This document shows, one piece after another, positions 1 to 64,000 of a stretch of 64,000 nucleotides of DNA. The translations under genes and the position numbers were made by a program. This DNA comes from Candidatus Sericytochromatia bacterium. Lineage in GTDB: Bacteria > Cyanobacteriota > Sericytochromatia > S15B-MN24 > UBA4093. The DNA is taken from contig JAKFCT010000014.1 of assembly GCA_036676495.1 (NCBI GenBank), positions 64,001 to 128,000 of the forward strand, read 5' to 3'. Position 1 is the first letter of the stretch. Each line of letters starts with the position of its first letter. The notes beneath the pieces are model-generated. The model did not search any database and had not been told where the DNA came from. It was given only the letters and a program-made list of their open reading frames with translations.

Positions 1-952
1 GGTCCAGGCAATCGAGAGCCGTGTGGTAACGCAGCTCTCCGGTGATGAAGCATTCGACGCCCTGCTTGATGGCGTCATAGGCGAGATCGCCGCCGGCGCC
101 GGAGCAGACTCCGATGCGGCGGACCTGACGGCGGGAGTCGCCGACGAGCCGGAGGCTGCGCGGGGCGATCGCCCGCTTGACGCGCTCCAGTACCTCGGAC
201 ACCGCCATGGCCTCGGGAAGCTCTCCCCAGAGGCCGATCCCCAAGGGCTCTCCGGGCGTTTCGAGGCGGATCACATCGACGATCGGCTCTTCGTACGGAT
301 GCTGGGCACGCATCGCAGCCTTGACGGCCGCGAGGACGGATCCCTTGACCAGGACCTCGGCCCGCACGAGCGGCTGGCGCGTCGCCTCCAAGAGGGCCCC
401 TTCGGCAGGATGGCTTCCCGGCAGCGGGCGGAAGGTGGCCTCTCCTTGCATGAGGAAGCTGGCTTGATCGTAGGCCTTAGAGCGGCCCGCGCCGGCGTCC
501 CACATGGCGCGCAGGACGCGCTCGGCCGCTTCGGGGGGAACCCCCACGCCCATGCGGTAGAGGGGGTCCTGCCCCGTGATCTCGAGGGGGCGGTCCATGG
601 GGATCCCGAAGAGCTTGGAGAGGTGGTGGTTGCAGGCCGTCGCGTCCAGGTTGGTATGGGCGGCGTAGACGGTGATGCCGTGGCGCATCGCCAGGGCCGC
701 CGACCGGCCCGGATCGTGGCGCGTGTCGATCACCTTGGTGGCCTTGAAGAGCAAGGGGTGATGCGCCACCAGCAGGTTCGCCCCCTGGGCGATCGCCGCC
801 TCGAGCGCGGGCGTGGACGGGTTGACCGACACGACGACGCCTTTGAGCGGCTCGTCGGGGGAGCCGATCTGCAAGCCGCAATTGTCCCAGTTGGCGGCGC
901 GCGACAAGGGCGCCAGGGCCTCGATACGGCCCAAGAGGTCTCGAATGTACAT
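1..952 (-). CDS. Nif3-like dinuclear metal centre protein (GTP cyclohydrolase I type 2 family), 3' end outside window
   Basis: Not in the ORF track because it runs off the edge. Manual translation from ATG 952: MYIRDLLGRIEALAPLSRAANWDNCGLQIG...VAHHPLLF...YAAHTNLD...HPYEEP...CSGAGGD...FITGELRYH, the typical Nif3 motifs. Confidence 0.9.
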   Translation of the reverse strand, partial: MYIRDLLGRIEALAPLSRAANWDNCGLQIGSPDEPLKGVVVSVNPSTPALEAAIAQGANLLVAHHPLLFKATKVIDTRHDPGRSAALAMRHGITVYAAHTNLDATACNHHLSKLFGIPMDRPLEITGQDPLYRMGVGVPPEAAERVLRAMWDAGAGRSKAYDQASFLMQGEATFRPLPGSHPAEGALLEATRQPLVRAEVLVKGSVLAAVKAAMRAQHPYEEPIVDVIRLETPGEPLGIGLWGELPEAMAVSEVLERVKRAIAPRSLRLVGDSRRQVRRIGVCSGAGGDLAYDAIKQGVECFITGELRYHTALDCLD

Positions 953-1196
953 GAATGAGGGTCCGAGCTAGCGGGGATACCCCCGTATGATACCACATGC
1001 CCGAACTTCCCCCTCCCGCCGCCCGGAATCCTCACGTCATGAGGGCCTCGGAAGGGCTGAATCGTGGGAGAGTCATGCTATACTGAGTGACGTTCCGCCG
1101 TTCAGTGATTTTAGCCGTCATCCGTCGCCTTCCGTGCGCCAGTGCCGGGCTCCTGATGGGGCGGGTCCCCACCCCGGCGCAGCCTGAGGAGTTCGG

Positions 1197-2543
1197 ATGC
1201 CCCTTGCCAAAACCAGCATGAACCAGGTGATTCACCCGGTGACGGCCCGCGTCAACGCGGAAGGCCGCTGGGAAATCGGCGGCTCCGACCTCGCGGAACT
1301 GGTCAAGACCTACGGCTCGCCCCTTTACGTCCTCGACGAGGCCACCATCCAGGGAGCCTGCCGGGCCTACCTGCAAGCCGTGCGCGAGCATTACCCCGGC
1401 CCGTCGGAAGTCCTCTACGCGAGCAAGGCCCTCTGCAACATGGCCGTCAACCGCCTCATCCATGAGGAAGGCCTCGCCACCGAGGTGGTCTCCGGAGGCG
1501 AGCTCTTCACGGTCCTGCGCGCGGGCATCCCCGCCGAGACCATCTACTTCCAGGGCAACAACAAGAGCGTCGAAGAGCTGCGCTATGCCCTCAAGGAGGG
1601 AGTCGGCCGCTTCATCGTCGACAACCTCGACGAACTCGACCTGCTCTCGGCCATGGCCGAGGAGATCGGCGTCAGCCCCAACCTCCTCCTCCGGGTCACC
1701 CCCGGCATCGAGGCCCATACCCACGAGTTCATCCGGACGGGCGAAATCGACTCCAAGTTCGGCCTCGATCTTCCCGGCCAGCTCGAAGAGGCCATGCGCC
1801 GCATCATCCGCCGGCCGCTGTTGCGCTTCCGGGGCCTGCATGCGCATATCGGCTCGCAGATCTTCGATATCGAGCCCTTCGTGGCGACCGTGGAGGTCCT
1901 GCTGGACCTGAGCGCCCAGCTGGAGCGCGACTACGGCCTCAAGGTCGAGGAACTCGACGTCGGGGGCGGCCTGGGCATCGCGTACGAGCCCGGAGACGAT
2001 CCCCCCAGCATCTCCGCGACCATCGAGGCCATCTCGCTTGCGATGGTCCGCGGTGCCTCCGAGCGCGGGCTCTCCCTGCCCAAGCTGATCATCGAGCCGG
2101 GACGCTCCATCGTCGGCACCGCGGGGGTCACCCTCTACACCGTCGGCGCGCGCAAGGAGATTCCGAACGTCCGCACCTACGTCGCCGTCGACGGCGGCAT
2201 GCCCGACAACCCGCGGGTCGTGACCTATGGCGCCCGCTATTCGGCGGATCGCGTGGTCGTCGGCGAGCCCCAGGAACTGGTCACCATCGCCGGCAAGTGC
2301 TGCGAGTCGGGAGACATCCTGATCAAGGACATCCGCTTGCCCAAGCTCACGGCAGGAGACCACCTGGTCGTCTGGGACACGGGAGCGTACTGCTTCTCGA
2401 TGGCCTCCAACTACAACCGCCTGCCCAGGCCTGCGATGGTCCTGGTCGCCGAAGGTCACCCCGAGTTGATTCGCGAGCGGGAGACCTTTGCCGACGTGGT
2501 CTCGCGTGATCGGCTGCCCAACCGGCTCGGAGGTCAACGGTGA
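1197..2543 (+). CDS. lysA: Diaminopimelate decarboxylase
   Basis: YASKA PLP-lysine motif, HAHIGSQ, DVGGGLG, EPGRSIV, CESGD, GAYCFSMASNYN. Confidence 0.95.
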   Translation: MPLAKTSMNQVIHPVTARVNAEGRWEIGGSDLAELVKTYGSPLYVLDEATIQGACRAYLQAVREHYPGPSEVLYASKALCNMAVNRLIHEEGLATEVVSGGELFTVLRAGIPAETIYFQGNNKSVEELRYALKEGVGRFIVDNLDELDLLSAMAEEIGVSPNLLLRVTPGIEAHTHEFIRTGEIDSKFGLDLPGQLEEAMRRIIRRPLLRFRGLHAHIGSQIFDIEPFVATVEVLLDLSAQLERDYGLKVEELDVGGGLGIAYEPGDDPPSISATIEAISLAMVRGASERGLSLPKLIIEPGRSIVGTAGVTLYTVGARKEIPNVRTYVAVDGGMPDNPRVVTYGARYSADRVVVGEPQELVTIAGKCCESGDILIKDIRLPKLTAGDHLVVWDTGAYCFSMASNYNRLPRPAMVLVAEGHPELIRERETFADVVSRDRLPNRLGGQR

Positions 2544-3388
2544 CCTACTGGTTGGAAGTCATCCGCCAATTCGTCGAGAACCTGCGCTGGCAGGATCTGC
2601 TCGACATCCTTTTGGTCAGCTTCATCCTTTACCGCCTCTTTCTGCTGATCAAGGGGACGCGCGCCGTCCAGCTGCTGCGTGGCATGCTGATGCTCCTCGT
2701 CGCCTACCTCGTGAGCCGCGCCCTGGGCCTTAATACCATTACATGGCTGGTTCAGAGCGCCGCGACCATGATCCTGGTCGCCATTCCGGTCGTCTTCCAG
2801 CCCGAGCTGCGGCGTGCGCTGTCGCTCTTGGGCCAGGGCGAACTCTTCCGCGGGGAGCTTTTCAACGGCAAGGCCCCGGATCCCGGCAAGGTCATCGACG
2901 AGATCATCCTCGCCGTCCGCCAGCTCAGCTCCCGGAAGATCGGCGCGCTCATCATCCTCGAGCGCCAGACCGGCCTCCAGGAATTCATCGAGACCGGCAC
3001 GCCGCTCCAGGCCCTGGTCAGCTCGGACCTGCTCACGAGCATCTTCAACACCCAGTCCCCGCTTCACGATGGGGCCATCATCATTCGCGGGGACCGGATC
3101 GCCGCCGCGGGATCCCTCCTGCCCCTGTCCGAGAGCTTCCGCCGGACCCACAAGCGCCCCATCGGCACCCGCCACCGGGCGGCCCTGGGCCTCACCGAAA
3201 CCACGGACGCCATTGCCGTGGTCGTCTCCGAGGAGACGGGAGTCATCTCCGTGGCGCACATGGGCCAACTGCAGCGTCACCTCACCGAAGACGACCTGCG
3301 GGTCGTGCTTTCGGGCATGGTGCAGGCCCCCAAGTCGGCCACCATGAACCTCAACCTCAATAACCTCTTCCTCTTCCGCAAGTCGTGA
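2540..3388 (+). CDS. cdaA: Diadenylate cyclase CdaA (c-di-AMP synthase)
   Basis: Three N-terminal TM helices, FQPELRRAL, catalytic HDGA and GTRHRAA motifs, VSEETG; GTGA overlap with lysA. Confidence 0.95.
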   Translation: MTYWLEVIRQFVENLRWQDLLDILLVSFILYRLFLLIKGTRAVQLLRGMLMLLVAYLVSRALGLNTITWLVQSAATMILVAIPVVFQPELRRALSLLGQGELFRGELFNGKAPDPGKVIDEIILAVRQLSSRKIGALIILERQTGLQEFIETGTPLQALVSSDLLTSIFNTQSPLHDGAIIIRGDRIAAAGSLLPLSESFRRTHKRPIGTRHRAALGLTETTDAIAVVVSEETGVISVAHMGQLQRHLTEDDLRVVLSGMVQAPKSATMNLNLNNLFLFRKS

Positions 3389-3395
3389 TCGCCCC

Positions 3396-3767
3396 ATGAC
3401 CCGATTGTTGGCACGTGACGAAAGTAACTCCGGCCTGCGCGTCATCGCGGTGCTGATGGCGATCGCCCTCTGGCTCTTCGTGGGCCCTTGGCAGCGCATC
3501 GAGACCGGCGTGCGCAAGATCTCGCTGCCCATCGAGGTCAAGAACGTGAGGGCCGCCGAACCCGTCCGGCTCGATCCCGCCCGGGCGGAAGTCACCATCG
3601 AGGGTCCGCGCAAAGCCATCGAGCACCTCGAGGAGGGCCAGCTGGAAGCCTTCGTCGATTTGCGCCACCGGGATCGCGGCATGTCGCGCTATCCCGTCCA
3701 CGTATCGGTCCCCCCGGGCGTCCGGTACCAGGTCAGTCCTTCCGAAGTCCACGTCGTTACCCCGTAG
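3396..3767 (+). CDS. cdaR: Short CdaR/YbbR-domain regulator of CdaA
   Basis: IAVLMAIALWLFV TM segment, then one YbbR-like domain (VTIEGPRKAI..AFVDL); lies directly after cdaA. Confidence 0.75.
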   Translation: MTRLLARDESNSGLRVIAVLMAIALWLFVGPWQRIETGVRKISLPIEVKNVRAAEPVRLDPARAEVTIEGPRKAIEHLEEGQLEAFVDLRHRDRGMSRYPVHVSVPPGVRYQVSPSEVHVVTP

Positions 3768-3791
3768 CCGCCCCACCCTGTTGGAGTCGAG

Positions 3792-4559
3792 ATGTCATCT
3801 AAAGTTAGCAAAGTCGAGGAACTGAGCCGCTGGGACGGGCTCGATCGAGCCCGCCTGCCCCGCCACGTCGCCGTGATCATGGACGGGAATCGCCGCTGGG
3901 CCCTCAACCGGCTCCTTCCCGGAAAACTGGGGCACAAGGCGGGAGTGGAGACCCTGCGTGAAACCGTTCGCTACTGCCTCGAACTGAAAATCCCTTACCT
4001 CACGGTCTATGCCTTCTCGACCGAGAACTGGTCGCGCTCCGACGACGAGGTCACCTACCTCTGGGACCTCTTCAGCGAAGCCTTGACCAAGGAAGTGGAA
4101 TCCCTCCACGGCAACGGCGTGCGGATGCGGTTCATCGGGCAGATCGACGAGCTCGATCCGCGCCTCCAGGAGGCGATCGCCCGGGCGGAAGCCATCACGG
4201 CCGGAAACACCAACCTGGTCCTCAACATCGCCCTCAATTACGGCGGCCGCCGGGAAATCCTCGAGATGGTCAAGCAGATTGCCATGGAGGCGAAGGAAGG
4301 CGCGCTCGATCCTTCCCGCTTGACCGAGGGAGACCTCGCGGACTACTTCTACACCGCCGGCCAACCCGATCCCGACCTCTTGATCCGCACCAGCGGCGAG
4401 AACCGGATCAGCAACTACCTGCTCTGGCAGCTGGCCTACACCGAGATCTACGTCACCCCGACCTTCTGGCCCGACTTCCGCCGAGGCGACTTCCATGCCG
4501 CCCTGGTGGATTACCAGAGCCGCCAGCGCCGCTACGGGGGGCGCCCCGACAAGGCATGA
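3792..4559 (+). CDS. uppS: Undecaprenyl diphosphate synthase (isoprenyl transferase)
   Basis: PRHVAVIMDGNRRWA, YAFSTENW, NYGGR, DLLIRTSGENRISNYLLWQ. Confidence 0.97.
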   Translation: MSSKVSKVEELSRWDGLDRARLPRHVAVIMDGNRRWALNRLLPGKLGHKAGVETLRETVRYCLELKIPYLTVYAFSTENWSRSDDEVTYLWDLFSEALTKEVESLHGNGVRMRFIGQIDELDPRLQEAIARAEAITAGNTNLVLNIALNYGGRREILEMVKQIAMEAKEGALDPSRLTEGDLADYFYTAGQPDPDLLIRTSGENRISNYLLWQLAYTEIYVTPTFWPDFRRGDFHAALVDYQSRQRRYGGRPDKA

Positions 4560-5560
4560 TCCCCGCCTTTACCCTCGTCTGGGGAGACGATACCCACAAG
4601 CAGCGCCAGTTCGAAGAGGCCTTCGCCGCCAAGGTCGTCGATCCCGGCTTCGCGGCGATGAACCTGCAGGTGATCGACGGAGACGCCGATGCCAGCATGG
4701 TCGCCGCTTCGGCCTCCACGCCCCCCTTCGGGCCTGGAGGCCGCCTGGTCGTCGTTAGAAACTGCCGCTTCTTCTCGGGACGCAAGAAAGAGGAAGAGGA
4801 GGGGGAATCCGCCGAGGAGTCCGACGGTAGTCCGCTCGCAACCCTCTTCGAGCAAGGGCTTCCCCCGGGATGCCACTTGCTGCTCATCGTCGAAGGCAAG
4901 TTGGACAAACGAAAGGCCCTCACCAAGGTCGCCGTCGCCAAGGCCACGGTGCGGGAGTTCTCGCTGACCGACACGCCGTGGGATCAGTCCGGCTCCGCCA
5001 CCTGGATCTCCGAGTACGCCCAGCAGCTGGGGGTGGGGATCCACCCGGACGCCATCAAGGCCCTGATTGCCGCGACCTCGGGCGATCGCTGGAGACTGAC
5101 GAGCGAGCTTTCCAAGCTGGCGCTCTACACGGAGGGCCAGCCCATCACCATGCAGGCGGTCCTGACCATGTCGGCGCCCAGCGAGGCGGATATCTTCGCG
5201 GTGCTCGATACCCTGGCCCAGCGGGACGCGCTGGGCACCATCAAGGGCTTCCAGCGCCTGCTCACCCTGGACAAGCCGGAACGGGTCCTGGCCACCCTCT
5301 CGACGATGATCCGGGGCTGGCACAAGGCCAAGCACCTTTCCGAGCGCGGGCTCGACTCCATGGCGCTCGCCCAGGAGATGGGCTGGAAACCCGGACGCGT
5401 CCCCCATGAGCTGGCCCGCCTCAAGCGCTGGAACTCGGCGCAGCTTCAGCAGGCCCTCGTCGCCCTCCTGGATGCCGAGCTGGCCATCAAGACCGGCCGC
5501 GGACGCGACCAATTGGCCCTCACCTTCGAGGTCATGGTCGCCCGAATGCTCAATGCCTGA
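4556..5560 (+). CDS. holA: DNA polymerase III delta subunit
   Basis: WGDD N-terminus, PPFG..RLVVV, LDKRK, ELSKLALY, C-terminal AELAIKTG. Confidence 0.85.
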   Translation: MIPAFTLVWGDDTHKQRQFEEAFAAKVVDPGFAAMNLQVIDGDADASMVAASASTPPFGPGGRLVVVRNCRFFSGRKKEEEEGESAEESDGSPLATLFEQGLPPGCHLLLIVEGKLDKRKALTKVAVAKATVREFSLTDTPWDQSGSATWISEYAQQLGVGIHPDAIKALIAATSGDRWRLTSELSKLALYTEGQPITMQAVLTMSAPSEADIFAVLDTLAQRDALGTIKGFQRLLTLDKPERVLATLSTMIRGWHKAKHLSERGLDSMALAQEMGWKPGRVPHELARLKRWNSAQLQQALVALLDAELAIKTGRGRDQLALTFEVMVARMLNA

Positions 5561-5613
5561 TCGTTCAAGCAGAAGGCCCTCCGGTTCAACCGGAGGGCCT
5601 TCTGCTTGAACGA
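5561..5613. terminator. Perfect 26-bp inverted repeat, probable bidirectional terminator
   Basis: tcgttcaagcagaaggccctccggtt-c-aaccggagggccttctgcttgaacga between convergent holA and the lipoprotein gene. Confidence 0.8.
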
Positions 5614-5666
5614 GGAACGGGAGCTTGTTAACCGAGTCAGGGGCTCGCCAGGTTTTCGAGTTGGGC

Positions 5667-6473
5667 TTACATTCCGGCCGCGAGCGAGACGTTCGACTGG
5701 CTCACCTTGCGCTTCTGGACGGTGATCTTGGCGACTCCGTTGCGGGCATAACCGGCGAGAGCGACTTCCAGGGTGTAGTCGCCAGGGGCCAGACGGGTGA
5801 GGCTGAACGAGCCGTCCCGGCGCGAGGTGACCCGGTAGAGGCGGCCGTTGGATAGCGAACGGGCCGTGATATTGGCTTCGTCCAGGGTCTGCATGGTCCG
5901 GGCGTCATAGATCTTGCCCTTGATCTTGCCGGTGTTGAGCAGGTCGGAGATCAGCGAGAGCGAGGGAATCTGGAAGGCGCGGGTGAGGGTGACGGTTTGC
6001 TTGTCCTCGGTCTTACCGCGGATGATGACGCGCTTGTTCAGGAGCTTGGCGAGCTTCATGCCCATCTTCTCGCTGGAAGCCACCAGGGGGAACGAGAGGT
6101 CCTGCTTCTTGAAGAAGCCCTTCTTCACCTGGAGGAAGAACTTGCCGTCCTCGACGGAGCGCACGTAACCGATCTTGGTGGTGGATTTGCCGGCGATCGC
6201 CGCCGCATCGAGGATCTCATCGGACGCGCCCGCCTCCTGCTCGTCGGAAGCGATGCCGAAGTCCTCGTCGTCGAGCTCCTCCAGCGGCAGCAGATCCAGG
6301 AGGCCTCCGTCATTGAAGGACTTGATCTGGAGCGCTTCCTGATCGGACATGTCCGTGAGTGCGGTGTTGCTGCGCGTGGCGTACGAAGCCGTGCCGGGGG
6401 TTCCACAGCCGACCAGTCCTGCGGTGAGCGTCATCGCCACCACGAGGTGCAAAACGCCTTTGAATGCTCTCAT
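5667..6473 (-). CDS. Lipoprotein with C-terminal carboxypeptidase-regulatory-like beta domain
   Basis: ATG 6473 with AAGGAGG RBS, lipobox LVGC, acidic linker, GKIKGKIYD...DGSFSLTRLAPGDYTLEVALAGY. Confidence 0.7.
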   Translation of the reverse strand: MRAFKGVLHLVVAMTLTAGLVGCGTPGTASYATRSNTALTDMSDQEALQIKSFNDGGLLDLLPLEELDDEDFGIASDEQEAGASDEILDAAAIAGKSTTKIGYVRSVEDGKFFLQVKKGFFKKQDLSFPLVASSEKMGMKLAKLLNKRVIIRGKTEDKQTVTLTRAFQIPSLSLISDLLNTGKIKGKIYDARTMQTLDEANITARSLSNGRLYRVTSRRDGSFSLTRLAPGDYTLEVALAGYARNGVAKITVQKRKVSQSNVSLAAGM

Positions 6474-6603
6474 CCCGTCCTCCTTAGCAAGCCCTTGAAA
6501 ACATGGTGTTAAGTGCTTTATCGGGCCGCGGCCCGCGGAGACGGTAAAACCCAAGCTAAGCTTGGGTTAAGAAAAGACTATGAATTTGCCCTATAAACAG
6601 CAT

Positions 6604-6635
6604 CAAGGACCTGCCTGAGAGGTCGCAGGTCCTTG
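6604..6635 (-). terminator. Hairpin downstream of rpsT
   Basis: caaggacctgc...gcaggtccttg stem; a second palindrome (aacccaagct-a-agcttgggtt) lies at 6548-6568. Confidence 0.6.
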
Positions 6636-6661
6636 CGCAGAGCTGTTTGAAACGGGAAGCG

Positions 6662-6937
6662 TTAGGCGTTGGCCGTCGCTGCGTTGACCGCCTTGACCAA
6701 CCGCGACTTGCGGCGGGCAGCGGTGTTGGGGTGGATGACACCCTTACGGACCGCGCGATCGATGGTGCTGATCGCCTTGCGGAGAGACTCAACGGTCTGA
6801 GCCTGATCCTCGGTCTTCATCGCCTCGTGAACGCGCTTGAAGCGGGTCTTGACCTCCGACTTCACGGCAACGTTCCGAAGACGGTTACGCTCGGCAATAA
6901 GGACGCGCTTGATACCGGACTTGATTCGATTCGCCAT
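6662..6937 (-). CDS. rpsT: 30S ribosomal protein S20
   Basis: MANRIKSGIKR...RNRLRN...IDRAVRKGVIHPNTAARRKSRL; GAGGTG RBS. Confidence 0.97.
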   Translation of the reverse strand: MANRIKSGIKRVLIAERNRLRNVAVKSEVKTRFKRVHEAMKTEDQAQTVESLRKAISTIDRAVRKGVIHPNTAARRKSRLVKAVNAATANA

Positions 6938-7088
6938 GTGTTTTTCACCTCCTCTCAGGTGGCATTGCAAGGCGCCATTGTAACATAAGCCCGCCGAGGA
7001 AGAAAGCCCTTTCGCGCCACTTCTTAATCAAACGTTTCCCGAGGATTAGCGCGACCTCATGGCTTCGGGGGGCGACGCAAGCGCAGCG

Positions 7089-9170
7089 CTAGTTCCCGAG
7101 CCCGCTCAACCGCTCCCGGACCTCGTCCGAATGCTCTCCCCCCGACGAGCGCGACAGGTAGCTGGCATACCACTTCCGCGCCAGCTCCCGGTCCCCGCGC
7201 TCCTCCGCGATCCGCCCCAGGTAGTAGTGAGGGGGGGAAAGCGTGGGGTCCAGCCCGATGGCCGAGAGAAACTCTTCCCGCGCCGAAGCCGGATCCTTCC
7301 GATCGAACAGGGACCTTCCCAGTCGCAGGCGGAAGATCGCCGTGTCCCGCCTCACCTGGATACTCTCCGGGGGACTGCCGTCGACGGTCCGACCCAGGCC
7401 GATGGGAGCCTGGAGCTGGTTCTCGGGATTGACGGGGGCCTGAAGGCGCTCTTGCCCGGCAGCCGGCAACGCTTCGGCCAGGTGTCTTCCCTGCTGGATC
7501 GGGTACTGCACCCGATTCAGCGCCAGTAACTCCGCTTCTCGGCTCGTTTCGCGGCGCGGGGCTCCACTGGCGGTCTGCTTGCCGTACCGCACGGAGTCCG
7601 TGACTCCCGACGTGCCCACCGCCTTCTCCTGGCTGGGCTGCCCCACGGCCCCGAGGCCGCTATGCTCTCCGACGGGTGCGGCGACTCCCTCATGCGGAAG
7701 CGCCGTCCCCACGAAGCCCTCCCCGACTCGGTCACCGACGAAGGCGCCATCGGTCCGACTCCCGATCATCCCACCGCCCACGGCCTCCCCCAGAGGCCGG
7801 CCGGAGAACTCGGTATCGGGGAGATCCAAGGGGTCGAAAGCCGTGCCGCGCTCGCGGCGCGGTCCCGAGGATTGACTCCCCCCCAGGAACTCGGCGGCCC
7901 CCTGCTCGCTCGACGTGGAGGCCTGGGGGCCCTGGATGAAGGTCGACAGCCAGGCGAAATCGCCGCGGGTATAGCGGGTGGCGAAGACCAAAGCCCCGAC
8001 CAAAGAGGCTCCCGCCAGGCCGAGCAATAACAGCCGGCGGCGCGAAACGGGGGGCGCTTCCTGGGCGATCGCCGGCGGGGGCGGCGGCGGGGGCTGCTCT
8101 ACCGGGGGCAAGAGGCTCTCGGCCTCCTCGTCATAGCGTCTGGCTTGCTCGACCAGGCCTTCGAGAACCTTTTCGGCGCTGGCGAGCCGGTGGCGGATGA
8201 GCAACTCTCCCAGACGGTACGGCTGGTCGACTTGCCATGCCAGGGCCTTGGCCAGGGTCTCCCGGTCGATGACCCCGTTCGCCACGAGGATCTCGCCGAG
8301 CCGGAACCGGCCTTCGACGAGTAGGCGGGACTTCGCCTTGCGAAAGGCGTCCGCCCGGCGCACGTTCGAGGCCATGACGCTGCCGTTGGCGACGAGCACC
8401 TCGAACGCCTTGGGGCCATGCGTCTTGGCAGCTTCCCAATGCTCGCGCGTCATGGCCCCCCAGCGCATCAGCAAGGCGGGTGGGGCGTCGCGAGGCCCCA
8501 AGGGGGCATTCAGGGGGGGCAGGCCCCTCAGAGCGGCCTGCAGGATGGGCTCGGGTAAGCCGAACTCGGAGACCAGGATGGCTCCGAGGGGGCGATGCTG
8601 TCGGGCCTGAAGGCTCAAGGCCTGTTTCAAGTCTCCCTGGCTGATCCGGCGATCGCTCATAAGGCGCATGCCCAGGCGATCTTTGGGGGGACGAAAGGGG
8701 GGAAGAGGGGTGCCTGAAAGGACCGTTTCGACCATGCGGTCGAATGTGCAGGCGTCCTGGCGAACCAGCCAGGACAGGGACGTCTCTCCGTCGCGGGTCT
8801 CGCTGCGGGCCCGGGCGAGCCAAGCGGGAGAAAGGGCGCCGGACGCGATCAGCGCGGGCTCATAGCCGGCAATGGGGCGTTCGAGGGCCGCTTTGCCCTG
8901 ATTGGCGAGCGTACGGGTCGCAGGAGCGTCGGCTTCCGCCTCAACCCGGTCGAAGAGGAACCACGCCAGATCGGCCCAACCCACGCGCTCGCAGGCACGC
9001 GCGAGCATCAGGCTCAACGCCGAATCGCCAGGCGAAGCCTGGGCTGCTTTCGCCAGGTGACGCACCGCGTCGGCGAAACGCCCCTCCTTATACGCTTGTT
9101 GCCCCTCTCTGGCGTCCGTCTCGCGGCCCTCCTTTGTGGTATTATGCCCGCCTAGCACGCGTTGCGGCAT
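7089..9170 (-). CDS. Membrane-anchored protein with N- and C-terminal TPRs and tandem MshEN-like (c-di-GMP-binding) repeats
   Basis: RLGEILVANGVIDRETLAKALAWQ and RLGELLIRHRLAS.. repeats, poly-Pro linker, TM segment LLLLGLAGASLVGALVFA, C-terminal TPR; start codon uncertain. Confidence 0.7.
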   Translation of the reverse strand: MPQRVLGGHNTTKEGRETDAREGQQAYKEGRFADAVRHLAKAAQASPGDSALSLMLARACERVGWADLAWFLFDRVEAEADAPATRTLANQGKAALERPIAGYEPALIASGALSPAWLARARSETRDGETSLSWLVRQDACTFDRMVETVLSGTPLPPFRPPKDRLGMRLMSDRRISQGDLKQALSLQARQHRPLGAILVSEFGLPEPILQAALRGLPPLNAPLGPRDAPPALLMRWGAMTREHWEAAKTHGPKAFEVLVANGSVMASNVRRADAFRKAKSRLLVEGRFRLGEILVANGVIDRETLAKALAWQVDQPYRLGELLIRHRLASAEKVLEGLVEQARRYDEEAESLLPPVEQPPPPPPPAIAQEAPPVSRRRLLLLGLAGASLVGALVFATRYTRGDFAWLSTFIQGPQASTSSEQGAAEFLGGSQSSGPRRERGTAFDPLDLPDTEFSGRPLGEAVGGGMIGSRTDGAFVGDRVGEGFVGTALPHEGVAAPVGEHSGLGAVGQPSQEKAVGTSGVTDSVRYGKQTASGAPRRETSREAELLALNRVQYPIQQGRHLAEALPAAGQERLQAPVNPENQLQAPIGLGRTVDGSPPESIQVRRDTAIFRLRLGRSLFDRKDPASAREEFLSAIGLDPTLSPPHYYLGRIAEERGDRELARKWYASYLSRSSGGEHSDEVRERLSGLGN

Positions 9171-9326
9171 TAAGCCGGTGTAGAATGTCCGAACGGAGAG
9201 CAGAGCGCCTCATGGCACTCACTTCGGACACCTGGTTAAACCTTATCCAGCTTAAACGTTAACCGCGTTAGTCACATGTCGTCATCAAGCGATGTCAGCG
9301 CAGCACCTAGAAAGTAGATCTCCAAG

Positions 9327-10244
9327 ATGGCCGGGGACCACTCGCACGATCATCACGATCACCATCATCACGTGCACCGGGAAGGCTCCAAGAAGGCGCT
9401 CTTAGCGGTCTTCATCCTTACGAGCGTCTACATGGTCACGGAAGCCGTCGGCGGCTGGATGACCAACAGTCTGGCGCTGCTCGCGGACGCCGGCCACATG
9501 TTCACGGACGCCGCGGCGCTGGGGCTCAGTTTCGGAGCCATGTGGCTCGCGTCGCGTCCTCCGACTCCCGCGAAGTCCTTCGGGTACTACCGCTTCGAGA
9601 TCCTGGCGACGCTGATCAATGGCGCGTCGCTGATCGTGGTGGCGGGAGGCATCTTCTGGGAGGCCTTCCAGCGCCTCGGATCCGCGCCCGAGGTCGACAG
9701 CGTCCCGATGCTCATCATCGCGACGGGCGGCTTGTTCATCAACCTGGTCGGAGCCTTCATCCTGTCGCGCTCGGCGCATGACAGCCTCAACGTCAAGGGC
9801 GCTCTGGCGCACGTCCTCGGGGACGCGCTGGGCTCGGTGGCGGCCATCGTGGCGGGCCTGCTCATGTGGCGATTCGGCTGGTATCTCGCCGATCCGATCG
9901 TCTCCGCCCTGGTGGGCGTCCTCATCCTGAAATCTGCCTGGGGACTCGTCTCCATGTCGGTCGATATCCTGATCCAGGCGACGCCGCTGCATATTGATCC
10001 CGCCCGGGTGACGGACGTCATCCTCGCTTGCCCCGGCGTCCGCTCCGTCCATGACCTGCATATCTGGACCGTGACCTCCGGGATGTTCTCGCTGACCTGC
10101 CACGTCGTGGTCGACGACGTCGAGTCCAGCCAGGACGTGCTCTGCCGCCTGCGGGACTGCATGCACGAGGAGTTCCATATCGATCATGCGACCATTCAGG
10201 TCGAGACCGTCGACCAGGAAGCGTGCCACCGCCTGAACTGGTAG
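9327..10244 (+). CDS. czcD: Cation diffusion facilitator (Zn/Co/Cd efflux, CzcD/ZitB type)
   Basis: His-rich N-terminus, SLALLADAGHMFTD, HVLGD, VHDLHIW, HATIQVE. Confidence 0.92.
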   Translation: MAGDHSHDHHDHHHHVHREGSKKALLAVFILTSVYMVTEAVGGWMTNSLALLADAGHMFTDAAALGLSFGAMWLASRPPTPAKSFGYYRFEILATLINGASLIVVAGGIFWEAFQRLGSAPEVDSVPMLIIATGGLFINLVGAFILSRSAHDSLNVKGALAHVLGDALGSVAAIVAGLLMWRFGWYLADPIVSALVGVLILKSAWGLVSMSVDILIQATPLHIDPARVTDVILACPGVRSVHDLHIWTVTSGMFSLTCHVVVDDVESSQDVLCRLRDCMHEEFHIDHATIQVETVDQEACHRLNW

Positions 10245-10261
10245 CCGATCGAACGTTTGTT

Positions 10262-10294
10262 TCAAGCCCCCGTCCGGATTGGACGGGGGCTTGA
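10262..10294 (+). terminator. Intrinsic terminator after czcD
   Basis: tcaagcccccgtcc-ggatt-ggacgggggcttga followed by ttt. Confidence 0.75.
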
Positions 10295-10404
10295 TTTCTG
10301 AGGACGGCATGCCGCCTGAGCCCCGCCTTGATTGGCTTCTGAGGCCCACCTTTGCTGTGCTAAGATGAGAGCGAGTGCCTTTTCGGTAGCCGGGGGGAGA
10401 AGCC

Positions 10405-13400
10405 TTGTCCAAGCCGCAGTTCGTTCACTGCCACGTCCACTCCGAGTACTCGCTCCTCGACGGGGCGAGCCGCATCGGAGAATTGGTCAAGCGTGCGGCC
10501 AAGTACGAGATGCCCGCCCTGGCGCTGACCGATCACGGCGTGATGTACGGAGCCATCGAGTTCTACCGCAAGGCCAAGGAAGCGGGCATCAAGCCCTTGA
10601 TCGGCTGCGAGGCCTACGTCGCGCCGGGATCGCGCTTCGAAAAGTCCCCACCCAAGGACGGCAAGCCCTACGGCCACTTGGTCCTGCTCGCGAAGAACCG
10701 CACGGGCTACGGCAACCTGATCAAGCTGGTCTCCAAGGGCCATACGGAAGGCTTCTACCATAAGCCGCGAATCGACAAGGAGCTTCTCGAAGCCCATTCC
10801 GAGGGCCTGATCGCCCTGACGGCCTGCCTGGGCGGAGAAATCCCCCAGCATATCCTGAAGGGCCGTCACGAAGAGGCCGAGCAATCCGCCCGCTGGTTCC
10901 AGCGGGTCTTCGGGGACGACTTCTACTTCGAGTTGCAAAACCATGGGCTCGCCGAGCAACGCCGCGTCAATCAGGCGCTCCTCGAGCTTTCGGATCGCAC
11001 CGGCATCAAGGTCGCGGCGACCAACGACTCCCACTTCACCAATCCCGAGGACATGCGCGCCCACGAGGCGCTCTTGTGCATTCAGACCGGCAAGAGCCTT
11101 CTGGATCCGACCCGGCAGATGCACTACGGCCCCGACTTCTACCTCAAGACGCCCCAGGAGATGGCCGACGTCTTCCACGACACGCCCCAGGCCCTCTGGA
11201 ACACGCTCGAAATTGCCCAGAAGTGCAACCTCATCCTCGATTTCGGCCGCACCATGCTGCCGCGCTACGAGGTGCCGCCAGGCCATACCATCGAGAGCTA
11301 CCTCAACAAGCTCGCCTGGGACGGCCTCAAGGAGCGCTTCGAGACGATCACCCCGGACCTCGAGGAGCGCCTCAAGTTCGAGCTGCAGATCATCGAGCAG
11401 ATGGGCTTCGCGGCGTACTTCTTGATCGTCTGGGACTTCATCAACTACGCCAAGACCAACGGCATCCAGGTCGGACCGGGCCGCGGCTCGGCGGCAGGCT
11501 CGCTGGCCGCCTACTGCCTCAAGATCACCAACATCGACCCGGTCAAGTACAACTTGCTCTTCGAGCGCTTCCTCAACCCGGAGCGCGTCAGCATGCCCGA
11601 CGTCGATATCGACTTCTGCATCGATCGCCGCGGAGAGGTCATCGAGTACGTCGGCCGCAAGTACGGCCGCGACCGGGTCGCCCAGATCATCACCTACGGC
11701 ACCCTGGGCGCCAAGGCGGCCATCAAGGACGTCGGGCGCGTGCTGGAGCTCAACTTCAACGACACGAACCGCCTGACCAAGATGGTGCCCGAGGAGCTCA
11801 ACATCAGCCTCGCGGACGCCACCAAGGAAGGAACCGAGCTCTACGAGGAAGCCGAGCGCGACATGAAGGTCGCCGAGATCCTCGAGCTCGGCAAGAAGCT
11901 CGAAGGCATCGTCCGCAACACCAGCCTTCACGCCGCCGGCGTCATCATCTCGCGCGACCCCCTCACCGAGACCGTCCCGCTTCAGCGGGTCGGCAAGGAC
12001 GACGAGGGCATCTCCACCCAGTACGAATACAAGTACTGCGAGATGATGGGCCTGCTCAAGATGGACTTCCTGGGCCTGCGCAACCTGACGATGATGGCCA
12101 AGGCCCTGGAGTACATCAAGGAGCGCCATGGGGTCGACTACGACCTCAACTCCCAGGACTTCACCGACCCCAAGGTCTACGAGCTCTTGCGCAGCGGCGC
12201 CACGGTAGGCATCTTCCAGGTCGAGTCCGAGGGCATGACCAAGCTCATCAAGCGCCTTCAGCCCACGAACTTCGAAGACATCTCGGCCGTCCTGGCCCTC
12301 TACCGCCCCGGTCCTATCCAGAGCGGCTACGTCGACGAGTACGTCGACCGCAAGCACGGCAAGAAGGCCATCGAATACGCCCACCCCGACCTGATTCCCA
12401 TCCTTCAGGACACCTACGGCACCATGGTCTTCCAGGAGCAGATCATGCAGATCGCCCAGGTGCTGGCGGGTTACACGCTGGGCCAGGCCGACCTCCTGCG
12501 CCGCGCCATGGGCAAGAAGAAGAAAGAGGAGATGGACCAGCAGCGGGCCATCTTCCTCGACGGGACGCGCAAGCACGGAGTCACCGATGAGATCGCCAAC
12601 GATCTCTTCGATAAGATGACGAAGTTCTCCGAGTACTGCTTCAACCGCGCCCATACCGCCGCCTACGCGGTCGTCACCTACCATACGGCCTACCTCAAGG
12701 CCCATTTCCCCGCCGAGTACATGGCGGCCCTGATGAGCAGCCTCCTGGGCTCCCAGGACAAGATCCTCCTCTGCATCAACGACTGCCGGCGCATGGGCAT
12801 CAAGGTCCTGCCTCCCGACGTCAACTACTCCGGCGCGGACTTCACCGTCACCGACGAGGGGATCCGCTTCGGCATGGGCGCCGTCAAGAACGTCGGGCTC
12901 GCGGCCATCGAGGCCATCTGCGAGGCCCGCACCCGCCTCCCCGAGGGACGCTTCAAGGATCTCTACGAGTTCTGCTCCGAGGTCGACCTCAAGGTGGTCA
13001 ACCGCCGGGCGATCGAAAGCCTGATTCGTTGCGGCGCCTTCGATACCTTCGAAGGCCACCGGGCCCAGCTCCTCGCGGCCCTGGACGAGGCGATGGACCG
13101 GGCTCACCGCAAGCAAAAGGACGATGCGATCGGCCAGATCTCGCTTTTCGGCGGGGCTTCCGCACCCTTGGTCGTGGCGACTCCGAGCCTTCCCGACATG
13201 GATCCCTTCCCCGACGAGGAAGCCCTCGCCATGGAAAAGGATCTCCTGGGCCTCTACATCTCGGGACACCCGCTCTCCACCGTGCCCGTCAAGCTGGAGT
13301 GGCACACGACCCACACGGCGTATCAGCTGAACTCGTCCCAGCTGGAGATCAAGAACGTCGTGGCGGGCGGCATGCTCACGCAAACGCGGCGCATGATGAC

Positions 13401-13848
13401 CAAGAGCGGCTCGATGATGATGGCCGGCAAACTCGAGGACTTCACCGACGCCATCGACGTGGTCGCCTTTCCGCGCACCTACGAGGAGTGCTCGGCCCTG
13501 CTGCATGACGACTCCAAGGTGCTCATCAAGGGCAAGTGGGCCGGCAACGACGAGCGACCCCAGCTCTTGATCAGTCAGGTCACCCCGCTCGCCGCCATGC
13601 CGAGCCTGCACATCCAGATTCCCGGGAACGCCAGCGGCAAGCAACTCGTCATGCTCGCCGAAGCCCTTCGCCGGCACCAGGGGGACACGTCCGTCGTCTT
13701 CCATTTCGATGGACAGAGCCAACAGGTGGTCGCGAGCGACATGTTCTGGGTAACATGGAATCCGGAGCTCGAGGCGTCGCTTTCCGCCATCATCGGTCCG
13801 GATCGCCTTCGCTACCACGCCCCTGAGGCACAGCTCACCCTTGTCTAG
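10405..13848 (+). CDS. dnaE: DNA polymerase III alpha subunit (intact, no intein)
   Basis: PHP domain HVHSEYSLLDG/TDHG, GPGRGSAAGS, PDVDID, KMDFLGL, OB fold; TTG start. Confidence 0.97.
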   Translation: MSKPQFVHCHVHSEYSLLDGASRIGELVKRAAKYEMPALALTDHGVMYGAIEFYRKAKEAGIKPLIGCEAYVAPGSRFEKSPPKDGKPYGHLVLLAKNRTGYGNLIKLVSKGHTEGFYHKPRIDKELLEAHSEGLIALTACLGGEIPQHILKGRHEEAEQSARWFQRVFGDDFYFELQNHGLAEQRRVNQALLELSDRTGIKVAATNDSHFTNPEDMRAHEALLCIQTGKSLLDPTRQMHYGPDFYLKTPQEMADVFHDTPQALWNTLEIAQKCNLILDFGRTMLPRYEVPPGHTIESYLNKLAWDGLKERFETITPDLEERLKFELQIIEQMGFAAYFLIVWDFINYAKTNGIQVGPGRGSAAGSLAAYCLKITNIDPVKYNLLFERFLNPERVSMPDVDIDFCIDRRGEVIEYVGRKYGRDRVAQIITYGTLGAKAAIKDVGRVLELNFNDTNRLTKMVPEELNISLADATKEGTELYEEAERDMKVAEILELGKKLEGIVRNTSLHAAGVIISRDPLTETVPLQRVGKDDEGISTQYEYKYCEMMGLLKMDFLGLRNLTMMAKALEYIKERHGVDYDLNSQDFTDPKVYELLRSGATVGIFQVESEGMTKLIKRLQPTNFEDISAVLALYRPGPIQSGYVDEYVDRKHGKKAIEYAHPDLIPILQDTYGTMVFQEQIMQIAQVLAGYTLGQADLLRRAMGKKKKEEMDQQRAIFLDGTRKHGVTDEIANDLFDKMTKFSEYCFNRAHTAAYAVVTYHTAYLKAHFPAEYMAALMSSLLGSQDKILLCINDCRRMGIKVLPPDVNYSGADFTVTDEGIRFGMGAVKNVGLAAIEAICEARTRLPEGRFKDLYEFCSEVDLKVVNRRAIESLIRCGAFDTFEGHRAQLLAALDEAMDRAHRKQKDDAIGQISLFGGASAPLVVATPSLPDMDPFPDEEALAMEKDLLGLYISGHPLSTVPVKLEWHTTHTAYQLNSSQLEIKNVVAGGMLTQTRRMMTKSGSMMMAGKLEDFTDAIDVVAFPRTYEECSALLHDDSKVLIKGKWAGNDERPQLLISQVTPLAAMPSLHIQIPGNASGKQLVMLAEALRRHQGDTSVVFHFDGQSQQVVASDMFWVTWNPELEASLSAIIGPDRLRYHAPEAQLTLV

Positions 13849-13861
13849 AAGAGGCCGTCGC

Positions 13862-14305
13862 GTGATCCGTAAGCTGCTCATCCCGATTGGTCTGCTCGTC
13901 GTGACCGGTTGCGCGCCGTTCATGGCGACGTCCCAGGAGTTCTACTACCACGATGAGACTTACGCTGTGCGCCGGACCGCCGATGCGGTGGAGGTCTTCA
14001 GCGAGGGAACCCCGCGAACGCCCTACGTCGTGCTCGGGCGTGTCGTCGCCACCCAGGGGCTGTTCGGTTCCCGGGAATCGGTGCTCGCGGAGCTGCGCGC
14101 CAGGGCCGCCGCCATGGGAGCGGACGCCCTGATCAACCTGACCGAAGCGAAGGGAGCGCTCAACGGCACCGATGCCCTCTCTTCCGAGACGACCCGCTAT
14201 AACCAGGAGGGAAACGTCTCGACCAGCGAATCCTGGAACCAGGACGCAAAGGCCTCCATTCGCCTCACGATCTCGGCATTGGCGATTCGCTATCAATCGC
14301 CCTAA
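13862..14305 (+). CDS. Lipoprotein, YbjQ/heavy-metal-binding-like domain
   Basis: Lipobox VTGC; YVVLGRV...LRARAAAMGADALI pattern. Confidence 0.6.
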   Translation: MIRKLLIPIGLLVVTGCAPFMATSQEFYYHDETYAVRRTADAVEVFSEGTPRTPYVVLGRVVATQGLFGSRESVLAELRARAAAMGADALINLTEAKGALNGTDALSSETTRYNQEGNVSTSESWNQDAKASIRLTISALAIRYQSP

Positions 14306-14325
14306 GTCGGGCGAAACGAAGCAAG

Positions 14326-14357
14326 AGAGCCCCCTCCGAACGCTCGGAGGGGGCTCT
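14326..14357. terminator. Bidirectional hairpin terminator
   Basis: agagccccctccga-acgc-tcggagggggctct between convergent genes. Confidence 0.75.
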
Positions 14358-14376
14358 TGGTTGCACTTAGCGCGGA

Positions 14377-15318
14377 TTAGCTCATAACGGCGACGAGCCG
14401 TCCCGTGACACCGCCCTCGTGCAAGCGATCGAGGCCCGCCGGGATCTCCTCAAAGGTGGTCGGAACGATGAGAGGCGTCAGTTTCCCGGACGCATAGAGA
14501 TCGTAGACGGCCTTGACGTCATGAACGTCTCCTCCGACGGAGCCAACGAGCTGGACCGCCTTGACGATGAGCAGGCGGGTATTGATGGTCGCTTCGAGGC
14601 GCCCCATGCCGACTTGCACGACCCGGCCGCCCGGCTTGATGACCTCGATGGCGCCCGCCGTGGTGGTGCCGAAACCGGCGAAGTCGACGATCACGTCGAG
14701 GTCCAGCGGGAACTCCCGGACGTCGGTGAAGACCTGTTTTACGCCGATCTCCGCGCCAAGGGCGCGCGCCTTCTCGCTGACGTCAGCGGCATACACCTCG
14801 GCGCCGGCAATGACGGCGATCCGGGCGCCGACCTGTCCGAGTCCGCCCAGGCCGATGATGCCGACCTTCATGCCGGCCTTGGTCTGGCCGGCGACCATGA
14901 CCGCATGGTAGGAGGTCATCCCGGAATCGGTTCCCGCCGCCGCGTACTCGAAGGAGACGTTGTCGGGAATCCTGACAATATCCTCGACCCGGGCCGTGGT
15001 TTTGTTGGCGTAGCCGCCGTCACGGACGTAGCCGGGCAGGGTAGGGGTGCTGGGGCAAACACCCACCCGGTCTCCCACCTTGAAGTCGGTGACTCCCTCG
15101 CCTACCTCGCTGATGACGCCGGCGACCTCGTGACCGAGGATGACCGGCCGCGTCGTGATGATCTCCAACCAACCCGGGTCCTCCAGGGCGCCCACATCCG
15201 AGTGACACAGGCCTGCCGCCTTGACGTCGATGACAACCTCCCCGGGCGCTGCCTTGGGATCCGGCTTCTCGACCAGCGTCAGGGGTTCACCTGTGGTAGT
15301 GAATTGCCAACCCTTCAT
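14377..15318 (-). CDS. Zinc-binding alcohol dehydrogenase (MDR family, lacks the structural-Zn loop)
   Basis: GLCHSD, GHEVAG, GLGGLG Rossmann motif; AAGGAG RBS before ATG 15318. Confidence 0.9.
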   Translation of the reverse strand: MKGWQFTTTGEPLTLVEKPDPKAAPGEVVIDVKAAGLCHSDVGALEDPGWLEIITTRPVILGHEVAGVISEVGEGVTDFKVGDRVGVCPSTPTLPGYVRDGGYANKTTARVEDIVRIPDNVSFEYAAAGTDSGMTSYHAVMVAGQTKAGMKVGIIGLGGLGQVGARIAVIAGAEVYAADVSEKARALGAEIGVKQVFTDVREFPLDLDVIVDFAGFGTTTAGAIEVIKPGGRVVQVGMGRLEATINTRLLIVKAVQLVGSVGGDVHDVKAVYDLYASGKLTPLIVPTTFEEIPAGLDRLHEGGVTGRLVAVMS

Positions 15319-15609
15319 GAGAAGAACTCCTTTTTCGAGTGCGAGGGTCCCAAGAGGAGGGCGCGCGGCCCGAGGTGGTGGGAACCCCAAATTGTTACCC
15401 CCGTCGCGGGGACCCGGCCTGATCCAAGTCCGTTAGGCGAGTGCACGCGAAGCGGGTCTCGTCTGACCTCTTCAATGCTCGGACATCGGGAGTCGGGTGT
15501 CATCGGTAAAACCCCCTTGGGGGATATTACAGTCCCTTCACACCGTCCCGGTCATGTCCGATCCTGTCGCGGCGTTCGAAGGAGGAGGCGTAAGGCCGTC
15601 TCCCGGCAT

Positions 15610-15637
15610 GGGAGACATAACCTATATTATCGGACGC
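15610..15637 (-). other. dif-like XerC/XerD recombination site (degenerate XerD arm)
   Basis: Minus strand reads GCGTCCGATAA-TATAGG-TTATGTCTCCC: 11-6-11 layout with ATAA/TTAT inner repeats. Confidence 0.45.
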
Positions 15638-15995
15638 AATTTGGCCGTCTAGGCAGGCTCGCTAGAATCGCCTGAGATCCGGTCACATCAAGGGTTTGGG
15701 GCGTTTTGCGAATCACAACCCCTGAAAACCCCGTCTTGCCGCGTGCAAGCTCCGGGAGCTTCAGCCTTGCGCGAAGTAAGCGCCATGCGTTATGTCAGGT
15801 CCGAGGCGTACGAGAGCCAGGACTCAACCCAAGGGAGCGGAGTTTTGCCTGCCTCCCAGGTCATCCTGGAATGTGAGGCCTTGAAACCCGCTGGCGATGC
15901 GCGTTTGCGCGATCGAACCCAGGGGGCTGGACAACGGCTTTACCTTATCTTAAACTAAGAACGGAATGCAACGAAGCAATGGAGAGGATCCGACG

Positions 15996-16352
15996 ATGCT
16001 GAAGCCCCTCTTGGTCGGCATGGCCGTTCTGGCGATCGCCGGTTGCGGTACTTCCGGGATCCTGATGAAGGGCAAGCCTCCGGTCATCCGAACCATCCAG
16101 GCAGAGAGCAGCGACGTTCAGGTTGGCGCCGGCATTCATCTCAAGGCTCAGGTCGTCTCGGAGTCCGAAGACCTGACTTACGCGTGGCAGGCGAATAACG
16201 GCTTGCTCGCGAAGCCGACCGAGACCACGACCCTTTGGATTGCTCCGTCCGCCGTGCCATTCAGCCCTTACCCGGTCACGATCGCCCTGACCGTCAAGGA
16301 CGAGTACGGGCGCAACGTCAAGGCGACGTATCAAATCAGGGTCCATCAATAG
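15996..16352 (+). CDS. Small lipoprotein with Ig/PKD-like domain
   Basis: Lipobox IAGC, LTYAWQANNG, TLWIAP, LTVKDEYG; GGAGAGG RBS. Confidence 0.7.
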   Translation: MLKPLLVGMAVLAIAGCGTSGILMKGKPPVIRTIQAESSDVQVGAGIHLKAQVVSESEDLTYAWQANNGLLAKPTETTTLWIAPSAVPFSPYPVTIALTVKDEYGRNVKATYQIRVHQ

Positions 16353-16397
16353 GCCCTCTCGCCCCTCTAACGAGGCCTTGCATGCTACCATGGCCCT

Positions 16398-17354
16398 ATG
16401 AGAGTACTTGCCATTTTCATCGCGAGCACGGTCCTTCTGGCCGGCTGCTCCAAACCCTCCGACTCATCGGCTAACCAGGCGGAAATCCGCCTGGGAGCCC
16501 AATTATTCACCGAAAAGCGGCTTTCCCGGGACGGGTCTCTGTCGTGCGCCAGCTGTCACGACCCGGCACGAGGCTTCACCGATGGCCAGCCGGTCGCGGT
16601 GGGCCTCAACGGCGCCAAGGGCACCCGAAACACCCCGACCCTCTACGGCGTCGCGCACATGTCCAAGTTCTTCTGGGATGGCCGAGCCAATACCCTGGAG
16701 GAGCAGGCCCTGGGACCGCTCACGAGCCCCATCGAGATGGCGGCTGACCCCGATGCGGTCATCGACTGGCTCTCCAAGGACGAGGGCTACCGCCAGCGCT
16801 TCGAAGACGTCTTCGGTGGGCCTCCGACCTTGGAGCGCCTGACCAAGGCGCTGGCCACCTTCCAGCGGGCCGTGAAACTGGAACCGAGCCCCTTCGACCG
16901 CTGGCGGAACGGGGAGACCGAGGCCATCTCCGAGGCCGCGAAGCGCGGCTACAAGACCTTCTCGCAGCAAGGAAAGTGCTCGGTTTGCCACCGTGGGACC
17001 GAGCTCACCGACGGTGAGTTCCATAACCTCGGCATGGCTTCCAACCCCGAGAAGCCGGACCTCGGGCGCTTTGCGGTCAGCCAGTTCGAGGCTCACCGTG
17101 CCGCTTTCAAGACTCCGACGCTCTACAACGTGGACCTCACGGCCCCGTACATGCACGACGGGTCCCTCGGGACGCTGGAAGAAGTGGTGGAGTTCTACGA
17201 CCAGGGCGGCGGTCCGGGTCCGGGCCGCTCGACGCTCATGCGCAAGCTGAATCTGACGGAGCAAGAGAAGGCCGACTTGGTGGAGTTCCTCAAGACCCTC
17301 ACGGCACCGGACAATTCCAAACAATTGTTCGAGTCGGCTTCGAGCGCTAACTAG
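16398..17354 (+). CDS. Di-heme cytochrome c peroxidase / MauG family lipoprotein
   Basis: CASCH and CSVCH heme motifs, RNTPTL, FWDGRA, FKTPTL, APYMHDG; lipobox LAGC. Confidence 0.92.
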   Translation: MRVLAIFIASTVLLAGCSKPSDSSANQAEIRLGAQLFTEKRLSRDGSLSCASCHDPARGFTDGQPVAVGLNGAKGTRNTPTLYGVAHMSKFFWDGRANTLEEQALGPLTSPIEMAADPDAVIDWLSKDEGYRQRFEDVFGGPPTLERLTKALATFQRAVKLEPSPFDRWRNGETEAISEAAKRGYKTFSQQGKCSVCHRGTELTDGEFHNLGMASNPEKPDLGRFAVSQFEAHRAAFKTPTLYNVDLTAPYMHDGSLGTLEEVVEFYDQGGGPGPGRSTLMRKLNLTEQEKADLVEFLKTLTAPDNSKQLFESASSAN

Positions 17355-17381
17355 GTATCCTAGTTAGCGCTCGAAGCCGAC
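17333..17381. terminator. Perfect 23-bp inverted repeat overlapping the peroxidase stop codon
   Basis: gtcggcttcgagcgctaactagg-tat-cctagttagcgctcgaagccgac. Confidence 0.7.
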
Positions 17382-17414
17382 AACCTTCTCCCTGATTACG
17401 CGAATAGGCATCCA

Positions 17415-17461
17415 AGTAAAACAATAACCAGGTTATATAATAACCTGGTTATTGTTTTACT
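17415..17461. repeat. AT-rich perfect 22-bp inverted repeat with nested ATAACCWGGTTAT palindromes
   Basis: agtaaaacaataaccaggttat-ata-ataacctggttattgttttact. Confidence 0.85.
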
Positions 17462-17556
17462 CGGCTTTTTAACGAGGTGTATTTTTAACAAGCCTAATGA
17501 TTAACTAGTTTAATTATTAATCAGGTTAATGATTAAGGGCGTTATCCAATCGTCGA

Positions 17557-17937
17557 TCATGGGGTGACCGGAACCCGGTCCTCGACCTCGATCTTCAAAG
17601 GACCGAACTCGTCGGTGCGAACCTTCACGGTGAGCGCATGCGTTCCCGGAGCCAAGATCTGCCCCCGGACGGTGACCGCGACGACCTCCCCCTTCTTGAA
17701 AGTCACCGGGGCGGCTTCCGACACCGAAAGCGCTTCCCGCGTAACGCCTTCCTGGGCGAAGGTGATGGCTTCCAGGGCGTAGGACGTCCCGTCGACCGAA
17801 ACCTCGAGGATCTCCACGATGGTCGCCGGCATCACGGGATTGGTGAGGCCGAACTGAAACGCATGCTCCGCGTTGGATAGGCTGCCTGCCTGGTAAAACT
17901 GCGTCAGCATGAACGCGGGTATCTGCATTCCGAACAT
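17557..17937 (-). CDS. Conserved hypothetical small beta-sandwich protein
   Basis: 126 aa with typical codon usage; IPAFMLTQFYQAGSLSN...VSVDG pattern; divergent from the GNAT/lux-like operon. Confidence 0.65.
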   Translation of the reverse strand: MFGMQIPAFMLTQFYQAGSLSNAEHAFQFGLTNPVMPATIVEILEVSVDGTSYALEAITFAQEGVTREALSVSEAAPVTFKKGEVVAVTVRGQILAPGTHALTVKVRTDEFGPLKIEVEDRVPVTP

Positions 17938-18107
17938 CCGAGCCCCCTAAAATCGCTAGCTTCCGGTCCTTCTCTCTTCTTACACCCCTTCGGGCATCGA
18001 GACAAGCCTTTGGTAATCCCTGGGCCAATGGGGTAGAATGAACCAAGGAAGCACGTTCACCCCTGGCGCATCCCCAGGCATCTGGCTCAAAGACAGAGGA
18101 CTCACCC

Positions 18108-19283
18108 ATGAGTGGGCTTTTCCGCTCGATACAACTTCCCGACGGTAGATTCATCGACCTGCGGCGGGCCGGCCCCGACGACTCGGATGCCATCTTCGCC
18201 CTTTACGACCAGGTCTATCAGGGGTCTTACACCCTCGATATCGTCAACAAGACCACCGATCGCCTCGCGGCGCTCAGCGACCCCAACTTCTACTGGCTGG
18301 TGGTCGATGACGGCAGCGCCATCGTCGGCTCGGTCATCCTCGAGATGGACACCGTTCAGCGCAACGGCAAGGTCTTCGCCGCCGTCATGCGCGACGACTT
18401 CCGCCGCTATGACGCCATGAGCCGTCTCATCGGCATGGGCATCCAGAAGCTCATGTACGACGACCGCATCTGCGACGTCATCTACGCGACCACCCGGACC
18501 GCGAGCATCGGCCCGCGCCAGCTGCTCAAGAAGCTGGGCTTCATCAGCCTGGGGATCTTCCCGAACGTCCACCGCCTGGCCGAGTACGAAACCCACGGCC
18601 TCAGCGCCCTCTTCCACCCGGATGCCTGGGAGAAGCGGCGGCGCCTCCCCAAGCTCATCCCCGAGGTCGAGGGGTTCTACCGCATCATCCGGCAGACCTT
18701 CCATCTCGAGCCCGCCGAGATCATGCCTGCCAAGCACCAGCCCAAGCTCAAGATGATCCGCGGGGACGCCGTGGAACAAGAACTGCTGCGCGAGCGCGAG
18801 GCCGGCGCGCTCTTGATGGACTTCTTCCCCTTTCACAAGGCCAACTTCCTCTTCTCCAACGAGGACCGCAGCGTCATGGCCTTCGTCAACTACGAGGGCA
18901 AGGACGGCTACGGCACGCTCGTGGCGCTGAAGGCCCCCATCGAGGACCTGCGCGGCGTGCTCGAGGCCAGCTTCGACATGGGGCAGCGCCTCGGCATCGT
19001 CTACCTGGAGATCCTGGTCGACGCGTACAAGCCCCGCATGCAACGGGCGGCGCTCGCGGCCCAGTTCCTGCCATGCGCCTACTTCCCGAGCATGCAGCAA
19101 ACTGACGACGACCGGAAGGACTACCTGGTCTTCGCCCGTTCCACGCTGCCCCTCAACTTCTCCAACGTGCAGATGACGCCCCGAGACCGCGAGTTCCTCG
19201 ACCACTACCTCCAGAACACCGAGTTCCGGAACCTGGTCGTCAAGATGCACTTCACGGGGCCCCTCGACGAGGGTCGCCTGTGA
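18108..19283 (+). CDS. Tandem GNAT-fold N-acyltransferase-like protein
   Basis: N-terminal LRRAGPDD...IVGS...FRRY..QLLKKLGFISLGIFP GNAT pattern and a second degenerate fold (YLEILVDAY..FLPCAYFP). Confidence 0.65.
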   Translation: MSGLFRSIQLPDGRFIDLRRAGPDDSDAIFALYDQVYQGSYTLDIVNKTTDRLAALSDPNFYWLVVDDGSAIVGSVILEMDTVQRNGKVFAAVMRDDFRRYDAMSRLIGMGIQKLMYDDRICDVIYATTRTASIGPRQLLKKLGFISLGIFPNVHRLAEYETHGLSALFHPDAWEKRRRLPKLIPEVEGFYRIIRQTFHLEPAEIMPAKHQPKLKMIRGDAVEQELLREREAGALLMDFFPFHKANFLFSNEDRSVMAFVNYEGKDGYGTLVALKAPIEDLRGVLEASFDMGQRLGIVYLEILVDAYKPRMQRAALAAQFLPCAYFPSMQQTDDDRKDYLVFARSTLPLNFSNVQMTPRDREFLDHYLQNTEFRNLVVKMHFTGPLDEGRL

Positions 19284-20605
19284 TCGGGGCGTTCAACGCA
19301 GCCTCCATGGAGCGGCTCGCCTGGCCCGAGATCGAGACCCTCGCCCGGATCAAGCTGCGCACGCTGCTCGAGCTGGCGCGTTCGCGTTCCCCCTTCTACC
19401 GGGAGCGTCTCGCCGGCTTCCCGCTGCATGACCCCGAGGTCCTGCCCACCCTTCCGATCCTCAACAAGGAAGATCTCGTCGCCAACAGCCCGCCCGAGAG
19501 CGAAGCCATGCTCACCGGGCCGCTGGCGTCGGCCTACCTCTTCCGCAGCGGGGGCACGACCGGAGCCCCGAAGTTCTCGCCCTTTTCGGTCAGCGAGTTC
19601 AAGCACTGGGTCGATATCTTCAAGCGAACCTACGGCGCTGCCGGCCTGACGCCTCAGGACCGGGTCGCCAATCTCTTCGTCAGCGGCAGCCTTTACGCCT
19701 CGTTCATCTTCATCAACCGCATGGTCGAGGAGATGGGCTGCCTGAACCTTCCTTTCACCTCCTCGGCCGCTCCCGACACGGTCAGCGCCCAGATCGAGCG
19801 CTTCGACATCAACGTCATGATGGGCATTCCCTCCTGGCTGCTCGAGGTCGTCGCGGCCCTCACCCCGGCGGCCGCCGCGAAGGTCACCAAGATCTTCTAC
19901 GGAGGAGAGAACCTCTACCCCGAGGAGCGCGAATGGCTCCAATCGCACCTTCCAAATCTTAGAACTATCGCCTCGGGAGGCTACGCGTCCGTGGACGCCG
20001 GGATGATGGCGTTCCAATGCGGGGCCTCGCCCGGCGGCGTTCACCATGTCCACGCCGACCACGTGATCCTGGAGATCATCGATCCCGAGACCTGGATGGC
20101 GGTCGCTCCCGGTGAAGTCGGCCTGCTGCTGGTCACCACGCTCGACCGCCACTTGATGCCCCTGATCCGCTACCGCACGGGCGACGTCGGTCGCTGGGTG
20201 CCCGGTGACTGTCCCTGCGGCCGGCAGATGCCGCGCTTCGAACTGCTCGGGCGCGGCGACGACAGCCTGAGAATCGGCATCGCCACCGTCGGCATCGAGG
20301 AGATCCTGCCACCGATCGCCCAGACCCCCGGCCTCTCCACCCATGCGCAGATCGTCAAGGATCGCATCGAACGCAAGGACCAGCTCACCGTTCGGGTGGA
20401 GCGCCTTCCCGACGCGTCCGAGAGCCGCGAGGCGCTCGAAGCGAGCCTGGCCGAGCAGATCCGCCTCCAGAAGCCCGACCTCGCGAAGTTGGAGGCCACC
20501 GGTTACGTCATGCCCGTGCGCGTCGAGGTCCTGGACCCCAACGGCATCGGACGGGTCGCGGTCACCGGCAAGATCCGCCGCGTGGTCGACCGGTCTCGGG
20601 AATAG
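19280..20605 (+). CDS. Phenylacetate-CoA ligase / F390 synthetase-like adenylating enzyme
   Basis: RSGGTTGAP, YASVD, IRYRTGD, CPCGR, C-terminal GKIRRVVD; GTGA overlap with the upstream gene. Confidence 0.88.
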   Translation: MIGAFNAASMERLAWPEIETLARIKLRTLLELARSRSPFYRERLAGFPLHDPEVLPTLPILNKEDLVANSPPESEAMLTGPLASAYLFRSGGTTGAPKFSPFSVSEFKHWVDIFKRTYGAAGLTPQDRVANLFVSGSLYASFIFINRMVEEMGCLNLPFTSSAAPDTVSAQIERFDINVMMGIPSWLLEVVAALTPAAAAKVTKIFYGGENLYPEEREWLQSHLPNLRTIASGGYASVDAGMMAFQCGASPGGVHHVHADHVILEIIDPETWMAVAPGEVGLLLVTTLDRHLMPLIRYRTGDVGRWVPGDCPCGRQMPRFELLGRGDDSLRIGIATVGIEEILPPIAQTPGLSTHAQIVKDRIERKDQLTVRVERLPDASESREALEASLAEQIRLQKPDLAKLEATGYVMPVRVEVLDPNGIGRVAVTGKIRRVVDRSRE

Positions 20606-20609
20606 CCAC

Positions 20610-21728
20610 ATGACTGCCATCGAACGCCTGGTTGAAATCGACACGCTCTTCGACCTGACGCCCGAGCACGACACATGCTTCGTCGAGGCCATGCGCGAAG
20701 CCAGCGCCTGGCATGTCGCGCAATCGCAGGTCTTTCGCCACCTTTCCCGCAAGCAAGGCTTCACGCCCGAGGGCCTGCGCGACATTGCGGACGTGGCCCA
20801 GGTGCCGCATGTCTTCGTGAATGCCTTCAAGCAGTACGAGATCCTCTCCGTCCCGCGCGAGGAGGTCGTCCTGACCCTGACCTCCTCGGGAACCACCGGC
20901 CAGCGCAGCCAGATCATGTTCGACCAACCCTCCCTGGATCGCGGCTTGAGGATGGTCGACCGGGTCTTCGAGGCCATGGGCCTGAAACACCCCGAGCAGG
21001 TCGTGAACTACATCCTCTTCGCCTACGACCCCGAGGAGGCCAAGCAGGTCGGCACCTCGTACACCGACGACAACTTGACCAACCTGACCCGCAAGGGCAA
21101 GGTCTACCACGCGCTGCGCTGGAACGCCGAGACCAAGGCGTTCGAGTTTCGCCCCGCCGAGTGCTACGCCAAACTGCTCGAATACGCCTCAGACGGCTTG
21201 CCCGTTCGCCTGCTCGGTTTTCCCGCCTTCCTGCATCGCCTGGTCCAGTACCACCAGGAATCCGGAGCGCCCGCCCTCGACCTGGGCCCCGAGTCCTACG
21301 TCCTCACCGGGGGCGGCTGGAAGACCTCGGAACATGCGGCCATCGACAAGGATCGCTTCATCGCGGAGGTCTCCGCGACCCTCGGCATTCCCCCCGGCAA
21401 CCTGCGCGACGGGTACGGCCTGGTCGAGCACGGCATCGCGTACATCGAGTGCGAGCACCATCGCTTCCATGTTCCGGCTTTCGCGCGGGCCTTTGCCCGG
21501 GACGTCGGGACCCTCGAGATCCTTCCCGACGGCGAGGTGGGCTTTCTCCAGCTCGTGACCCCGTACATGCGCTCGATGCCGACCATCTCCCTGCTCACCA
21601 GTGACCTGGCGCAGGTGGGAAGGGATTGTCCTTGTGGCCGTAAGTCCGGGACCATCGTCCTCCAGGGGCGTGCGGGCACCCGCAAGAACAAAGGATGCGC
21701 CATCACGGCGGCTCAGCTCTTGAAGTAG
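20610..21728 (+). CDS. luxE: LuxE-family acyl-protein synthetase
   Basis: ATG 20610; LTSSGTTG, LTGGGWK, RDGYGLVEH, SLLTSD, C-terminal acyl-carrier Cys in KNKGCA. Confidence 0.85.
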   Translation: MTAIERLVEIDTLFDLTPEHDTCFVEAMREASAWHVAQSQVFRHLSRKQGFTPEGLRDIADVAQVPHVFVNAFKQYEILSVPREEVVLTLTSSGTTGQRSQIMFDQPSLDRGLRMVDRVFEAMGLKHPEQVVNYILFAYDPEEAKQVGTSYTDDNLTNLTRKGKVYHALRWNAETKAFEFRPAECYAKLLEYASDGLPVRLLGFPAFLHRLVQYHQESGAPALDLGPESYVLTGGGWKTSEHAAIDKDRFIAEVSATLGIPPGNLRDGYGLVEHGIAYIECEHHRFHVPAFARAFARDVGTLEILPDGEVGFLQLVTPYMRSMPTISLLTSDLAQVGRDCPCGRKSGTIVLQGRAGTRKNKGCAITAAQLLK

Positions 21729-21738
21729 GAGAAGACGG

Positions 21739-24390
21739 ATGCACTACCTCTTCGGCCGCCCTTTCAAAGGCCTCATCGACGATGCCAAAGCCCAGGACGT
21801 GCTCCGAGAGGCGCAGTCGCGCCGGGCCGCCTTCCGTCAGGTCCCCCTGGAGACGATCCTGGGGGTGCTGGAGCGGGTCGGAAAGCGCTTCAGCGATCCG
21901 TCCGATCCGGTCACCCGCAAGGTGCTCGCGGAGGCCCCGGCTCAGATTGGTTTCAGCCGGCCCATGGTCGAGGAAGAGCTCAAGGGAGTGGCGCTCGCCC
22001 TGAGTCGCCCCTACCTCGAGCCGAAGATCGCCAAGGAGCTGGGATCCCTCGACGCGCTGGACGACTGGACCGGAGGGTACGGGAAGCCGTTCACGCGGGC
22101 CCTTCCGCGCGGAGTGGTCCTTCACGTCTCGAGCGGAAACGTCCTCAGCGCCGGGGCGTTGAGCATGGTCGAGGGCCTGCTCACCAAGAACGTCAACCTC
22201 CTGAAGGCCGCGAGCCGCGCCACCCTCTTTCCCCTGGCCTTCGCCGAGACCGTTCGCGAGGTCGACGAGGACGGCCATGTCGCGGAGTCCTTCGCCGTCC
22301 TCTCCTGGCCGGGCTCAGGTAGCCAGGTTCACCGCGTCTTCCAGGAGGGCTGCGATGCCATCGTGGTCTGGGGCGGCGAGGACGTCGTGAAAACTTACCG
22401 GGAAGGCCTCGGCCTCAAGTGCAAGCTCATCGAATACGGGCCGAAGGTCAGTTTCGGGGCGATCGCCCACGACGTCCTCGACGACCCCGACATCGCCCGT
22501 GAAGCGGCCATGGCGCTGGCCCTCTGGGATCAGAGCGCATGCTCCAGCCCGCAGGTCCTCTACGTCGAAGACGCGACTCCCGACCATGCCCCCACGCTCG
22601 CCTTCGTCGACCGCCTCGCGGACGCGTTGCGCGAGGTCGAAGCCTCCCTTCCCCAGGGCCCCCTGGGCTTCCAGGAGCGCGCCGAGCTGACCAAGGAACG
22701 TCAGGTGGCCGAGGTCACCGAGGCCATGGGCCAGGGTTTGCTCCGCAAGCCCGGCACGGCTCCCGACTGGACCCTCGTCGCGGAATGGGATCCCTCCTTC
22801 AAGCTCTCACCGCTGTTTCGCACGCTCTACATCAAGCCGGTCGCCAGCCTCTCCGAGCTTCCCGCGCTGGTCGCGCCTTACACGGATTACCTGCAAACCG
22901 CCGGGATCGCGGCAAAGCCCGAACGGGTCCGGGACCTGGCCGAGCAGCTCTTCGACACGGGCATGCTGAGGGTCACCACGCTCGCGGGCATGTCGGGCGG
23001 CGAGCCCGGCGAGCCGCATGACGGAGGCTACGCCCTGCATGCCCTGGTCAAGTGGGTGACCATGGGCTTCAAGGGGGAGGGCGATCGCTACGACGCCGCC
23101 GAGTGGCACAGCTCCGAGGCGGCCCAGCGCCAGACCTTCGCCAAGCTCAAGCGCCTGGTGGAGGATGTCGCTCCGCAAGCTCCCCTCTACCGGGAACGCT
23201 ATGCGGGGCTGAAAATCCGGACCTTGGACGACTGGTCTCGGGTGCCCGTCCTCAGCAAGGAGGATCTCCGCGCGGGTACTCCGCCTCGGAGCGAGGCCCT
23301 CTTCACGGGAGCGCCGCATGGGGCGCATTTCCTGAGGAGCGGGGGCTCGACGGGTGAGCCTGCCCTCTCGGCGTTCGCCTATCCCGACTACGAAGCCGAC
23401 ATGCTGCGGGCCGCACGGGGGCTCTTCGCCCTTGGCCTGAGGCCCGGCGATCGCGTCGCCAACCTCTTCATGGCCGGACACCTCTACGGATCCTTCCTCT
23501 CCATCAACCGCGGGCTGGAGCTGGTCGGCTGCAACAATTTCCCCTTCACCAGCGCCACTCCCGCCAAGGAGCTGCCTGCGCTCTTGCGGGCTTACGGCAT
23601 CGAGGTCCTCGCGGGCCTGCCGTCCTGGCTGATGGAGGTCTTCGAGGCCATCCGCCAGGACCCCGAAGGAGTTCGGATCCGCAAGGTCTTCTACACCGGC
23701 GAGCACTTCTACCCGCAGGATCGCGAGCGTCTGGCCCACGAGTTCGGGATCACGCAGTTCGGAAGCCTGGGCTACGGCACGGTCGACGCCGGCCCCATCG
23801 CTTACCAGTGCCAGGAGAGCCGCGGGGGAGTGCATCACCTTCACGACGACCACCAGTTCATCGAGATCGTGGACTCGGAGACGCTGATGCCGGTTCCGGC
23901 CGGAGAGCCGGGCGAATTGCTCATCACCAACCTCAACCGCCGCCTGATGCCGGTCGTGCGCTACCGGATTGGCGATCGCGCCCGCTGGATCCCCGAGCCC
24001 TGCCCCTGCGGCCGGCCGGCTCCACGCTTCGAGCTGCTGGGACGCTGCGACGACATGATGGTGGTGGGCGGCATCAACCTCACCTACGCCGAGTTGCACG
24101 AGGCGGCCATGAGCCTCGACGGCGTGCAAGGCCCCTTGCAACTCGTGATCTCGCGGCATGAGCACCGCGATCGCCTCACCCTGCGCATCGAAGCCAGCGA
24201 GCAAGGTCTGGGCGACATCCTCGCCGCGGGCGTCGTCGCCCGGGTCGACCTGCTGCGTCAGGTCATCGACAAGGGCCAGATGAGTCCGCTTGTCGTCGAC
24301 GTCCTGCCCCCCGGTGGGATCGAACGCATCCCCCGGACCGGCAAAATCCGCAAGGTGATCGACCGGAGAAACGATGAGCCCGTCAATTAG
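21739..24390 (+). CDS. luxC: LuxC-family acyl-CoA/acyl-protein reductase fused to a C-terminal PaaK-like ligase domain
   Basis: PRGVVLHVSSGNV, VVWGGE, EYGPKVSF, catalytic WDQSACSSPQ, HDG; then RSGGSTGEP, RYRIGD, CPCGR, GKIRKVID. Confidence 0.85.
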   Translation: MHYLFGRPFKGLIDDAKAQDVLREAQSRRAAFRQVPLETILGVLERVGKRFSDPSDPVTRKVLAEAPAQIGFSRPMVEEELKGVALALSRPYLEPKIAKELGSLDALDDWTGGYGKPFTRALPRGVVLHVSSGNVLSAGALSMVEGLLTKNVNLLKAASRATLFPLAFAETVREVDEDGHVAESFAVLSWPGSGSQVHRVFQEGCDAIVVWGGEDVVKTYREGLGLKCKLIEYGPKVSFGAIAHDVLDDPDIAREAAMALALWDQSACSSPQVLYVEDATPDHAPTLAFVDRLADALREVEASLPQGPLGFQERAELTKERQVAEVTEAMGQGLLRKPGTAPDWTLVAEWDPSFKLSPLFRTLYIKPVASLSELPALVAPYTDYLQTAGIAAKPERVRDLAEQLFDTGMLRVTTLAGMSGGEPGEPHDGGYALHALVKWVTMGFKGEGDRYDAAEWHSSEAAQRQTFAKLKRLVEDVAPQAPLYRERYAGLKIRTLDDWSRVPVLSKEDLRAGTPPRSEALFTGAPHGAHFLRSGGSTGEPALSAFAYPDYEADMLRAARGLFALGLRPGDRVANLFMAGHLYGSFLSINRGLELVGCNNFPFTSATPAKELPALLRAYGIEVLAGLPSWLMEVFEAIRQDPEGVRIRKVFYTGEHFYPQDRERLAHEFGITQFGSLGYGTVDAGPIAYQCQESRGGVHHLHDDHQFIEIVDSETLMPVPAGEPGELLITNLNRRLMPVVRYRIGDRARWIPEPCPCGRPAPRFELLGRCDDMMVVGGINLTYAELHEAAMSLDGVQGPLQLVISRHEHRDRLTLRIEASEQGLGDILAAGVVARVDLLRQVIDKGQMSPLVVDVLPPGGIERIPRTGKIRKVIDRRNDEPVN

Positions 24391-25699
24391 GCCGGAAGGC
24401 CGTTCCGAGCGGCTCTCCGGCGTCGAGGACGGGATGGGTAGCGCGCTTCACGCCGAAACCCAGGTCCGCCGTCACCCTCCCCTGCTTCGCAACCGCGACT
24501 TCCTCCTGCTCTGGTCCGGGCAGGGCGTCTCGCAGATTGGCGCCAAGGTCCTGCAAATCGGCCTGGTCTGGTGGGCTTTGGAGCGAGGTGGCAGCCTCGC
24601 GGCGGTCAGCGGAGCGCTGGTGGCGACCTCGCTGCCCTTCGTAGTCGTCGGCCTCTTCGCGGGGGTCCTCGCGGACAAGTGGAATCGCCGCGGCCTGATG
24701 GTCGCTTGCGAGGCTGGAAACGCCGTGATCGTCTTGGCACTGGCGGCCTTGGCATGGAGCGATCTGCTCACGCTGCCCATCCTGATGGTCGGAACCGCGC
24801 TGGTCTCGACTCTGGCTGCCGTCTTCAGCCCCGCGGCGATGGCGTCGATTCCCGATCTGGTAGACGAGCCCGATCTCATTCGCGCCAATTCGCTTCAAGA
24901 GATGACCGCCCAGGGGGCCTTGGTCTTTGGTCCGGCGCTGGGGGGAGCGATGCTCGCGATGATGGGGGCGCCCGCCGCCTTTCTCACGACCGCGTCGACC
25001 TACGCGATCAGCGCCGTCTGCATGCTGGCGCTGCGCCTGAAGCGCCGCGAGGTGCCCGCGGATCCCGGTTCGGAGGGCGCCCATCCCGTGAAGGAACTGC
25101 TGGGCGGGTTCGCCGTCCTCAAGGAGAATCCGGCGATCGCGACCCTGCTCGGCCTCTTTGCCGTGGCGAATTTCCTCCTGGTGCCGGTCACCGTCTTCCT
25201 TCCCTACTATGCCAAGGACGTCTTCGCCGTCGGAGCGGGGGGACTCGGCATGCTGGAGGGAAGCATCGGGGTGGGAATGATCGTCGGAGCACTGGCGCTG
25301 ATGCGCGCAGGCTCGGTGTCCAAGCGGCGGCTGGCCATCCAGTGCGGCCTGGTCATTCCGGGCATGGCCCTCGCCTACATGGGGATCTGGCCGAGCTACG
25401 GAGGTTTCCTGGGAGCGCTCCTGGTTCTGGGCATCGCGCTATCGGTGATGAACGTCGTCTCGATGACGTTCTTCCAGGAGAACGTGCCGCCCGAGCGGTT
25501 GGGGCGTTTCATGGGCCTGCTCATGACGCTCATCATGGCCTTGATGCCGCTTTCTTACGGGGCGGCCGGCCTGGCGACGCTGGGCGTGCCGGCAGGCAGC
25601 ATCATGACCGGGGGGGGAATCGCGCTGGTGATCCTGGGGCTGCTTTTGCCGCTCTTTCGATCGCTGAGGCCGCTGGAGGGGGGAGGAATCGATGGATAA
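24374..25699 (+). CDS. MFS transporter (H+ antiporter-3 / macrolide-efflux-like)
   Basis: RNRDFLLLWSGQGVS, AGVLADKWNRR motif A, about 12 TM helices; alternative start at 24434. Confidence 0.9.
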   Translation: MSPSIRPEGRSERLSGVEDGMGSALHAETQVRRHPPLLRNRDFLLLWSGQGVSQIGAKVLQIGLVWWALERGGSLAAVSGALVATSLPFVVVGLFAGVLADKWNRRGLMVACEAGNAVIVLALAALAWSDLLTLPILMVGTALVSTLAAVFSPAAMASIPDLVDEPDLIRANSLQEMTAQGALVFGPALGGAMLAMMGAPAAFLTTASTYAISAVCMLALRLKRREVPADPGSEGAHPVKELLGGFAVLKENPAIATLLGLFAVANFLLVPVTVFLPYYAKDVFAVGAGGLGMLEGSIGVGMIVGALALMRAGSVSKRRLAIQCGLVIPGMALAYMGIWPSYGGFLGALLVLGIALSVMNVVSMTFFQENVPPERLGRFMGLLMTLIMALMPLSYGAAGLATLGVPAGSIMTGGGIALVILGLLLPLFRSLRPLEGGGIDG

Positions 25700-26966
25700 G
25701 ACCAAGGCTCGGCTTCGCTTCCTGAAGAGTCGTTTCCGCCGGCCGGCGTCGAACTCGGAGCGGGAACTCGCCTACTATGCCCTGCTCCAGCGGATCACGG
25801 CCTCCTTGCACCGGTCTCTGGACTTCGATGCGATTCTCGAGACGGTGGTCTCCGGGCTGCAGCATGAGCTGGATCTGACGCGGTGTTCGGTCTGGTTTCC
25901 CGAAGGCGCGACGGCGCTGCACATCCGCAGGGCCGTCGGGAAAGTGAGCGAGGGTCCGATGGCGAGCGCCGTCTGGCCGGTGGCCTGGGACGCGCTGGCC
26001 GATCGGCGGGTGGTGGCGGTCGACGACGTGCGGGCCTACGGGAAGGCGAGTTCCATCCCCCCGCATGTCGGAGCCCTGGGGCAGGTGGTCGCGGAAGCCG
26101 TCATTGCCGCCCCCATCCTGCTCGAAGCGGAGCTCAAGGGCTTGTTGCTGCTCGAGGCTCCGCATCCGCGGCACTGGGACGCGTCCACGATTCGCCTGAT
26201 CGAGGCGATCGCCGAGCAGCTCTCGGTGGCGCTGGTCCATGCGCGCATGATGATGTCCTTGAAGGAACTCGACGCGATGAAGACCGAGTTCCTTTCCATC
26301 GCCTCCCATGAGCTGCGCACGCCCATCACCGTCATCCGGGGCTACGCGGCCGTCCTCTTGCGACACGGGGGGACGCTCTCGGAAGCCGAGCGCAGCGAGT
26401 TCGTCCGCATGATCGATGATCGGGCCGTGCATCTGGGCCGCCTGGTCGAGGACATTCTCGACGTCTCGCGCCTGGAGGGCGGGATGCTCTCCTTGCACTC
26501 GGAACCCTTCGAATGGGAAGTCGTGCTCGGCAAGCTCATCGAGGGTCTCGAGCTCAAGTACCACCGCCCGGTGAACATCCACCTGACCACCATGACCACG
26601 CGCCGGGTATTGATTGCCGATCCTTCCCGGGTCGAGCAAGTCCTTTTGAACCTTCTCGATAATGCTATCAAGTACTCGCCCCCGAACGATGCGATCGATC
26701 TGGACGTCCGGGATACCGCGCGCGGGGTGCGGTTCACGGTGGTCAATCCGGGCGAGAAGCTGACCGTGGAGGAAGTGCGACGGCTGACCGGAAAGTTCGT
26801 TCGGCTGGATCGGCACCGGACGGCAGGCGGCACGGGGCTTGGACTTTACATTTGCCGGAGGCTCGTAGAGCTGATGGGCGGGACCTTGGAACTAGAAGCG
26901 ATGCCGGAGGGTGGCCTCCGGGTAGGGTTTGACCTGGCATGTCCGGACGATGTGCGAACGACCTGA
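25692..26966 (+). CDS. GAF-domain sensor histidine kinase
   Basis: SLDFDAILETVV GAF start, SHELRTP H-box, NLLDNAIKYS, GTGLGL; overlaps the MFS stop. Confidence 0.92.
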   Translation: MDKTKARLRFLKSRFRRPASNSERELAYYALLQRITASLHRSLDFDAILETVVSGLQHELDLTRCSVWFPEGATALHIRRAVGKVSEGPMASAVWPVAWDALADRRVVAVDDVRAYGKASSIPPHVGALGQVVAEAVIAAPILLEAELKGLLLLEAPHPRHWDASTIRLIEAIAEQLSVALVHARMMMSLKELDAMKTEFLSIASHELRTPITVIRGYAAVLLRHGGTLSEAERSEFVRMIDDRAVHLGRLVEDILDVSRLEGGMLSLHSEPFEWEVVLGKLIEGLELKYHRPVNIHLTTMTTRRVLIADPSRVEQVLLNLLDNAIKYSPPNDAIDLDVRDTARGVRFTVVNPGEKLTVEEVRRLTGKFVRLDRHRTAGGTGLGLYICRRLVELMGGTLELEAMPEGGLRVGFDLACPDDVRTT

Positions 26967-27083
26967 CGCTCATCCTCCTACTTGTCTTGCCACTAACTTT
27001 ATGAGAAGGTTAAGACAGTCAAGTATGGGATGACCGAACGCCTTTACTTGAGGGACAGGCACGTACTAGACAATGAGGTTTGT

Positions 27084-27905
27084 ATGAAACGCCTAAACCT
27101 GGGTCTTACCGGTCTTTTGATGGGGAGCTTGCTCGTCGGTTGCGGGATGCCGTCCGACCTGATGGTTTCCCCTCGCGCGTCTCAGGGCAGCTTCAGCGCC
27201 CGCTCCGGCGCGCCTGCCGACTACTATCAGTACGCTCAAGGCAAGACCGGCATGGCCCTGCTTTCCGCGCTTCAGAACACCGTCTCCAAGCACAAGGACC
27301 TCGGCTACGGCGGGGCCCGCAACGTGATGTTCGGAGACCTCGACGACGACCTCGACAACGACACCGTCGACTGCGTCTACACCGGCATGGTCGTCAAGGG
27401 CGTCAAGGACTCCGGGACCGCCATGAGCGGTGGCCTCAACACCGAGCACTCCTGGCCCCAGAGCCTGGGCGCCACCGGCGCCGCCAAGGCCGACCTCCAC
27501 CACCTGTTCCCGACCGACGTCGAGACCAACGGAGCTCGCGGCTCCCATCCCTTCGGCGAGGTGAAGAACCCCACGCATACGTTCCCGGTCTTCGACGTCG
27601 GCGCCCGCCAGAGCATGCTCGGCGTGAACGCCGCGGGCAAGACCGTCTTCGAGCCGCGCGACCAACACAAGGGCGACCTCGCCCGGGCCCTCTTCTACTT
27701 CTACACGGTCTATGGCTTCCGCGGCGGTGCCAACCTCTCCAACTTCCGCGTGGAGGAAGAGACCCTCAAGAAGTGGCACGTGCTCGACCCGGTGGACGCC
27801 TCCGAGCGGAAGCGTAACGACGGCATCTACTCCGTTCAGGGCAACCGGAACCCGTACATCGACCACCCGGAGTACGTCCAGGCTATCGGAAACTTCCTCA
27901 ACTAA
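27084..27905 (+). CDS. Endonuclease I family extracellular nuclease (lipoprotein)
   Basis: Lipobox LVGC, NTEHSWPQS, DLHHLFP, KGDLARA, QGNRNPYIDHPE. Confidence 0.9.
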   Translation: MKRLNLGLTGLLMGSLLVGCGMPSDLMVSPRASQGSFSARSGAPADYYQYAQGKTGMALLSALQNTVSKHKDLGYGGARNVMFGDLDDDLDNDTVDCVYTGMVVKGVKDSGTAMSGGLNTEHSWPQSLGATGAAKADLHHLFPTDVETNGARGSHPFGEVKNPTHTFPVFDVGARQSMLGVNAAGKTVFEPRDQHKGDLARALFYFYTVYGFRGGANLSNFRVEEETLKKWHVLDPVDASERKRNDGIYSVQGNRNPYIDHPEYVQAIGNFLN

Positions 27906-28980
27906 CCGGATTGGAGGGCTCGGCTTCGGCCGGGCCCTCTTCGCTTGGGCGGGCCCAGTCCTCCCAGAGCACCATCCAGACCGAGAGGATGGCGGGCCCC
28001 AAGAAGAGGCCGAGCAGCCCGAAGGCGGCGAGCCCCCCGAGGAAGGCGAAGAAGACCTGCAAGTAGGGAAGGCGAGTGGTCCCACTGATGAAGAGCGGCC
28101 GCACCAGGTTGTCGATGGTGCTGATCGCAAGCACTCCCCAGACAAGGAGACCGATGCCCGGCCAGAGGTTACCCTGAAGCAAGAGCCAGCCGGCTGCCGG
28201 CACCCAGATCACGGTCGCGCCGAAGGGCAGCAACGCGAAGATGCCGGTCAGGATGCCCAAGAGCACCGGCGAGGGCACGCCGAACAGGGTGAACCCCAGA
28301 CCGGCCACCGCCCCCTGCGCGAGGGCGGCGAGGATCACTCCGAAGAAGACCGCGCGGGTGGTCTCGCGAATGGGGTACAGCAGGCGGTCGATGTCATCCC
28401 CCAGGAAGCGCCGGAGGACGGCGCGCGTCTTGAGGGCATAGGCCTCCCCGTTGCGGTAGAAGAAGAAGAGCGTGAAGAAGGCGAGCACGAGCTGGAAGAG
28501 GTTCGTGCCGGCTCCGGCGATCGCCTTGAGCCAAGGGAGCGCCTGGGCACTCACCGCTTCGCCGAGCCTTCCGGAGTCATGCAGCAAGGGGCTCAGCATG
28601 TCTTCCCAGATGACGGCCAGATTCGGGAATCGCTCCAGCAGCCCAGGGAACGGGTTTGAGGCCCACCACGCCCGGAGCGACTCCACCATGGTCGCCCCTT
28701 CGACGGTGGCGGCCCGGAGCAGCAGCGTCAGCGGCACCGCCACGACGGTGATCACCAAGAGCAGCATGACGAAGGCGGCGAAGGTCTGACGGCCCTTCAG
28801 GGCGTGAAGGAGCTTGCGGTAGCTGGGCCATGTCACGAAGGCAAAGACGAGCCCCCAGGCGAGGGCTTCCCAGAACGGGCGGATGAGCACTCCCGCCAGG
28901 ATGACGAGCAGCGTGTAGAACGTGAGCTGGGCGAAGATCTGAAGCGGTCGGTCCAATCGTCGCGGCAACATCGTAAGCAT
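27898..28980 (-). CDS. AI-2E family transporter (PerM/YdiK-like)
   Basis: Multi-TM protein with FFFYRNG, IDNLVRP, GLLGLFLGP. Confidence 0.9.
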   Translation of the reverse strand: MLTMLPRRLDRPLQIFAQLTFYTLLVILAGVLIRPFWEALAWGLVFAFVTWPSYRKLLHALKGRQTFAAFVMLLLVITVVAVPLTLLLRAATVEGATMVESLRAWWASNPFPGLLERFPNLAVIWEDMLSPLLHDSGRLGEAVSAQALPWLKAIAGAGTNLFQLVLAFFTLFFFYRNGEAYALKTRAVLRRFLGDDIDRLLYPIRETTRAVFFGVILAALAQGAVAGLGFTLFGVPSPVLLGILTGIFALLPFGATVIWVPAAGWLLLQGNLWPGIGLLVWGVLAISTIDNLVRPLFISGTTRLPYLQVFFAFLGGLAAFGLLGLFLGPAILSVWMVLWEDWARPSEEGPAEAEPSNPVS

Positions 28981-29052
28981 CCCTTTCCCAACGACATGGG
29001 GTGGCCCCGATCGAGCCACCCCATGGTACCGCATCTCTTGCTTGGAGAGCGC

Positions 29053-30372
29053 CTAGCGCACTCCCTCGGGAACGTTGAAGGAGAAGACCTTGGCGTCCTT
29101 GATGGCGTCGCGCAGCTCGCCGCGGAAGTTCGGGTGCGCGATCGAGATCAAGGCATCCGCCCGCTGGCGTAGCGACAGGCCATGCAGGTTGACCGCCCCG
29201 TACTCGGTGACGACCCAGTGGACGTGACCGCGGGTGGTGACCACGCCGGCCCCCGGCTTGAGGGTGGCGGCAATGCGCGAGACGGTTCCCTTGCAGGCGG
29301 TCGCGGGCAACGCGATGATGGGCTTGCCACCCCGCGAGAGCGCCGCCCCGCGGATGAAGTCCATCTGGCCGCCGATGCCGGAGTAGACCCGCCAGCCGAT
29401 GGAATCGGCGCAGACCTGACCGGTGATGTCGACTTCGAGGGCGCTGTTGATGGCGACCACCCGATCGTTCTTGCGGATGACGGCCGTGTCGTTGGTGTAG
29501 TCGCACGGGTGGAATTCGACGGTGGGGTTGTTGTCCACGAAGTCGAAGAGGCGCTGGGTTCCGTTGATGAAGCTGGTGACCAGGCGGCCCCGCTTGAAGT
29601 TCTTGAGGCGGTTCGTGATGACGCCTCCCTCGACCAGGGGAACGACACCGTCCGAGAACATCTCGGTATGGATGCCGAGGTCCACCTTGTTGCCCAGCTG
29701 GGCCAGGACGGCGTCGGGGATGGCGCCGATGCCCATCTGGAGGGTGGAGCCGTCCTCGATGAGATCCGCGATGATACCGCCGATGCTGCGCTCCACGTCC
29801 GAGATGACGGCGGGCTCGTGGGTCATCAGGGGGCGATCGGTGAGGATGAAGTGATCGATCTTGCTGATGTGGATGAAGCTGTTGCCGAGGGTTCGGGGCA
29901 TCTGCTTGTTGATCTCGGCGATCACGATGGCGGCCGTGTCGACCGCAGCGCGCGCGGTGTCCACCGAGGTGCCCAGGCTGCAGTAGCCATGCTCGTCGGG
30001 GTAGGAGACCTGCACGACGGCGACGTCGAGGGGAATCTGACGGGACGTGAAGAGCCAGGGGATATCGGAAAGGAAGATCGGGACGTAGTCGGCCCGGCCT
30101 TCGTTGACGGCTTGACGGAGATTGGAACCGGTGAACAGGGAGTTGGCGTGGAACTGGCCCGCCTTTTCGGGAGCCGCGTAAGGAGCGGGCCCCGCCATGT
30201 GCAGGTGATAGACTTCCACTCCGTGAAGGTCGTTGCGGGCGGCCATGGCTTCCTCGAGCGGAATCGGGGATGCACAGGCGCCATGCAGAAAGACCTTCAT
30301 GCCGCTCTTGATGGGCAGGACGGCTTCTTCAGGGGTCACGGCGCGCTGTTGCCAGGTCGTGGTGAGTCGCAT
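29053..30372 (-). CDS. Acetyl-CoA hydrolase/transferase (4-hydroxybutyrate CoA-transferase type)
   Basis: LQMGIGAIP, GIHTEM, INSALEVD, SGIGGQMDF, VVTEYG. Confidence 0.92.
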   Translation of the reverse strand: MRLTTTWQQRAVTPEEAVLPIKSGMKVFLHGACASPIPLEEAMAARNDLHGVEVYHLHMAGPAPYAAPEKAGQFHANSLFTGSNLRQAVNEGRADYVPIFLSDIPWLFTSRQIPLDVAVVQVSYPDEHGYCSLGTSVDTARAAVDTAAIVIAEINKQMPRTLGNSFIHISKIDHFILTDRPLMTHEPAVISDVERSIGGIIADLIEDGSTLQMGIGAIPDAVLAQLGNKVDLGIHTEMFSDGVVPLVEGGVITNRLKNFKRGRLVTSFINGTQRLFDFVDNNPTVEFHPCDYTNDTAVIRKNDRVVAINSALEVDITGQVCADSIGWRVYSGIGGQMDFIRGAALSRGGKPIIALPATACKGTVSRIAATLKPGAGVVTTRGHVHWVVTEYGAVNLHGLSLRQRADALISIAHPNFRGELRDAIKDAKVFSFNVPEGVR

Positions 30373-30547
30373 AGGTAGATACTCCTCGCATGTGATGGAC
30401 GCGTCAGGAGGATTCTACCGCAAGGAAAACGCGCGTGGCGTCCGCAATCTTTGCGTATGCGATGCTGAGGGGTTCTCGCGTTCTCGGGGGGCTGAAACCG
30501 AGGTAAGGGGCAGTTTAAATTTCCTCCAAGTTTTCTGCATTAGGTGC

Positions 30548-30576
30548 TTGCACAGTTCGAGCCGAGGTGTTATTGT
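30548..30576 (+). promoter_or_regulatory. Sigma70 promoter of tRNA-Arg
   Basis: TTGCAC-17 nt-TATTGT with TGn extension, 12 nt upstream of the tRNA. Confidence 0.7.
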
Positions 30577-30588
30577 AGATTGTGTTGG

Positions 30589-30662
30589 GCGGCCATAGCT
30601 CAGCTGGATAGAGCGAATGACTACGAATCATTAGGTCGGGGGTTCGAATCCCTCTGGCCGCG
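30589..30662 (+). tRNA. tRNA-Arg(ACG)
   Basis: Acceptor stem GCGGCCA/TGGCCGC, D-arm AGCTCAGCTGGATAGAGC, anticodon stem AATGA-CT ACG AA-TCATT, T-loop GGTTCGAATCC; CCA not encoded (GCCT follows). Confidence 0.97.
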
Positions 30663-30670
30663 CCTGATGG

Positions 30671-30711
30671 AGAAACTGGTTGGACCCGATGGGTCCAACC
30701 AGTTTCTTTTT
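30671..30711 (+). terminator. Intrinsic terminator after the tRNA
   Basis: agaaactggttggaccc-gat-gggtccaaccagtttct followed by a T-tract. Confidence 0.85.
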
Positions 30712-30899
30712 AATCGTATCAGCCGCAGCGGCAAGGCTATCAATGGTTGGCGGTATCCGACCGCCAGTTCTTCATCCTTCAAAGGCCAGTTAGGTCGAGA
30801 TCGCTGGCCTGGAAAACCCTGCCCCCGCGGAACCGGGAAGAAACTAGCGTTAGCAGCACTTTTCGGGATAGTGGCCCAATATGAACGCTGCCACTCGTG

Positions 30900-31931
30900 C
30901 TATTTCGCGCCACTAGCGCGGGCACATTCCAGAAGGCTACGTCGCACTGCCAGCTCATGAATCTTCCGATGGCCATGGGTTCTCAACGTTTCCCGGACCG
31001 TTTCATTCGAGAAGAGCGTATCGCACAAGTGGCATGAGTTCGCATATCGCTCAGGCAATTCCAGGTTCGGATTATGAGCCAGTACGAATTGTCGGATGCT
31101 TTCGGGTCCCTCAAGAGCGAGCCAGTTAACGATGAGGTCTTGATTGCCTTGCCGGAGAATCTCGGACAATGACTGTTCTTTGAGTGATCCAATGGTTAAC
31201 TCGGGCAATGAGCGCCGGGTAATGCCGCAGCATATCTCTACATCCATGCTGGGAGCTACAACAATGCTCTCCATGACGGAACTGCACGCGCCTACCCAAG
31301 GCTTATCTGATTCGCTGGGCATCCATTCGTCCGAGCTGACGGAGTTTGAGCCTCGACCAATGGGGACTGTGATGCCCGTGGAGATGAGGTTGCATGGGGG
31401 ATTCTGTTCGCCGGGCCGAAACTGGATGAGCTTTCTCTCCAGGGCGCTTTCCAGGTATTCGTGCGTGATGGTGCTGCTGCGAAACTGCTTGTGAGCGAGT
31501 AGGTAGGGAATTCCTAACTCCTCAGCCGCGTCCATGGCGTTCCCAATGCAATCCAGGCTCACGAATTCTTGGTGAAAGTCGTCTACGCTGAAGTTGATCT
31601 CCGTGAGACCTGCCGTGAGGAGTTCGCTCAGCCGGGCCAGGGCCACTTCCTTACTAGTCGCCCAGTATGCGCTGGTAACGATCCGGGTCATGACGTTCAG
31701 AGAGCTGCAATGTTCGACGAGTTCCACAAGCCGATTCCTGAAGAGAAACGGCTCGCCACCTGTAAAGACGACCAATTCCAGCAAACCCCAGGAATTCACC
31801 GTGTCGATCATGTCCTTCATAAAGTCCGGTGAAAGCGCTTCAGTTTCCCTGGGGCCGCAGCTCGTGCCGCAGAAATCGCATTGAAGGGGACAGCGGTAGG
31901 TGGTAACGAACGTAAGCTGAGAAATCGACAT
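30900..31931 (-). CDS. Radical SAM enzyme, YydG/EpeE-like with twitch/SPASM cysteines
   Basis: CPLQCDFC, FTGGEPFL, TRIVTSAYWA, SVDDFHQE, auxiliary C..CC..CHLC; ATG 31931 is 1 nt after the upstream stop. Confidence 0.85.
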   Translation of the reverse strand: MSISQLTFVTTYRCPLQCDFCGTSCGPRETEALSPDFMKDMIDTVNSWGLLELVVFTGGEPFLFRNRLVELVEHCSSLNVMTRIVTSAYWATSKEVALARLSELLTAGLTEINFSVDDFHQEFVSLDCIGNAMDAAEELGIPYLLAHKQFRSSTITHEYLESALERKLIQFRPGEQNPPCNLISTGITVPIGRGSNSVSSDEWMPSESDKPWVGACSSVMESIVVAPSMDVEICCGITRRSLPELTIGSLKEQSLSEILRQGNQDLIVNWLALEGPESIRQFVLAHNPNLELPERYANSCHLCDTLFSNETVRETLRTHGHRKIHELAVRRSLLECARASGAK

Positions 31932-31932
31932 G

Positions 31933-32481
31933 TTAGGCCCTACCATCAAGCAGTTTCATCACCTCTTGGCTAAGCAGCGGGCCAAAATCGAGCGTGAGGG
32001 ATAGGCTAAGTCCCCCATACGCTTTGCCTTTGCCGGCTTGCTCTGCAAAGTTCTTGGATGACATCACGTTCTTCTCCGTGGTCTTGGATTTTTCACTGCC
32101 TTTGCTCGTGTCGGTGGCTTGTTCGTACTTGACCTCTGTCTGTCGCTTATTGGAAAAGTCGGTCTGGCGGCCTTTCTCCGTCTTGCTTTCCGCAATGGTG
32201 CCGGTAATGTGGACGATCTCGTCGAGGAAGGACAGGTCACCGGGACGCGTTCGAAACAGCTCCCGAGCACGATCAAGCGTGGCGATTAGTCCCGTCAAGT
32301 CCACCGAGTCGTCAAGCCCAGAGAAGAATGCCGAGTCTTCTCTCAAAGTGGCGTGTGGAGCGGTTTCGAGCTGGCTGAAATAGTCGTCATCCCTGATCGC
32401 CTTGAGGACAATTGCCTTGATTTCCTCGAAGTCAAATTCAACTGGGATGTTGATTCGGTCCATGTTCGAGTCATCCTCCAT
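31933..32481 (-). CDS. Putative RiPP precursor (NHLP/Nif11-like leader plus S/T/K/E-rich region)
   Basis: IVLKAIRDDDYFSQLETAPHATLRE leader-like helix, polar low-complexity middle, AYGG followed by a 25-aa hydrophobic tail; coupled to the rSAM gene. Confidence 0.55.
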   Translation of the reverse strand: MEDDSNMDRINIPVEFDFEEIKAIVLKAIRDDDYFSQLETAPHATLREDSAFFSGLDDSVDLTGLIATLDRARELFRTRPGDLSFLDEIVHITGTIAESKTEKGRQTDFSNKRQTEVKYEQATDTSKGSEKSKTTEKNVMSSKNFAEQAGKGKAYGGLSLSLTLDFGPLLSQEVMKLLDGRA

Positions 32482-32794
32482 GCCATGGGGGCTCAGTAGA
32501 GCTCAGTCAGGGTGTTAGAACAGGAAACCAGGAAGCTGACTAGATGAGGGAATTAAATCGATCAATCATATAATGTACATACCCAGGGACATCAACAAGC
32601 ATCACGACTCTCGAGTCATTCGACTCAACGGGGCGACAAGAACATTGGGACTTTGAGTCGGGGCGGCCCGGGCCAAGGCATCAACATGATGGGGCTTGCT
32701 AGTTGGTATATCATGACTGGGGCGGCTCGCTCGCCGATGAGCCACTGGTGCCCTTGCCGTGATAGCGCTCCATAGCATTTGCGAGGTCGGGCAG

Positions 32795-34204
32795 ATGAGG
32801 CTACGAATCGGGAATCAACTGCGCAAGGGCAGTATTGCGCTTCTAACCTTGGCCCTGCTCTTGGTAAGCAGCACGCAGGCGATTGCAGCCGCCCCTGTCT
32901 CCAAGCCTCCCGCGACTCCCTTGGCCGGACGCACAGGCCCGATCCCTGGCCGCCATGACTACGCGCGAGCAGCCAGGGAGTTTGTCGGCTTTCTCACCGG
33001 TGCGTTCGTAGCAAAGGCTGTCGGACGGTTCGATGACAGAATGCAGGCGGCCCTACCGGAGCAGGAGCTCGCCGAGATCCTTCGGGACATAGGCAGCAAG
33101 GCGGGCCAGTTCCAGAGCATCACGGGCATCCATGTGGAGCGCATCCAACAAGGTGCGGTAGTGGATCTCGAGTGCCGCTTCGCGAAGGAATGCGTGAACA
33201 TCCGGGTCACCCTCGACGCCCGCTTGAAGGTGGCGGGCCTCTTCTTTCTCCCGGGGTGGAATCCGCCCGCCTATGCGAATCAAGCTCGCTTCAAGGAGCT
33301 TGAGCTGAGCATCGGGGATACCAGTTACCCATTGCCAGCGACCCTTTCCCTGCCCCATGGCCGTGGACCCTTCCCTGTGGTGGTTCTGGTGCATGGATCT
33401 GGGCCGCACGACCGGGATGAGACCTTGGGCCCCAACAAGCCCTTCAAAGACCTTGCCTGGGGGCTTGCGAGCCAAGGCATTGCCGCTCTACGCTTTGAGA
33501 AACGGACCGAACACTATCGGGAGAGCCTTTCGGATCGCATTCGTACCGTCAAGGAAGAGTCCATCGAGGATGTTCGGTTCGCCATCGACTCCCTGGAGAA
33601 GACGAGCGGGATCGACCGAGAGCGTATCATCGTCGTGGGCCACAGTCTTGGAGCGATGCTGGCACCCCGGATCGCGGCCGGCGATGCCCGGGTGCGTGGA
33701 ATAGCGTTGCTTGCAGGCCCTACGAGGCCTGAGGGTCAGATCCTGCTCGATCAGACTCGGTATCTGGCAAGCCTGTCCAGGGCCCCGGAGGCCGATCGTC
33801 AGGAGTGGATCCGTCAGGCGACCGAAACTGCAAGGACGCTCGATCGTGCCGACTTGAGTCCCAGCGAGATCGTGGAAGGGATTCCGGGTGAGTACTGGAT
33901 TGACATGCGAAACCAGCATGGCGTCAAGTTCATCGGAGAGCTTGAGATACCGGTCCTGGTCCTGCAGGGAGGGCGTGATTACCAAGTCACCCTGGAAGAC
34001 TTCGACGGCTGGAAGCATGCCCTGGCCCATAGAGATAAAGCCACCTTCCAGATCTATCCTGACCTCAATCACCTCTTTATGCATGGCCAGGGGCCCGCCA
34101 CCCCGGATGAATACGAGGTTCCGAATCATGTCTCTGGTCGAGTCGTGGATGACGTCGCTCAGTGGATCCGGCAGGCCTTGCCATCTCCCGCGGTCAAAAA
34201 TTAG
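32795..34204 (+). CDS. Secreted alpha/beta hydrolase with DUF3887-like N-domain
   Basis: Signal peptide (AIA-A), VHGSGPHDRDE, GHSLG nucleophile, GRDYQV Asp, LNHLF His. Confidence 0.85.
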   Translation: MRLRIGNQLRKGSIALLTLALLLVSSTQAIAAAPVSKPPATPLAGRTGPIPGRHDYARAAREFVGFLTGAFVAKAVGRFDDRMQAALPEQELAEILRDIGSKAGQFQSITGIHVERIQQGAVVDLECRFAKECVNIRVTLDARLKVAGLFFLPGWNPPAYANQARFKELELSIGDTSYPLPATLSLPHGRGPFPVVVLVHGSGPHDRDETLGPNKPFKDLAWGLASQGIAALRFEKRTEHYRESLSDRIRTVKEESIEDVRFAIDSLEKTSGIDRERIIVVGHSLGAMLAPRIAAGDARVRGIALLAGPTRPEGQILLDQTRYLASLSRAPEADRQEWIRQATETARTLDRADLSPSEIVEGIPGEYWIDMRNQHGVKFIGELEIPVLVLQGGRDYQVTLEDFDGWKHALAHRDKATFQIYPDLNHLFMHGQGPATPDEYEVPNHVSGRVVDDVAQWIRQALPSPAVKN

Positions 34205-34285
34205 GCTATTCGTTCACGCTGAAAAGCTTGATTACCCAAGTTCGAAGGTCGTCCCTCCGCCCCCCTGATGAAAGCAAAGGCCTAG

Positions 34286-34774
34286 CTACTTGAAAGCCTG
34301 CTCAAACTCGCCGAGCAAGGTTATGAGCTGGGCCTGGTGGTCCTGAGGGATTTTGTCGATTAACTGCTTCAGGAAGGCCAGATGGGATGGGAAGGTTTTC
34401 TCGTAGACGGCCTGGCCTTCGGGGGTCAAGGTGACCACCACCTGACGCGCATCCCACTCGCCCTTGCAACGTTTGACCAGGCCCCTCGCCTCGAGCCGGT
34501 CCAGCACGGGCTTGAGCGTCCCCCGGGTGATGAGGGTTCGTTCGGCGAGCTCTGACACCGTCATCCCCTGGGTATCACCCAGCGTGGTAATCACGTCGAA
34601 TTGCGGAAGGGTGAGGTCCAGGGTCTCGACGTGACGACTGGCCACGCGCTCGACCTGACGGCTGCATGACATGAGGGCGCGAAAGGCGGGAAGAAGCGAT
34701 GCTTCCTGGGGGGCTTGGGGCTGGCCTGATCCCTTCACGCGGAGACCTCCTCTTCCGATCGGGATGCGGTCCAT
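34286..34774 (-). CDS. MarR family transcriptional regulator
   Basis: LTLPQFDVI, ELAERT, LDRLEARGLVKR, DARQVVVTLTPEG. Confidence 0.9.
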   Translation of the reverse strand: MDRIPIGRGGLRVKGSGQPQAPQEASLLPAFRALMSCSRQVERVASRHVETLDLTLPQFDVITTLGDTQGMTVSELAERTLITRGTLKPVLDRLEARGLVKRCKGEWDARQVVVTLTPEGQAVYEKTFPSHLAFLKQLIDKIPQDHQAQLITLLGEFEQAFK

Positions 34775-34988
34775 GACGGGTCTCGCATGGACCTTTGACC
34801 CCTTGCGCTTTCCCTAAGCGATAGCGGCAGCGTCGAAACAACATAGGACTAGCTAGACATATTGTCAACGGAAGGCAGTACCTCCGGTGTCGAATTCTCT
34901 CGCTCACTTGTTGCTTCACGGCTCAAGCTTCGTTAGTTTTGTCTACCTAGACATATCTCCCCAGTCATCGCGCAAGAAAGGAGCCTTT

Positions 34989-36539
34989 GTGTACGGAGAG
35001 CGAGGGATGGAAGCGGGGCCGCGTTTCCAGGAAGTGGTCTGCTTGTACGAGGAGGGAGCCGCTCTGCCTTGCGATGAGCAGTACCGAAGCGTGGTCGAAA
35101 GTGCTCCAGATTCGATCTATGTCCATAACGCCGAAGGCACGCTCGTCGACGTGAACGAGACAGCATGCAAGGTCCTGGGGTATGAGCGTGACGAGCTCTT
35201 GACCATGTCCGTTTTCGACATCGAGACGGGGCTCTCGCCCGAGTTTCTAAAGGACATCTGGGCCCGCGCCCTGCAAGGGCGTTCCCTCACCGTTGAAGGG
35301 AGCGAGCGTCGGAAAGACGGAAGCACTTTGCCGGTGGAAGTCCGTTTCAGCCCCTTGAAACGGAGAGGCCAGTTGCTCCTGATCGCCTTCGTGCGCGACA
35401 TCAGCGAGCGAAAGCAGGCTGAGACCCAGCTCCGGGACAGCGAGGCCCGCTATCGACAGCTTGCGGCCATCGTGGAGGCCTCGGCTGACAGCATCATCAG
35501 CCTCGATCCCGAGCTGAATACCATCACCTACTGGAACCGTGGTGCGGAGAGGATGTGGGGCTGGACCCGCGAGGAGGTCATGGGGAAGCCGTTTGGGATG
35601 AGCGTCTCGCCCGACTGCCAGCAAGAGGTTGACGGGTTCAAGGAGTTGATCCGTAACGGCGTGCCTCTGGAGCCGTACGAACGGGTGGGGACTCGCAAGG
35701 ACGGGAGGCGCCTCGACGTCTCGGTATGCGTCTTTCCCGTCAAGGACGAGGATGGCCGCATCATCAGCTACACGGCCATTCAGCGGGATGTCACCGAGTT
35801 GAAGAAAATCAGGGAAGAGGCCCTTCTCGACAAGGCGGAACTTGAAAAAACCCAGGAGTTGAATCGCCTGAAGGATCACTTCCTTTCAACCGTCTCCCAC
35901 GAGATCAAGACACCGCTTTCGCTGATCACGGGCTATCTCGAATTGCTCGAGGACCTCGGACAAACGGACGAACTCATGGCGGGGATGAAGGACGGAACCC
36001 GGCGCCTACGCGAACATATCGACAATATTCTCGATTACTGCGCGCTCGCGAGCGGATCGCTTCCCCTTTACAAGTCCGAGTTCTGCCCCTCGGAAATCGC
36101 CAGTAACGTTGCCGCCATCATGGAACGGGACCTCGAAACCAAGAAGATCGACTTGGTCGTCGATATGGATCCGGATCTCCCCGTCATCCTGGGGGATACG
36201 CGGCGCATCACCCAGGTTCACCTCGCCTTGCTCGAAAATGCGGCAAAGCACACGCCTCCCGGGGGAAAAATCGGGATGCGGGTTTCGTCCGTCCGCCAAC
36301 AGGTGCGCGTCGATGTCTGGGACACGGGCCCCGGCATTCCCGAGGACGAGATCCCCAAGATTTGGGAAGCCTTCAGCCAGTTGGAAATCGGTGACGCCTA
36401 CCGACGCGGAGGCCTCGGCCTAGGGCTGTGCATCGTGAAAAGCCTGGCCGAGCTACACGACGGCAGGGTTGAGATCGATAGCCGATCCGGGGATGGCACC
36501 ACGTTTTCACTCTTCTTGCCGAACGGATTGCCGAACTAG
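34989..36539 (+). CDS. PAS-PAS sensor histidine kinase
   Basis: Two PAS/PAC domains (RKDG..DISERK; RKDG..DVTE), SHEIKTP, ENAAKHT, DTGPGI, GLGLGL; start approximate (GTG with AAGGAG). Confidence 0.9.
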   Translation: MYGERGMEAGPRFQEVVCLYEEGAALPCDEQYRSVVESAPDSIYVHNAEGTLVDVNETACKVLGYERDELLTMSVFDIETGLSPEFLKDIWARALQGRSLTVEGSERRKDGSTLPVEVRFSPLKRRGQLLLIAFVRDISERKQAETQLRDSEARYRQLAAIVEASADSIISLDPELNTITYWNRGAERMWGWTREEVMGKPFGMSVSPDCQQEVDGFKELIRNGVPLEPYERVGTRKDGRRLDVSVCVFPVKDEDGRIISYTAIQRDVTELKKIREEALLDKAELEKTQELNRLKDHFLSTVSHEIKTPLSLITGYLELLEDLGQTDELMAGMKDGTRRLREHIDNILDYCALASGSLPLYKSEFCPSEIASNVAAIMERDLETKKIDLVVDMDPDLPVILGDTRRITQVHLALLENAAKHTPPGGKIGMRVSSVRQQVRVDVWDTGPGIPEDEIPKIWEAFSQLEIGDAYRRGGLGLGLCIVKSLAELHDGRVEIDSRSGDGTTFSLFLPNGLPN

Positions 36540-36570
36540 CTCCTGCTGGGATCGGCGCGCCCCTCGCCGC

Positions 36571-37170
36571 TCACCTGGGTGCGGCACTCTCGGCGCTCAT
36601 GGCCGCGCGGGTTGCGACGCGGTCGCTGCCGCTGGCGAGATGATCCTCCTCCCACATCAGCTCGATGTCCAACTGGATATCGACCCGATCATCCACCAGG
36701 ACTCCCCCGCTCTCCAGGGCCACGTTCCAGAGCATTCCATAGTCCTTGCGGCTCAGGGTGGCGCTGCCGCTGAAGCCGGTGCGCAAGATGCCGTCGGGGT
36801 CCTTGAAGGGGCCTCCGGCGAAGGTCCCATCGACCACGATTTCTTGGGTGACCCCGTGGATCGTGAGTTGTCCGTAGACGCGGAACCGGTTCTCGCCCTG
36901 GGTCTCGATCTTGGTGCTCTTGTACAGGATGAGGGGAAAGCGCTCGATATTGAAGAATGCCGCAGAGCGCAGGTGCTCGTCACGCTTGGCGACCCGGGTG
37001 TCGATGCTGGCGACGTTGATCTCACCGACGAACGAGGAGCTCGCCAGATCGTCGAAGTTCAGGTCGATGATGCCGTAGTACTCTTGGAAGGTGCCCCGGA
37101 TCGTCATGAACATCATATGCTTGATGGTGAAGCCGACGTAGCTGTGTCGTTGATCAATGACCCACGTCAT
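36571..37170 (-). CDS. yceI: YceI family polyisoprenoid-binding protein
   Basis: WVIDQRHS..F.IKHM, SIDT...RDEHLRS..FF, GQLTIHGVT, RKDYG. Confidence 0.9.
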   Translation of the reverse strand: MTWVIDQRHSYVGFTIKHMMFMTIRGTFQEYYGIIDLNFDDLASSSFVGEINVASIDTRVAKRDEHLRSAAFFNIERFPLILYKSTKIETQGENRFRVYGQLTIHGVTQEIVVDGTFAGGPFKDPDGILRTGFSGSATLSRKDYGMLWNVALESGGVLVDDRVDIQLDIELMWEEDHLASGSDRVATRAAMSAESAAPR

Positions 37171-37280
37171 CCGAACCTCCTTGCGTGCATGAGGAGGGTT
37201 GTCGTTCACCCGATGATAGCAAGGCCCATCCCCACGTCAACGAGCAGGCATGCCAGGCAAACGGCGGTGACGCGTGGCCG

Positions 37281-37613
37281 TCAGTTCCCTCGCGGGGCGA
37301 AGGCGATGATGCTCATCCCCAAAAGGCTGACCGCGACTCCCAGCAGGTCCCAGCGATCGGGGGTTTGATGCTCGACCGCCCACATCCAGAGCAGGGCGGA
37401 GGCGACGTAGACGCCCCCGTAGGCGGCGTAAGTCCGGCCGGCGCCGGTGGGGTGAAGCGTCAAGAGCCAGGCGAATAAACCAAGGCTGAGCGCCGCCGGC
37501 AGCAACAACCAGATGGACTTGCCATGACGAAGCCACAGGAACGGCAGGTAGCAGCCGATGATCTCGGCGCCTGCGGTGAGCACAAAGAGGGTGATCGTTT
37601 TCAAGGGACTCAT
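37281..37613 (-). CDS. ynfA: YnfA family (UPF0060) small membrane protein
   Basis: [28 protein letters not shown]. Confidence 0.92.
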
Positions 37614-37723
37614 CCGAGGGTTTCCTGCATCCTTCCGTCAGCCTCGCGGCGCATCACGCGTGACTCCCATGGGGCAAGCGCACGGTGCATGGTAGGCCAT
37701 GTCGGGAAGCGAGGCAAAGGCCC

Positions 37724-38686
37724 TCAGCCCAGCTCGCTGCGCAGCGCCGCCTCGAGCTCCGGATGGAGGAAGTCGAACCCGCTATCCAGGAGTTTACGAG
37801 GCAACACCCGGGCGCCTTCGAGCAACAAGGCCTCTCCGAGCTCGCCCAGTAGCAGCCGAACCCCTGCTTCGGGCAAGGGAAAGAGCGTCGGGCGGCCGAG
37901 CACCCGGCCCAAGGCGCGGGTGAACTCGGCATTCGTGACGGGGTTTGGAGCCGTGACGTTGACCGCTCCCTCCAGCGCCTCGGTGAAGATCGCATGCTGG
38001 TAGGCCCCGATGAGATCGGCGAGTCCGATCCAGCTCATCCACTGACGCCCGCTGCCGATAACTCCCCCCACGCCCAGCTTGAAGGGGATCAGCATTTGCG
38101 CGAGCGCTCCCCCGCGAGGGGAGAGGACGATGCCGGTGCGCATGTGAACGACGCGGACTCCCGCCTGACGGGCAGGCTCTGTGGCCGCCTCCCAGTCGCG
38201 GCAAACGTCGGCGAGAAATCCCGAGCCGGGGGCACTTTCCTCCGTGAGGATCTCGTCCCCGCGATCGCCGTAGTACCCGATCCCCGACGCCGAAACCAGG
38301 ACCCGAGGGGGCTGACGCAACCTGGCGAGTGATTCGGCAATGAGCCGGGTTCCCTTCACCCGGCTTTCCAGAATCGCCGCCTTGCGCTCAGGGGTCCAGC
38401 GCCCCCCGGCGATGCTCTCGCCCGCGAGGTGCACGACCACATCCACTCCCTCCAGGCGCTCGAGTTCGATCTCCGAACTCCTCGGATTCCAGTAGATCTC
38501 ATGGGCCTGTGGCGATCGCCGGACCAGCGGCAGAATCTCATGACCCCCGCTCGCAAGGAAGTCGGAAAGCTCCGCCCCGATGAACCCCGAGGCCCCAGTG
38601 ATGGCGATCCGCTGCCGCCCCACGGAGGCGACGCGCTCATGCCGGGAGTCGGCCTCACGGCTCCGAGACGGTCGATTTCGAAACAT
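37724..38686 (-). CDS. TIGR01777 family NAD-dependent epimerase/oxidoreductase
   Basis: ITGASGFIG, HLAGESI..RW, SASGIGYYG, GSGRQWMSWI, APNPVTN. Confidence 0.92.
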   Translation of the reverse strand: MFRNRPSRSREADSRHERVASVGRQRIAITGASGFIGAELSDFLASGGHEILPLVRRSPQAHEIYWNPRSSEIELERLEGVDVVVHLAGESIAGGRWTPERKAAILESRVKGTRLIAESLARLRQPPRVLVSASGIGYYGDRGDEILTEESAPGSGFLADVCRDWEAATEPARQAGVRVVHMRTGIVLSPRGGALAQMLIPFKLGVGGVIGSGRQWMSWIGLADLIGAYQHAIFTEALEGAVNVTAPNPVTNAEFTRALGRVLGRPTLFPLPEAGVRLLLGELGEALLLEGARVLPRKLLDSGFDFLHPELEAALRSELG

Positions 38687-38739
38687 GGCAATCCTCCTGC
38701 GGGGACTCAACGGCGCACGGTCATGCGATCGGAACGACC

Positions 38740-39063
38740 CTAATGATAATGGAGCGCGAGCCAAACCGTCGGCTGCTTCGCGTCCGTCCATTCCACCCGG
38801 TGGCGGCAACGCGAGGGGATCCAGACATAATCTCCCGGCGCGAGCACCTGCTCATCGTCCTCCCCCTCGAAGCGAAGCGCCGCCCGTCCCGATAGTAGCA
38901 GGACCCATTCACTCCGTTCCTGCTGCAGCCACTCCCCGGGGGGCGTCGCTTGGCCCGTCGAGACGATGCGCTCCAGCGTCATCCCGTCGTGCTCCAGCAG
39001 CGGCTCGAAGACCTCTGAGTCACGATCGGTCGGCAATTCCACGAAAAGGTTTCGAGCGTTCAA
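38740..39063 (-). CDS. Cupin domain protein
   Basis: TTG start overlapping the tetR stop; ERIVSTGQATP, EWVLLLSG, HRVEWT, WLALHY. Confidence 0.85.
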   Translation of the reverse strand: MNARNLFVELPTDRDSEVFEPLLEHDGMTLERIVSTGQATPPGEWLQQERSEWVLLLSGRAALRFEGEDDEQVLAPGDYVWIPSRCRHRVEWTDAKQPTVWLALHYH

Positions 39064-39671
39064 TGACCTTCCTCCCGAGCGTACGGAGCCATGCCCTGCA
39101 GGCGCCATGTCCATCCTGCGGCTTCTTCGGCCGTGAAGTACTGCGTATGGTCCAGCCACCAGACCATCGCTCCCAACAGGCCGCTCGCCAAGAGGCGAGC
39201 CGTCAGGGTTGGCGGCACCCCCGGCGTGTTGCGTGTGAGGGGCACCGTCGCGGGAAGCCGCGTCACATAGGTGCCGATCATCTGCTCCAGGTACGCGATC
39301 ATCTGCTCCCGGAAGAACGCGCTTCCCCCCGAGCCCAAGACCCTTCGGAAAAAGTCGCCTTCCTGTTCGACGCGGATGAAGAGGGCGACCAGGAAGGAGG
39401 GCGGCAACGCCGTGCGGAAATCCGGAATCTCGGACACGAATTGGGCCGCTTCGACGCTCATGAGGGCGACCAGGTCCTCCACGATGCTCGCCAGCATCGC
39501 CTCCTTATCCCGGAAATGCTGATAGAAGGTTGCTCGGTTCACTCCGGCCTGGGCCGTCAAGTCCGAGATCGTGACGGCTTCATAAGCGCGCTCTTGCATG
39601 AGCATCTTCATAGCGTTCTGTAGGGCGAGACGGGTCCGACGGACCCGTGGATCGGCTAGCTTCTTCGACAT
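39060..39671 (-). CDS. TetR/AcrR family regulator divergent from the pch-like operon
   Basis: DPRVRRTR, VTISDLTAQAGVNRATFYQHFRDK. Confidence 0.92.
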   Translation of the reverse strand: MSKKLADPRVRRTRLALQNAMKMLMQERAYEAVTISDLTAQAGVNRATFYQHFRDKEAMLASIVEDLVALMSVEAAQFVSEIPDFRTALPPSFLVALFIRVEQEGDFFRRVLGSGGSAFFREQMIAYLEQMIGTYVTRLPATVPLTRNTPGVPPTLTARLLASGLLGAMVWWLDHTQYFTAEEAAGWTWRLQGMAPYAREEGH

Positions 39672-39754
39672 AATCAACACATCCGTAGTTTACCGCAACC
39701 AATATTAAACCCATTATACGCTGCGGTTTTCTACGGATCGAGGCATGATTAAAA

Positions 39755-39767
39755 CAACAGATTGTTG
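39755..39767. promoter_or_regulatory. Candidate TetR operator
   Basis: CAACA-gat-TGTTG palindrome in the AT-rich divergent promoter region. Confidence 0.45.
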
Positions 39768-39856
39768 GTTTACTATCCCCGCCACGGGTGGCGACTTTAC
39801 CCCGGGGGGAAAGCTCTTTACCGCGTTCTCCTCATGACGATGGAAAGGAAGCGTGA

Positions 39857-40297
39857 ATGATCGCTCCGAACTGGAAGACCAAGGCCGCGCTGGGCATGCT
39901 CTTACTGGGCGTCCTGGGAGGCGCCGGCTGCAGTTCCGACTCGACGGAGTCGAAGGCCCCGGAGATACCCGCCGGCATCATCCACCACGATGCGCCCCCC
40001 GCGGCCGAAATCGAGGGCGAGAGAATCAAGCAAAAGCAGGCCTTGGGCGCCGGTCAGTACGAAAGCCCCAAGCAGATGTATCAGACCACGTGCGCCCAGT
40101 GCCATGACACCGGCGTGGGCCCCGTCCTCTTCGGCCGTTCGCTGGACGCGAACTACATCGCCTTCACGATGCGCCACGGACGGAACGGCATGCCCGCCTT
40201 CATGCCTAGCGATTACTCGGATTCCGATGTCCAGCAACTGGCCACGTGGATCGGTAAGCAGCCCAAGCCCGAACTGGCCGAAGGAGGTGCCCAGTGA
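39857..40297 (+). CDS. pchC: Cytochrome c subunit (PchC-like), lipoprotein
   Basis: Lipobox GAGC, CAQCH, GVGPVL.GR, RHGRNGMPAF. Confidence 0.75.
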   Translation: MIAPNWKTKAALGMLLLGVLGGAGCSSDSTESKAPEIPAGIIHHDAPPAAEIEGERIKQKQALGAGQYESPKQMYQTTCAQCHDTGVGPVLFGRSLDANYIAFTMRHGRNGMPAFMPSDYSDSDVQQLATWIGKQPKPELAEGGAQ

Positions 40298-41019
40298 ACT
40301 TCAACCGTCGTGAGTTTATCGCCGCATCGGCGGTTCTCGGCGCCGCGGCAGCCTTGGCTCCCAAACTGACGGGACCTTCCTCATGGTTTGGTGACGCCAA
40401 GTCTGCCGACCAATCCGTATCCGGCCTTCAGATCCTGCGCTCCGCCCAGGCGGAACCCGAAACGTTTGAAAAAGGGGTTCTCAGGTCGCTGGAGGCGGCA
40501 GGGATGGCCACCTCCAAGATTGCCACCCGCACGCTTTCCGGCAAGATGGGCTGGCAGGAATGGCAGTCCCTCACCGCCATGGCCCCGGGAACGGTGCTCG
40601 TCGGGATGGTCTCGGAGGCGGAATTCATCCTCGTCAACGAGCTCTTCCGCGAAACGAGCGCCCGCGTCCTGAGCCAAGGCAACCACCAGACCGGAATAGC
40701 GGCTCATACCCGCCATGCGTTCAAGACGACCGATGCCAGCGCGGGACTGGGAGGCGTCTTCGCCCAGTGGCTGAAGCAAGCGCACCAGCATGCGTTCATT
40801 CAGGAAATCTCGACCCGGAAGGCGACGCTGTCTCTGCCGCGCTCTGGAAAGACCGACGCGCAGACGGGCGACTGGTCCGAACTACTTGGGCGCGCCCTGG
40901 GACAAGTCGCCCTCGGCCGCTGGGAGCCCGGCAGGATCGAGAGCCGTATCACGGTGGGCGCCGGTGATGCCTTCACCACGCCCAAGGCCGGATTCGTTTC
41001 GTTCGTCGCCTCGGTTTAG
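40294..41019 (+). CDS. Tat-signal accessory protein (PchX-like)
   Basis: NRREFI twin-arginine motif plus hydrophobic helix; sits between the cytochrome and the flavoprotein; C-terminal FVSFV. Confidence 0.6.
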   Translation: MNFNRREFIAASAVLGAAAALAPKLTGPSSWFGDAKSADQSVSGLQILRSAQAEPETFEKGVLRSLEAAGMATSKIATRTLSGKMGWQEWQSLTAMAPGTVLVGMVSEAEFILVNELFRETSARVLSQGNHQTGIAAHTRHAFKTTDASAGLGGVFAQWLKQAHQHAFIQEISTRKATLSLPRSGKTDAQTGDWSELLGRALGQVALGRWEPGRIESRITVGAGDAFTTPKAGFVSFVASV

Positions 41020-41070
41020 CGCCGTCGCTTTCGGGTTCGCTTCCGGCGGACTCGCTTGAAAGGACACCCC

Positions 41071-42609
41071 ATGGAACTCAAACCCACCTTACCCAAGGGC
41101 GTCTCCAAGGCGCTTTTCACCCGGGCTGTTGGCGAGTATCGCGCCCTGCTGGGCGACGCGAACGTGATCGTCGACGTCGAGCGACTCGCGCCCTACACCA
41201 AGATCATGCTGGCGGTGCCCGAGGCCCGTCACCAGCCTTCGGGCGCCTTGATCGTATCGAGCGTCGACCAGGTGCAGAAGGTGCTCGCCATCTGCAACAA
41301 GTACAAGATACCCGTCTGGCCTATCTCGACGGGCCGCAACTTCGGCTACGGTTCGGCCGCCCCCGCGACGGCCGGGCAACTCGTGCTGGACATGCGTAAG
41401 ATGAACAAGATCATCGAGGTCGACCCCGAGCTGGGAACGGCCTTGGTCGAGCCGGGCGTCACCTACGTGCAGCTTCAGGAGTACCTCAACGCCAATAACC
41501 TCCCCTATTGGACAAGCTTTCCCTCGTCGGGCGGTATCGCGGGCCCGATGGGCAACATCCTCGAACGCGGCGCCGGCTACAACCGCACGGGTGAGCATGC
41601 CGCCAACTTCTGCGGCATGGAGGTCGTGCTGGCCGACGGAACGCTGGTGCGCACCGGCATGGGCGGCGTTTCAAACACCACGGCTTGGCAGGCCTACCGC
41701 TGGGGGCTCGGCCCCTGGGTAGATGGCATCTTCCTGCAATCCAACTACGGCGTCGTGACCAAGATCGGCGTCTGGCTGATGAAGAAGCCCCCCGCTCACC
41801 TGTTCTTCGTCGTCGCGTACCCCGACATGGAGACCATGGGCCGCGGGGTCGACGTGATGCGCGACCTGCGCCTCAGCAACATCCTCGAGACGGGTATCGT
41901 CGGCACGACGTCCTACGTCCTCGCCGCCACCCTCAAGCGTTCCGCCATCTACCGGGGCGAAGGCTCGATTCCCGAGGACGTCTACGCCGAGTTCCTCAAA
42001 TCCCAGCAGCTTCCCCCATACGCGGGCCTGAGCGTACTCTACGGCACCGAGGAGCGAATCGCGGCCGACTTCAAGGTCGTCAAGGCAGCCTTCGAGAAAG
42101 TCGGCGGCACGGTCATCAATGAAGGGCCGCTGCTGGATGCCCCCGGAGTCTCCCACTGGCACCAGAACATGGTCGGCAACCCCAGCCTCGAGGAGTTCGG
42201 CATTTACAACTTCCGCGGGGGCGGCGGTTCGATGTGGTTCGCCCCGGTCGTCCCAGCCCGCGGCCACGAGGTCGTCAAGGTCCTGTCGCTGATCGACGGG
42301 ATCTTCCGAAAGTACGGCTTCGACGTCGCCGGAGGCCTCCTGGTGTACGGCCGCCACCTCGATATGGTCGTGGACCTGCTCTTCGATCGCTCGAATCCCG
42401 AGGAGATGAAGCGCGCCTACGATTGCTTCAACGAATGCCTCGAGGCCTGCACCCGCGAGGGCTACGGCCTGTACCGCGTCAACACCGCGTTCATGGACAA
42501 GGCCAAGAAGGCCTTCGGGCCGGCCCAGCAAGACCTTCACATGCGCCTGAAGAAGGCGCTCGACCCCAACGGAGTCATCGCGCCGGGCAAGTCCGGCATC
42601 ACCGTGTAA
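41071..42609 (+). CDS. pchF: p-cresol/alkylphenol methylhydroxylase flavoprotein (VAO/PCMH family)
   Basis: STGRNFGYGSA, VEPGVTY, CGMEVVL, QSNYGVVTK, FGIYNFRGGGGSMWFAPV (flavinylated Tyr), LDPNGVIAPGKSGI. Confidence 0.85.
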   Translation: MELKPTLPKGVSKALFTRAVGEYRALLGDANVIVDVERLAPYTKIMLAVPEARHQPSGALIVSSVDQVQKVLAICNKYKIPVWPISTGRNFGYGSAAPATAGQLVLDMRKMNKIIEVDPELGTALVEPGVTYVQLQEYLNANNLPYWTSFPSSGGIAGPMGNILERGAGYNRTGEHAANFCGMEVVLADGTLVRTGMGGVSNTTAWQAYRWGLGPWVDGIFLQSNYGVVTKIGVWLMKKPPAHLFFVVAYPDMETMGRGVDVMRDLRLSNILETGIVGTTSYVLAATLKRSAIYRGEGSIPEDVYAEFLKSQQLPPYAGLSVLYGTEERIAADFKVVKAAFEKVGGTVINEGPLLDAPGVSHWHQNMVGNPSLEEFGIYNFRGGGGSMWFAPVVPARGHEVVKVLSLIDGIFRKYGFDVAGGLLVYGRHLDMVVDLLFDRSNPEEMKRAYDCFNECLEACTREGYGLYRVNTAFMDKAKKAFGPAQQDLHMRLKKALDPNGVIAPGKSGITV

Positions 42610-42622
42610 AGGAGTGTCACCC

Positions 42623-43405
42623 ATGCAGAAGGACCTCAACTTCGAGGAGAAGGTTGTCCTCATCACCGGAGCCGCCACGGGAATCGGCCGCGCCACCGCC
42701 CTGGCTTTCGCCGAGCGCGGAGGCACCCTCGTCATCGGCGATATGAACGAGGCCGGAGCCCAGGAGACCGTCGAGCTTGCCAAGCAGAAGGGCGCAATGG
42801 CCACCTTTCTGAAGACCGACGTGAGCGATTACGCTGACGTCGCCAAGCTGGTCGAGATGGCCGTCAGCACGTATGGTCGCTTGGATTGCGCCTTCAACAA
42901 CGCCGGCATCGCCGCTCCGGCCGCCTTGCTTCACGAGATGGACGAGGCCAGCTTCGATCGGGTCATCGCCGTGGACCTCAAAGGCGTCTACAACTGCCTT
43001 CACCACGAGCTCAAGCACATGGTGAAGGCCGGAAAGGGCGCCATCGTGAACACGGCCTCCGTCGCCGGCCTGATCCCCGAGCCGGGCCTGGCCAACTACG
43101 TCGCGGCCAAGCACGGTGTCATCGGCCTGACCAAGACGGCGGGGCTGGACTACGCCTCCCGCGGCATCCGGGTCAACGCCGTTGCCCCCGGTTGGGTGGA
43201 GACCCCCATGACCCGCGGCATGGAAGACATCCCTGGCTTCTGGGATCACCTCACCCAGGGGGCCCCCATCCACCGCCCGGCGCAGCCCGAGGAGATCGCC
43301 GGCACCGTGCTCTTCCTCTGCTCGGAAGCATCGTCGTACACCACCGGCCAGACCTTCGTGATCGACGGCGGCCAGACCGTCAAGGGTCTCTTCCCCTACA
43401 TGTAG
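42623..43405 (+). CDS. Classical SDR dehydrogenase
   Basis: TGAATGIG, NNAG, S..YVAAK, APGWVETP. Confidence 0.92.
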   Translation: MQKDLNFEEKVVLITGAATGIGRATALAFAERGGTLVIGDMNEAGAQETVELAKQKGAMATFLKTDVSDYADVAKLVEMAVSTYGRLDCAFNNAGIAAPAALLHEMDEASFDRVIAVDLKGVYNCLHHELKHMVKAGKGAIVNTASVAGLIPEPGLANYVAAKHGVIGLTKTAGLDYASRGIRVNAVAPGWVETPMTRGMEDIPGFWDHLTQGAPIHRPAQPEEIAGTVLFLCSEASSYTTGQTFVIDGGQTVKGLFPYM

Positions 43406-43432
43406 GCAGCCTCAGCGAGGCAGCACTCGTGA

Positions 43433-43467
43433 GACGTCCCGCCGGCTCTAAGAGCCGGCGGGACGTC
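43433..43467. terminator. Bidirectional hairpin terminator
   Basis: gacgtcccgccggctct-a-agagccggcgggacgtc between convergent operons. Confidence 0.75.
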
Positions 43468-43485
43468 GCGATACCCGGACTGCGC

Positions 43486-44955
43486 CTAGAACCAGCGGCT
43501 CATCACGACCTTGCGGTCGGTGTAGAACTCGATGCCATGCTTGCCATGGGCCTTGAGGTCCCCGAACATCGAGCCCTTGGCTCCCCCGAAGTTGAAGTAG
43601 CTCATCGGGGCGGCCACGCCGACGTTGATGCCGATCATGCTCGGCTCGGCCCGGTAGGCGAACTCCCGCGCCGTCTTCCCGCTCGCGGTGAAGATGGAGG
43701 TGGTGTTGCCGAAGGGATGAGCCTCGAGGATCGCCAGGGCATCCTCGAGCGACTCGGCGCGGAGCCAGGCCATGACCGGACCGAAGACTTCCTCGCGGGC
43801 GATCGTCATGTCGGGCTTGACCTTGTCGAAGAGGGTGGGCCCCAGGAAGTAGCCCTTGTTCTGACCATGGGACTTGCGGCCGTCGATCAGGAGCTCGGCA
43901 CCCTCGTCGATGCCCCGCTGGATGAGGCCGAGGATGCGGTCCTTAGAGGCTTGCGAGATCACGGGGCCCAGCTCGGTGCCCGTGTCCATGCCGTTGCCGA
44001 CCTTGATCCGCTTGATGCGCTCGAGCAAGGGAGCCTTGAACTTCTCGTAGGCCGCGCCCACGAAGATCAGGGTGGATCCCGCCAGGCAGCGCTGTCCCGC
44101 GCAGCCGAAGCAGGACTCGACCAGCGCGTCCACGCTCTTGGCCACGTCGGCATCCGGCATCACCACCACGAAGTTCTTGGCGCCGCCCAGGGCCTGCACG
44201 CGCTTGCCGTGCTTGGCGGCAGTCTCGTAGACGAACTGGGCCACGGGGCTGGACCCCACGAAGGAGACGCCCTGGATCAGCGGGTGCTCGCACATGCCCT
44301 TGACGATCTCCTTGCCGCCGTTGACGAGGTTGACCACGCCCGGCGGCAGTCCTGCCTCATCCAGCAGCTCGAAGATCCGCTGCATGGAAAGCGGCACTTG
44401 CTCGGAAGGCTTCAGGACGAGCGTATTGCCGGTGGCGATGCAATGGGGAAGGAACCAGAGCGGCACCATCGGGGGGAAGTTGAACGGGGCGATGACCGCG
44501 AAGACGCCCAGGGGACGGCGGTAGGCCACGCAGTCGATCCCCTTGCCGACGTCCTCCAGCGATTCCCCCTGCATCAACGAGGGGATGCCGCACGCCACGT
44601 CCACAGAGTCGATGCCGCGCCGCAGGTCGCCGCGCGCCTCGGCCAGCGTCTTGCCGTGCTCGAGCGTGCAGATCTGGGCAATCTCCTCGAAGTTCTGCTC
44701 GAGCAGCATCTTGAACTTGAAGAGGTACTTGGCGCGCTCCGCCGGGGGCACCTGCCGCCAGCCGTAGAAGGCCTTCTGAGCGGCGCTGACGGCATCGTCG
44801 AGGTCGAGCATGGTCGACATCGGGATCCGGGCGAGGACCTCCTCGGTGGCCGGATTGACGACGTCGAGCAGTTCACTGGCCTTGGGCGCCGTCCACTTGC
44901 CGTTGAGGAAGTTGGAAAGCGTCTTGATCTGGGTTCCTTTGGACAACGTGGTCAC
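43486..44955 (-). CDS. mmsA: CoA-acylating (methyl)malonate-semialdehyde dehydrogenase
   Basis: PFNFPPMVPLW, KPSE, FVGS, QALGGAKN, GCAGQRCLA, EEVFGP. Confidence 0.92.
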   Translation of the reverse strand: MTTLSKGTQIKTLSNFLNGKWTAPKASELLDVVNPATEEVLARIPMSTMLDLDDAVSAAQKAFYGWRQVPPAERAKYLFKFKMLLEQNFEEIAQICTLEHGKTLAEARGDLRRGIDSVDVACGIPSLMQGESLEDVGKGIDCVAYRRPLGVFAVIAPFNFPPMVPLWFLPHCIATGNTLVLKPSEQVPLSMQRIFELLDEAGLPPGVVNLVNGGKEIVKGMCEHPLIQGVSFVGSSPVAQFVYETAAKHGKRVQALGGAKNFVVVMPDADVAKSVDALVESCFGCAGQRCLAGSTLIFVGAAYEKFKAPLLERIKRIKVGNGMDTGTELGPVISQASKDRILGLIQRGIDEGAELLIDGRKSHGQNKGYFLGPTLFDKVKPDMTIAREEVFGPVMAWLRAESLEDALAILEAHPFGNTTSIFTASGKTAREFAYRAEPSMIGINVGVAAPMSYFNFGGAKGSMFGDLKAHGKHGIEFYTDRKVVMSRWF

Positions 44956-44983
44956 GGTTTGAACCTCCTATCGAATCGACGGC

Positions 44984-46300
44984 CTACTTCACCCGCGTGA
45001 AAGCCGCGTCCAGCGCACTGATGGCTTCATCGACCTCGTTCATGGAAATCGTCATCGGCGGGGTCATGCGGATCACGTTGCCGTAGAGTCCCCCCTTGCC
45101 GATGACCAGGCCGTTCTCGCGAGCGGCTTCGACCACCCGCTGCAGCTCCTGCTTGGCCGGCTCCTTGGTCTTGCGATCCTTGACCAGCTCGAGGGCCTGC
45201 ATCAGCCCCTTGCCCCGCACGTCCCCGATGAGCGTGTGCTTCGAGGCGAGTTCTTCGAGGCGCATGCGGAAGTACCCTCCGACGCGCGTCGCGTTGCCGG
45301 GGAGGTCGCGGCTCTCCATGGCGTCGAGGGTCGCGAGAGCGGCCGTCGAGGAGACGGGATTGCCCCCGAACGTGTTGAGATGCACCTTGCCGTTGAGGGC
45401 CGTCGCCACCTCTTCGTTGGTGATGACCCAGCCGATGGGAAGGCCGTTGGCCATGCCCTTGGCGCCGGTCATGAGATCGGGCTCGACGTCATACTGCTCG
45501 ATCCCGAACCACTTGCCTCCCGTCCGGCCGAAGCCGGTCTGGACCTCGTCCGAGATGAAGAGGCCGCCGTATTTGCGGGCGATCGCCACCGCCTCCTTGA
45601 AGTAGTCCTGCGGAGGCGTGATGAACCCGCCCACTCCCTGGATCGGCTCGGCGATGAAGGCCGCGATTTCCCCGGAGGTGGTCGTCTGGATGACCTCCTC
45701 GATGTCCTTGGCGCATTCCATGCCGCAGCTCGATGGGGTCTTGCCGAAGGGGCAGCGGTAGCAGTAGGCGTTCCGGGCATGGACGACCGGGAAGGCGTTG
45801 GGTTCGCCAATCCGCCACGGCGCATGCGCGGTCAGGGTCTGCACCCCGGCGGTGCCGCCCGAGTAGCAATGCCTCAAGGCCACCACCGTCTTGCGGCCGG
45901 TATGCGCCTGGGCCAGCTGGATGGCCTTCTCGTCGGCTTCCGAGCCCGAGTTGGTGAAGAAGCTCCGCTTGAGGCGGCCCGGGGTGATGCTCGCGAGCCG
46001 CTCCGCCAGCCGCGCCTGGGCCTCGATGGGGAAGAGCGTGCTCGTATGCTGAAGCGTGCGCATCTGGGCGATCGTCCGCTCGGTGATCTCCTCGTCGCAG
46101 TGTCCCACCGAGACGGTCACGATGCCGCCGAAGAAATCCAGGTACTCGCGGCCCTCGGCATCCTTGAGGCGGAAGCCCTTGCCCGAGACGAAGGGAAGCG
46201 GATCCTGATAATGCGAGCCCACGGACGGGAGCAGGTATTCCCGGTGCTTGGCGACGATCTCCTCGCGGGAGAGGTGGGTTTGGGTTTTTTCGATGGCCAT
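44984..46300 (-). CDS. Class III aminotransferase (beta-alanine/AGXT2-like)
   Basis: YLDFFGGI, NSGSEA, EPIQGVGG, DEVQTGFGRTG, AKGMANG, NTFGGNP. Confidence 0.88.
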   Translation of the reverse strand: MAIEKTQTHLSREEIVAKHREYLLPSVGSHYQDPLPFVSGKGFRLKDAEGREYLDFFGGIVTVSVGHCDEEITERTIAQMRTLQHTSTLFPIEAQARLAERLASITPGRLKRSFFTNSGSEADEKAIQLAQAHTGRKTVVALRHCYSGGTAGVQTLTAHAPWRIGEPNAFPVVHARNAYCYRCPFGKTPSSCGMECAKDIEEVIQTTTSGEIAAFIAEPIQGVGGFITPPQDYFKEAVAIARKYGGLFISDEVQTGFGRTGGKWFGIEQYDVEPDLMTGAKGMANGLPIGWVITNEEVATALNGKVHLNTFGGNPVSSTAALATLDAMESRDLPGNATRVGGYFRMRLEELASKHTLIGDVRGKGLMQALELVKDRKTKEPAKQELQRVVEAARENGLVIGKGGLYGNVIRMTPPMTISMNEVDEAISALDAAFTRVK

Positions 46301-46309
46301 GCTTCCCTC

Positions 46310-47179
46310 CTAGATCCGGACCATGTCGCCGTAGGTTTCCGGGCGGCGATCGCGGATGAACTGCCAGGTGTTCCGGACGTCCCGGATCAGGTCGAGGTCG
46401 AGGTCGGCCACGACCACCTCGTCCTTGTCGCGGCTGGCGATCGCCATGAACTCGCCCTTCGGGTTGACGAAGTAGCTCTGGCCGTAAAACTCGCCGATGT
46501 TCCAGGGCGCTTCGGTGCCGACCCGGTTGATGGCTCCGACGTAGACCTGGTTGGCCACGGCGTGCGCGGGCTGCTCCAGCTTCCAGAGGTACTCCGACAA
46601 GCCGGCGACGGTGGCGGACGGGTTGAAGATGATTTCCGCGCCGTTCATCGCCAAGAGGCGCGCGCCCTCGGGGAAGTGACGGTCGTAGCAGATGTAGACG
46701 CCGATGGTGCCATAGGCGGTTTTGAAGGTGGGATAGCCGAGGTTGCCGGGTTTGAAGTAGAACTTCTCCCAGAAGCCCGGAGCGCAGTGGGGGATGTGGT
46801 TCTTGCGGTACTTGCCCAGGTACTTGCCGTCGGCATCGATGACGGCGGCCGTGTTGTAGTAGACCCCGGGGAGGTCTTCCTCGTAGACGGGGACCACGAT
46901 CACCATGCGGTGCTTCTTGGCCAGTTCCTGCATCAGGACGATGGTCGGGCCTCCGGGAACGGGCTCCGCCGAGTCGTACCACTTGACGGTCTGCTCGGCG
47001 CAGAAGTAGGGCCCGTAGAAGATTTCCTGGAGGCAGAGGATCTGCACTCCCTTCGCAGCGGCCTCTTCGATCAGCTTCACGTGCTTGTCGATCATGGCCT
47101 TCTTGATCTCGGCCACCGGTTTCTCGGGATGCTTGGGATTGCTCGCCTGGATGAGACCGCAACGAACGATTCTGGCCAT
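46310..47179 (-). CDS. Beta-ureidopropionase (nitrilase family)
   Basis: CLQEIF, YRKNHIP, FWEKFYF, ICYDRHFPE giving the E-K-C triad. Confidence 0.9.
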   Translation of the reverse strand: MARIVRCGLIQASNPKHPEKPVAEIKKAMIDKHVKLIEEAAAKGVQILCLQEIFYGPYFCAEQTVKWYDSAEPVPGGPTIVLMQELAKKHRMVIVVPVYEEDLPGVYYNTAAVIDADGKYLGKYRKNHIPHCAPGFWEKFYFKPGNLGYPTFKTAYGTIGVYICYDRHFPEGARLLAMNGAEIIFNPSATVAGLSEYLWKLEQPAHAVANQVYVGAINRVGTEAPWNIGEFYGQSYFVNPKGEFMAIASRDKDEVVVADLDLDLIRDVRNTWQFIRDRRPETYGDMVRI

Positions 47180-47252
47180 GTCAGCAATTCTCCATTCAGC
47201 GTGGGAAGGGAAGCGGGGGAAGCGGGGGAAACGCGAAAACTCCAGCCCGTGA

Positions 47253-48551
47253 TCAGGCCTTGTAGGCGTAGGCGGGCAATGACGCCTCTCCGGCCGTGAA
47301 CTGCTTCCAGCTCACCGGCGCGAGGCCCCGGTCGACCTCGACCATGGAGATGCAGTGCTCCACCGGGCAGACCAGGGAGCAGAGGTTGCAGCCCGTGCAC
47401 TCGTCATGGGCCACGTGAGGCACGCGGTCGAAGCCCGTATCCGGCGCCTTGCCGGTCCCGTCGCCGGGCAGGTAGATGCAGTGGTGGCTGCCGTCCTTGC
47501 AGGCGATGTAGCAAAGCTGGCAGCCGATGCACTTGGCGGGGTCGATGGCGGCAACCACCTTGAAGTTCATGTCGAGGTCTTCCCAGTTCACGAAGCGCGG
47601 GGAGGCGAGGCCCGCGAAGTCCTGGATGGTCCGGTAGCCCTTGGAATCCATCCAGCGGGAGAGGCCATCGATCATGTCCTCGACGATCCGGTAGCCGTGA
47701 TGCATGACGGCCGTGCAGACCTGGACGCTGGTGGCTCCGAGGGCGATGAACTCGGCCGCGTCCTTCCAGGTGCTGATGCCGCCAATCCCCGAGATGGGAA
47801 GGTTGAACTCGGGATGCCGCGCGAGCTGCCCGACCATGTTGAGGGCGATCGGTTTGACGGCGGGGCCGCAGTAGCCGCCGTTGGTGGAGGCGCCGCCGAC
47901 ATTGGGAACCGGGATCATGGTGTCGAGGTCGACGGCCATGACGCTCTTGATGGTGTTGATCAGGCTCACCGCATTGGCGCCGCCGTGCTGGGCCGCCAGC
48001 CCTGGGCGCGTGATGTCCGTGATGTTGGGAGTCAGCTTCACGATCACCGGAACGGTGGAGTAGCGCATGACCCAGTTGGTGATCCGCTCGAGCACCATGG
48101 GTTCCTGGCCAACGGCCGAGCCCATGCCGCGCTCGCACATGCCGTGCGGGCAGCCGAAGTTCAGCTCGAGGCCCTTGGCGCCGTTCGCGATGGAGCGCTC
48201 GATGTTCTCCTTCCACTCGTCCTCGGTCTCGAACATCAGGGAGACGACGGTCGCGTGGTCCGGGTACTTGCGGGTGACCTCCCGGATCTCGGCGTAGTTC
48301 ACGTCGAGGGGGCGATCGGTGATCAGCTCGATGTTGTTGAGGCCCATCATGCGCTGCGTGCCGTAGTCGTTGGCCGCGAAGCGGGCGGAGACGTTGCGGA
48401 TGGGGGTGCCCAGGGTCTTCCAGACCGCGCCTCCCCAGCCGTGGTCGTAGGCGCGCATGATCTGGGCGCCAGTGTTGGTGGGCGGCGCGGAGGCCAGCCA
48501 GAAGGGGTTCGGGGCCTCGATGCCCGCGAAGTTGATGCTCAAATCGGCCAT
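47253..48551 (-). CDS. preA: Dihydropyrimidine dehydrogenase subunit PreA
   Basis: NPFWLASAPPT, NNIELI, LNFGCPHGM, KLTPNI, two C-terminal CxxCxxC ferredoxin motifs. Confidence 0.95.
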   Translation of the reverse strand: MADLSINFAGIEAPNPFWLASAPPTNTGAQIMRAYDHGWGGAVWKTLGTPIRNVSARFAANDYGTQRMMGLNNIELITDRPLDVNYAEIREVTRKYPDHATVVSLMFETEDEWKENIERSIANGAKGLELNFGCPHGMCERGMGSAVGQEPMVLERITNWVMRYSTVPVIVKLTPNITDITRPGLAAQHGGANAVSLINTIKSVMAVDLDTMIPVPNVGGASTNGGYCGPAVKPIALNMVGQLARHPEFNLPISGIGGISTWKDAAEFIALGATSVQVCTAVMHHGYRIVEDMIDGLSRWMDSKGYRTIQDFAGLASPRFVNWEDLDMNFKVVAAIDPAKCIGCQLCYIACKDGSHHCIYLPGDGTGKAPDTGFDRVPHVAHDECTGCNLCSLVCPVEHCISMVEVDRGLAPVSWKQFTAGEASLPAYAYKA

Positions 48552-48570
48552 GGTTTGGCTGCCTCCTTAC

Positions 48571-49932
48571 CTAGCGGGCGCTGACTTCGCGTTCGAGCTT
48601 GCGTGCGGTTTTGAGGTAGGCGTCGATGCCACGGGCGGCGCGCTTCCCTTCGGCGGCGGCATTCACGACCTCTTTGCCGCCGTTGGCGCAGTCCCCGCCG
48701 GCGAAGAACTTTGAAGTGCCCGCCTGAGCGGTGTGGGGGTCGACCGTGACGCGGCCGTTCTCTAGGGTGATGCCGGGAAGGCCCGCGAGCAGGCTCTCCA
48801 GCTTTTCCTGGCCGGTGGCCTTGACCACCAGCTCGGTCTCCAAGGTGAAGAAGCTGTTGGGGACGCGCTCTAGTTTGCCGGAGGGGGACAGTCGCGTGCG
48901 CTCGCATCGCAGGGCGCTCACGTGTCCCTTGCCGTCGAGGGCGACCGGAGCGGCCCAGAACACGAACTCGACACCTTCTTGCCGGGCGGACTTGAGTTCG
49001 TGGGCATAGCCGGACATCTTGCTCTCGCCACGCCGATAGAGCATGGTGACCTTGGGAACCCCCAGGTGCTTCAACTCCCTAACCACGTCGATGGCCGTGT
49101 TGCCCCCGCCGATGACGACGGCATGCCTGATGTCGGGAAGGCGGAAGCCGGGGTCGTTCTTGATCCGCTCGATGAGGGCCACCGCTCCGAGGCATCCGGA
49201 GAGATCCTCGCCGGGCAGCCCCAGTTGCGAATCGGGCCCGAGGCCGACACCGAGGAAGACGGCGTCGTAATCGGCGGCGAGCTTTTCGAATGCGAGATCG
49301 CGGCCCACCTGGACCTGCATGCGGATCTCGAACCCGATGCTCTGGACGTACGCGACCTCGCGCAGGGCCTCTTCGGCGTGAAGCTTGTAGGGGGCGACGC
49401 CCGTGACGTTGAGTCCTCCCGGAATCGCGCGACCCTCGTAGACCACGGCCTCGTGACCCAGGCGAGTGAGTTCGTGAGCGCAGGCGAGGCTGGCGGGACC
49501 CGAGCCGACCAGTGCGACGCGCATGCCGGTGGGGCGGCCCTTCTGGAAGAAGCGTAGGCCGCGATCGTAGGCATAGGTCGTGGCGTGGCGCTGCAGGCGG
49601 CCGATCATGATCGGCGGCTCGCCCATCTGGTTGTAGACGCAGGAGCCGGCGCAGAGGACCTCCACCGGGCAAACCGAGGCACAGGAGTGACCCAGGATGT
49701 TGCTTTCGAGGATCGTTTGCGCGGCGCCTTCGACGTTGCCGGAGCCGATGCGCTTGATGAACTCCGGGATGTTGATGGCCGTGGGGCATGCCTGGATGCA
49801 GGGGGCATCGTGGCAATAGAGGCAACGAAGGGCTTCGGTTTTCGCCTGAGCCTCGGTGAGGAGGGGTTTCAGGTCCGGAATCCGGGATTCCAGTCGGTCT
49901 GCGGGCAGGGCCATGGGGAGGGAGTGGATCAT
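48571..49932 (-). CDS. preT: Dihydropyrimidine dehydrogenase subunit PreT (GltD-like)
   Basis: RCLYCHDAPCIQACP, GSGPA, GGGNTAID, AGGDC..G. Confidence 0.9.
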   Translation of the reverse strand: MIHSLPMALPADRLESRIPDLKPLLTEAQAKTEALRCLYCHDAPCIQACPTAINIPEFIKRIGSGNVEGAAQTILESNILGHSCASVCPVEVLCAGSCVYNQMGEPPIMIGRLQRHATTYAYDRGLRFFQKGRPTGMRVALVGSGPASLACAHELTRLGHEAVVYEGRAIPGGLNVTGVAPYKLHAEEALREVAYVQSIGFEIRMQVQVGRDLAFEKLAADYDAVFLGVGLGPDSQLGLPGEDLSGCLGAVALIERIKNDPGFRLPDIRHAVVIGGGNTAIDVVRELKHLGVPKVTMLYRRGESKMSGYAHELKSARQEGVEFVFWAAPVALDGKGHVSALRCERTRLSPSGKLERVPNSFFTLETELVVKATGQEKLESLLAGLPGITLENGRVTVDPHTAQAGTSKFFAGGDCANGGKEVVNAAAEGKRAARGIDAYLKTARKLEREVSAR

Positions 49933-50189
49933 TCAGGCGGCTCCTTCGACGGCGATGGCGGGGAGGGGGTCCTGCAGACGAGTTCCTTCATATTCGTTTA
50001 TGATGAATGATTTTCGTTTACACTTTACAACAAGCAAACAAGCATGGCAACCTAAAAAAACTTGCCTCACGGCAGATTAAGCGATCCCATGTCACGTCGC
50101 GCGTCATGAGCGAGGCTTTAGCCGTTGGGGCAGGTCCCGGAGACGGGGCGTTTTCCAAGGGGGGCCCCGCCGAAGGAAAGGAGAGCCGC

Positions 50190-51617
50190 ATGAGCCTTCT
50201 CATCAAGAACGGACGGATCGTCACGGCAGTGGACGACTACTTCGCCGACGTCTTGGTCGACGGGGAAGAGGTCGTGATGATCGGGCGGGACCTGCAGGTC
50301 GAATCGGCCCAGGTCATCGACGCCACGGGCCGGCTGGTCATCCCGGGCGGGATCGACCCGCATACCCACATGGAGATGCCCTTCGGAGGGACGACCAGCG
50401 CCGATGACTTCGAGACGGGCACGCGGGCGGCCGCCTTCGGGGGCACGACGACGATCGTCGACTTCGCGATCCAGAGCAAGGGGCGCTCGACGCTCGAAGG
50501 GCTCGAGACCTGGCATGCAAAAGCCGAGGGCAAGGCCGCGATCGATTACGGCTTCCACATGATCGTGACCGACATGCCCGAGTCGCGGCTGGTCGAGATG
50601 GGGCGCTTGGCGGACGAGGGCATCACCAGCTACAAGCTCTTCATGGCCTATCCGGGCGTCCTTTACTCGGATGATGCGACCATCTACCGGGCCATGCGGC
50701 GGGCAGGCGAGGACGGAACGATGATCTGCATGCATGCCGAGAACGGCATCGTGATCGACGAGATCATCCAGCGGGCGCTCGCCGAGGGCAAGACGGCGCC
50801 CAAGTACCATGCGCGGACCCGGCCGACCCGGATGGAGGGCGAGGGGGTGCACCGGGCGATCGCCATCGCTGAGGTCGCCGGAGTGCCCGTCTACATCGTC
50901 CACCTCTCCAGCTCGGATGCCCTCGAAGAGGTCAAGCGGGCGCGCGACCGCGGCATTCACGCCTTCGCCGAGACCTGTCCCCAGTACCTCTTCCTCGACG
51001 AGACCTCCTACGACGCTCCCGGATTCGAAGGGGCCAAGTACGTCATGACGCCCGCCCTGCGCGAGAAGTGGAACCAGGACGAACTCTGGAAGGGACTACA
51101 GTTCGGCGACCTCCACACGATCGCCACGGACCACTGCCCCTTCTGCTTTTCCGGTCAGAAGGAGCTGGGGCGCCAGGACTTCTCGAAGATCCCCAACGGC
51201 GCGCCCGGCGTCGAGAACCGCATGAGCCTGCTTTACAACGGCGGCGTCGTCGGAGGGCGCATCAGCGTCAACAAGTTCGTCGAGTTGACCAGCACGGCCG
51301 CCGCTAAGATGTTCGGAATGTTTCCGCGGAAAGGCACCATCGCCGTGGGCTCGGATGCGGATCTCGTGATCTTCAACCCCGAGCGCAAGGAGACGATCAG
51401 CGTGGCCAACCCGCATACCCACCACATGAACGTCGACTACAACACCTTCGAAGGTTTCGAGGTCCAGGGCTTCCCGGAGATCGTCATCTCGCGGGGGCAG
51501 GTGATCGTCGAGGACAACACCTTCCTGGGACGCTCGGGAGCGGGCCGCTTCATCAAGCGGGCGCGCTACGGGGATCTGCTACGACCCACCCGTTCGGGGC
51601 TGCTCGCGACCCGCTGA
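50190..51617 (+). CDS. hydA: Dihydropyrimidinase (D-hydantoinase)
   Basis: PGGIDPHTH, YKLFMAY, HAENG, ETCPQYL, ATDHCPF, KIPNG. Confidence 0.95.
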   Translation: MSLLIKNGRIVTAVDDYFADVLVDGEEVVMIGRDLQVESAQVIDATGRLVIPGGIDPHTHMEMPFGGTTSADDFETGTRAAAFGGTTTIVDFAIQSKGRSTLEGLETWHAKAEGKAAIDYGFHMIVTDMPESRLVEMGRLADEGITSYKLFMAYPGVLYSDDATIYRAMRRAGEDGTMICMHAENGIVIDEIIQRALAEGKTAPKYHARTRPTRMEGEGVHRAIAIAEVAGVPVYIVHLSSSDALEEVKRARDRGIHAFAETCPQYLFLDETSYDAPGFEGAKYVMTPALREKWNQDELWKGLQFGDLHTIATDHCPFCFSGQKELGRQDFSKIPNGAPGVENRMSLLYNGGVVGGRISVNKFVELTSTAAAKMFGMFPRKGTIAVGSDADLVIFNPERKETISVANPHTHHMNVDYNTFEGFEVQGFPEIVISRGQVIVEDNTFLGRSGAGRFIKRARYGDLLRPTRSGLLATR

Positions 51618-51682
51618 GGCGGCCCCCCGCGGGATCCGAGGGCGGCGATTCGGGCTTTTCAGCGCGAATTGCCGCCCTCCCC

Positions 51683-51711
51683 TTCAAGCCATGCAGGCTT
51701 CGCCGTATAAT
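51683..51711 (+). promoter_or_regulatory. Sigma70 promoter, probably leaderless
   Basis: TTCAAG-17 nt-TATAAT, with the ATG 7 nt downstream. Confidence 0.55.
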
Positions 51712-51718
51712 CGAGGAG

Positions 51719-52486
51719 ATGAGAAAACACCTGAGATTCAATACCCACGCCGGAAAGGACAAGCCGTTCACGATCGATGGTCGCGACACGGAGTGCCCGT
51801 TCTGCGACCGCAGCCGCCTGGTCGACATCCTGGATGAAGAAGGCCCGATCATCCTGCTCAAGAACAAGTTCCCCGTCCTCGAGGACACCTTCCAGACCGT
51901 GATCATCGAGACGGAGACCTGCGACGCCGAACTTTCGACCTATTCCAAGGAGCATCTTCACCATGTCGTGCGCTTCGGCGTGGAGAAGTGGCAGGCGATG
52001 ATCGCGAGCGGGGCGTACCGCTCGGTGGTCTTCTACAAGAACCACGGACCGCACTCCGGGGGAAGCCTCCGCCATCCCCATATGCAGATCGTCGGCCTGA
52101 ACCAGGTCGACTACCGCCAGAACGTCACCGACACCGACTTCCAAGGCCTGGTCATCGACCGGCAGCCCGGAGTCGAGTTCAACCTCTCGACGCATCCGCG
52201 CATGGGCTTCACCGAGCTCAACGTGCTGCTATCGGACCCGACACGGATCGATCTCATGGCCGATTACCTCCAGGTCGCGGCCCATTACGCGCTGCATCAC
52301 TTCAACGCGCACTGCAGCAGCTACAACCTCTTCTTTTACGAGCGCGAGGACGGGATCGCAGCCAAGCTCATCCCCCGATTCGTCGTGGGCCCGCTCTTCG
52401 TCGGCTTCTCGATTCCCCAGGTGACCAATCGCCTCGAGGAGATCGTGGAGTCCGTTCGCAGGCACTACTTCGATCCTCAGGGCTAG
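51719..52486 (+). CDS. DUF4931 / GalT-like HIT-fold nucleotidyltransferase
   Basis: CPFC, NKFPVL, KNHGPHSGGSLRHPHMQIVG (HxHxQ). Confidence 0.8.
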   Translation: MRKHLRFNTHAGKDKPFTIDGRDTECPFCDRSRLVDILDEEGPIILLKNKFPVLEDTFQTVIIETETCDAELSTYSKEHLHHVVRFGVEKWQAMIASGAYRSVVFYKNHGPHSGGSLRHPHMQIVGLNQVDYRQNVTDTDFQGLVIDRQPGVEFNLSTHPRMGFTELNVLLSDPTRIDLMADYLQVAAHYALHHFNAHCSSYNLFFYEREDGIAAKLIPRFVVGPLFVGFSIPQVTNRLEEIVESVRRHYFDPQG

Positions 52487-52579
52487 CCACGAGCGCGCCG
52501 CCTAGTCTTGGCGGCGTGATCGTGCTAGATTGAGGTGTTTCATTGCATTCCACATCTTCCTTCAAGGGGTTTCGAGACC

Positions 52580-54271
<1,692 letters not shown>

Positions 54272-54300
54272 GCCCGAGTTGCGGCTTCGGTGAGGGGTAT

Positions 54301-54329
54301 GAGGCCAGACGAGCATCTCGTCTGGCCTC
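54301..54329 (+). terminator. Hairpin after glnS
   Basis: gaggccagacgag-cat-ctcgtctggcctc. Confidence 0.6.
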
Positions 54330-54429
54330 TCCTGTTGCCGGGGGCCGCGACCCCACCGCGCTTGATCCCCATGGCGACATGGGACTAAGCTAGTTTCGGA
54401 GCCCTCTCGTTCACCCAGGAGAATGCGCC

Positions 54430-56571
54430 TTGGCCGTAACAACCGAAAGCCCGGTAGCAGACGATTCGGGCTTCAAGCCCTACGTCTCCCCCCATGAACA
54501 CCCCCGCGAACTCACCGTGCGTGCGGTGGCCCTCGGCGCCTTGCTCGGCATCGTCTTCGCCGCCTCCTCGGTCTACCTCGCCCTCAAGGTCGGCATGACC
54601 GTCAGCGCCAGCATCCCCATCGCGGTGCTGGCCATTACCGTCTTCCGGCTCTTCGGCCGAGCCAGCATCCTCGAAAACAACGTCGTCCAGACCACCGGGT
54701 CGGCCGGGGAATCCATCGCCGCCGGCGTGGCCTTCACCTTGCCGGCCCTGCTGCTCATGGGACAGGACCTCGAAATCATCCGCGTCCTCATGGTCGCCCT
54801 GCTCGGCGGCCTCCTGGGCGTCCTGATGATGATTCCCCTCCGCCAGGGCCTGATCGTCCAGGAGCACGGGAAGCTCACCTATCCGGAAGGCACCGCCTGC
54901 GCCGACGTCCTGATCGTCGGCGAGGAGCAAGGCACCAACGCGAAGACCGTCTTCACCGGCTTCTTCCTGGGTGCGCTTTACAAGATCCTCAACGCCGGAA
55001 CCCACCTCTGGAAGGAAGCGCCCGGCTGGATGATCCCCGGCTACAAGGGCGGATCCGTCGCCGCCGAGGTCTCCCCCGAGCTCCTGGGCGTCGGCTACAT
55101 CATCGGCCTGCGCACCGCCGCGACCATGCTGGCCGGCGGCGTGCTGAGCTTCCTGATCCTGATCCCGGCCATCAAGATCTTCGGATCGGGGCTCACCACC
55201 CCGATCTTCCCGGCGACCACCCTGATCGCCGACATGAGCCCCGCCGAGATCCGCAACGCCTACATCCTCTACATCGGCGCAGGCGCCGTCGCGACCGGCG
55301 GCATCATCAGCCTGATTCGCTCCTTCCCGACCATCATCCGCGCCTTCAAGCGCGGGCTTGGCACGCTGCTCGAATCCCGCAAGGGAGCCGAGGCCCAGGC
55401 GGCGACGGGCTTGCGGACGGAACGCGATCTGCCCATGACCGTGGTGCTCTTCGGCAGCCTCGCCATCGCGCTCGCGATCGCCGTCGCGCCGGTCCTGCAG
55501 ATCCACCCGCTCTCCGCGGTGCTGATCGTCATCTTCAGCTTCTTCTTCGTCACGGTCTCCAGCCGGATCACCGGCGAGATCGGCTCGTCCTCCAACCCCA
55601 TCTCGGGCATGACTGTTGCCACCCTGCTCATCACCTGCCTCTTGTTCCTGGCCATCGGCTGGACGGGCGTCGATTACAAGGCCATGGCGCTTTCCACGGC
55701 CGCCATCGTCTGCATCGCGGCCTCCACGGGCGGGACCACCAGCCAGGACCTCAAGACCGGCTACCTGGTCGGCGCCACCCCGAAGGCCCAGCAGATCGGC
55801 ATCAGCATCGGGGTCGTCACCAGCGCCCTGGTCATCGGCTGGACGCTTCTCTTCCTCAACCAGGCCTACACAACCGTCGTGCCGCGCGCCTTCCCCGGCT
55901 TCACGGCCCCCGTGGCCGCCGAGGCGCAGACCCAGGCCGGCCCCGACGGCAAGACCTATCAGGTTCATTACCAGCGCACCATCGAAGGGTCGGTTCCGGT
56001 CGGCAAGTACCTGGTCGATGACGCGGGGCAGATCGCTTACCTGGTCGATCCCGGCATCGGTGGGGTCGTCACCGAGGTGGACGGAAAGCATGTCACCAAG
56101 CTCGACGCTCCCAAGGCCCGCCTCTTCAGCATGATCATCGACGGCATCCTCACGCAGCAGCTTCCCTGGGGGCTGGTGCTGATCGGCGTCTTCCTCGCCT
56201 TGATGATGGAGCTTTGCGGCGTCTCCTCGTTGCCGTTCGCCGTCGGAGCGTACCTGCCCATCGCCACCTCGATGCCGATCATGGTGGGAGGTCTGATCCG
56301 CCACTTCGTCGATCGACGCAACAAGGCTGCGAAGTCCGAGAACTCCGAGTTCGCCCCGGGCGTCCTCCTGTCGTCGGGCCTGATCGCCGGCGGCGCGCTC
56401 GCGGGCGTCCTGGTCGCGGGCCTCTCCGGGGCCAACCTCACGGACTTCATGAACCTCGCCCCGCTCGTCGGGCCGATTGCCGAGAGTGACGCCGCAGCGC
56501 TCCTGCCCTTCGGAATCCTGGTGGCCGTCCTCTGGATGACCGGCCGCAAGCGCTCGACTCCCACGGCCTAG
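54430..56571 (+). CDS. OPT family oligopeptide transporter
   Basis: [46 protein letters not shown]. Confidence 0.93.
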
Positions 56572-56580
56572 GCCTTCTCC

Positions 56581-56619
56581 ATCCCCCCTGCTCGGGCAAT
56601 CGGCTTGAGCAGGGGGGAT
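56581..56619 (+). terminator. Hairpin after the OPT gene
   Basis: atcccccctgctc...gagcaggggggat. Confidence 0.65.
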
Positions 56620-56797
56620 TGGCTTGTCATGAGTGCGAAAGCTTTATTACTAGACCATCAGCAGGTATGATGATACCCATAAGGGCCGTCCAATGCATGC
56701 TTTCGGACAGGAACCCACAGGCCGGGCCCGCTGAACGGGAACCGAAACGTCGCCCGATTTCACCGAGACCCCGTCGTCGAGGAGGTACGCAACAGTC

Positions 56798-58903
56798 ATG
56801 GTTCATCGTCTCATCGCGGCCATCAAAGGCCAGCTCGTCGTCCGCATCGCGCTCTTCATCTTCATCGTCTTCGGGCTGTTCCTGACCGCGTTCAGCGCCT
56901 TCAGCATCCTGCAGTCGACGGCGAAGCTCGAAGAAGCGGCCACCCTCAAGGGGAAAGCGATGGCGCGGCAAGGCGCGACGATGACCCAGTTCGCCTTCGA
57001 AACGGCGATCCGCAACGGGACGATCACGGAGGCCGAGCTCTTCGACTCGCAGCTTCAGGAGATTCCCGGAAGCCAGCCCAAGAAGTACCATTCGCGCTAC
57101 GACGCCTTCACGGACGCGACCTTGAAGCCCCTTCAGAACGTCTTCCTCGAGGATGAAGGGGTGGTCTTCGCGATCGCGGCCGAGCGGAGCGGCTACGTCC
57201 CGACCCATAACGTCCTTGAGCGCTCCAAGCGACGCTTCGACGATCCGGTAGGACTCGCCTCGGCCCAGAACACCCAGGGGCAGCTGGTTCAGGACTACCG
57301 TCGCGACAGCGGCGAGCGTATCGCGGACATCTCGAGCCCCATCACGGTGAACGGCCGCCACTGGGGGGCCTTCCGGGTCGGCCTCTCGAAGGAGGCGCTG
57401 GACCGGCATGCGCTCTCCGTCTGGCTCACCATGGGAATCACGGGGACGATGGTCGTCCTCATCGAGAGCCTGCTCATTGCCTACCTGCTGCGCGTCTCGC
57501 TGCGCCCCCTCGCGAAGATGGAGCGCGCCGTGGCCGGCATTGCCGCCGGGAACCTCGACCAGCGCATCGAGGTGACGAGCGAGGACGAGGTGGGCCGCAT
57601 CGCGAAGAGCCTCCAGCTCATGGTCACCAACCTTCGCGGGATGATTCATGGAGTCCGCTCGGCCGCGCAAGTGGTCGAGGGCAACGTCCTGCGCATCGGA
57701 GACAGCGCCCAGCACCTCTCGGACTCGGCCAGCTCCCAGACGGCTATCGCCGAGGGCACCTCGCGCTCGATGCGCGAGATGGCCGGCAGCATCCAGCAGG
57801 TCGCCCGCAACGCGGACGTGCTCGCGGGGAACGTCGAAGTGACCTCCAGCGCGATCGAGCAGATGGCGGCCAGCACGCGGCAGGTCGCCGCCAACGCCGA
57901 GACCCTGGGCTCGACCATGGACGAGACCTCGGCTGCCATCGAGGAGATGGCCAGCAGCATCCAGCAGGTCGCCCTCAACGTCGAGGAGACGCACCATGTC
58001 TCGGGGCTGGCCGCCGAAGCGGCGCATGACGGCCGCCTCGCCGTCGACCAGACCTTGCATGGCATGCAGCGGATCGACCAGACCATGCGCGACGTCATCG
58101 CCGCCATGGACCGCCTGGACAAGAGCTCGGCGGAGATCGGGCAGATCATCGAGGTGATCGAGGAGATTGCCGACCAGACCAACCTGCTGGCCCTGAACGC
58201 CGCCATCGAGGCGGCCCGGGCGGGAGAGGCGGGCCGCGGGTTCGCCGTGGTCGCCGACGAGGTGCGCAAGCTTGCCGAGCGCTCGGCGCGGGCCACCGGC
58301 GAGATCGCCACCCTCATCAAGGGCATCCAGCAGGAGGCTTCCCAGGCGATCGCCTCCACCCGCGAGGGCGACGCGGCCATCCGTCAGGGCACCGGCCTCG
58401 CGGAAAAGGCGGAGCGCTCGTTGACGGCCATCGTCACCTCGGTGGACAAGGCCAGCGACCTGATGGGTCAGGTGAGCCTGGCCACCCAGGAGCAGGCCAA
58501 GGCGGCCAACCTGATCACCCAGGCCGTCCGTCGCATGACCGCCCTCTCCATCCAGGTCACGGAAGCCACCCGCGAAGAGGCCTCCGCCGCCGCCCAGATC
58601 ATCGAGGCCGTCGAGACCATGAACCACATGACCCAGCAGGTCACCTCGGCCACCGCCCAGCAGCGGCAGGAATGCGATCAAACCGTCGCCGCCTCCGAGG
58701 AGATCCTGGCCGCGTCCCGCGAGACGGCCGGCGCCAGCCAGCTCATCTCGCGCGAGGTCGGTGACGTGAAGCAGCAGGTGAAGGCCCTCATGGACTCCAT
58801 CGCCTACTTCCGGGAAAGCGCCGCTGAGTTGCAAGCGGCCATGCCCGGAAACACCGGCGAGCAGACCCTGCGCATCCCGGCCTCGCGCGTGCCGCAGGCC
58901 TGA
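56798..58903 (+). CDS. Methyl-accepting chemotaxis protein
   Basis: Two TM helices, periplasmic sensor domain, [39 protein letters not shown]. Confidence 0.95.
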
Positions 58904-58909
58904 TGCGTC

Positions 58910-58938
58910 TTGCCAGCCTATACCGTTCGGTATAAACT
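58910..58938 (+). promoter_or_regulatory. Promoter with embedded TetR operator (TATACCG-N2-CGGTATA)
   Basis: TTGCCA-17-TAAACT; palindrome at 58919-58934 lies in the spacer; ATG 6 nt after the -10. Confidence 0.75.
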
Positions 58939-58944
58939 GGCTGC

Positions 58945-59520
58945 ATGCTCGCGCTCGATAACCGCCAACGGCTGCTTCAGGTGGCCCTCACCCGCTTCGC
59001 CTCCCGCGGCTACGACGCCGCGGGAGTGCAGGAGATCGTGGCCGAAGCGGGGGTCACCAAGCCCACGCTCTACCATTACTTCGGCAGCAAAGTCGGCTTG
59101 CTCGAAGCGCTGATTCGCGAGGGGACCCGGGACTACCTGGAGGCACTAGCCGCCGCCACCCGTTACGCGGGGGACTTGACCCAGTCCCTCATGCGGGTGA
59201 CGGCATTGACCCTGGAGTTCGCCCAGCGCCGACCGGACCTCTACCGCTTCCTGCTGATGCTGCTCTTCCTCCCCGAGACGCATGAAGCCCGGCGGGCAGC
59301 CGCCCCGATATTCGATAAGCAGCTTCAGCTTCTCGAGGCGATGTTCGCGGACGCCGCGCGCCAGCACGGCAACATGGCCGGGCGTCAGCAGCGCTACGCC
59401 ACGACCTTCCACGGCCACCTCAACAGCTACGCCGTGCTCGTCATGAACGGCGTCCTCAAGGACGACGACCGCCTGCGGCATGACCTCGTTCACCAGTTCA
59501 GCCACGGGATCTACTCGTGA
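58945..59520 (+). CDS. TetR/AcrR family regulator
   Basis: GYDAAGVQEIVAEAGVTKPTLYHYFGSK. Confidence 0.93.
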   Translation: MLALDNRQRLLQVALTRFASRGYDAAGVQEIVAEAGVTKPTLYHYFGSKVGLLEALIREGTRDYLEALAAATRYAGDLTQSLMRVTALTLEFAQRRPDLYRFLLMLLFLPETHEARRAAAPIFDKQLQLLEAMFADAARQHGNMAGRQQRYATTFHGHLNSYAVLVMNGVLKDDDRLRHDLVHQFSHGIYS

Positions 59521-59536
59521 CTTTTTTTGCCCCCGC

Positions 59537-59552
59537 TATACCGACCGGTATG
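59537..59552 (+). promoter_or_regulatory. Second copy of the TetR operator
   Basis: TATACCG-ac-CGGTATG upstream of the GH13 gene. Confidence 0.7.
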
Positions 59553-59572
59553 TACCTCGCAAGGAGCGCCCC

Positions 59573-60901
59573 ATGGCCCACTGGTCCACGACCGCCACGT
59601 TCTATCACGTCTACCCCCTCGGAGCGCTGGGCGCTCCCGAGCGAAACGAGGGGGGGCCGACGGTTCCGCGCCTCGAGCGCATGCACGGCTGGCTGCCGCC
59701 CTTGAGGGAGCTCGGCATCGACGCCCTCTACCTGGGCCCCGTCTTCGAATCGACCGCCCACGGCTACGACACCGCCGATTACTTCAAGGTCGATCGCCGG
59801 CTCGGCGACCATGAGACCTTGGCCCGCTTCTGCGAGGCCGCCCGCGCGCAGGGCATGCGCGTGGTGCTGGACGCCGTCTTCCATCACGTGGGGCGGGACT
59901 TCTGGGCGTTCCGGGACGTCCTCGCGCGCGGGCAGGCCTCACCCTACGCCGGCTGGTTCCACCTCGACTTCAGCCGCCGTAGCCCTGCGGGCGATCCCTT
60001 TGCCTACGAGGGCTGGAACGGCCATTACGACCTGGTGAAGCTCGACACCCGCCACCCGGAGGTTCGCGAGCACCTCTTCGCGGCCGTGAGCGCCTGGGTC
60101 TCGGAGTTCGGGATCGACGGCCTGCGGCTCGACGCGGCGGACGTCCTGGATCGGGATTTCCAGCGCGCGCTCGCCGCCCATTGCCGGGCCCTGCGTCCGG
60201 ACTTCTGGCTCCTCGGCGAGGTGATCCACGGCGACTACCGCCGCTGGGTCGGGCCGGCCATGCTTGACGCCGTCACCAACTACGAGCTCTACAAGGGCCT
60301 CTACTCCAGCCACAACGACCGCAACTACCACGAGGTCGCCTACTCCTTGAACCGGCAGTTCGGCACGGAGGGGATCTACCGGGACATGGCGCTCTACACC
60401 TTTGCCGACAACCACGACGTGGATCGCGTCGCCAGCAAGCTCCACTGCGCCGCGCACCTCGTCCCCCTTTACGCCCTCTTGTTCACCGTGCCCGGCGTGC
60501 CGTCCCTCTACTACGGCAGCGAATGGGGCCTACCCGGCAAGAAGACCGGGCACTCCGATGCCCCGCTGCGGCCCGAATTCGATCCCACGGCGTGCTCGGG
60601 CCCGCGCGCGGATCTTCGGGGGGCGATCGCCCACCTGAGCCACCTGCGCCGCCAGCACCCGGCCCTCCGGCACGGGCGCTACCAGCAGCTTCACGTCACC
60701 TCCGAGCTCTTCGCCTTCCTGCGCGAATCCCCCGAGGAACGGATCGTCGTGGCCGTGAACGCCGCGGATCAGGCCGCCACGCTGCCCCTGAGCCTGCCCG
60801 GAGCCGGGCCCTGGACGGATCTGAGCGATCCGCAGACCCCGGTGAGCGCGGGCCACGTGACGGTCCCACCCTGCGGGTGGCGCATGCTGCGCGCCGGCTG
60901 A
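59573..60901 (+). CDS. GH13 alpha-amylase family (cyclomaltodextrinase/neopullulanase-like)
   Basis: HGYDT.DY, DAVFHH, DGLRLDAA, GEVIH, DNHD; AAGGAG RBS. Confidence 0.92.
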   Translation: MAHWSTTATFYHVYPLGALGAPERNEGGPTVPRLERMHGWLPPLRELGIDALYLGPVFESTAHGYDTADYFKVDRRLGDHETLARFCEAARAQGMRVVLDAVFHHVGRDFWAFRDVLARGQASPYAGWFHLDFSRRSPAGDPFAYEGWNGHYDLVKLDTRHPEVREHLFAAVSAWVSEFGIDGLRLDAADVLDRDFQRALAAHCRALRPDFWLLGEVIHGDYRRWVGPAMLDAVTNYELYKGLYSSHNDRNYHEVAYSLNRQFGTEGIYRDMALYTFADNHDVDRVASKLHCAAHLVPLYALLFTVPGVPSLYYGSEWGLPGKKTGHSDAPLRPEFDPTACSGPRADLRGAIAHLSHLRRQHPALRHGRYQQLHVTSELFAFLRESPEERIVVAVNAADQAATLPLSLPGAGPWTDLSDPQTPVSAGHVTVPPCGWRMLRAG

Positions 60902-61040
60902 GGCGCCCGGCGGCCGCATCGCCTGCGAAACGACGGAAATAGGGCATTTTTCCGTAGGAAGTACGGATGAGGCAAACCCGATCCGGGGGAATACTGCCAA
61001 GAGTCCCCATGGAGGCCGACAGGGGCGAGCGAGGAAAACC

Positions 61041-62627
61041 GTGACCGTCAATCCACTACCGACTTCCGACGTCCTCGAGGCCCGCCGCATGGTGGGCCTG
61101 CTGCACGAAGCCGCCTTCGCCTTCTCCCGGGCGACGCGCCGGATCACCGCCTGGAACACGTATGCGCAGGCGATCTTCGGGGTGAGCGAAGCCCAAGCCC
61201 TGGAGCTGGACGTCGAGGCGCTGCTGGTGCCGGAAGCGCCGTTCGAGGCGACCGGCGTGCTGGCTGGACCCATGCGGCTGGGGCTGCGTCGCCCGGACGG
61301 GGCGCTCGTCCCGGCGCAGCTCTCCTTCAGTCCGCTGGGGGAAAGCCCTGACGCCATGGTCCTGGCGATCGTCAGGATGGAAGAGCCTGCGCTCCAGGCC
61401 CGCGAGAACCTGTTTCGGAGCGTCTTCGAGCGGGCCGCGACGGGGATCGCCCTGACCGACCTGAAAGGTCACTTCCTCGAGTGCAACGAGGCCTTCCAGA
61501 GCCTGGTCGGCTTCAAGCAGCGCGAGCTGCGGCACCTGAGCTTCGACGCCCTCTCGCATCCCACGGATCGCGTCAAGGATTCCGCCGCCTTCCGAGATCT
61601 GCTCGAAGGGCGCCGGGACTTCTACGACGTCACGCAGCGCATGGTACACAAGGAGGGGAGCGTCATCTGGATCCATGCGACCCTCTCGCTCGTGAAGGAT
61701 GCCGCTGACCAGCCGCTCTACTGCATCGCCCTCGTCACCGACATCACCGAGGAGCGGCACGCGGCTCAACGGGCGGCCATACAGCTGACCATGACCAAGC
61801 TCCTGGCCGAGAACCCTCCGACCAACCTGGCCATCGTTCAGGTCATGCAGGCCATCTGCAAGACGCTCGACTGGCAATTCGGAGAGTACTGGACGGCGGA
61901 TGACGGCGACTTGACCTTGCGCCGGCAGGTCAGCTGGCAGGTCCCGGGTTTCGTGGCGACGGAGTTCACCATGATCGGGGAAGCCGTCACCATGAACGTG
62001 GGGGAAGGCCTTCCCGGCAAGGTCTGGCTCGAGCGAAGGCCCGCGTGGTTCTCGGACGTGCTGAGGGAGAGCAACTTCCTGCGCAAGCGCATGGCCGAGC
62101 AAGCAGGTATCAAGGGAGCGCTCGCGTTCCCGGTATCCAGCCCTACGGGGATGCTGGGCGTGATGGTCTTCGCCTACCGGGATTTCCGGCATCCCGACCA
62201 GAACCTTCTCGACATGATGGCCGAGTGCGGCGCCCAGCTCGGGCAGTTCATCGTGCGCAAGCAAGCCGAGAGACAGCTCAAGCTTCTCGGAGCCATCGTC
62301 CATTCCTCCGGAGAGGCCATCGTCGGAACGGATCTCCAAGGCACGATCACCAGCTGGAACCCGTCCGCGCAGCGGCTCTTCGGCTACACCGCCGAGGAGG
62401 CGGTGGGCAAATCCTGCGTCAGCCTCTTTCCCCCCGATCGCCTCGAGGCCTTGGTCGAGGCCATGGATCGGGTTCGCCAGGGGGGCCCGACGCCGCGCGT
62501 GGAGCTGGTGGCTCTGAGCAAGTTCGGAACCATGCACGAGGTCTGGGTGACCCCGTCCCGCATCACGGACGACGGCGGAGCGGCCGCCGGCTTCTCGATC
62601 ACGGTCTACGACGTGTCGAACCGCTAG
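61041..62627 (+). CDS. PAS-PAS-GAF-PAS sensor protein without an output domain
   Basis: PAS/PAC motifs (DITEER; DVSNR*), GAF (GEGLPGKVW, ALAFPV); stop follows the last PAC directly. Confidence 0.8.
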   Translation: MTVNPLPTSDVLEARRMVGLLHEAAFAFSRATRRITAWNTYAQAIFGVSEAQALELDVEALLVPEAPFEATGVLAGPMRLGLRRPDGALVPAQLSFSPLGESPDAMVLAIVRMEEPALQARENLFRSVFERAATGIALTDLKGHFLECNEAFQSLVGFKQRELRHLSFDALSHPTDRVKDSAAFRDLLEGRRDFYDVTQRMVHKEGSVIWIHATLSLVKDAADQPLYCIALVTDITEERHAAQRAAIQLTMTKLLAENPPTNLAIVQVMQAICKTLDWQFGEYWTADDGDLTLRRQVSWQVPGFVATEFTMIGEAVTMNVGEGLPGKVWLERRPAWFSDVLRESNFLRKRMAEQAGIKGALAFPVSSPTGMLGVMVFAYRDFRHPDQNLLDMMAECGAQLGQFIVRKQAERQLKLLGAIVHSSGEAIVGTDLQGTITSWNPSAQRLFGYTAEEAVGKSCVSLFPPDRLEALVEAMDRVRQGGPTPRVELVALSKFGTMHEVWVTPSRITDDGGAAAGFSITVYDVSNR

Positions 62628-62646
62628 CCCGAGGGCTAGCGGTTCG
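62617..62646. terminator. Bidirectional hairpin terminator
   Basis: cgaaccgctagccc-ga-gggctagcggttcg, containing the sensor gene stop codon. Confidence 0.7.
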
Positions 62647-62666
62647 CTTTGTCTGGGGCTTGAGAC

Positions 62667-63611
62667 TTAGGCTTCGACGGGAACCGGAGCCACTCCGAAG
62701 AGGATTTCGTCCACCATGTTGACCAGCTGCGGAAGGTCCGGCTTCCGGATCAGGTCGAGGGCTCCGAGTTTGAGGGCCTTGTCCCGGTTCGAGTCGTTGC
62801 CCAGCGAAGAGAACATGATGACCGGAAGTTCCTTGAGAACGTCCGTGGACTTGATCCGCGAGAGCAGGTGCAAGCCGTCCATCTTGGGCATCTCGATGTC
62901 GGAGATGACCAGATCGGGGAGCGTCCCGTCCTTGGCGCCCTCCTCGAGCATGGTCCACGCCACTTCGCCGTTCTCGGCCGACTTGACCTGGTAGCCCGCC
63001 GCCGAGAGGGTGCTGAGGATGATCCGGCGGATGGCGCTCGAATCCTCGACCACCCAGATCTGCTTCGACTCGCGCGAGAGGTCGGAGGCCGCGGCGGCGG
63101 CTTCGCCCTTGAGGCGGATGCCCGGGTTGATGTCCGCGATGATGGCCTCGAAGTCGAGCATCAGGAGGATCCGGTCGTCGATCTTGACCACCGAGGTCAG
63201 GCAATCCCCCAGGCTCAGCGCGATATCCGAGGGAGGCGGGACGACCTGCTCCCAGGAGAGACGGTGGATGCGGGTGATGGCGTCGACGATGAAGCCGTTC
63301 ACCACGCCGTTGAACTCCGTGACGATCACCCGCGACTTCTTGGTCACGGTGGTGGGGAGACCGAGCCATTTCGCGAGGTTGATCAGCGTGATGACCTGGC
63401 CCCGCAGGTTGATGGCCCCGGCCACGGCGGGATGCGTCATGGGGATCGTGAGGATCTCCGGCACCATGACGATCTCCTTGACCTTGGCGACGTTGATCCC
63501 GTAGTAGCCCATGTGGACCTGGCCCTCGCGGGTGGGGGTATTCAGCTGGAACTCCACCACCTCCAGCTCGTTGGTTCCTGCATCGAGCAGGATCCCGCCT
63601 TGGTAACTCAT
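62667..63611 (-). CDS. cheV: Chemotaxis protein CheV (CheW + receiver)
   Basis: GTNELE..F, YGINVAKVKEI, NLRG, VEDS, ISDIEMPKMDG, FSSL, K.D. Confidence 0.93.
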   Translation of the reverse strand: MSYQGGILLDAGTNELEVVEFQLNTPTREGQVHMGYYGINVAKVKEIVMVPEILTIPMTHPAVAGAINLRGQVITLINLAKWLGLPTTVTKKSRVIVTEFNGVVNGFIVDAITRIHRLSWEQVVPPPSDIALSLGDCLTSVVKIDDRILLMLDFEAIIADINPGIRLKGEAAAAASDLSRESKQIWVVEDSSAIRRIILSTLSAAGYQVKSAENGEVAWTMLEEGAKDGTLPDLVISDIEMPKMDGLHLLSRIKSTDVLKELPVIMFSSLGNDSNRDKALKLGALDLIRKPDLPQLVNMVDEILFGVAPVPVEA

Positions 63612-63805
63612 GTTGCCTCCTGGCCCGGTATGACGACGCGATACTGTTGACTCATACCACAAGGCCGAGGTCGCCTGCCAGCGAAGGAACTACGTAATTC
63701 TCCCGGATCGGTGTCACGGGGAGCGCGGGACCGGTCGAATCGCCTTGACAGTGCAGCATGGGAGGGTTAAGGTGGCGTTGGAGTTTGGTGATGGGAGGGC
63801 TGGCC

Positions 63806-64000
63806 ATGTTTGATCCGCGTCGGGCCTTGACCCCGCCGGCCTGGAGCAAGGTCCGCCCCCCGCAGCCGGCCCACGATTCCCGTTCCGAGAAGGGGCGCAT
63901 CCGCAGCCTCACCCACGGGAACCTCGCCTGGATCGATCTCTCCGATCCCACTCCCGAGAACATCGCCTACCTCGAGGAGAACTTCCCGTTCCACCCGCTG
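63806..64000 (+). CDS. corA: CorA family Mg/Co transporter, N-terminal part (runs off window)
   Basis: ATG 63806 with GGAGG RBS; ...LAWIDLSDPTPENIAYLEENFPFHPL matches the CorA WID..P...FHPL motif. Confidence 0.8.
   Translation, partial: MFDPRRALTPPAWSKVRPPQPAHDSRSEKGRIRSLTHGNLAWIDLSDPTPENIAYLEENFPFHPL

Follow-up and report, generated by a model that had tools for sequence, protein, structure and literature searches.

What does an operon produce which combines LuxE- and LuxC-type proteins with PaaK-like ligases, an acyltransferase, a transporter and a sensor kinase? Such an operon is located in the 64,000 nucleotides of DNA analysed here (the window), which belong to a Sericytochromatia MAG (91.9% complete), i.e., to an uncultured soil bacterium related to cyanobacteria. 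A first-pass annotation had proposed an uncharacterised, carrier-free biosynthetic pathway. Judged by its sequence, the operon is no novel type of system but diverges distantly from a known one, the leupeptin pathway, whose products are small peptide aldehydes that inhibit proteases. Most likely it would make a small N-acyl (tri)peptide aldehyde without an NRPS and export it. We assign a probability of about 0.6 to the reading that the operon is of the leupeptin type and yields a small N-acyl peptide aldehyde independently of an NRPS.

Gene layout and catalytic residues

As had been described, the operon comprises six tightly packed or overlapping genes; all six ORFs are on the plus strand (Table 1). 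The GNAT and PaaK genes share 4 nt (GTGA), gaps of 4 nt and 10 nt precede the LuxE and the fusion genes, respectively, the fusion gene overlaps the MFS gene by 17 nt, and the MFS gene overlaps the kinase gene by 8 nt. The longest ORF for LuxE begins at 20343 within the preceding PaaK gene; the true start most likely is the ATG at 20610, just past the PaaK stop, giving a protein of 372 aa. A promoter scan of positions 17300-27400 returned a single sigma-70-like site, which is no better than chance because shuffled sequences contain 1.2 such sites on average.

Table 1. Positions of the operon genes and of the adjacent upstream features in the window.
Feature	Position	Strand	Profile matches and remarks
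Tandem-GNAT acyltransferase, 391 aa	18108..19283	+	no Pfam match; weak NCBIfam GNAT match, 1e-4
Stand-alone PaaK-like adenylate-forming ligase, 441 aa	19280..20605	+	AMP-binding 8.6e-10, AMP-binding_C_2; paak_haloarch 3e-41
LuxE-type acyl-protein synthetase, 372 aa	20610..21728	+	PF04443 1.6e-35; C-terminal Cys363 loop
LuxC-type thioester reductase::second PaaK-like ligase, 883 aa	21739..24390	+	LuxC PF05893 1.1e-78, AMP-binding 6e-12
MFS transporter, DHA3/EntS-like, presumed product exporter	24374..25699	+	MFS_1 7e-36, MFS_3 2e-23
Soluble GAF-HisKA-HATPase_c histidine kinase	25692..26966	+	domain profile matches
Divergent intergenic region, 170 nt, 5' of the operon	17938..18107	+	one sigma-70-like match at 18010-18039
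Divergent gene next to the operon	17557-17937	-	

Each of the three adenylate-forming domains counted in the first-pass annotation retains an S-G/S-G-T/S-T-G loop. In the stand-alone PaaK-like protein, presumed to be an amide-bond ligase, we located the motifs SGGTTG (residues 90-95) and TGK (429-431); two NCBIfam PaaK models match at 3e-41 and 2e-37, both well under their cut-offs. The second ligase is joined to a LuxC domain in one polypeptide (PF05893 at residues 35-439, AMP-binding at residues 577-730). This fused PaaK domain resembles PaaK structures (4r1l and others, 1.7e-45) and the PaaK-like ligase structures 6siw and 6wuq (AjiA1; 1e-24), which we take to form ester or amide bonds.

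The acyl-carrying cysteine of LuxE and the catalytic cysteine of LuxC are retained, again in agreement with the earlier claim. A passage in PMC9157457 on the catalytic residues and the C-terminal motif of P. phosphoreum LuxE was used as the reference. The C-terminal TRKNKGCA of the window's LuxE, with Cys363, aligns with 358-TRxxKGCxLS-367 and Cys364 of the luminous enzyme, Lys238 and Arg354 are the retained counterparts of K238 and R355, and the match to LuxE in PDB 7xc6_E is 2.3e-25. The fusion matches LuxC (7xc6_A) at 2e-31. Its DQSAC motif with Cys268 is aligned to DQQAC of P. phosphoreum LuxC, and this cysteine is invariant in all 29 of 29 aligned fusions. Every PaaK and LuxC/LuxE score is well under the respective equivalog cut-off, e.g., 141 bits versus 700, 105 bits versus 550 for LuxE (NF052244) and 120 versus 750 for LuxC (NF052251).

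The MFS protein matches TIGR00900 (4e-66, under the cut-off of this model) and EntS (3e-29). The kinase had been described as a co-transcribed sensor. Its gene overlaps the MFS stop, and it lies outside the conserved cassette: only in two loci of the same genus (L006 and L007) is a kinase gene, 75-79% identical, adjacent to the operon. The sensor kinase is a genus-specific add-on. A Response_reg domain is absent from the 22 neighbouring ORFs (1032-17937 and 32759-43405) and from the flanking ORFs at 16398-17354 and 27030-30372. Further, the 22 neighbouring ORFs possess no carrier-protein, NRPS, PKS, glycosyltransferase or lux domain, and sugar-nucleotide and flagellar genes are likewise absent from them.

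Relation to the leupeptin operon and conservation of the cassette

The leup pathway was reportedly defined by Li et al. in 2020 as an MFS gene plus leupABCD in Klebsiella michiganensis/oxytoca, Photorhabdus and Xenorhabdus. Excerpts of the published descriptions name five families for the operon of Klebsiella oxytoca, i.e., a LuxE/PaaK-family acyl-protein synthetase, a LuxC-type reductase, a PaaK-family ligase, a GNAT and an MFS protein; they report a leupeptin cluster in Photorhabdus and Xenorhabdus and state that leupABCD of strain CAV1374 spans 5,831 bp. According to the profile matches the window operon contains exactly these five families.

Our comparison relied on the names given in annotations, on operon length and on a proxy, the operon on the Salmonella plasmid CP054717.1 (PLSDB). 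The latter is 5,759 bp long and encodes, in this order, LuxE, an 802-aa LuxC::AMP-binding fusion (LuxC 1e-104), PaaK and GNAT. The similar length of leupABCD in CAV1374 fits a fused reductase-ligase there too, as far as size can tell. In numerous species of Photorhabdus and Xenorhabdus there are LuxE/PaaK-family proteins with 62-67% identity to the plasmid LuxE; the Klebsiella primers leupA_f and leupB_r have no match in the plasmid operon within 3 mismatches. The window proteins are 36% (LuxE, full length), 29% (LuxC domain), 37% (fused PaaK domain) and 33% (stand-alone PaaK) identical to their plasmid counterparts. At the level of pathway type this is a match to a characterised pathway, with the same five families, 29-37% identity in LuxE, fusion and PaaK, and a common grouping in the trees. 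Thus, the attribute "uncharacterised" does not hold. The earlier interpretation is supported in part: its carrier-free chemical logic of activation, condensation, acyl capping and reductive release of an exported aldehyde, unconnected with bioluminescence, is that of the closest known system, leup.

Of the leup-type features the window has a LuxE with a Cys loop, a LuxC following it, a stand-alone PaaK, a GNAT and an adjacent MFS gene; the leup GNAT subfamily and architecture (about 294 aa) are not matched by the window acyltransferase. This protein, earlier called acyltransferase-like, indeed has the GNAT fold, and according to predicted structures it is more exactly described as two GNAT domains in tandem within 391 aa. 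A family alignment has 30 invariant columns which are distributed across both halves. The AF2 models of the whole protein and of the C-terminal half have pLDDT values of 78.9 and 83.4, respectively. In the models the N-terminal half resembles the GNAT 2ge3_A (VIA Z 13.4, rmsd 2.1 over 153 residues) and the C-terminal half the GNAT 1vhs (Foldseek E 2e-7). BLASTP of the 391-aa protein against the Salmonella-plasmid GNAT yields no match at 1e-3. With hhalign, the family alignment is linked to the plasmid protein in the N-terminal half at a probability of 95.3% (E 2e-8, residues 16-149 only), whereas for the C-terminal half the probability is 0.4%, i.e., no sequence link is detectable. On the basis of profiles and models, the relationship to the leup-type GNAT is confined to the N-terminal domain, and the C-terminal half is a GNAT by predicted fold only.

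The genes also co-occur in other genomes. In a database of 5.8 billion clusters we identified 93 relatives of the LuxC::PaaK fusion. Among the 59 loci with enough upstream DNA, LuxE is positioned directly upstream of the fusion in 55, and in 46 the tandem GNAT is present as well; a stand-alone PaaK (16/59) and an MFS gene (20/59) are less frequent. Tandem GNAT, LuxE and fusion form a core which is encountered again in many uncultured phyla. Strong fusion matches are present in 24 of 41 genomes of the order. A cassette kept in most genomes of an order resembles a core function more than a sporadic secondary metabolite, which counts against the leup-type reading. A sample of 401 Gammaproteobacteria genomes contained no leup-type locus, and the three gammaproteobacterial loci inspected (L088-L090) have LuxE and LuxC without PaaK.

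In a LuxE tree, computed like the PaaK tree as a quick search, all fusion-linked LuxE proteins segregate into a single clade (SH-aLRT 97), to which the LuxE proteins from LuxCE-only loci do not belong. Within it the Sericytochromatia clade is sister, with a support of only 85, to a clade of Streptomyces and proteobacterial leup-type sequences (100). The PaaK tree contains an 18-row group (99) comprising Sericytochromatia, Salmonella, Streptomyces and one Xenobia locus; the stand-alone copies may or may not go back to a common origin.

A proposed route to a peptide aldehyde and competing readings

From the genes, their catalytic residues, the conservation of the cassette and its relatedness to the leup-type operon, all of which are established, we infer which enzyme may serve which step, how many and which residues may be joined, and what the product may be. 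The tandem GNAT would place an acyl group from acyl-CoA on the first amino acid. The stand-alone and the fused PaaK-type domains would each convert a carboxylate into an acyl-AMP and then link this to the amino group of the amino acid that follows; two amide bonds would be formed and an N-acyl tripeptide would result. Its C-terminal carboxylate would be adenylated by LuxE and loaded onto Cys363 of LuxE itself. The acyl group would then be passed to Cys268 of the LuxC domain, where NAD(P)H would serve to reduce the thioester to an aldehyde, and the MFS protein would export the product. In this genus the soluble GAF histidine kinase, translationally coupled at the operon end, may regulate the operon or sense the product.

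The same enzymes might generate another class of product, either one N-acylated amino aldehyde or a pyrazinone/dihydropyrazine signal which arises when an amino aldehyde cyclises spontaneously. In the cyclising case the aldehyde would be an intermediate and not a protease inhibitor, and the GAF kinase would be part of a signalling circuit. We regard this as a less likely alternative. An excerpt of PMC11480411 describes that the Klebsiella leup operon also yields a Leu-Arg pyrazinone with autoinducer-like activity. Further to this point, the minimal cassette of other phyla contains just a single PaaK domain, so that members of the family are likely to make products shorter than tripeptides, and in the window the kinase is translationally coupled. 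On the other hand, all four enzymes of the leup type are present in the window, the kinase is genus-specific, and the flanking ORFs scanned contain no response regulator. As to inhibitor versus signal, the present evidence favours neither.

In another reading, LuxE and LuxC might act on a fatty or aromatic acid, and the aldehyde or alcohol formed by its reduction would enter envelope lipids or some other metabolite; the PaaK domains would make CoA thioesters and the GNAT would transfer the acyl group. LuxC and LuxE are indeed fatty-acid reductase components and LuxC takes acyl-CoA as a donor, according to a section of PMC9157457; the PaaK matches are phenylacetate-CoA ligases, and the cassette is widely kept in the order. 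We nevertheless consider such a carboxylic-acid reductase unlikely: the MAG lacks luxD, the neighbouring ORFs scanned lack an acyl carrier protein, the scores of PaaK and LuxC/LuxE are far under the equivalog cut-offs, the LuxE of LuxCE-only loci forms a separate, distant clade, and synteny and trees link the genes to the leup type. A module for glycan or flagellin modification is very improbable. LuxC- and LuxE-like genes are mentioned for flagellin glycosylation islands in PMC7874193 and PMC4875605, and the PaaK-free gammaproteobacterial loci have such a pair, but their LuxE is a distant outgroup in the LuxE tree, and glycosyltransferase, sugar-nucleotide and flagellar genes are absent from the 22 neighbouring ORFs scanned. 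A role in bioluminescence, in which the operon would provide the aldehyde and luxAB would be encoded at another place in the genome, is barely conceivable in spite of the intact catalytic residues of the LuxC and LuxE domains. The earlier statement that luxA/B and luxD are missing now extends to the whole MAG at 91.9% completeness: luxD (PF02273) has no match, luxA and luxB are absent, and LuxE is present once. The sole PF00296 gene, on another contig, was rejected as LuxA (29 bits versus a cut-off of 600) and is an MsnO8-family LLM oxidoreductase (387.5 bits versus 167).

Comparison with known peptide-aldehyde and reductase systems

The leup-type reference operon shares with the window the reductase::PaaK fusion, a LuxE directly upstream of it, and the absence of a carrier protein and of an NRPS; homology of the LuxE, fusion and PaaK proteins extends over their entire length. 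The gene order differs, GNAT-PaaK-LuxE-fusion-MFS in the window versus LuxE-fusion-PaaK-GNAT in the leup type. This order, identities of only 29-37%, the C-terminal half of the acyltransferase, the missing primer matches and the modest support of 85 in the LuxE tree count against the leup-type reading. Unlike in leup, GNAT and the stand-alone PaaK are located upstream, MFS is downstream and a GAF histidine kinase is appended. The acyltransferases, 391 aa in tandem versus 294 aa, are related in their N-terminal halves alone, and the hosts are a soil Sericytochromatia bacterium and a gammaproteobacterium, respectively.

The same five genes as in the window are present on the Streptomyces plasmid NZ_CP034351.1, annotated as AMP-binding, MFS, a 381-aa GNAT, acyl-protein synthase and an 846-aa "acyl-CoA reductase". 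Identities to the window are 26% for the tandem GNAT and 41% for LuxE, both over the full length, and 33-40% for the fusion. The order is PaaK-MFS-GNAT-LuxE-fusion and a kinase is lacking; in the LuxE tree the Streptomyces protein joins the proteobacterial leup type (SH-aLRT 100), outside the window's clade. To our knowledge this plasmid cluster is uncharacterised.

Peptide aldehydes are also made by NRPSs and released by terminal reductase domains, as a passage in bioRxiv 10.1101/2020.10.26.356543 describes for the leupeptin NRPS cluster of Streptomyces roseus and for livipeptin. Going by that passage, the product class, small N-acyl peptide aldehydes which are protease inhibitors, and the ending from thioester to aldehyde equal those proposed for the window. 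The NRPS systems, as described there, rely on carrier domains and on condensation or tRNA-dependent steps, in contrast to the free-standing adenylating ligases and the LuxC-type reductase, without a carrier, of the window. Finally, the LuxCDE fatty-acid reductase of luminous bacteria, exemplified by P. phosphoreum LuxC-LuxE (PDB 7xc6), has the LuxE adenylation residues, the C-terminal Cys loop and the LuxC catalytic Cys in common with the operon. Its hand-over from the LuxE to the LuxC cysteine is the model for the proposed reduction step, whereas in the Sericytochromatia MAG LuxC is fused to a PaaK domain and LuxD and LuxAB are absent.

Composition and setting of the probable operon

The six ORFs are all encoded on the forward strand and fill the interval from 18108 to 26966. 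They reside in a metagenome-assembled genome (MAG) of 4.1 Mb, distributed over 106 contigs, with a completeness of 91.9% and a contamination of 6.7%. From gene 1 to gene 6 the junctions are a 4-nt overlap, gaps of 4 and 10 nt, and overlaps of 17 and 8 nt. This tight spacing makes it likely that the six genes form one operon. A scan for promoters and terminators gave no signal above chance inside it. Four soil-metagenome DNA runs, one of which may be the source, and no RNA run are on record for the stretch. The longest ORF for LuxE begins at 20343 and runs into the PaaK gene; the table lists the start which is compatible with the homologues.

Features of the window and of the compared loci
Feature	Location	Strand	Size	Remarks
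Tandem-GNAT protein		+	391 aa	Pfam, no match; NCBIfam GNAT 1e-4, weak
PaaK-like ligase		+	441 aa	PaaK-like domain match
LuxE	ATG at 20610	+		PF04443, 1.6e-35
LuxC + AMP-binding fusion		+	883 aa	LuxC 1.1e-78
MFS transporter		+		MFS_1 7e-36; EntS/DHA3-like
GAF-HisKA-HATPase kinase		+		domain matches
MauG/MbnH-like di-haem peroxidase	16398-17354	+		CCP_MauG 1.8e-56; under NCBIfam equivalog cut-offs
Near-perfect palindrome	17415-17461		47 nt	20-bp stem, AT-rich, then a T-run
Small protein	17557-17937	-	126 aa	HMG-CoA_red_N / C-glycoside deglycosidase beta-like domain
Segment of low G+C	30001-36000			G+C 0.56-0.59 vs about 0.64-0.68 elsewhere
Third cassette form, Marichromatium gracile (L091, G041:C2)	5189-16394
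Operon on conjugative IncF plasmid of Salmonella enterica, CP054717.1 (L092)	5560-11318		5,759 bp	LuxE (acyl-protein synthase, 375 aa), LuxC::PaaK ('AMP-binding protein', 802 aa), PaaK-family (433 aa), GNAT (294 aa)
Tandem-GNAT cassette, Streptomyces sp. W1SF4 plasmid p1, NZ_CP034351.1 (L093)	1968-10769			then a caspase-family protein on the opposite strand

Domain searches and junctions agree with the six genes described in the first-pass annotation. The catalytic cysteines which it had named, in the KGCA motif of LuxE and in DQxACS of LuxC, are real. Cys363 of the window LuxE (TRKNKGCA) aligns with Cys364 in the motif TRxxKGCxLS of P. phosphoreum LuxE, and the counterparts of Lys238 and Arg355 are retained (motif and catalytic residues according to PMC9157457). 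Cys268 of the fusion (DQSAC) aligns with DQQAC of P. phosphoreum LuxC and is shared without exception by the 29 fusions that were aligned.

The absence of luxA/B and luxD, initially noted for the window, extends to the whole MAG. LuxD has no match anywhere in the MAG. The sole luciferase-like gene is located on another contig and codes for an MsnO8-family oxidoreductase (387.5 bits, cut-off 167); against the LuxA model it scores 29 bits at a cut-off of 600. LuxE is present in one copy. In a MAG of this completeness, the absence of LuxD and the MsnO8 affiliation of the luciferase-like gene make a role in bioluminescence very unlikely.

The acyltransferase was modelled with AlphaFold2 on an alignment of 20 sequences (whole-protein pLDDT 78.9). 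Its N-terminal half is clearly a GNAT (VIA Z 13.4, rmsd 2.1 over 153 residues against 2ge3_A). Full-length Foldseek matches include the tandem-GNAT proteins 2wpw and 9en3; the global superposition is poor. Modelled separately, the C-terminal half reaches a pLDDT of 83.4 and again matches GNATs (1vhs, E 2e-7, TM 0.47-0.60). In the family alignment invariant residues are present in both halves. With a GNAT fold in each half and invariant residues in both, the protein is, as modelled, a tandem GNAT, an architecture unlike that of the 294-aa leup-type enzyme.

The flanking genes are unrelated to the operon. On the upstream side lie dnaE, holA and uppS, genes for a cation-efflux protein and a zinc ADH, that of the MauG-like peroxidase and the small divergent gene. 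Downstream of the operon are genes for endonuclease I, for an AI-2E-family transporter and for an acetyl-CoA hydrolase/transferase. None of the flanking ORFs scanned encodes a response regulator, a carrier protein, an NRPS/PKS or a glycosyltransferase. The palindrome sits between the end of the MauG-like gene and the convergent gene for the 126-aa protein and is likely a bidirectional terminator. The 126-aa protein is kept beside the operon in two same-genus loci, L006 and L007. The segment of low G+C carries a DUF3887-alpha/beta hydrolase, a MarR regulator and a PAS-PAS histidine kinase, and may be an acquired island.

Distribution of the cassette

The closest named relatives are the 'Candidatus Sericytochromatia bacterium' MAGs containing L006 and L007, with fusion proteins 82-84% identical to that of the window. 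In a database of 5.8 billion clusters, 93 of 7,998 candidates scored were fusion relatives at E <= 0.001. All originate from metagenomes or MAGs, i.e., Sericytochromatia, 'Cyanobacteria'-labelled MAGs, Armatimonadetes, Elusimicrobia and Deltaproteobacteria. A 1,277-aa Armatimonadetes protein (P0044) is a LuxE-LuxC-PaaK (AMP-binding) triple fusion which unites the three core activities in one chain.

I surveyed 41 genomes, the MAG itself and 40 relatives. A strong fusion match (E <= 1e-120) is present in 24, a weak, merely PaaK-like match in 2, and none in 15. The tally by family at E <= 0.001, the MAG itself excluded, is 9/9 in the window's own family (f1), 8/8 (f3) and 5/8 (f4) in two other families of the same order, and 0/10 (f6) in another family of the same class; the remaining families have 1/1 (f2), 1/1 (f5) and 1/3 (f7).

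In a collection of species-representative genomes, 500 of 511 pattern-matched stretches encode a fusion relative. The best 80 of these yielded 75 loci, onto which the window proteins were mapped by tblastn. A LuxC-domain match on the forward strand was present in 74 of the 75, and the 59 of those with at least 3.6 kb of upstream sequence serve as the base for counting. LuxE lies directly upstream of the fusion in 55/59 loci, and LuxE together with a protein of the 391-aa type in 46/59. Because of these counts the conserved core is tandem GNAT, LuxE and LuxC::PaaK; the co-occurrence proposed initially as a check is thus found for these three genes. A stand-alone PaaK is encoded in 16, an MFS gene in 20, and any kinase-like match in 5 of the 59 loci. 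Groups with this core include Bdellovibrionota, Riflebacteria, Elusimicrobiota, Armatimonadota and Xenobia; in Sericytochromatia it is joined by the stand-alone PaaK and the MFS gene. The sensor kinase, which the first-pass annotation took to be co-transcribed, is no part of the core: a neighbouring kinase of comparable sequence (75-79% identity) is limited to L006 and L007. A literature search retrieved no paper in which a leupeptin-type cluster is tied to Sericytochromatia, Bdellovibrionota, Elusimicrobia or Riflebacteria; the one listed paper that mentions leupeptin deals with magnetosome organisation.

A third version of the cassette is present in Marichromatium gracile and in L071, L072, L074, L076 and L078. 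The order is a 531-aa RsbW-like HATPase_c_2::GNAT protein, MFS, a 465-aa ORF without a Pfam match, PaaK, LuxE and the LuxC::PaaK fusion, with a gene for a dCache-HAMP-SpoIIE phosphatase just downstream on the opposite strand. This suggests control of the capping enzyme by partner switching. The tandem-GNAT profile has no match in the M. gracile genome.

The strong fusion matches in the genome survey and the recurrence of the core across phyla are the basis for a broader reading, in which the cassette would be a lineage-wide physiological system, not a sporadic secondary pathway. An endogenous peptide aldehyde or its pyrazinone would control the producer's own or its neighbours' proteases, or would serve for signalling by diffusion. 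Its receptor in this genus would be the soluble GAF kinase, whose gene is translationally coupled to the operon, so that a relative of cyanobacteria without photosynthesis would have a loop of the autoinducer type. I consider this broader reading quite improbable.

Predicted product and relation to the leupeptin pathway

The leupeptin (leup) pathway was reportedly defined by Li et al. 2020. The components of the leup operon named in a Klebsiella oxytoca preprint correspond to five families of the window, LuxE/PaaK-type, LuxC, PaaK, GNAT and MFS. Consequently, of the initial interpretation the chemistry stands in part, and the designation as uncharacterised does not. In published sources, the operon is stated to generate leupeptin and a Leu-Arg pyrazinone and to occur in Klebsiella, Photorhabdus and Xenorhabdus (PMC11480411), coordinates and primers for leupABCD are provided (PMC8283571), and 'Leupeptin' regions are reported in Photorhabdus genomes (PMC12542766, PMC13707504). 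Defined leup loci are those of K. oxytoca (NC_016612.1, KOX_RS06925-06945) and K. michiganensis (CP011636.1, 315,353-321,183). The literature searches gave no text in which individual steps are attributed to LeupA-D.

A PLSDB search with the fusion matched 295 records, 9 of which cover at least 80% of it. In the Salmonella operon of CP054717.1 the 802-aa protein consists of LuxC (1e-104) and an AMP-binding domain. In strain CAV1374 leupABCD occupies 5,831 bp; from the comparison with the Salmonella operon I infer that it fits a fused reductase-ligase gene of 2.4 kb, not a LuxC gene of 1.4 kb. The Salmonella LuxE shares 92% identity with a protein of Klebsiella aerogenes; its identity to proteins named 'LuxE/PaaK family acyltransferase' in many Photorhabdus and Xenorhabdus species is 62-67%. 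On account of gene set, operon size and these LuxE identities I take this operon as the putative leup-type reference; the Klebsiella leup primers do not match it. Neither leupA_f nor leupB_r matches the Salmonella-plasmid locus when up to 3 mismatches are allowed, and the peptide encoded by leupA_f is in 0 of 333 collected proteins. Among 401 Gammaproteobacteria genomes queried with the window LuxE, 6 match; a fusion context exists in Marichromatium only, three others inspected (L088-L090) have LuxE and LuxC without PaaK, and a chromosomal leup locus was not recovered.

The Salmonella operon is flanked by toxin-antitoxin and recombinase genes, and a second Salmonella plasmid, CP053580.1, carries the same fusion. 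Several Streptomyces and Kitasatospora strains, as well as Streptantibioticus cattleyicolor, carry similar fusions on large linear plasmids.

A biosynthetic sequence can be proposed by analogy. The GNAT would add an N-acyl cap to the first residue, and each of the two PaaK-type domains would make one amide bond via an acyl-adenylate. The fused PaaK domain is matched by the solved PaaK-like ligases 6siw and 6wuq, which presumably form ester or amide bonds. LuxE would then load the finished acid onto Cys363 and hand it to Cys268 of LuxC for reduction with NAD(P)H, modelled on the LuxE-LuxC hand-over described for lux enzymes in PMC9157457. The MFS protein would export the aldehyde. Counted together, the single cap, the two ligase domains and the one LuxE/LuxC pair are the number expected for an N-acyl tripeptide aldehyde, leupeptin for example; a shorter product would result from the three-gene core of other phyla. 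I predict, with a probability of about 0.6, that the locus is a leup-type operon for an N-acyl peptide aldehyde.

Two trees, both quick IQ-TREE searches of hand-chosen rows with SH-aLRT support only, address the kinship. The LuxE tree was built from 43 rows: the window, two plasmid proteins, 27 of the 75 loci, 10 LuxE matches out of the 120 listed, and 3 LuxE of LuxCE-only loci. Every fusion-linked LuxE falls into one clade (97), apart from the LuxE of LuxCE-only loci. The sister group (85) of the eight Sericytochromatia rows is a clade (100) formed by the Streptomyces protein and the proteobacterial leup-type proteins. In the PaaK tree (32 rows) a 99-supported split joins stand-alone and fused copies of Sericytochromatia, Salmonella, Streptomyces and one Xenobia locus. 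Within this group a cluster (89) is formed by the fused copies. The branching of the stand-alone copies is not resolved, so the tree neither demonstrates nor rejects a single origin of the stand-alone ligase.

Leupeptin-type pathways produce small peptide aldehydes without an NRPS, using free-standing LuxE/PaaK ligases and a LuxC reductase. The locus and its relatives suggest that this toolkit extends well past the gammaproteobacterial examples that have been characterised, i.e., to Sericytochromatia, Bdellovibrionota, Riflebacteria, Elusimicrobiota, Armatimonadota and Streptomyces plasmids, mostly with a different capping enzyme, the tandem GNAT. The number of ligase domains varies and should set peptide length. 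This makes the family a place to look for new protease inhibitors, for pyrazinone signals and for compact amide-forming ligases; it also hints at physiology conserved among phyla of which hardly any or no members are in culture.

Compared with the reference, the window LuxE is 36% identical over its full length (E 2e-77), the LuxC domain 29%, the fused PaaK 37% and the stand-alone PaaK 33%. The reference GNAT has no BLASTP match to the window acyltransferase. Profile comparison by hhalign connects the window family with the N-terminal domain of the reference GNAT (probability 95.3%, E 2e-8, residues 16-149); for the C-terminal half there is no match (probability 0.4%). Among the 120 listed of 354 matches to the tandem-GNAT profile there is no Klebsiella or Photorhabdus protein. 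The Streptomyces plasmid encodes PaaK, MFS, a 381-aa GNAT, LuxE and an 846-aa fusion; here the GNAT is 26% identical to that of the window over its full length, and LuxE 41%. The locus probably belongs to an already known type of pathway, and differs from the leup type in the tandem-GNAT cap, the rearranged genes, the appended kinase and a new phylum.

What the first reader, a model, noticed from the sequence alone, without database searches (positions are those of the whole stretch)
30900..32481. Candidate new RiPP: NHLP/Nif11-leader-like precursor coupled to a YydG/EpeE-like radical SAM enzyme
Seen: a two-gene unit with TAA-C-ATG coupling. The enzyme has CxxxCxxC, TRIVTSAYWA, SVDDFH and auxiliary C/CC/CxxC cysteines. 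The 182-aa partner begins with a helix IVLKAIRDDDYFSQLETAPHATL. Known: this rSAM signature resembles the YydG/EpeE-type twitch/SPASM peptide epimerases, and 'kA..D..f...L...P...L' is the hallmark of NHLP/Nif11-type RiPP leaders. Inference: a minimal RiPP system, possibly a poly-epimerised peptide, with an unusually long precursor and no adjacent protease or ABC exporter.
Basis: partly seen in the sequence, partly recalled or inferred. Interest (0 to 1): 0.85.

Follow-up and report, generated by a model that had tools for sequence, protein, structure and literature searches.

The report
EpeE-like radical SAM with long precursor
A two-gene cassette pairs an enzyme built like the known peptide epimerase EpeE with a 180-residue partner protein that looks like its substrate, and the same pair recurs across many bacterial and archaeal phyla without having been described.

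Summary
On the minus strand a 182-aa ORF (31933-32481) ends TAA-C-ATG into a 343-aa radical SAM gene (30900-31931).

The enzyme is an EpeE/YydG-type radical SAM:
- YydG is its best NCBIfam hit (84 bits, cutoff 300).
- The AlphaFold model matches EpeE crystal structures over the full length (TM 0.75-0.82).
- All five C-terminal cysteines are conserved, including the CC pair whose second Cys matches EpeE's H-atom donor C223.

The partner has no hit of its own in Pfam or NCBIfam. It does belong to a family of 152 representatives, and 30 of 33 close rSAM homologue loci carry a full-length member next to the enzyme. No other neighbour is conserved. Its N-terminal helices resemble NHLP-clan leaders only below threshold. 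Its middle is polar and predicted disordered. Its C-terminus carries an invariant Pro-Leu motif. A complex prediction supports binding (0.83; best control 0.00).

The cassette sits in a low-GC, strain-specific patch beside tRNA-Arg and was not found in 40 relatives.

Best reading: a RiPP-like system that installs D-residues, a hybrid of the epipeptide and proteusin types. The chemistry and the modified sites are untested. I rate it a new variant of a known kind.

The parts
31933..32481 (-). Partner or precursor gene. 182 aa from the ATG at 32481; the start is more likely M7 at 32463 (176 aa). Architecture: N-terminal strand motif (D8-R-I-N-I-P-V), helical NHLP-clan-like domain (about residues 18-110), polar disordered middle (about 102-153), then the conserved C-terminal G-P168-L-L motif with a helix (172-181).
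   Evidence: ORF and sequence. Family alignments. AF2 model. Family size. Sub-threshold NHLP-clan similarity.
30900..31931 (-). EpeE/YydG-type radical SAM enzyme, 343 aa. Radical SAM cluster Cys C14/C18/C21. C-terminal single-cluster (twitch/T-SPASM-like) domain with C216, C234, C235, C300 and C303.
31929..31935 (-). TAA-C-ATG junction: the partner's stop codon lies one base before the enzyme's start codon, an arrangement that suggests translational coupling.
   Evidence: sequence read directly.
32482..32758 (-). 277-nt upstream intergenic region shared with the divergent hydrolase gene. It is the presumed promoter region, but no sigma-70 consensus match was found.
30589..30664 (+). tRNA-Arg(ACG) bordering the cassette. 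This is a variable-region hotspot within the genus.
30792..34290. Strain-specific segment holding the cassette and an alpha/beta hydrolase gene (32759-34204, + strand). It is absent between the same flanks in a same-genus genome. The cassette part (30400-32800) has GC 0.52-0.56; within the 28000-40000 profile, 28000-30399 reads 0.62-0.67 and most of 32800-37199 reads 0.55-0.65.

Best explanation
This is a minimal, horizontally mobile, RiPP-like two-gene system.

The roughly 180-aa protein is the cognate substrate of the downstream EpeE-type radical SAM enzyme. Inferred mechanism:
- Its N-terminal strand and helical, NHLP-clan-like domain dock on the enzyme's C-terminal domain.
- Its conserved C-terminal Pro-Leu segment also contacts the enzyme.
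- The enzyme cleaves SAM at its CxxxCxxC cluster and abstracts a C-alpha hydrogen from one or more residues of the partner.
- The invariant Cys235, the equivalent of EpeE Cys223, returns a hydrogen from the opposite face, giving D-residues.

Shown here: gene pairing, family conservation, the enzyme's fold and cysteine pattern, and predicted binding. Inferred: that the partner is the substrate, that the chemistry is epimerisation, and which residues are modified. Candidate sites are the invariant P168-L169-(I/L) motif or the polar middle region.
For: (1) Enzyme identity.
- The best NCBIfam family is TIGR04078 YydG (1.2e-23).
- The family profile matches EpeE chains at E 3.6e-24 over query 9-311.
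- The AF2 model (pLDDT 90.3) has EpeE chains as its top 9 Foldseek hits (E 2.5e-19 to 1.1e-17, TMq 0.75-0.77, TMt 0.79-0.82). The next hit is SkfB (E 1.7e-9, TMq 0.52).

(2) Catalytic pattern.
- The five C-terminal Cys line up with EpeE chain C231/C247/C248/C314/C317, which are native C206/C222/C223/C289/C292 (the first is offset by two positions in that alignment).
- C223 is EpeE's H-atom donor (passages of PMC13012085 and PMC8326336).
- The CC pair is kept in 24 of 24 close homologues and in 69 of 69 distinct relatives.

(3) Pairing.
- Of the 33 loci other than the window whose rSAM scores above 340 bits, 30 hold a full-length partner next to it: 27 upstream and 3 downstream.
- L007 keeps only a 44-aa remnant. 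L025 and L029 have none.
- Five of these partners (L006, L012, L021, L022, L056) were not in the model that found them.
- A model-free BLAST clustering groups the upstream ORFs of 21 loci.
- No other ORF of 80 aa or more and no small ORF is conserved beyond close kin.

(4) The partner family is real: 152 representatives at E <= 1e-3 and 81 at <= 1e-10 among 1.84 billion proteins.

(5) Complex prediction.
- ipSAE 0.83 (runs 0.80, 0.83, 0.83), best of 3 controls 0.00.
- The mark was reached by 58 of 80 solved complexes and 2 of 110 mismatched pairs.
- Runs agree in at least 48% of contacts; partner pLDDT is at least 54.
- My own alignments and riding ligands were used, so the calibration holds only roughly.
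- The interface uses partner residues 7-16, 18-26, 46-72, 83-90 and 166-181.

(6) Chemistry exclusions. The window's partner has no Cys and no Trp. 27 of 64 family members lack Cys and 15 of 64 lack Trp. Thioether and Lys-Trp cross-links therefore cannot be the family's reaction.

(7) Context in a sister clade. Relatives at 28-33% identity sit between partners with alternating Asn/Ala/Val repeats and a methyltransferase. The methyltransferase's best solved relative is AerE (E 2e-16). AerE methylates only epimerised D-Asn (PMC9060474 passages).
Against: - No modification has been observed, and no RNA or protein data exist.
- The enzyme scores far below the YydG equivalog cutoff (84 vs 300 bits).
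- The window's partner hits no NHLP or Nif11 model.
- The core is Lys/Thr/Ser/Glu-rich, unlike the Val/Ile sites of EpeX or the alternating cores of proteusins.
- The listed confident contacts of the complex do not include the radical SAM cluster residues or C235, so the model does not place a residue in the active site.
- The position aligned to EpeE D210 (a residue that was mutated for structure 8ai6) is not a conserved acid: S, Q, R, K or E across 69 sequences. That stretch is poorly aligned, and I could not read the paper that explains D210.
- No leader peptidase or exporter is conserved, which is atypical for a secreted RiPP.
Confidence: 0.55

Rival explanations
1. The same cognate pair, but the enzyme performs another radical reaction on the partner instead of epimerisation. 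Examples: a C-C or C-O cross-link involving the conserved aromatic positions, a hydroxylation, or backbone cleavage or splicing.
For: The partner family keeps aromatic residues at two middle positions (86% and 91%) and a Thr/Ser at a third (67%). The enzyme is only about 19% identical to EpeE and scores below the YydG cutoff. SPASM/twitch radical SAM enzymes with similar folds catalyse many different peptide reactions (review PMC8326336, passages). The EpeE D210 position is not conserved.
Against: The free Cys next to the cluster ligand, which is EpeE's H-donor, is kept in 69 of 69 relatives. Cross-linking enzymes have no need for it. The only invariant partner residue is a proline. Cys and Trp are dispensable. 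The sister clade is linked to a D-Asn-type methyltransferase.
Confidence: 0.25
2. The 182-aa protein is not the substrate. It is an accessory subunit (scaffold, chaperone or regulator) of a radical SAM enzyme that acts on another peptide, protein or small molecule encoded elsewhere.
For: The partner is far longer than usual precursors. Both of its ends contact the enzyme in the model, while the active site is not among the confident contacts. No protease or exporter is conserved.
Against: No third conserved gene or small ORF accompanies the pair in 34 loci. The cassette moves between phyla as a two-gene unit. Its closest characterised relative acts on the peptide encoded beside it (PMC13012085). 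Two loci carry two partner copies per enzyme (L002, L031), which is typical of precursors.
Confidence: 0.12
3. The partner ORF is a chance or decaying reading frame, and the radical SAM gene stands alone.
For: The word-based search found no homologue. There is no Pfam or NCBIfam hit. The protein atlas gave no usable hit.
Against: A profile search finds 152 relatives. The window's protein scores 102.7 bits (E 1.8e-24) against that profile. Position and orientation are conserved in 30 of 33 loci. The AF2 N-domain reaches pLDDT above 90.
Confidence: 0.02

Closest known systems
EpeE (YydG) with EpeX (YydF): the epipeptide system of Bacillus subtilis
   Same: Same enzyme architecture and fold. It has an N-terminal CxxxCxxC radical SAM cluster, no RRE domain, and one auxiliary cluster in a truncated SPASM (T-SPASM) domain. 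It shares the C/CC/CxxC pattern, including the H-donor Cys, and the shared motifs around (V/I)(T/S)(N/S)(A/G)(F/Y)W and SxD(D/E)xH. The precursor is encoded immediately upstream.
   Different: About 19% identity; 84 bits against a 300-bit family cutoff. EpeX is a short peptide with a 32-aa leader, epimerised at Val and Ile, cleaved and exported, and epipeptides are described as restricted to Bacillota (PMC8326336 and PMC13012085 passages). Here the partner has 176-182 aa, a folded helical N-domain and a polar core. No peptidase or ABC genes are conserved. The hosts span Pseudomonadota, Thermodesulfobacteriota, Planctomycetota, Nitrospirota, Acidobacteriota, Chlorobiota, Chloroflexota, Armatimonadota and two archaeal phyla.
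Proteusins: PoyD/AerD-type radical SAM epimerases with NHLP-leader precursors
   Same: A long, structured, nitrile-hydratase-like leader in front of the modified region, and radical C-alpha epimerisation using an enzyme Cys (PMC8326336 passages). The sister clade of the window's enzyme is even linked to AerE-like methyltransferases and Asn-repeat cores.
   Different: [quoted passage not shown] The partner here fails the NHLP model cutoffs, lacks the VAGG/GG site, is predicted all-helical, and has an extra conserved C-terminal motif.
Os1348 family NHLP-clan protein (NF038399; PDB 6lk7)
   Same: The model hit by most partner-family members (7 of 27, best E 1.3e-5). It is also the top, though non-significant, Foldseek hit of the partner model (E 0.97, TMt 0.44, 70 columns). 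The similarity covers the helix-loop-helix at partner residues about 17-53.
   Different: Os1348 is a protein of about 78 residues (chain length). All scores are below the 40-bit cutoff. I saw only the search listing and the start of the abstract of PMC7726476.

Membership tests
YydG/EpeE radical SAM peptide epimerase (TIGR04078 equivalog) | Score at or above the curated family cutoff (300 bits) | tested here: not met
   84.1 bits, E 1.2e-23. It is the best of 49 NCBIfam families, but far below the cutoff.
YydG/EpeE radical SAM peptide epimerase (TIGR04078 equivalog) | N-terminal CxxxCxxC radical SAM cluster with no preceding RRE domain | tested here: met
   C14/C18/C21. Pfam Radical_SAM covers residues 9-123. 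The motif is kept in 68 of 69 relatives; the remaining row has a gap.
YydG/EpeE radical SAM peptide epimerase (TIGR04078 equivalog) | Single auxiliary [4Fe-4S] cluster in a truncated SPASM (T-SPASM) domain: four ligand Cys | tested here: met
   C216, C234, C300 and C303 align with EpeE native C206, C222, C289 and C292 (the first is offset by 2 positions). They are invariant in 24 of 24. Pfam SPASM is only sub-threshold (16 vs 21.5 bits), as expected for a truncated domain. Cluster binding itself was not measured, and the assignment of ligand Cys in EpeE is inferred from the pattern because I could not read the structure paper.
YydG/EpeE radical SAM peptide epimerase (TIGR04078 equivalog) | Free Cys acting as H-atom donor (EpeE Cys223), adjacent to a cluster ligand | tested here: met
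   C235 aligns with EpeE chain C248, which is native C223. It is kept in 69 of 69 relatives. Its role in EpeE comes from PMC13012085 and PMC8326336 passages.
YydG/EpeE radical SAM peptide epimerase (TIGR04078 equivalog) | Full-length structural similarity to EpeE | tested here: met
   Foldseek ranks 1-9 are all EpeE chains, E 2.5e-19 to 1.1e-17, TMq 0.75-0.77, TMt 0.79-0.82, 336-342 columns. The model has pLDDT 90.3.
YydG/EpeE radical SAM peptide epimerase (TIGR04078 equivalog) | EpeE Asp210 equivalent | tested here: inconclusive
   The aligned region has no conserved acid: S 14, Q 13, R 11, K 11, E 6 of 69 at the window's E221 column. The alignment there is weak, and the role of D210 is known to me only from a PDB title.
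Epipeptide gene cluster (epeXEPAB / yydFGHIJ) | Short precursor, dedicated peptidase and ABC transporter genes, Bacillota host | tested here: not met
   The partner has 182 aa. No conserved third gene appears in 45 loci clustered. Hosts lie outside Bacillota.
Epipeptide / radical SAM epimerase | L-to-D epimerisation of the substrate | not testable with these tools
   Needs co-expression and mass spectrometry or chiral analysis.
NHLP leader peptide family (TIGR03793) and NHLP clan (TIGR04509, NF038399) | HMM score above the curated cutoff | tested here: not met
   Window partner: 0 NCBIfam families at E <= 1. Among 27 members at E <= 0.1: NF038399 hits 7, TIGR04509 hits 5, TIGR03793 hits 2. Among the 10 members shown in detail, the best is 25.1 bits vs a 40-bit cutoff and 19.6 vs 34.
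NHLP leader peptide family (TIGR03793) and NHLP clan (TIGR04509, NF038399) | Profile-level homology to NHLP leaders | tested here: inconclusive
   hhalign of 64 partners against 26 NHLP precursors taken from TIGR03793 hits: probability 50.9%, P 1.5e-4, 72 columns. Controls: reversed NHLP 0.64, rSAM alignment 0.19. The partner profile against PDB gives 6lk7 at E 0.16 and SonA at E 0.99.
NHLP leader peptide family (TIGR03793) and NHLP clan (TIGR04509, NF038399) | [quoted passage not shown] | tested here: not met
   The AF2 model has helices 18-30, 32-40 and 42-49, then further helices and no strands. The family has FExIF(G) where NHLPs have ELExVAGG, and the window reads LDEIVHITG. The canonical NHLP structure is taken from PMC12537861 passages.
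Nif11 leader family | Match to a Nif11-type leader model | tested here: not met
   No Nif11 model appears among the families hit at E <= 0.1 by any of 27 members, or at E <= 1 by the window's partner. I assume NCBIfam holds such a model (recalled, not checked).
Proteusin (PoyD-type) epimerase | Radical SAM cluster only, plus a C-terminal RRE | tested here: not met
   The enzyme has auxiliary-cluster Cys and an EpeE fold. The distinction is taken from the PMC8326336 passage.

The most novel reading that the evidence does not exclude
The roughly 180-aa partner is never cut or exported. An EpeE-type enzyme writes one or a few D-residues into a full-length cytoplasmic protein, at the invariant Pro-Leu motif or in the disordered polar segment. 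That would make this a self-contained protein-stereochemistry switch that travels as a two-gene unit among bacteria and archaea. With its sister clades, it would also mean that EpeE-type epimerases, not only PoyD-type ones, underlie a large hidden set of D-amino-acid-bearing ribosomal products.
Probability: 0.15. Interest if true: 0.85.

Novelty: new variant of a known kind. Interest (0 to 1): 0.6.

Why it matters
Only two radical SAM routes to D-residues in ribosomal peptides are characterised (PMC8326336 passages):
- PoyD-type enzymes acting on NHLP-leader proteusins.
- EpeE acting on short epipeptides, which are described as confined to Bacillota (PMC13012085 passage).

This cassette joins an EpeE-type enzyme to a long precursor with a proteusin-like leader. 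It is spread across at least ten phyla, including archaea. It also needs just two genes, which makes it an easy target for heterologous expression.

If epimerisation is confirmed, three things follow:
- The known range of EpeE chemistry widens.
- There is a new leader-enzyme recognition mode to study.
- It raises the question of what a polar, protein-sized product bearing D-residues does in anaerobic sediment and soil microbes.

The sister clades noted in passing would link EpeE-type enzymes to polytheonamide-like channel peptides in gut Collinsella and Ruminococcus and in Vibrio.

Tried and rejected
- The word-based homologue search with the partner found only itself (1 of 167 candidates). 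The profile search later showed this was a sensitivity limit.
- The protein atlas gave no usable hit for the partner.
- PADLOC: no defence family for the partner or for two relatives. The enzyme hit only generic viperin-type radical SAM models (E 4e-8). I dropped the defence-system idea.
- The promoter/terminator scan found 0 promoter-like sites and 2 terminator-like sites on the wrong strand, no more than in shuffles. It is uninformative.
- Direct repeats of the tRNA 3' end were sought as att sites inside the window. None was found.
- No integrase appeared among the ORFs examined in 27000-37000.
- Small conserved ORFs (20-79 aa) within 2 kb of 34 cassettes: clusters were found only among three near-identical genomes. 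I therefore rejected a hidden short precursor.
- Sequencing runs: no RNA holder is listed. One DNA holder may be the source of the window. I did not lay reads.
- Foldseek of the partner model against PDB gave no hit at E <= 1e-3.
- I considered the neighbouring alpha/beta hydrolase as a leader peptidase. I rejected it as a family feature because it is not conserved. It cannot be excluded for this genome.
- Literature: searches listed no paper that pairs an EpeE/YydG-type enzyme with NHLP-like long precursors. These searches cover only the held library. The EpeE structure paper (Kubiak et al.) is not held, and supplements are closed. A sequence-similarity network in that paper or in Hudson et al. 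2019 could already show this cluster.
- The careful tree was not finished in the time allowed. The tree cited is the quick one, with SH-aLRT support only.
Full report
**The observation**

The minus strand of the window holds a 182-aa ORF (32481..31933). Its TAA stop is followed by one C and then the ATG of a 343-aa ORF (31931..30900).
- CPLQCDFC, the CxxxCxxC motif
- TRIVTSAYWA
- SVDDFH
- C216, C234-C235 and C300-x-x-C303

A GGAGG lies 11 nt before the second ATG (32463). This fits where related proteins begin, so the partner probably has 176 aa.

**The enzyme**

Sequence evidence:
- Pfam finds Radical_SAM (E 1.7e-14) and a sub-threshold SPASM hit (16 vs 21.5 bits).
- The best of 49 NCBIfam families is the YydG epimerase model. 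It scores 84 bits against a cutoff of 300, so the enzyme is not a member of that equivalog.
- A profile of 24 homologues matches EpeE (YydG) crystal-structure chains at E 3.6e-24 over positions 9-311. The next family, MoaA, scores 4e-7.

Structure evidence:
- An AlphaFold model (pLDDT 90.3) has EpeE chains as its nine best Foldseek hits (E 2.5e-19 to 1.1e-17, TMq 0.75-0.77, TMt 0.79-0.82).
- SkfB follows at E 1.7e-9 and TMq 0.52.

Cysteine pattern:
- The five C-terminal cysteines line up with EpeE's native C206, C222, C223, C289 and C292 (the first is offset by two positions in that alignment).
- EpeE carries one auxiliary cluster in a truncated SPASM domain and uses Cys223 as the hydrogen donor that completes epimerisation (passages of PMC13012085 and PMC8326336).
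- The CC pair is kept in 24 of 24 close homologues and in 69 of 69 distinct relatives.
- The position aligned to EpeE D210 is not a conserved acid. That stretch is poorly aligned, and I could not read the paper that explains D210.

**The partner**

Alone, it matches nothing:
- no NCBIfam family at E <= 1;
- only a sub-threshold BORG_CEP hit in Pfam;
- no word-based homologue;
- no atlas hit.

Context solves this. I fetched 79 loci encoding rSAM relatives. The ORF just upstream of the close relatives is a 160-270-aa protein with the same layout. A profile of 27 of these finds 152 representatives at E <= 1e-3 and 81 at <= 1e-10 among 1.84 billion proteins. The window's protein scores 102.7 bits.

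In 64 aligned members the layout is:
- An N-terminal R-I-x-x-x-(I/V) strand motif (R 80%, I 84%).
- A helical region with D31, P42 (91%) and G50 (86%).
- An F-E-x-I-F motif.
- A spacer of 41-138 residues (median 74) with two aromatic positions (86% and 91%).
- An invariant proline followed by L (88%) and I/L/V.
- An amphipathic tail.

The AlphaFold model is confident for residues about 20-90, helical throughout, and below pLDDT 50 for 102-153. The window's middle region is 17% Lys, 12% Thr, 12% Ser and 11% Glu.

**Is the N-domain an NHLP or Nif11 leader?**

Only loosely.
- Of 27 members, 7 hit the Os1348-family NHLP-clan model, 5 the NHLP-related RiPP peptide model and 2 TIGR03793. In the 10 members I saw in detail, all hits are below cutoff and all fall on residues about 17-53.
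- Profile against profile, the 64 partners match 26 NHLP precursors that I extracted from TIGR03793 hits. Probability is 50.9% and P 1.5e-4. The controls give 0.64 (reversed) and 0.19 (the rSAM alignment).
- The best, non-significant Foldseek hit of the partner model is the Os1348 structure.
- Canonical NHLPs are a three-helix bundle plus a beta-hairpin and end in a GG site (PMC12537861 and PMC4289311 passages). The model here has no strands and there is no GG site.

I read this as a distant, clan-level resemblance and not as membership.

**Pairing**

- Among 34 loci whose rSAM scores above 340 bits against the family profile (33 plus the window), 30 of the 33 have a full-length partner beside the enzyme: 27 upstream and 3 downstream.
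- L007 keeps a 44-aa remnant. L025 and L029 have none. L002 and L031 have two copies.
- Five of these partners were not in the model that found them.
- A model-free BLAST clustering links the upstream ORFs of 21 loci.
- No other gene of 80 aa or more and no small ORF is shared beyond near-identical genomes.
- A complex prediction with my alignments, two 4Fe-4S clusters and SAM scored 0.83 (runs 0.80, 0.83, 0.83), with the best of three controls at 0.00. That mark was reached by 58 of 80 solved complexes and 2 of 110 mismatched pairs. Runs agree in at least 48% of contacts, and partner pLDDT is at least 54. The setting differs from the calibration, so the counts hold only roughly.
- The confident interface joins partner residues 7-16 to enzyme residues 264-269 and 313-331. 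It also joins the helical domain and residues 166-181 to enzyme residues 1-3, 44-50 and 215-221. The catalytic residues are not in that list.

**Genomic setting**

- The cassette is single-copy in its genome.
- It was not found in 40 relatives at E <= 1e-20, of which 23 are high-quality genomes.
- It lies in a 2.4-kb patch of GC 0.52-0.56; the stretch from 28000 to 30399 reads 0.62-0.67 and most of 32800-37199 reads 0.55-0.65.
- It sits right after tRNA-Arg.
- In one same-genus genome the left flank ends at window position 30791 and the right flank resumes at 34291. There, 32 kb of other DNA and a 59-bp repeat of the tRNA end lie between the flanks. Another same-genus genome has a different gene after the tRNA.
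- In the quick tree, the window's enzyme groups with sequences from a Methanotrichaceae archaeon, an Acidobacteriaceae bacterium and an Armatimonadota bacterium (SH-aLRT 92). Phyla are mixed throughout the clade.

All this points to horizontal spread of the two-gene unit.

**Mechanism**

The best-supported reading is that the partner is the enzyme's substrate and that the enzyme epimerises it in the way EpeE does.
- Thioether and Lys-Trp cross-links are excluded as the family reaction. The window's partner has neither Cys nor Trp, and 27 of 64 members lack Cys while 15 of 64 lack Trp.
- Support for epimerisation comes from the H-donor Cys and from a sister clade (23 rows, SH-aLRT 99).
- In that clade the partners have the same N-terminal helix motif, but carry alternating Asn/Ala/Val repeats.
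- There, a methyltransferase follows the enzyme. The one I tested (L045) has AerE as its closest solved relative (E 2e-16; PDB ids confirmed). AerE methylates only epimerised D-Asn (PMC9060474 passages).
- In the Vibrio ruber locus, no second radical SAM was found among the six large ORFs scanned.

Which residues of the window's partner are modified is unknown. The invariant P-L-(I/L) motif and the polar middle are the candidates.

**Comparison and novelty**

The system works like an epipeptide or proteusin pathway but is a member of neither.
- The enzyme is EpeE-type, not PoyD-type.
- The precursor is long with a structured leader, not EpeX-like.
- The cluster lacks the peptidase and transporter genes.
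- The hosts are not Bacillota.

My literature searches listed no description of it.

I rate it a new variant of a known kind, with interest 0.6. Confidence that the two proteins are a cognate pair is about 0.85. Confidence in the full statement, including epimerisation, is 0.55.

Noticed in passing
L045:4185-7093; L041:1872-5290; L049:4983-6637; L062:4216-7167: Relatives of the enzyme at 28-33% identity (Vibrio ruber, Ruminococcus, Myxococcales, Collinsella) sit beside partners with the same N-terminal helix motif. In three of these loci the enzyme lies between the partner and a methyltransferase; in L049 the partner lies downstream and I saw no methyltransferase. The middle of these partners is an alternating Asn/Ala/Val repeat, and the C-terminus hits DUF5969 (tested for L045 and L062). 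The downstream methyltransferase tested (L045) has AerE, the D-Asn N-methyltransferase of aeronamide, as its best solved relative (E 2e-16). This looks like polytheonamide-type chemistry built on an EpeE-type epimerase instead of a PoyD-type one.
   Followed up: partly
L032:3895-4977; L039:3961-4977; L040:4114-4809; L055:4335-4967: A third clade of the enzyme (11 rows, SH-aLRT 100; Nitrososphaera, Acidobacteriota, Ignavibacteriota, Bacteroidota) has yet other partners of 210-360 aa. They carry the F..NP helix motif and long hydrophobic or alternating acidic stretches.
   Followed up: no
L037:265-813: In a Eubacteriales MAG, the ORF upstream of the enzyme is made of tandem Ser/Gly/Thr-rich repeats of about 24 residues.
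   Followed up: no
L012:468-785 and L012:2389-2958: In a Desulfobulbaceae MAG the partner lies downstream of the enzyme. A Cys-rich 105-aa ORF with several CxxC motifs lies upstream and may be a second precursor type.
   Followed up: no
L051:4359-5901: In one Bathyarchaeota MAG both genes of the cassette are split into pieces: the partner into two ORFs and the enzyme into two matches. This suggests decay or assembly errors.
   Followed up: no
window 30589-34290 and L115/L120 (G002 contig C22): The tRNA-Arg site is a hotspot. A same-genus genome has about 32 kb between the tRNA and the MarR gene, bounded by a 59-bp repeat of the tRNA 3' end (95% identity). The window has only 3.6 kb there and no such repeat.
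   Followed up: partly
window 32759-34204 (+): A 481-aa alpha/beta hydrolase is transcribed divergently from the partner gene. It has a hydrophobic N-terminus, a DUF3887 domain and weak S9/S33 peptidase-type hits. It belongs to the strain-specific segment but is not found at other cassettes.
   Followed up: partly
search result (P0239, P0248): Two longer proteins (519 and 406 aa) match the partner profile in 3 and 4 separate stretches, all on the leader helix region. They may be tandem leader-like repeats.
   Followed up: no
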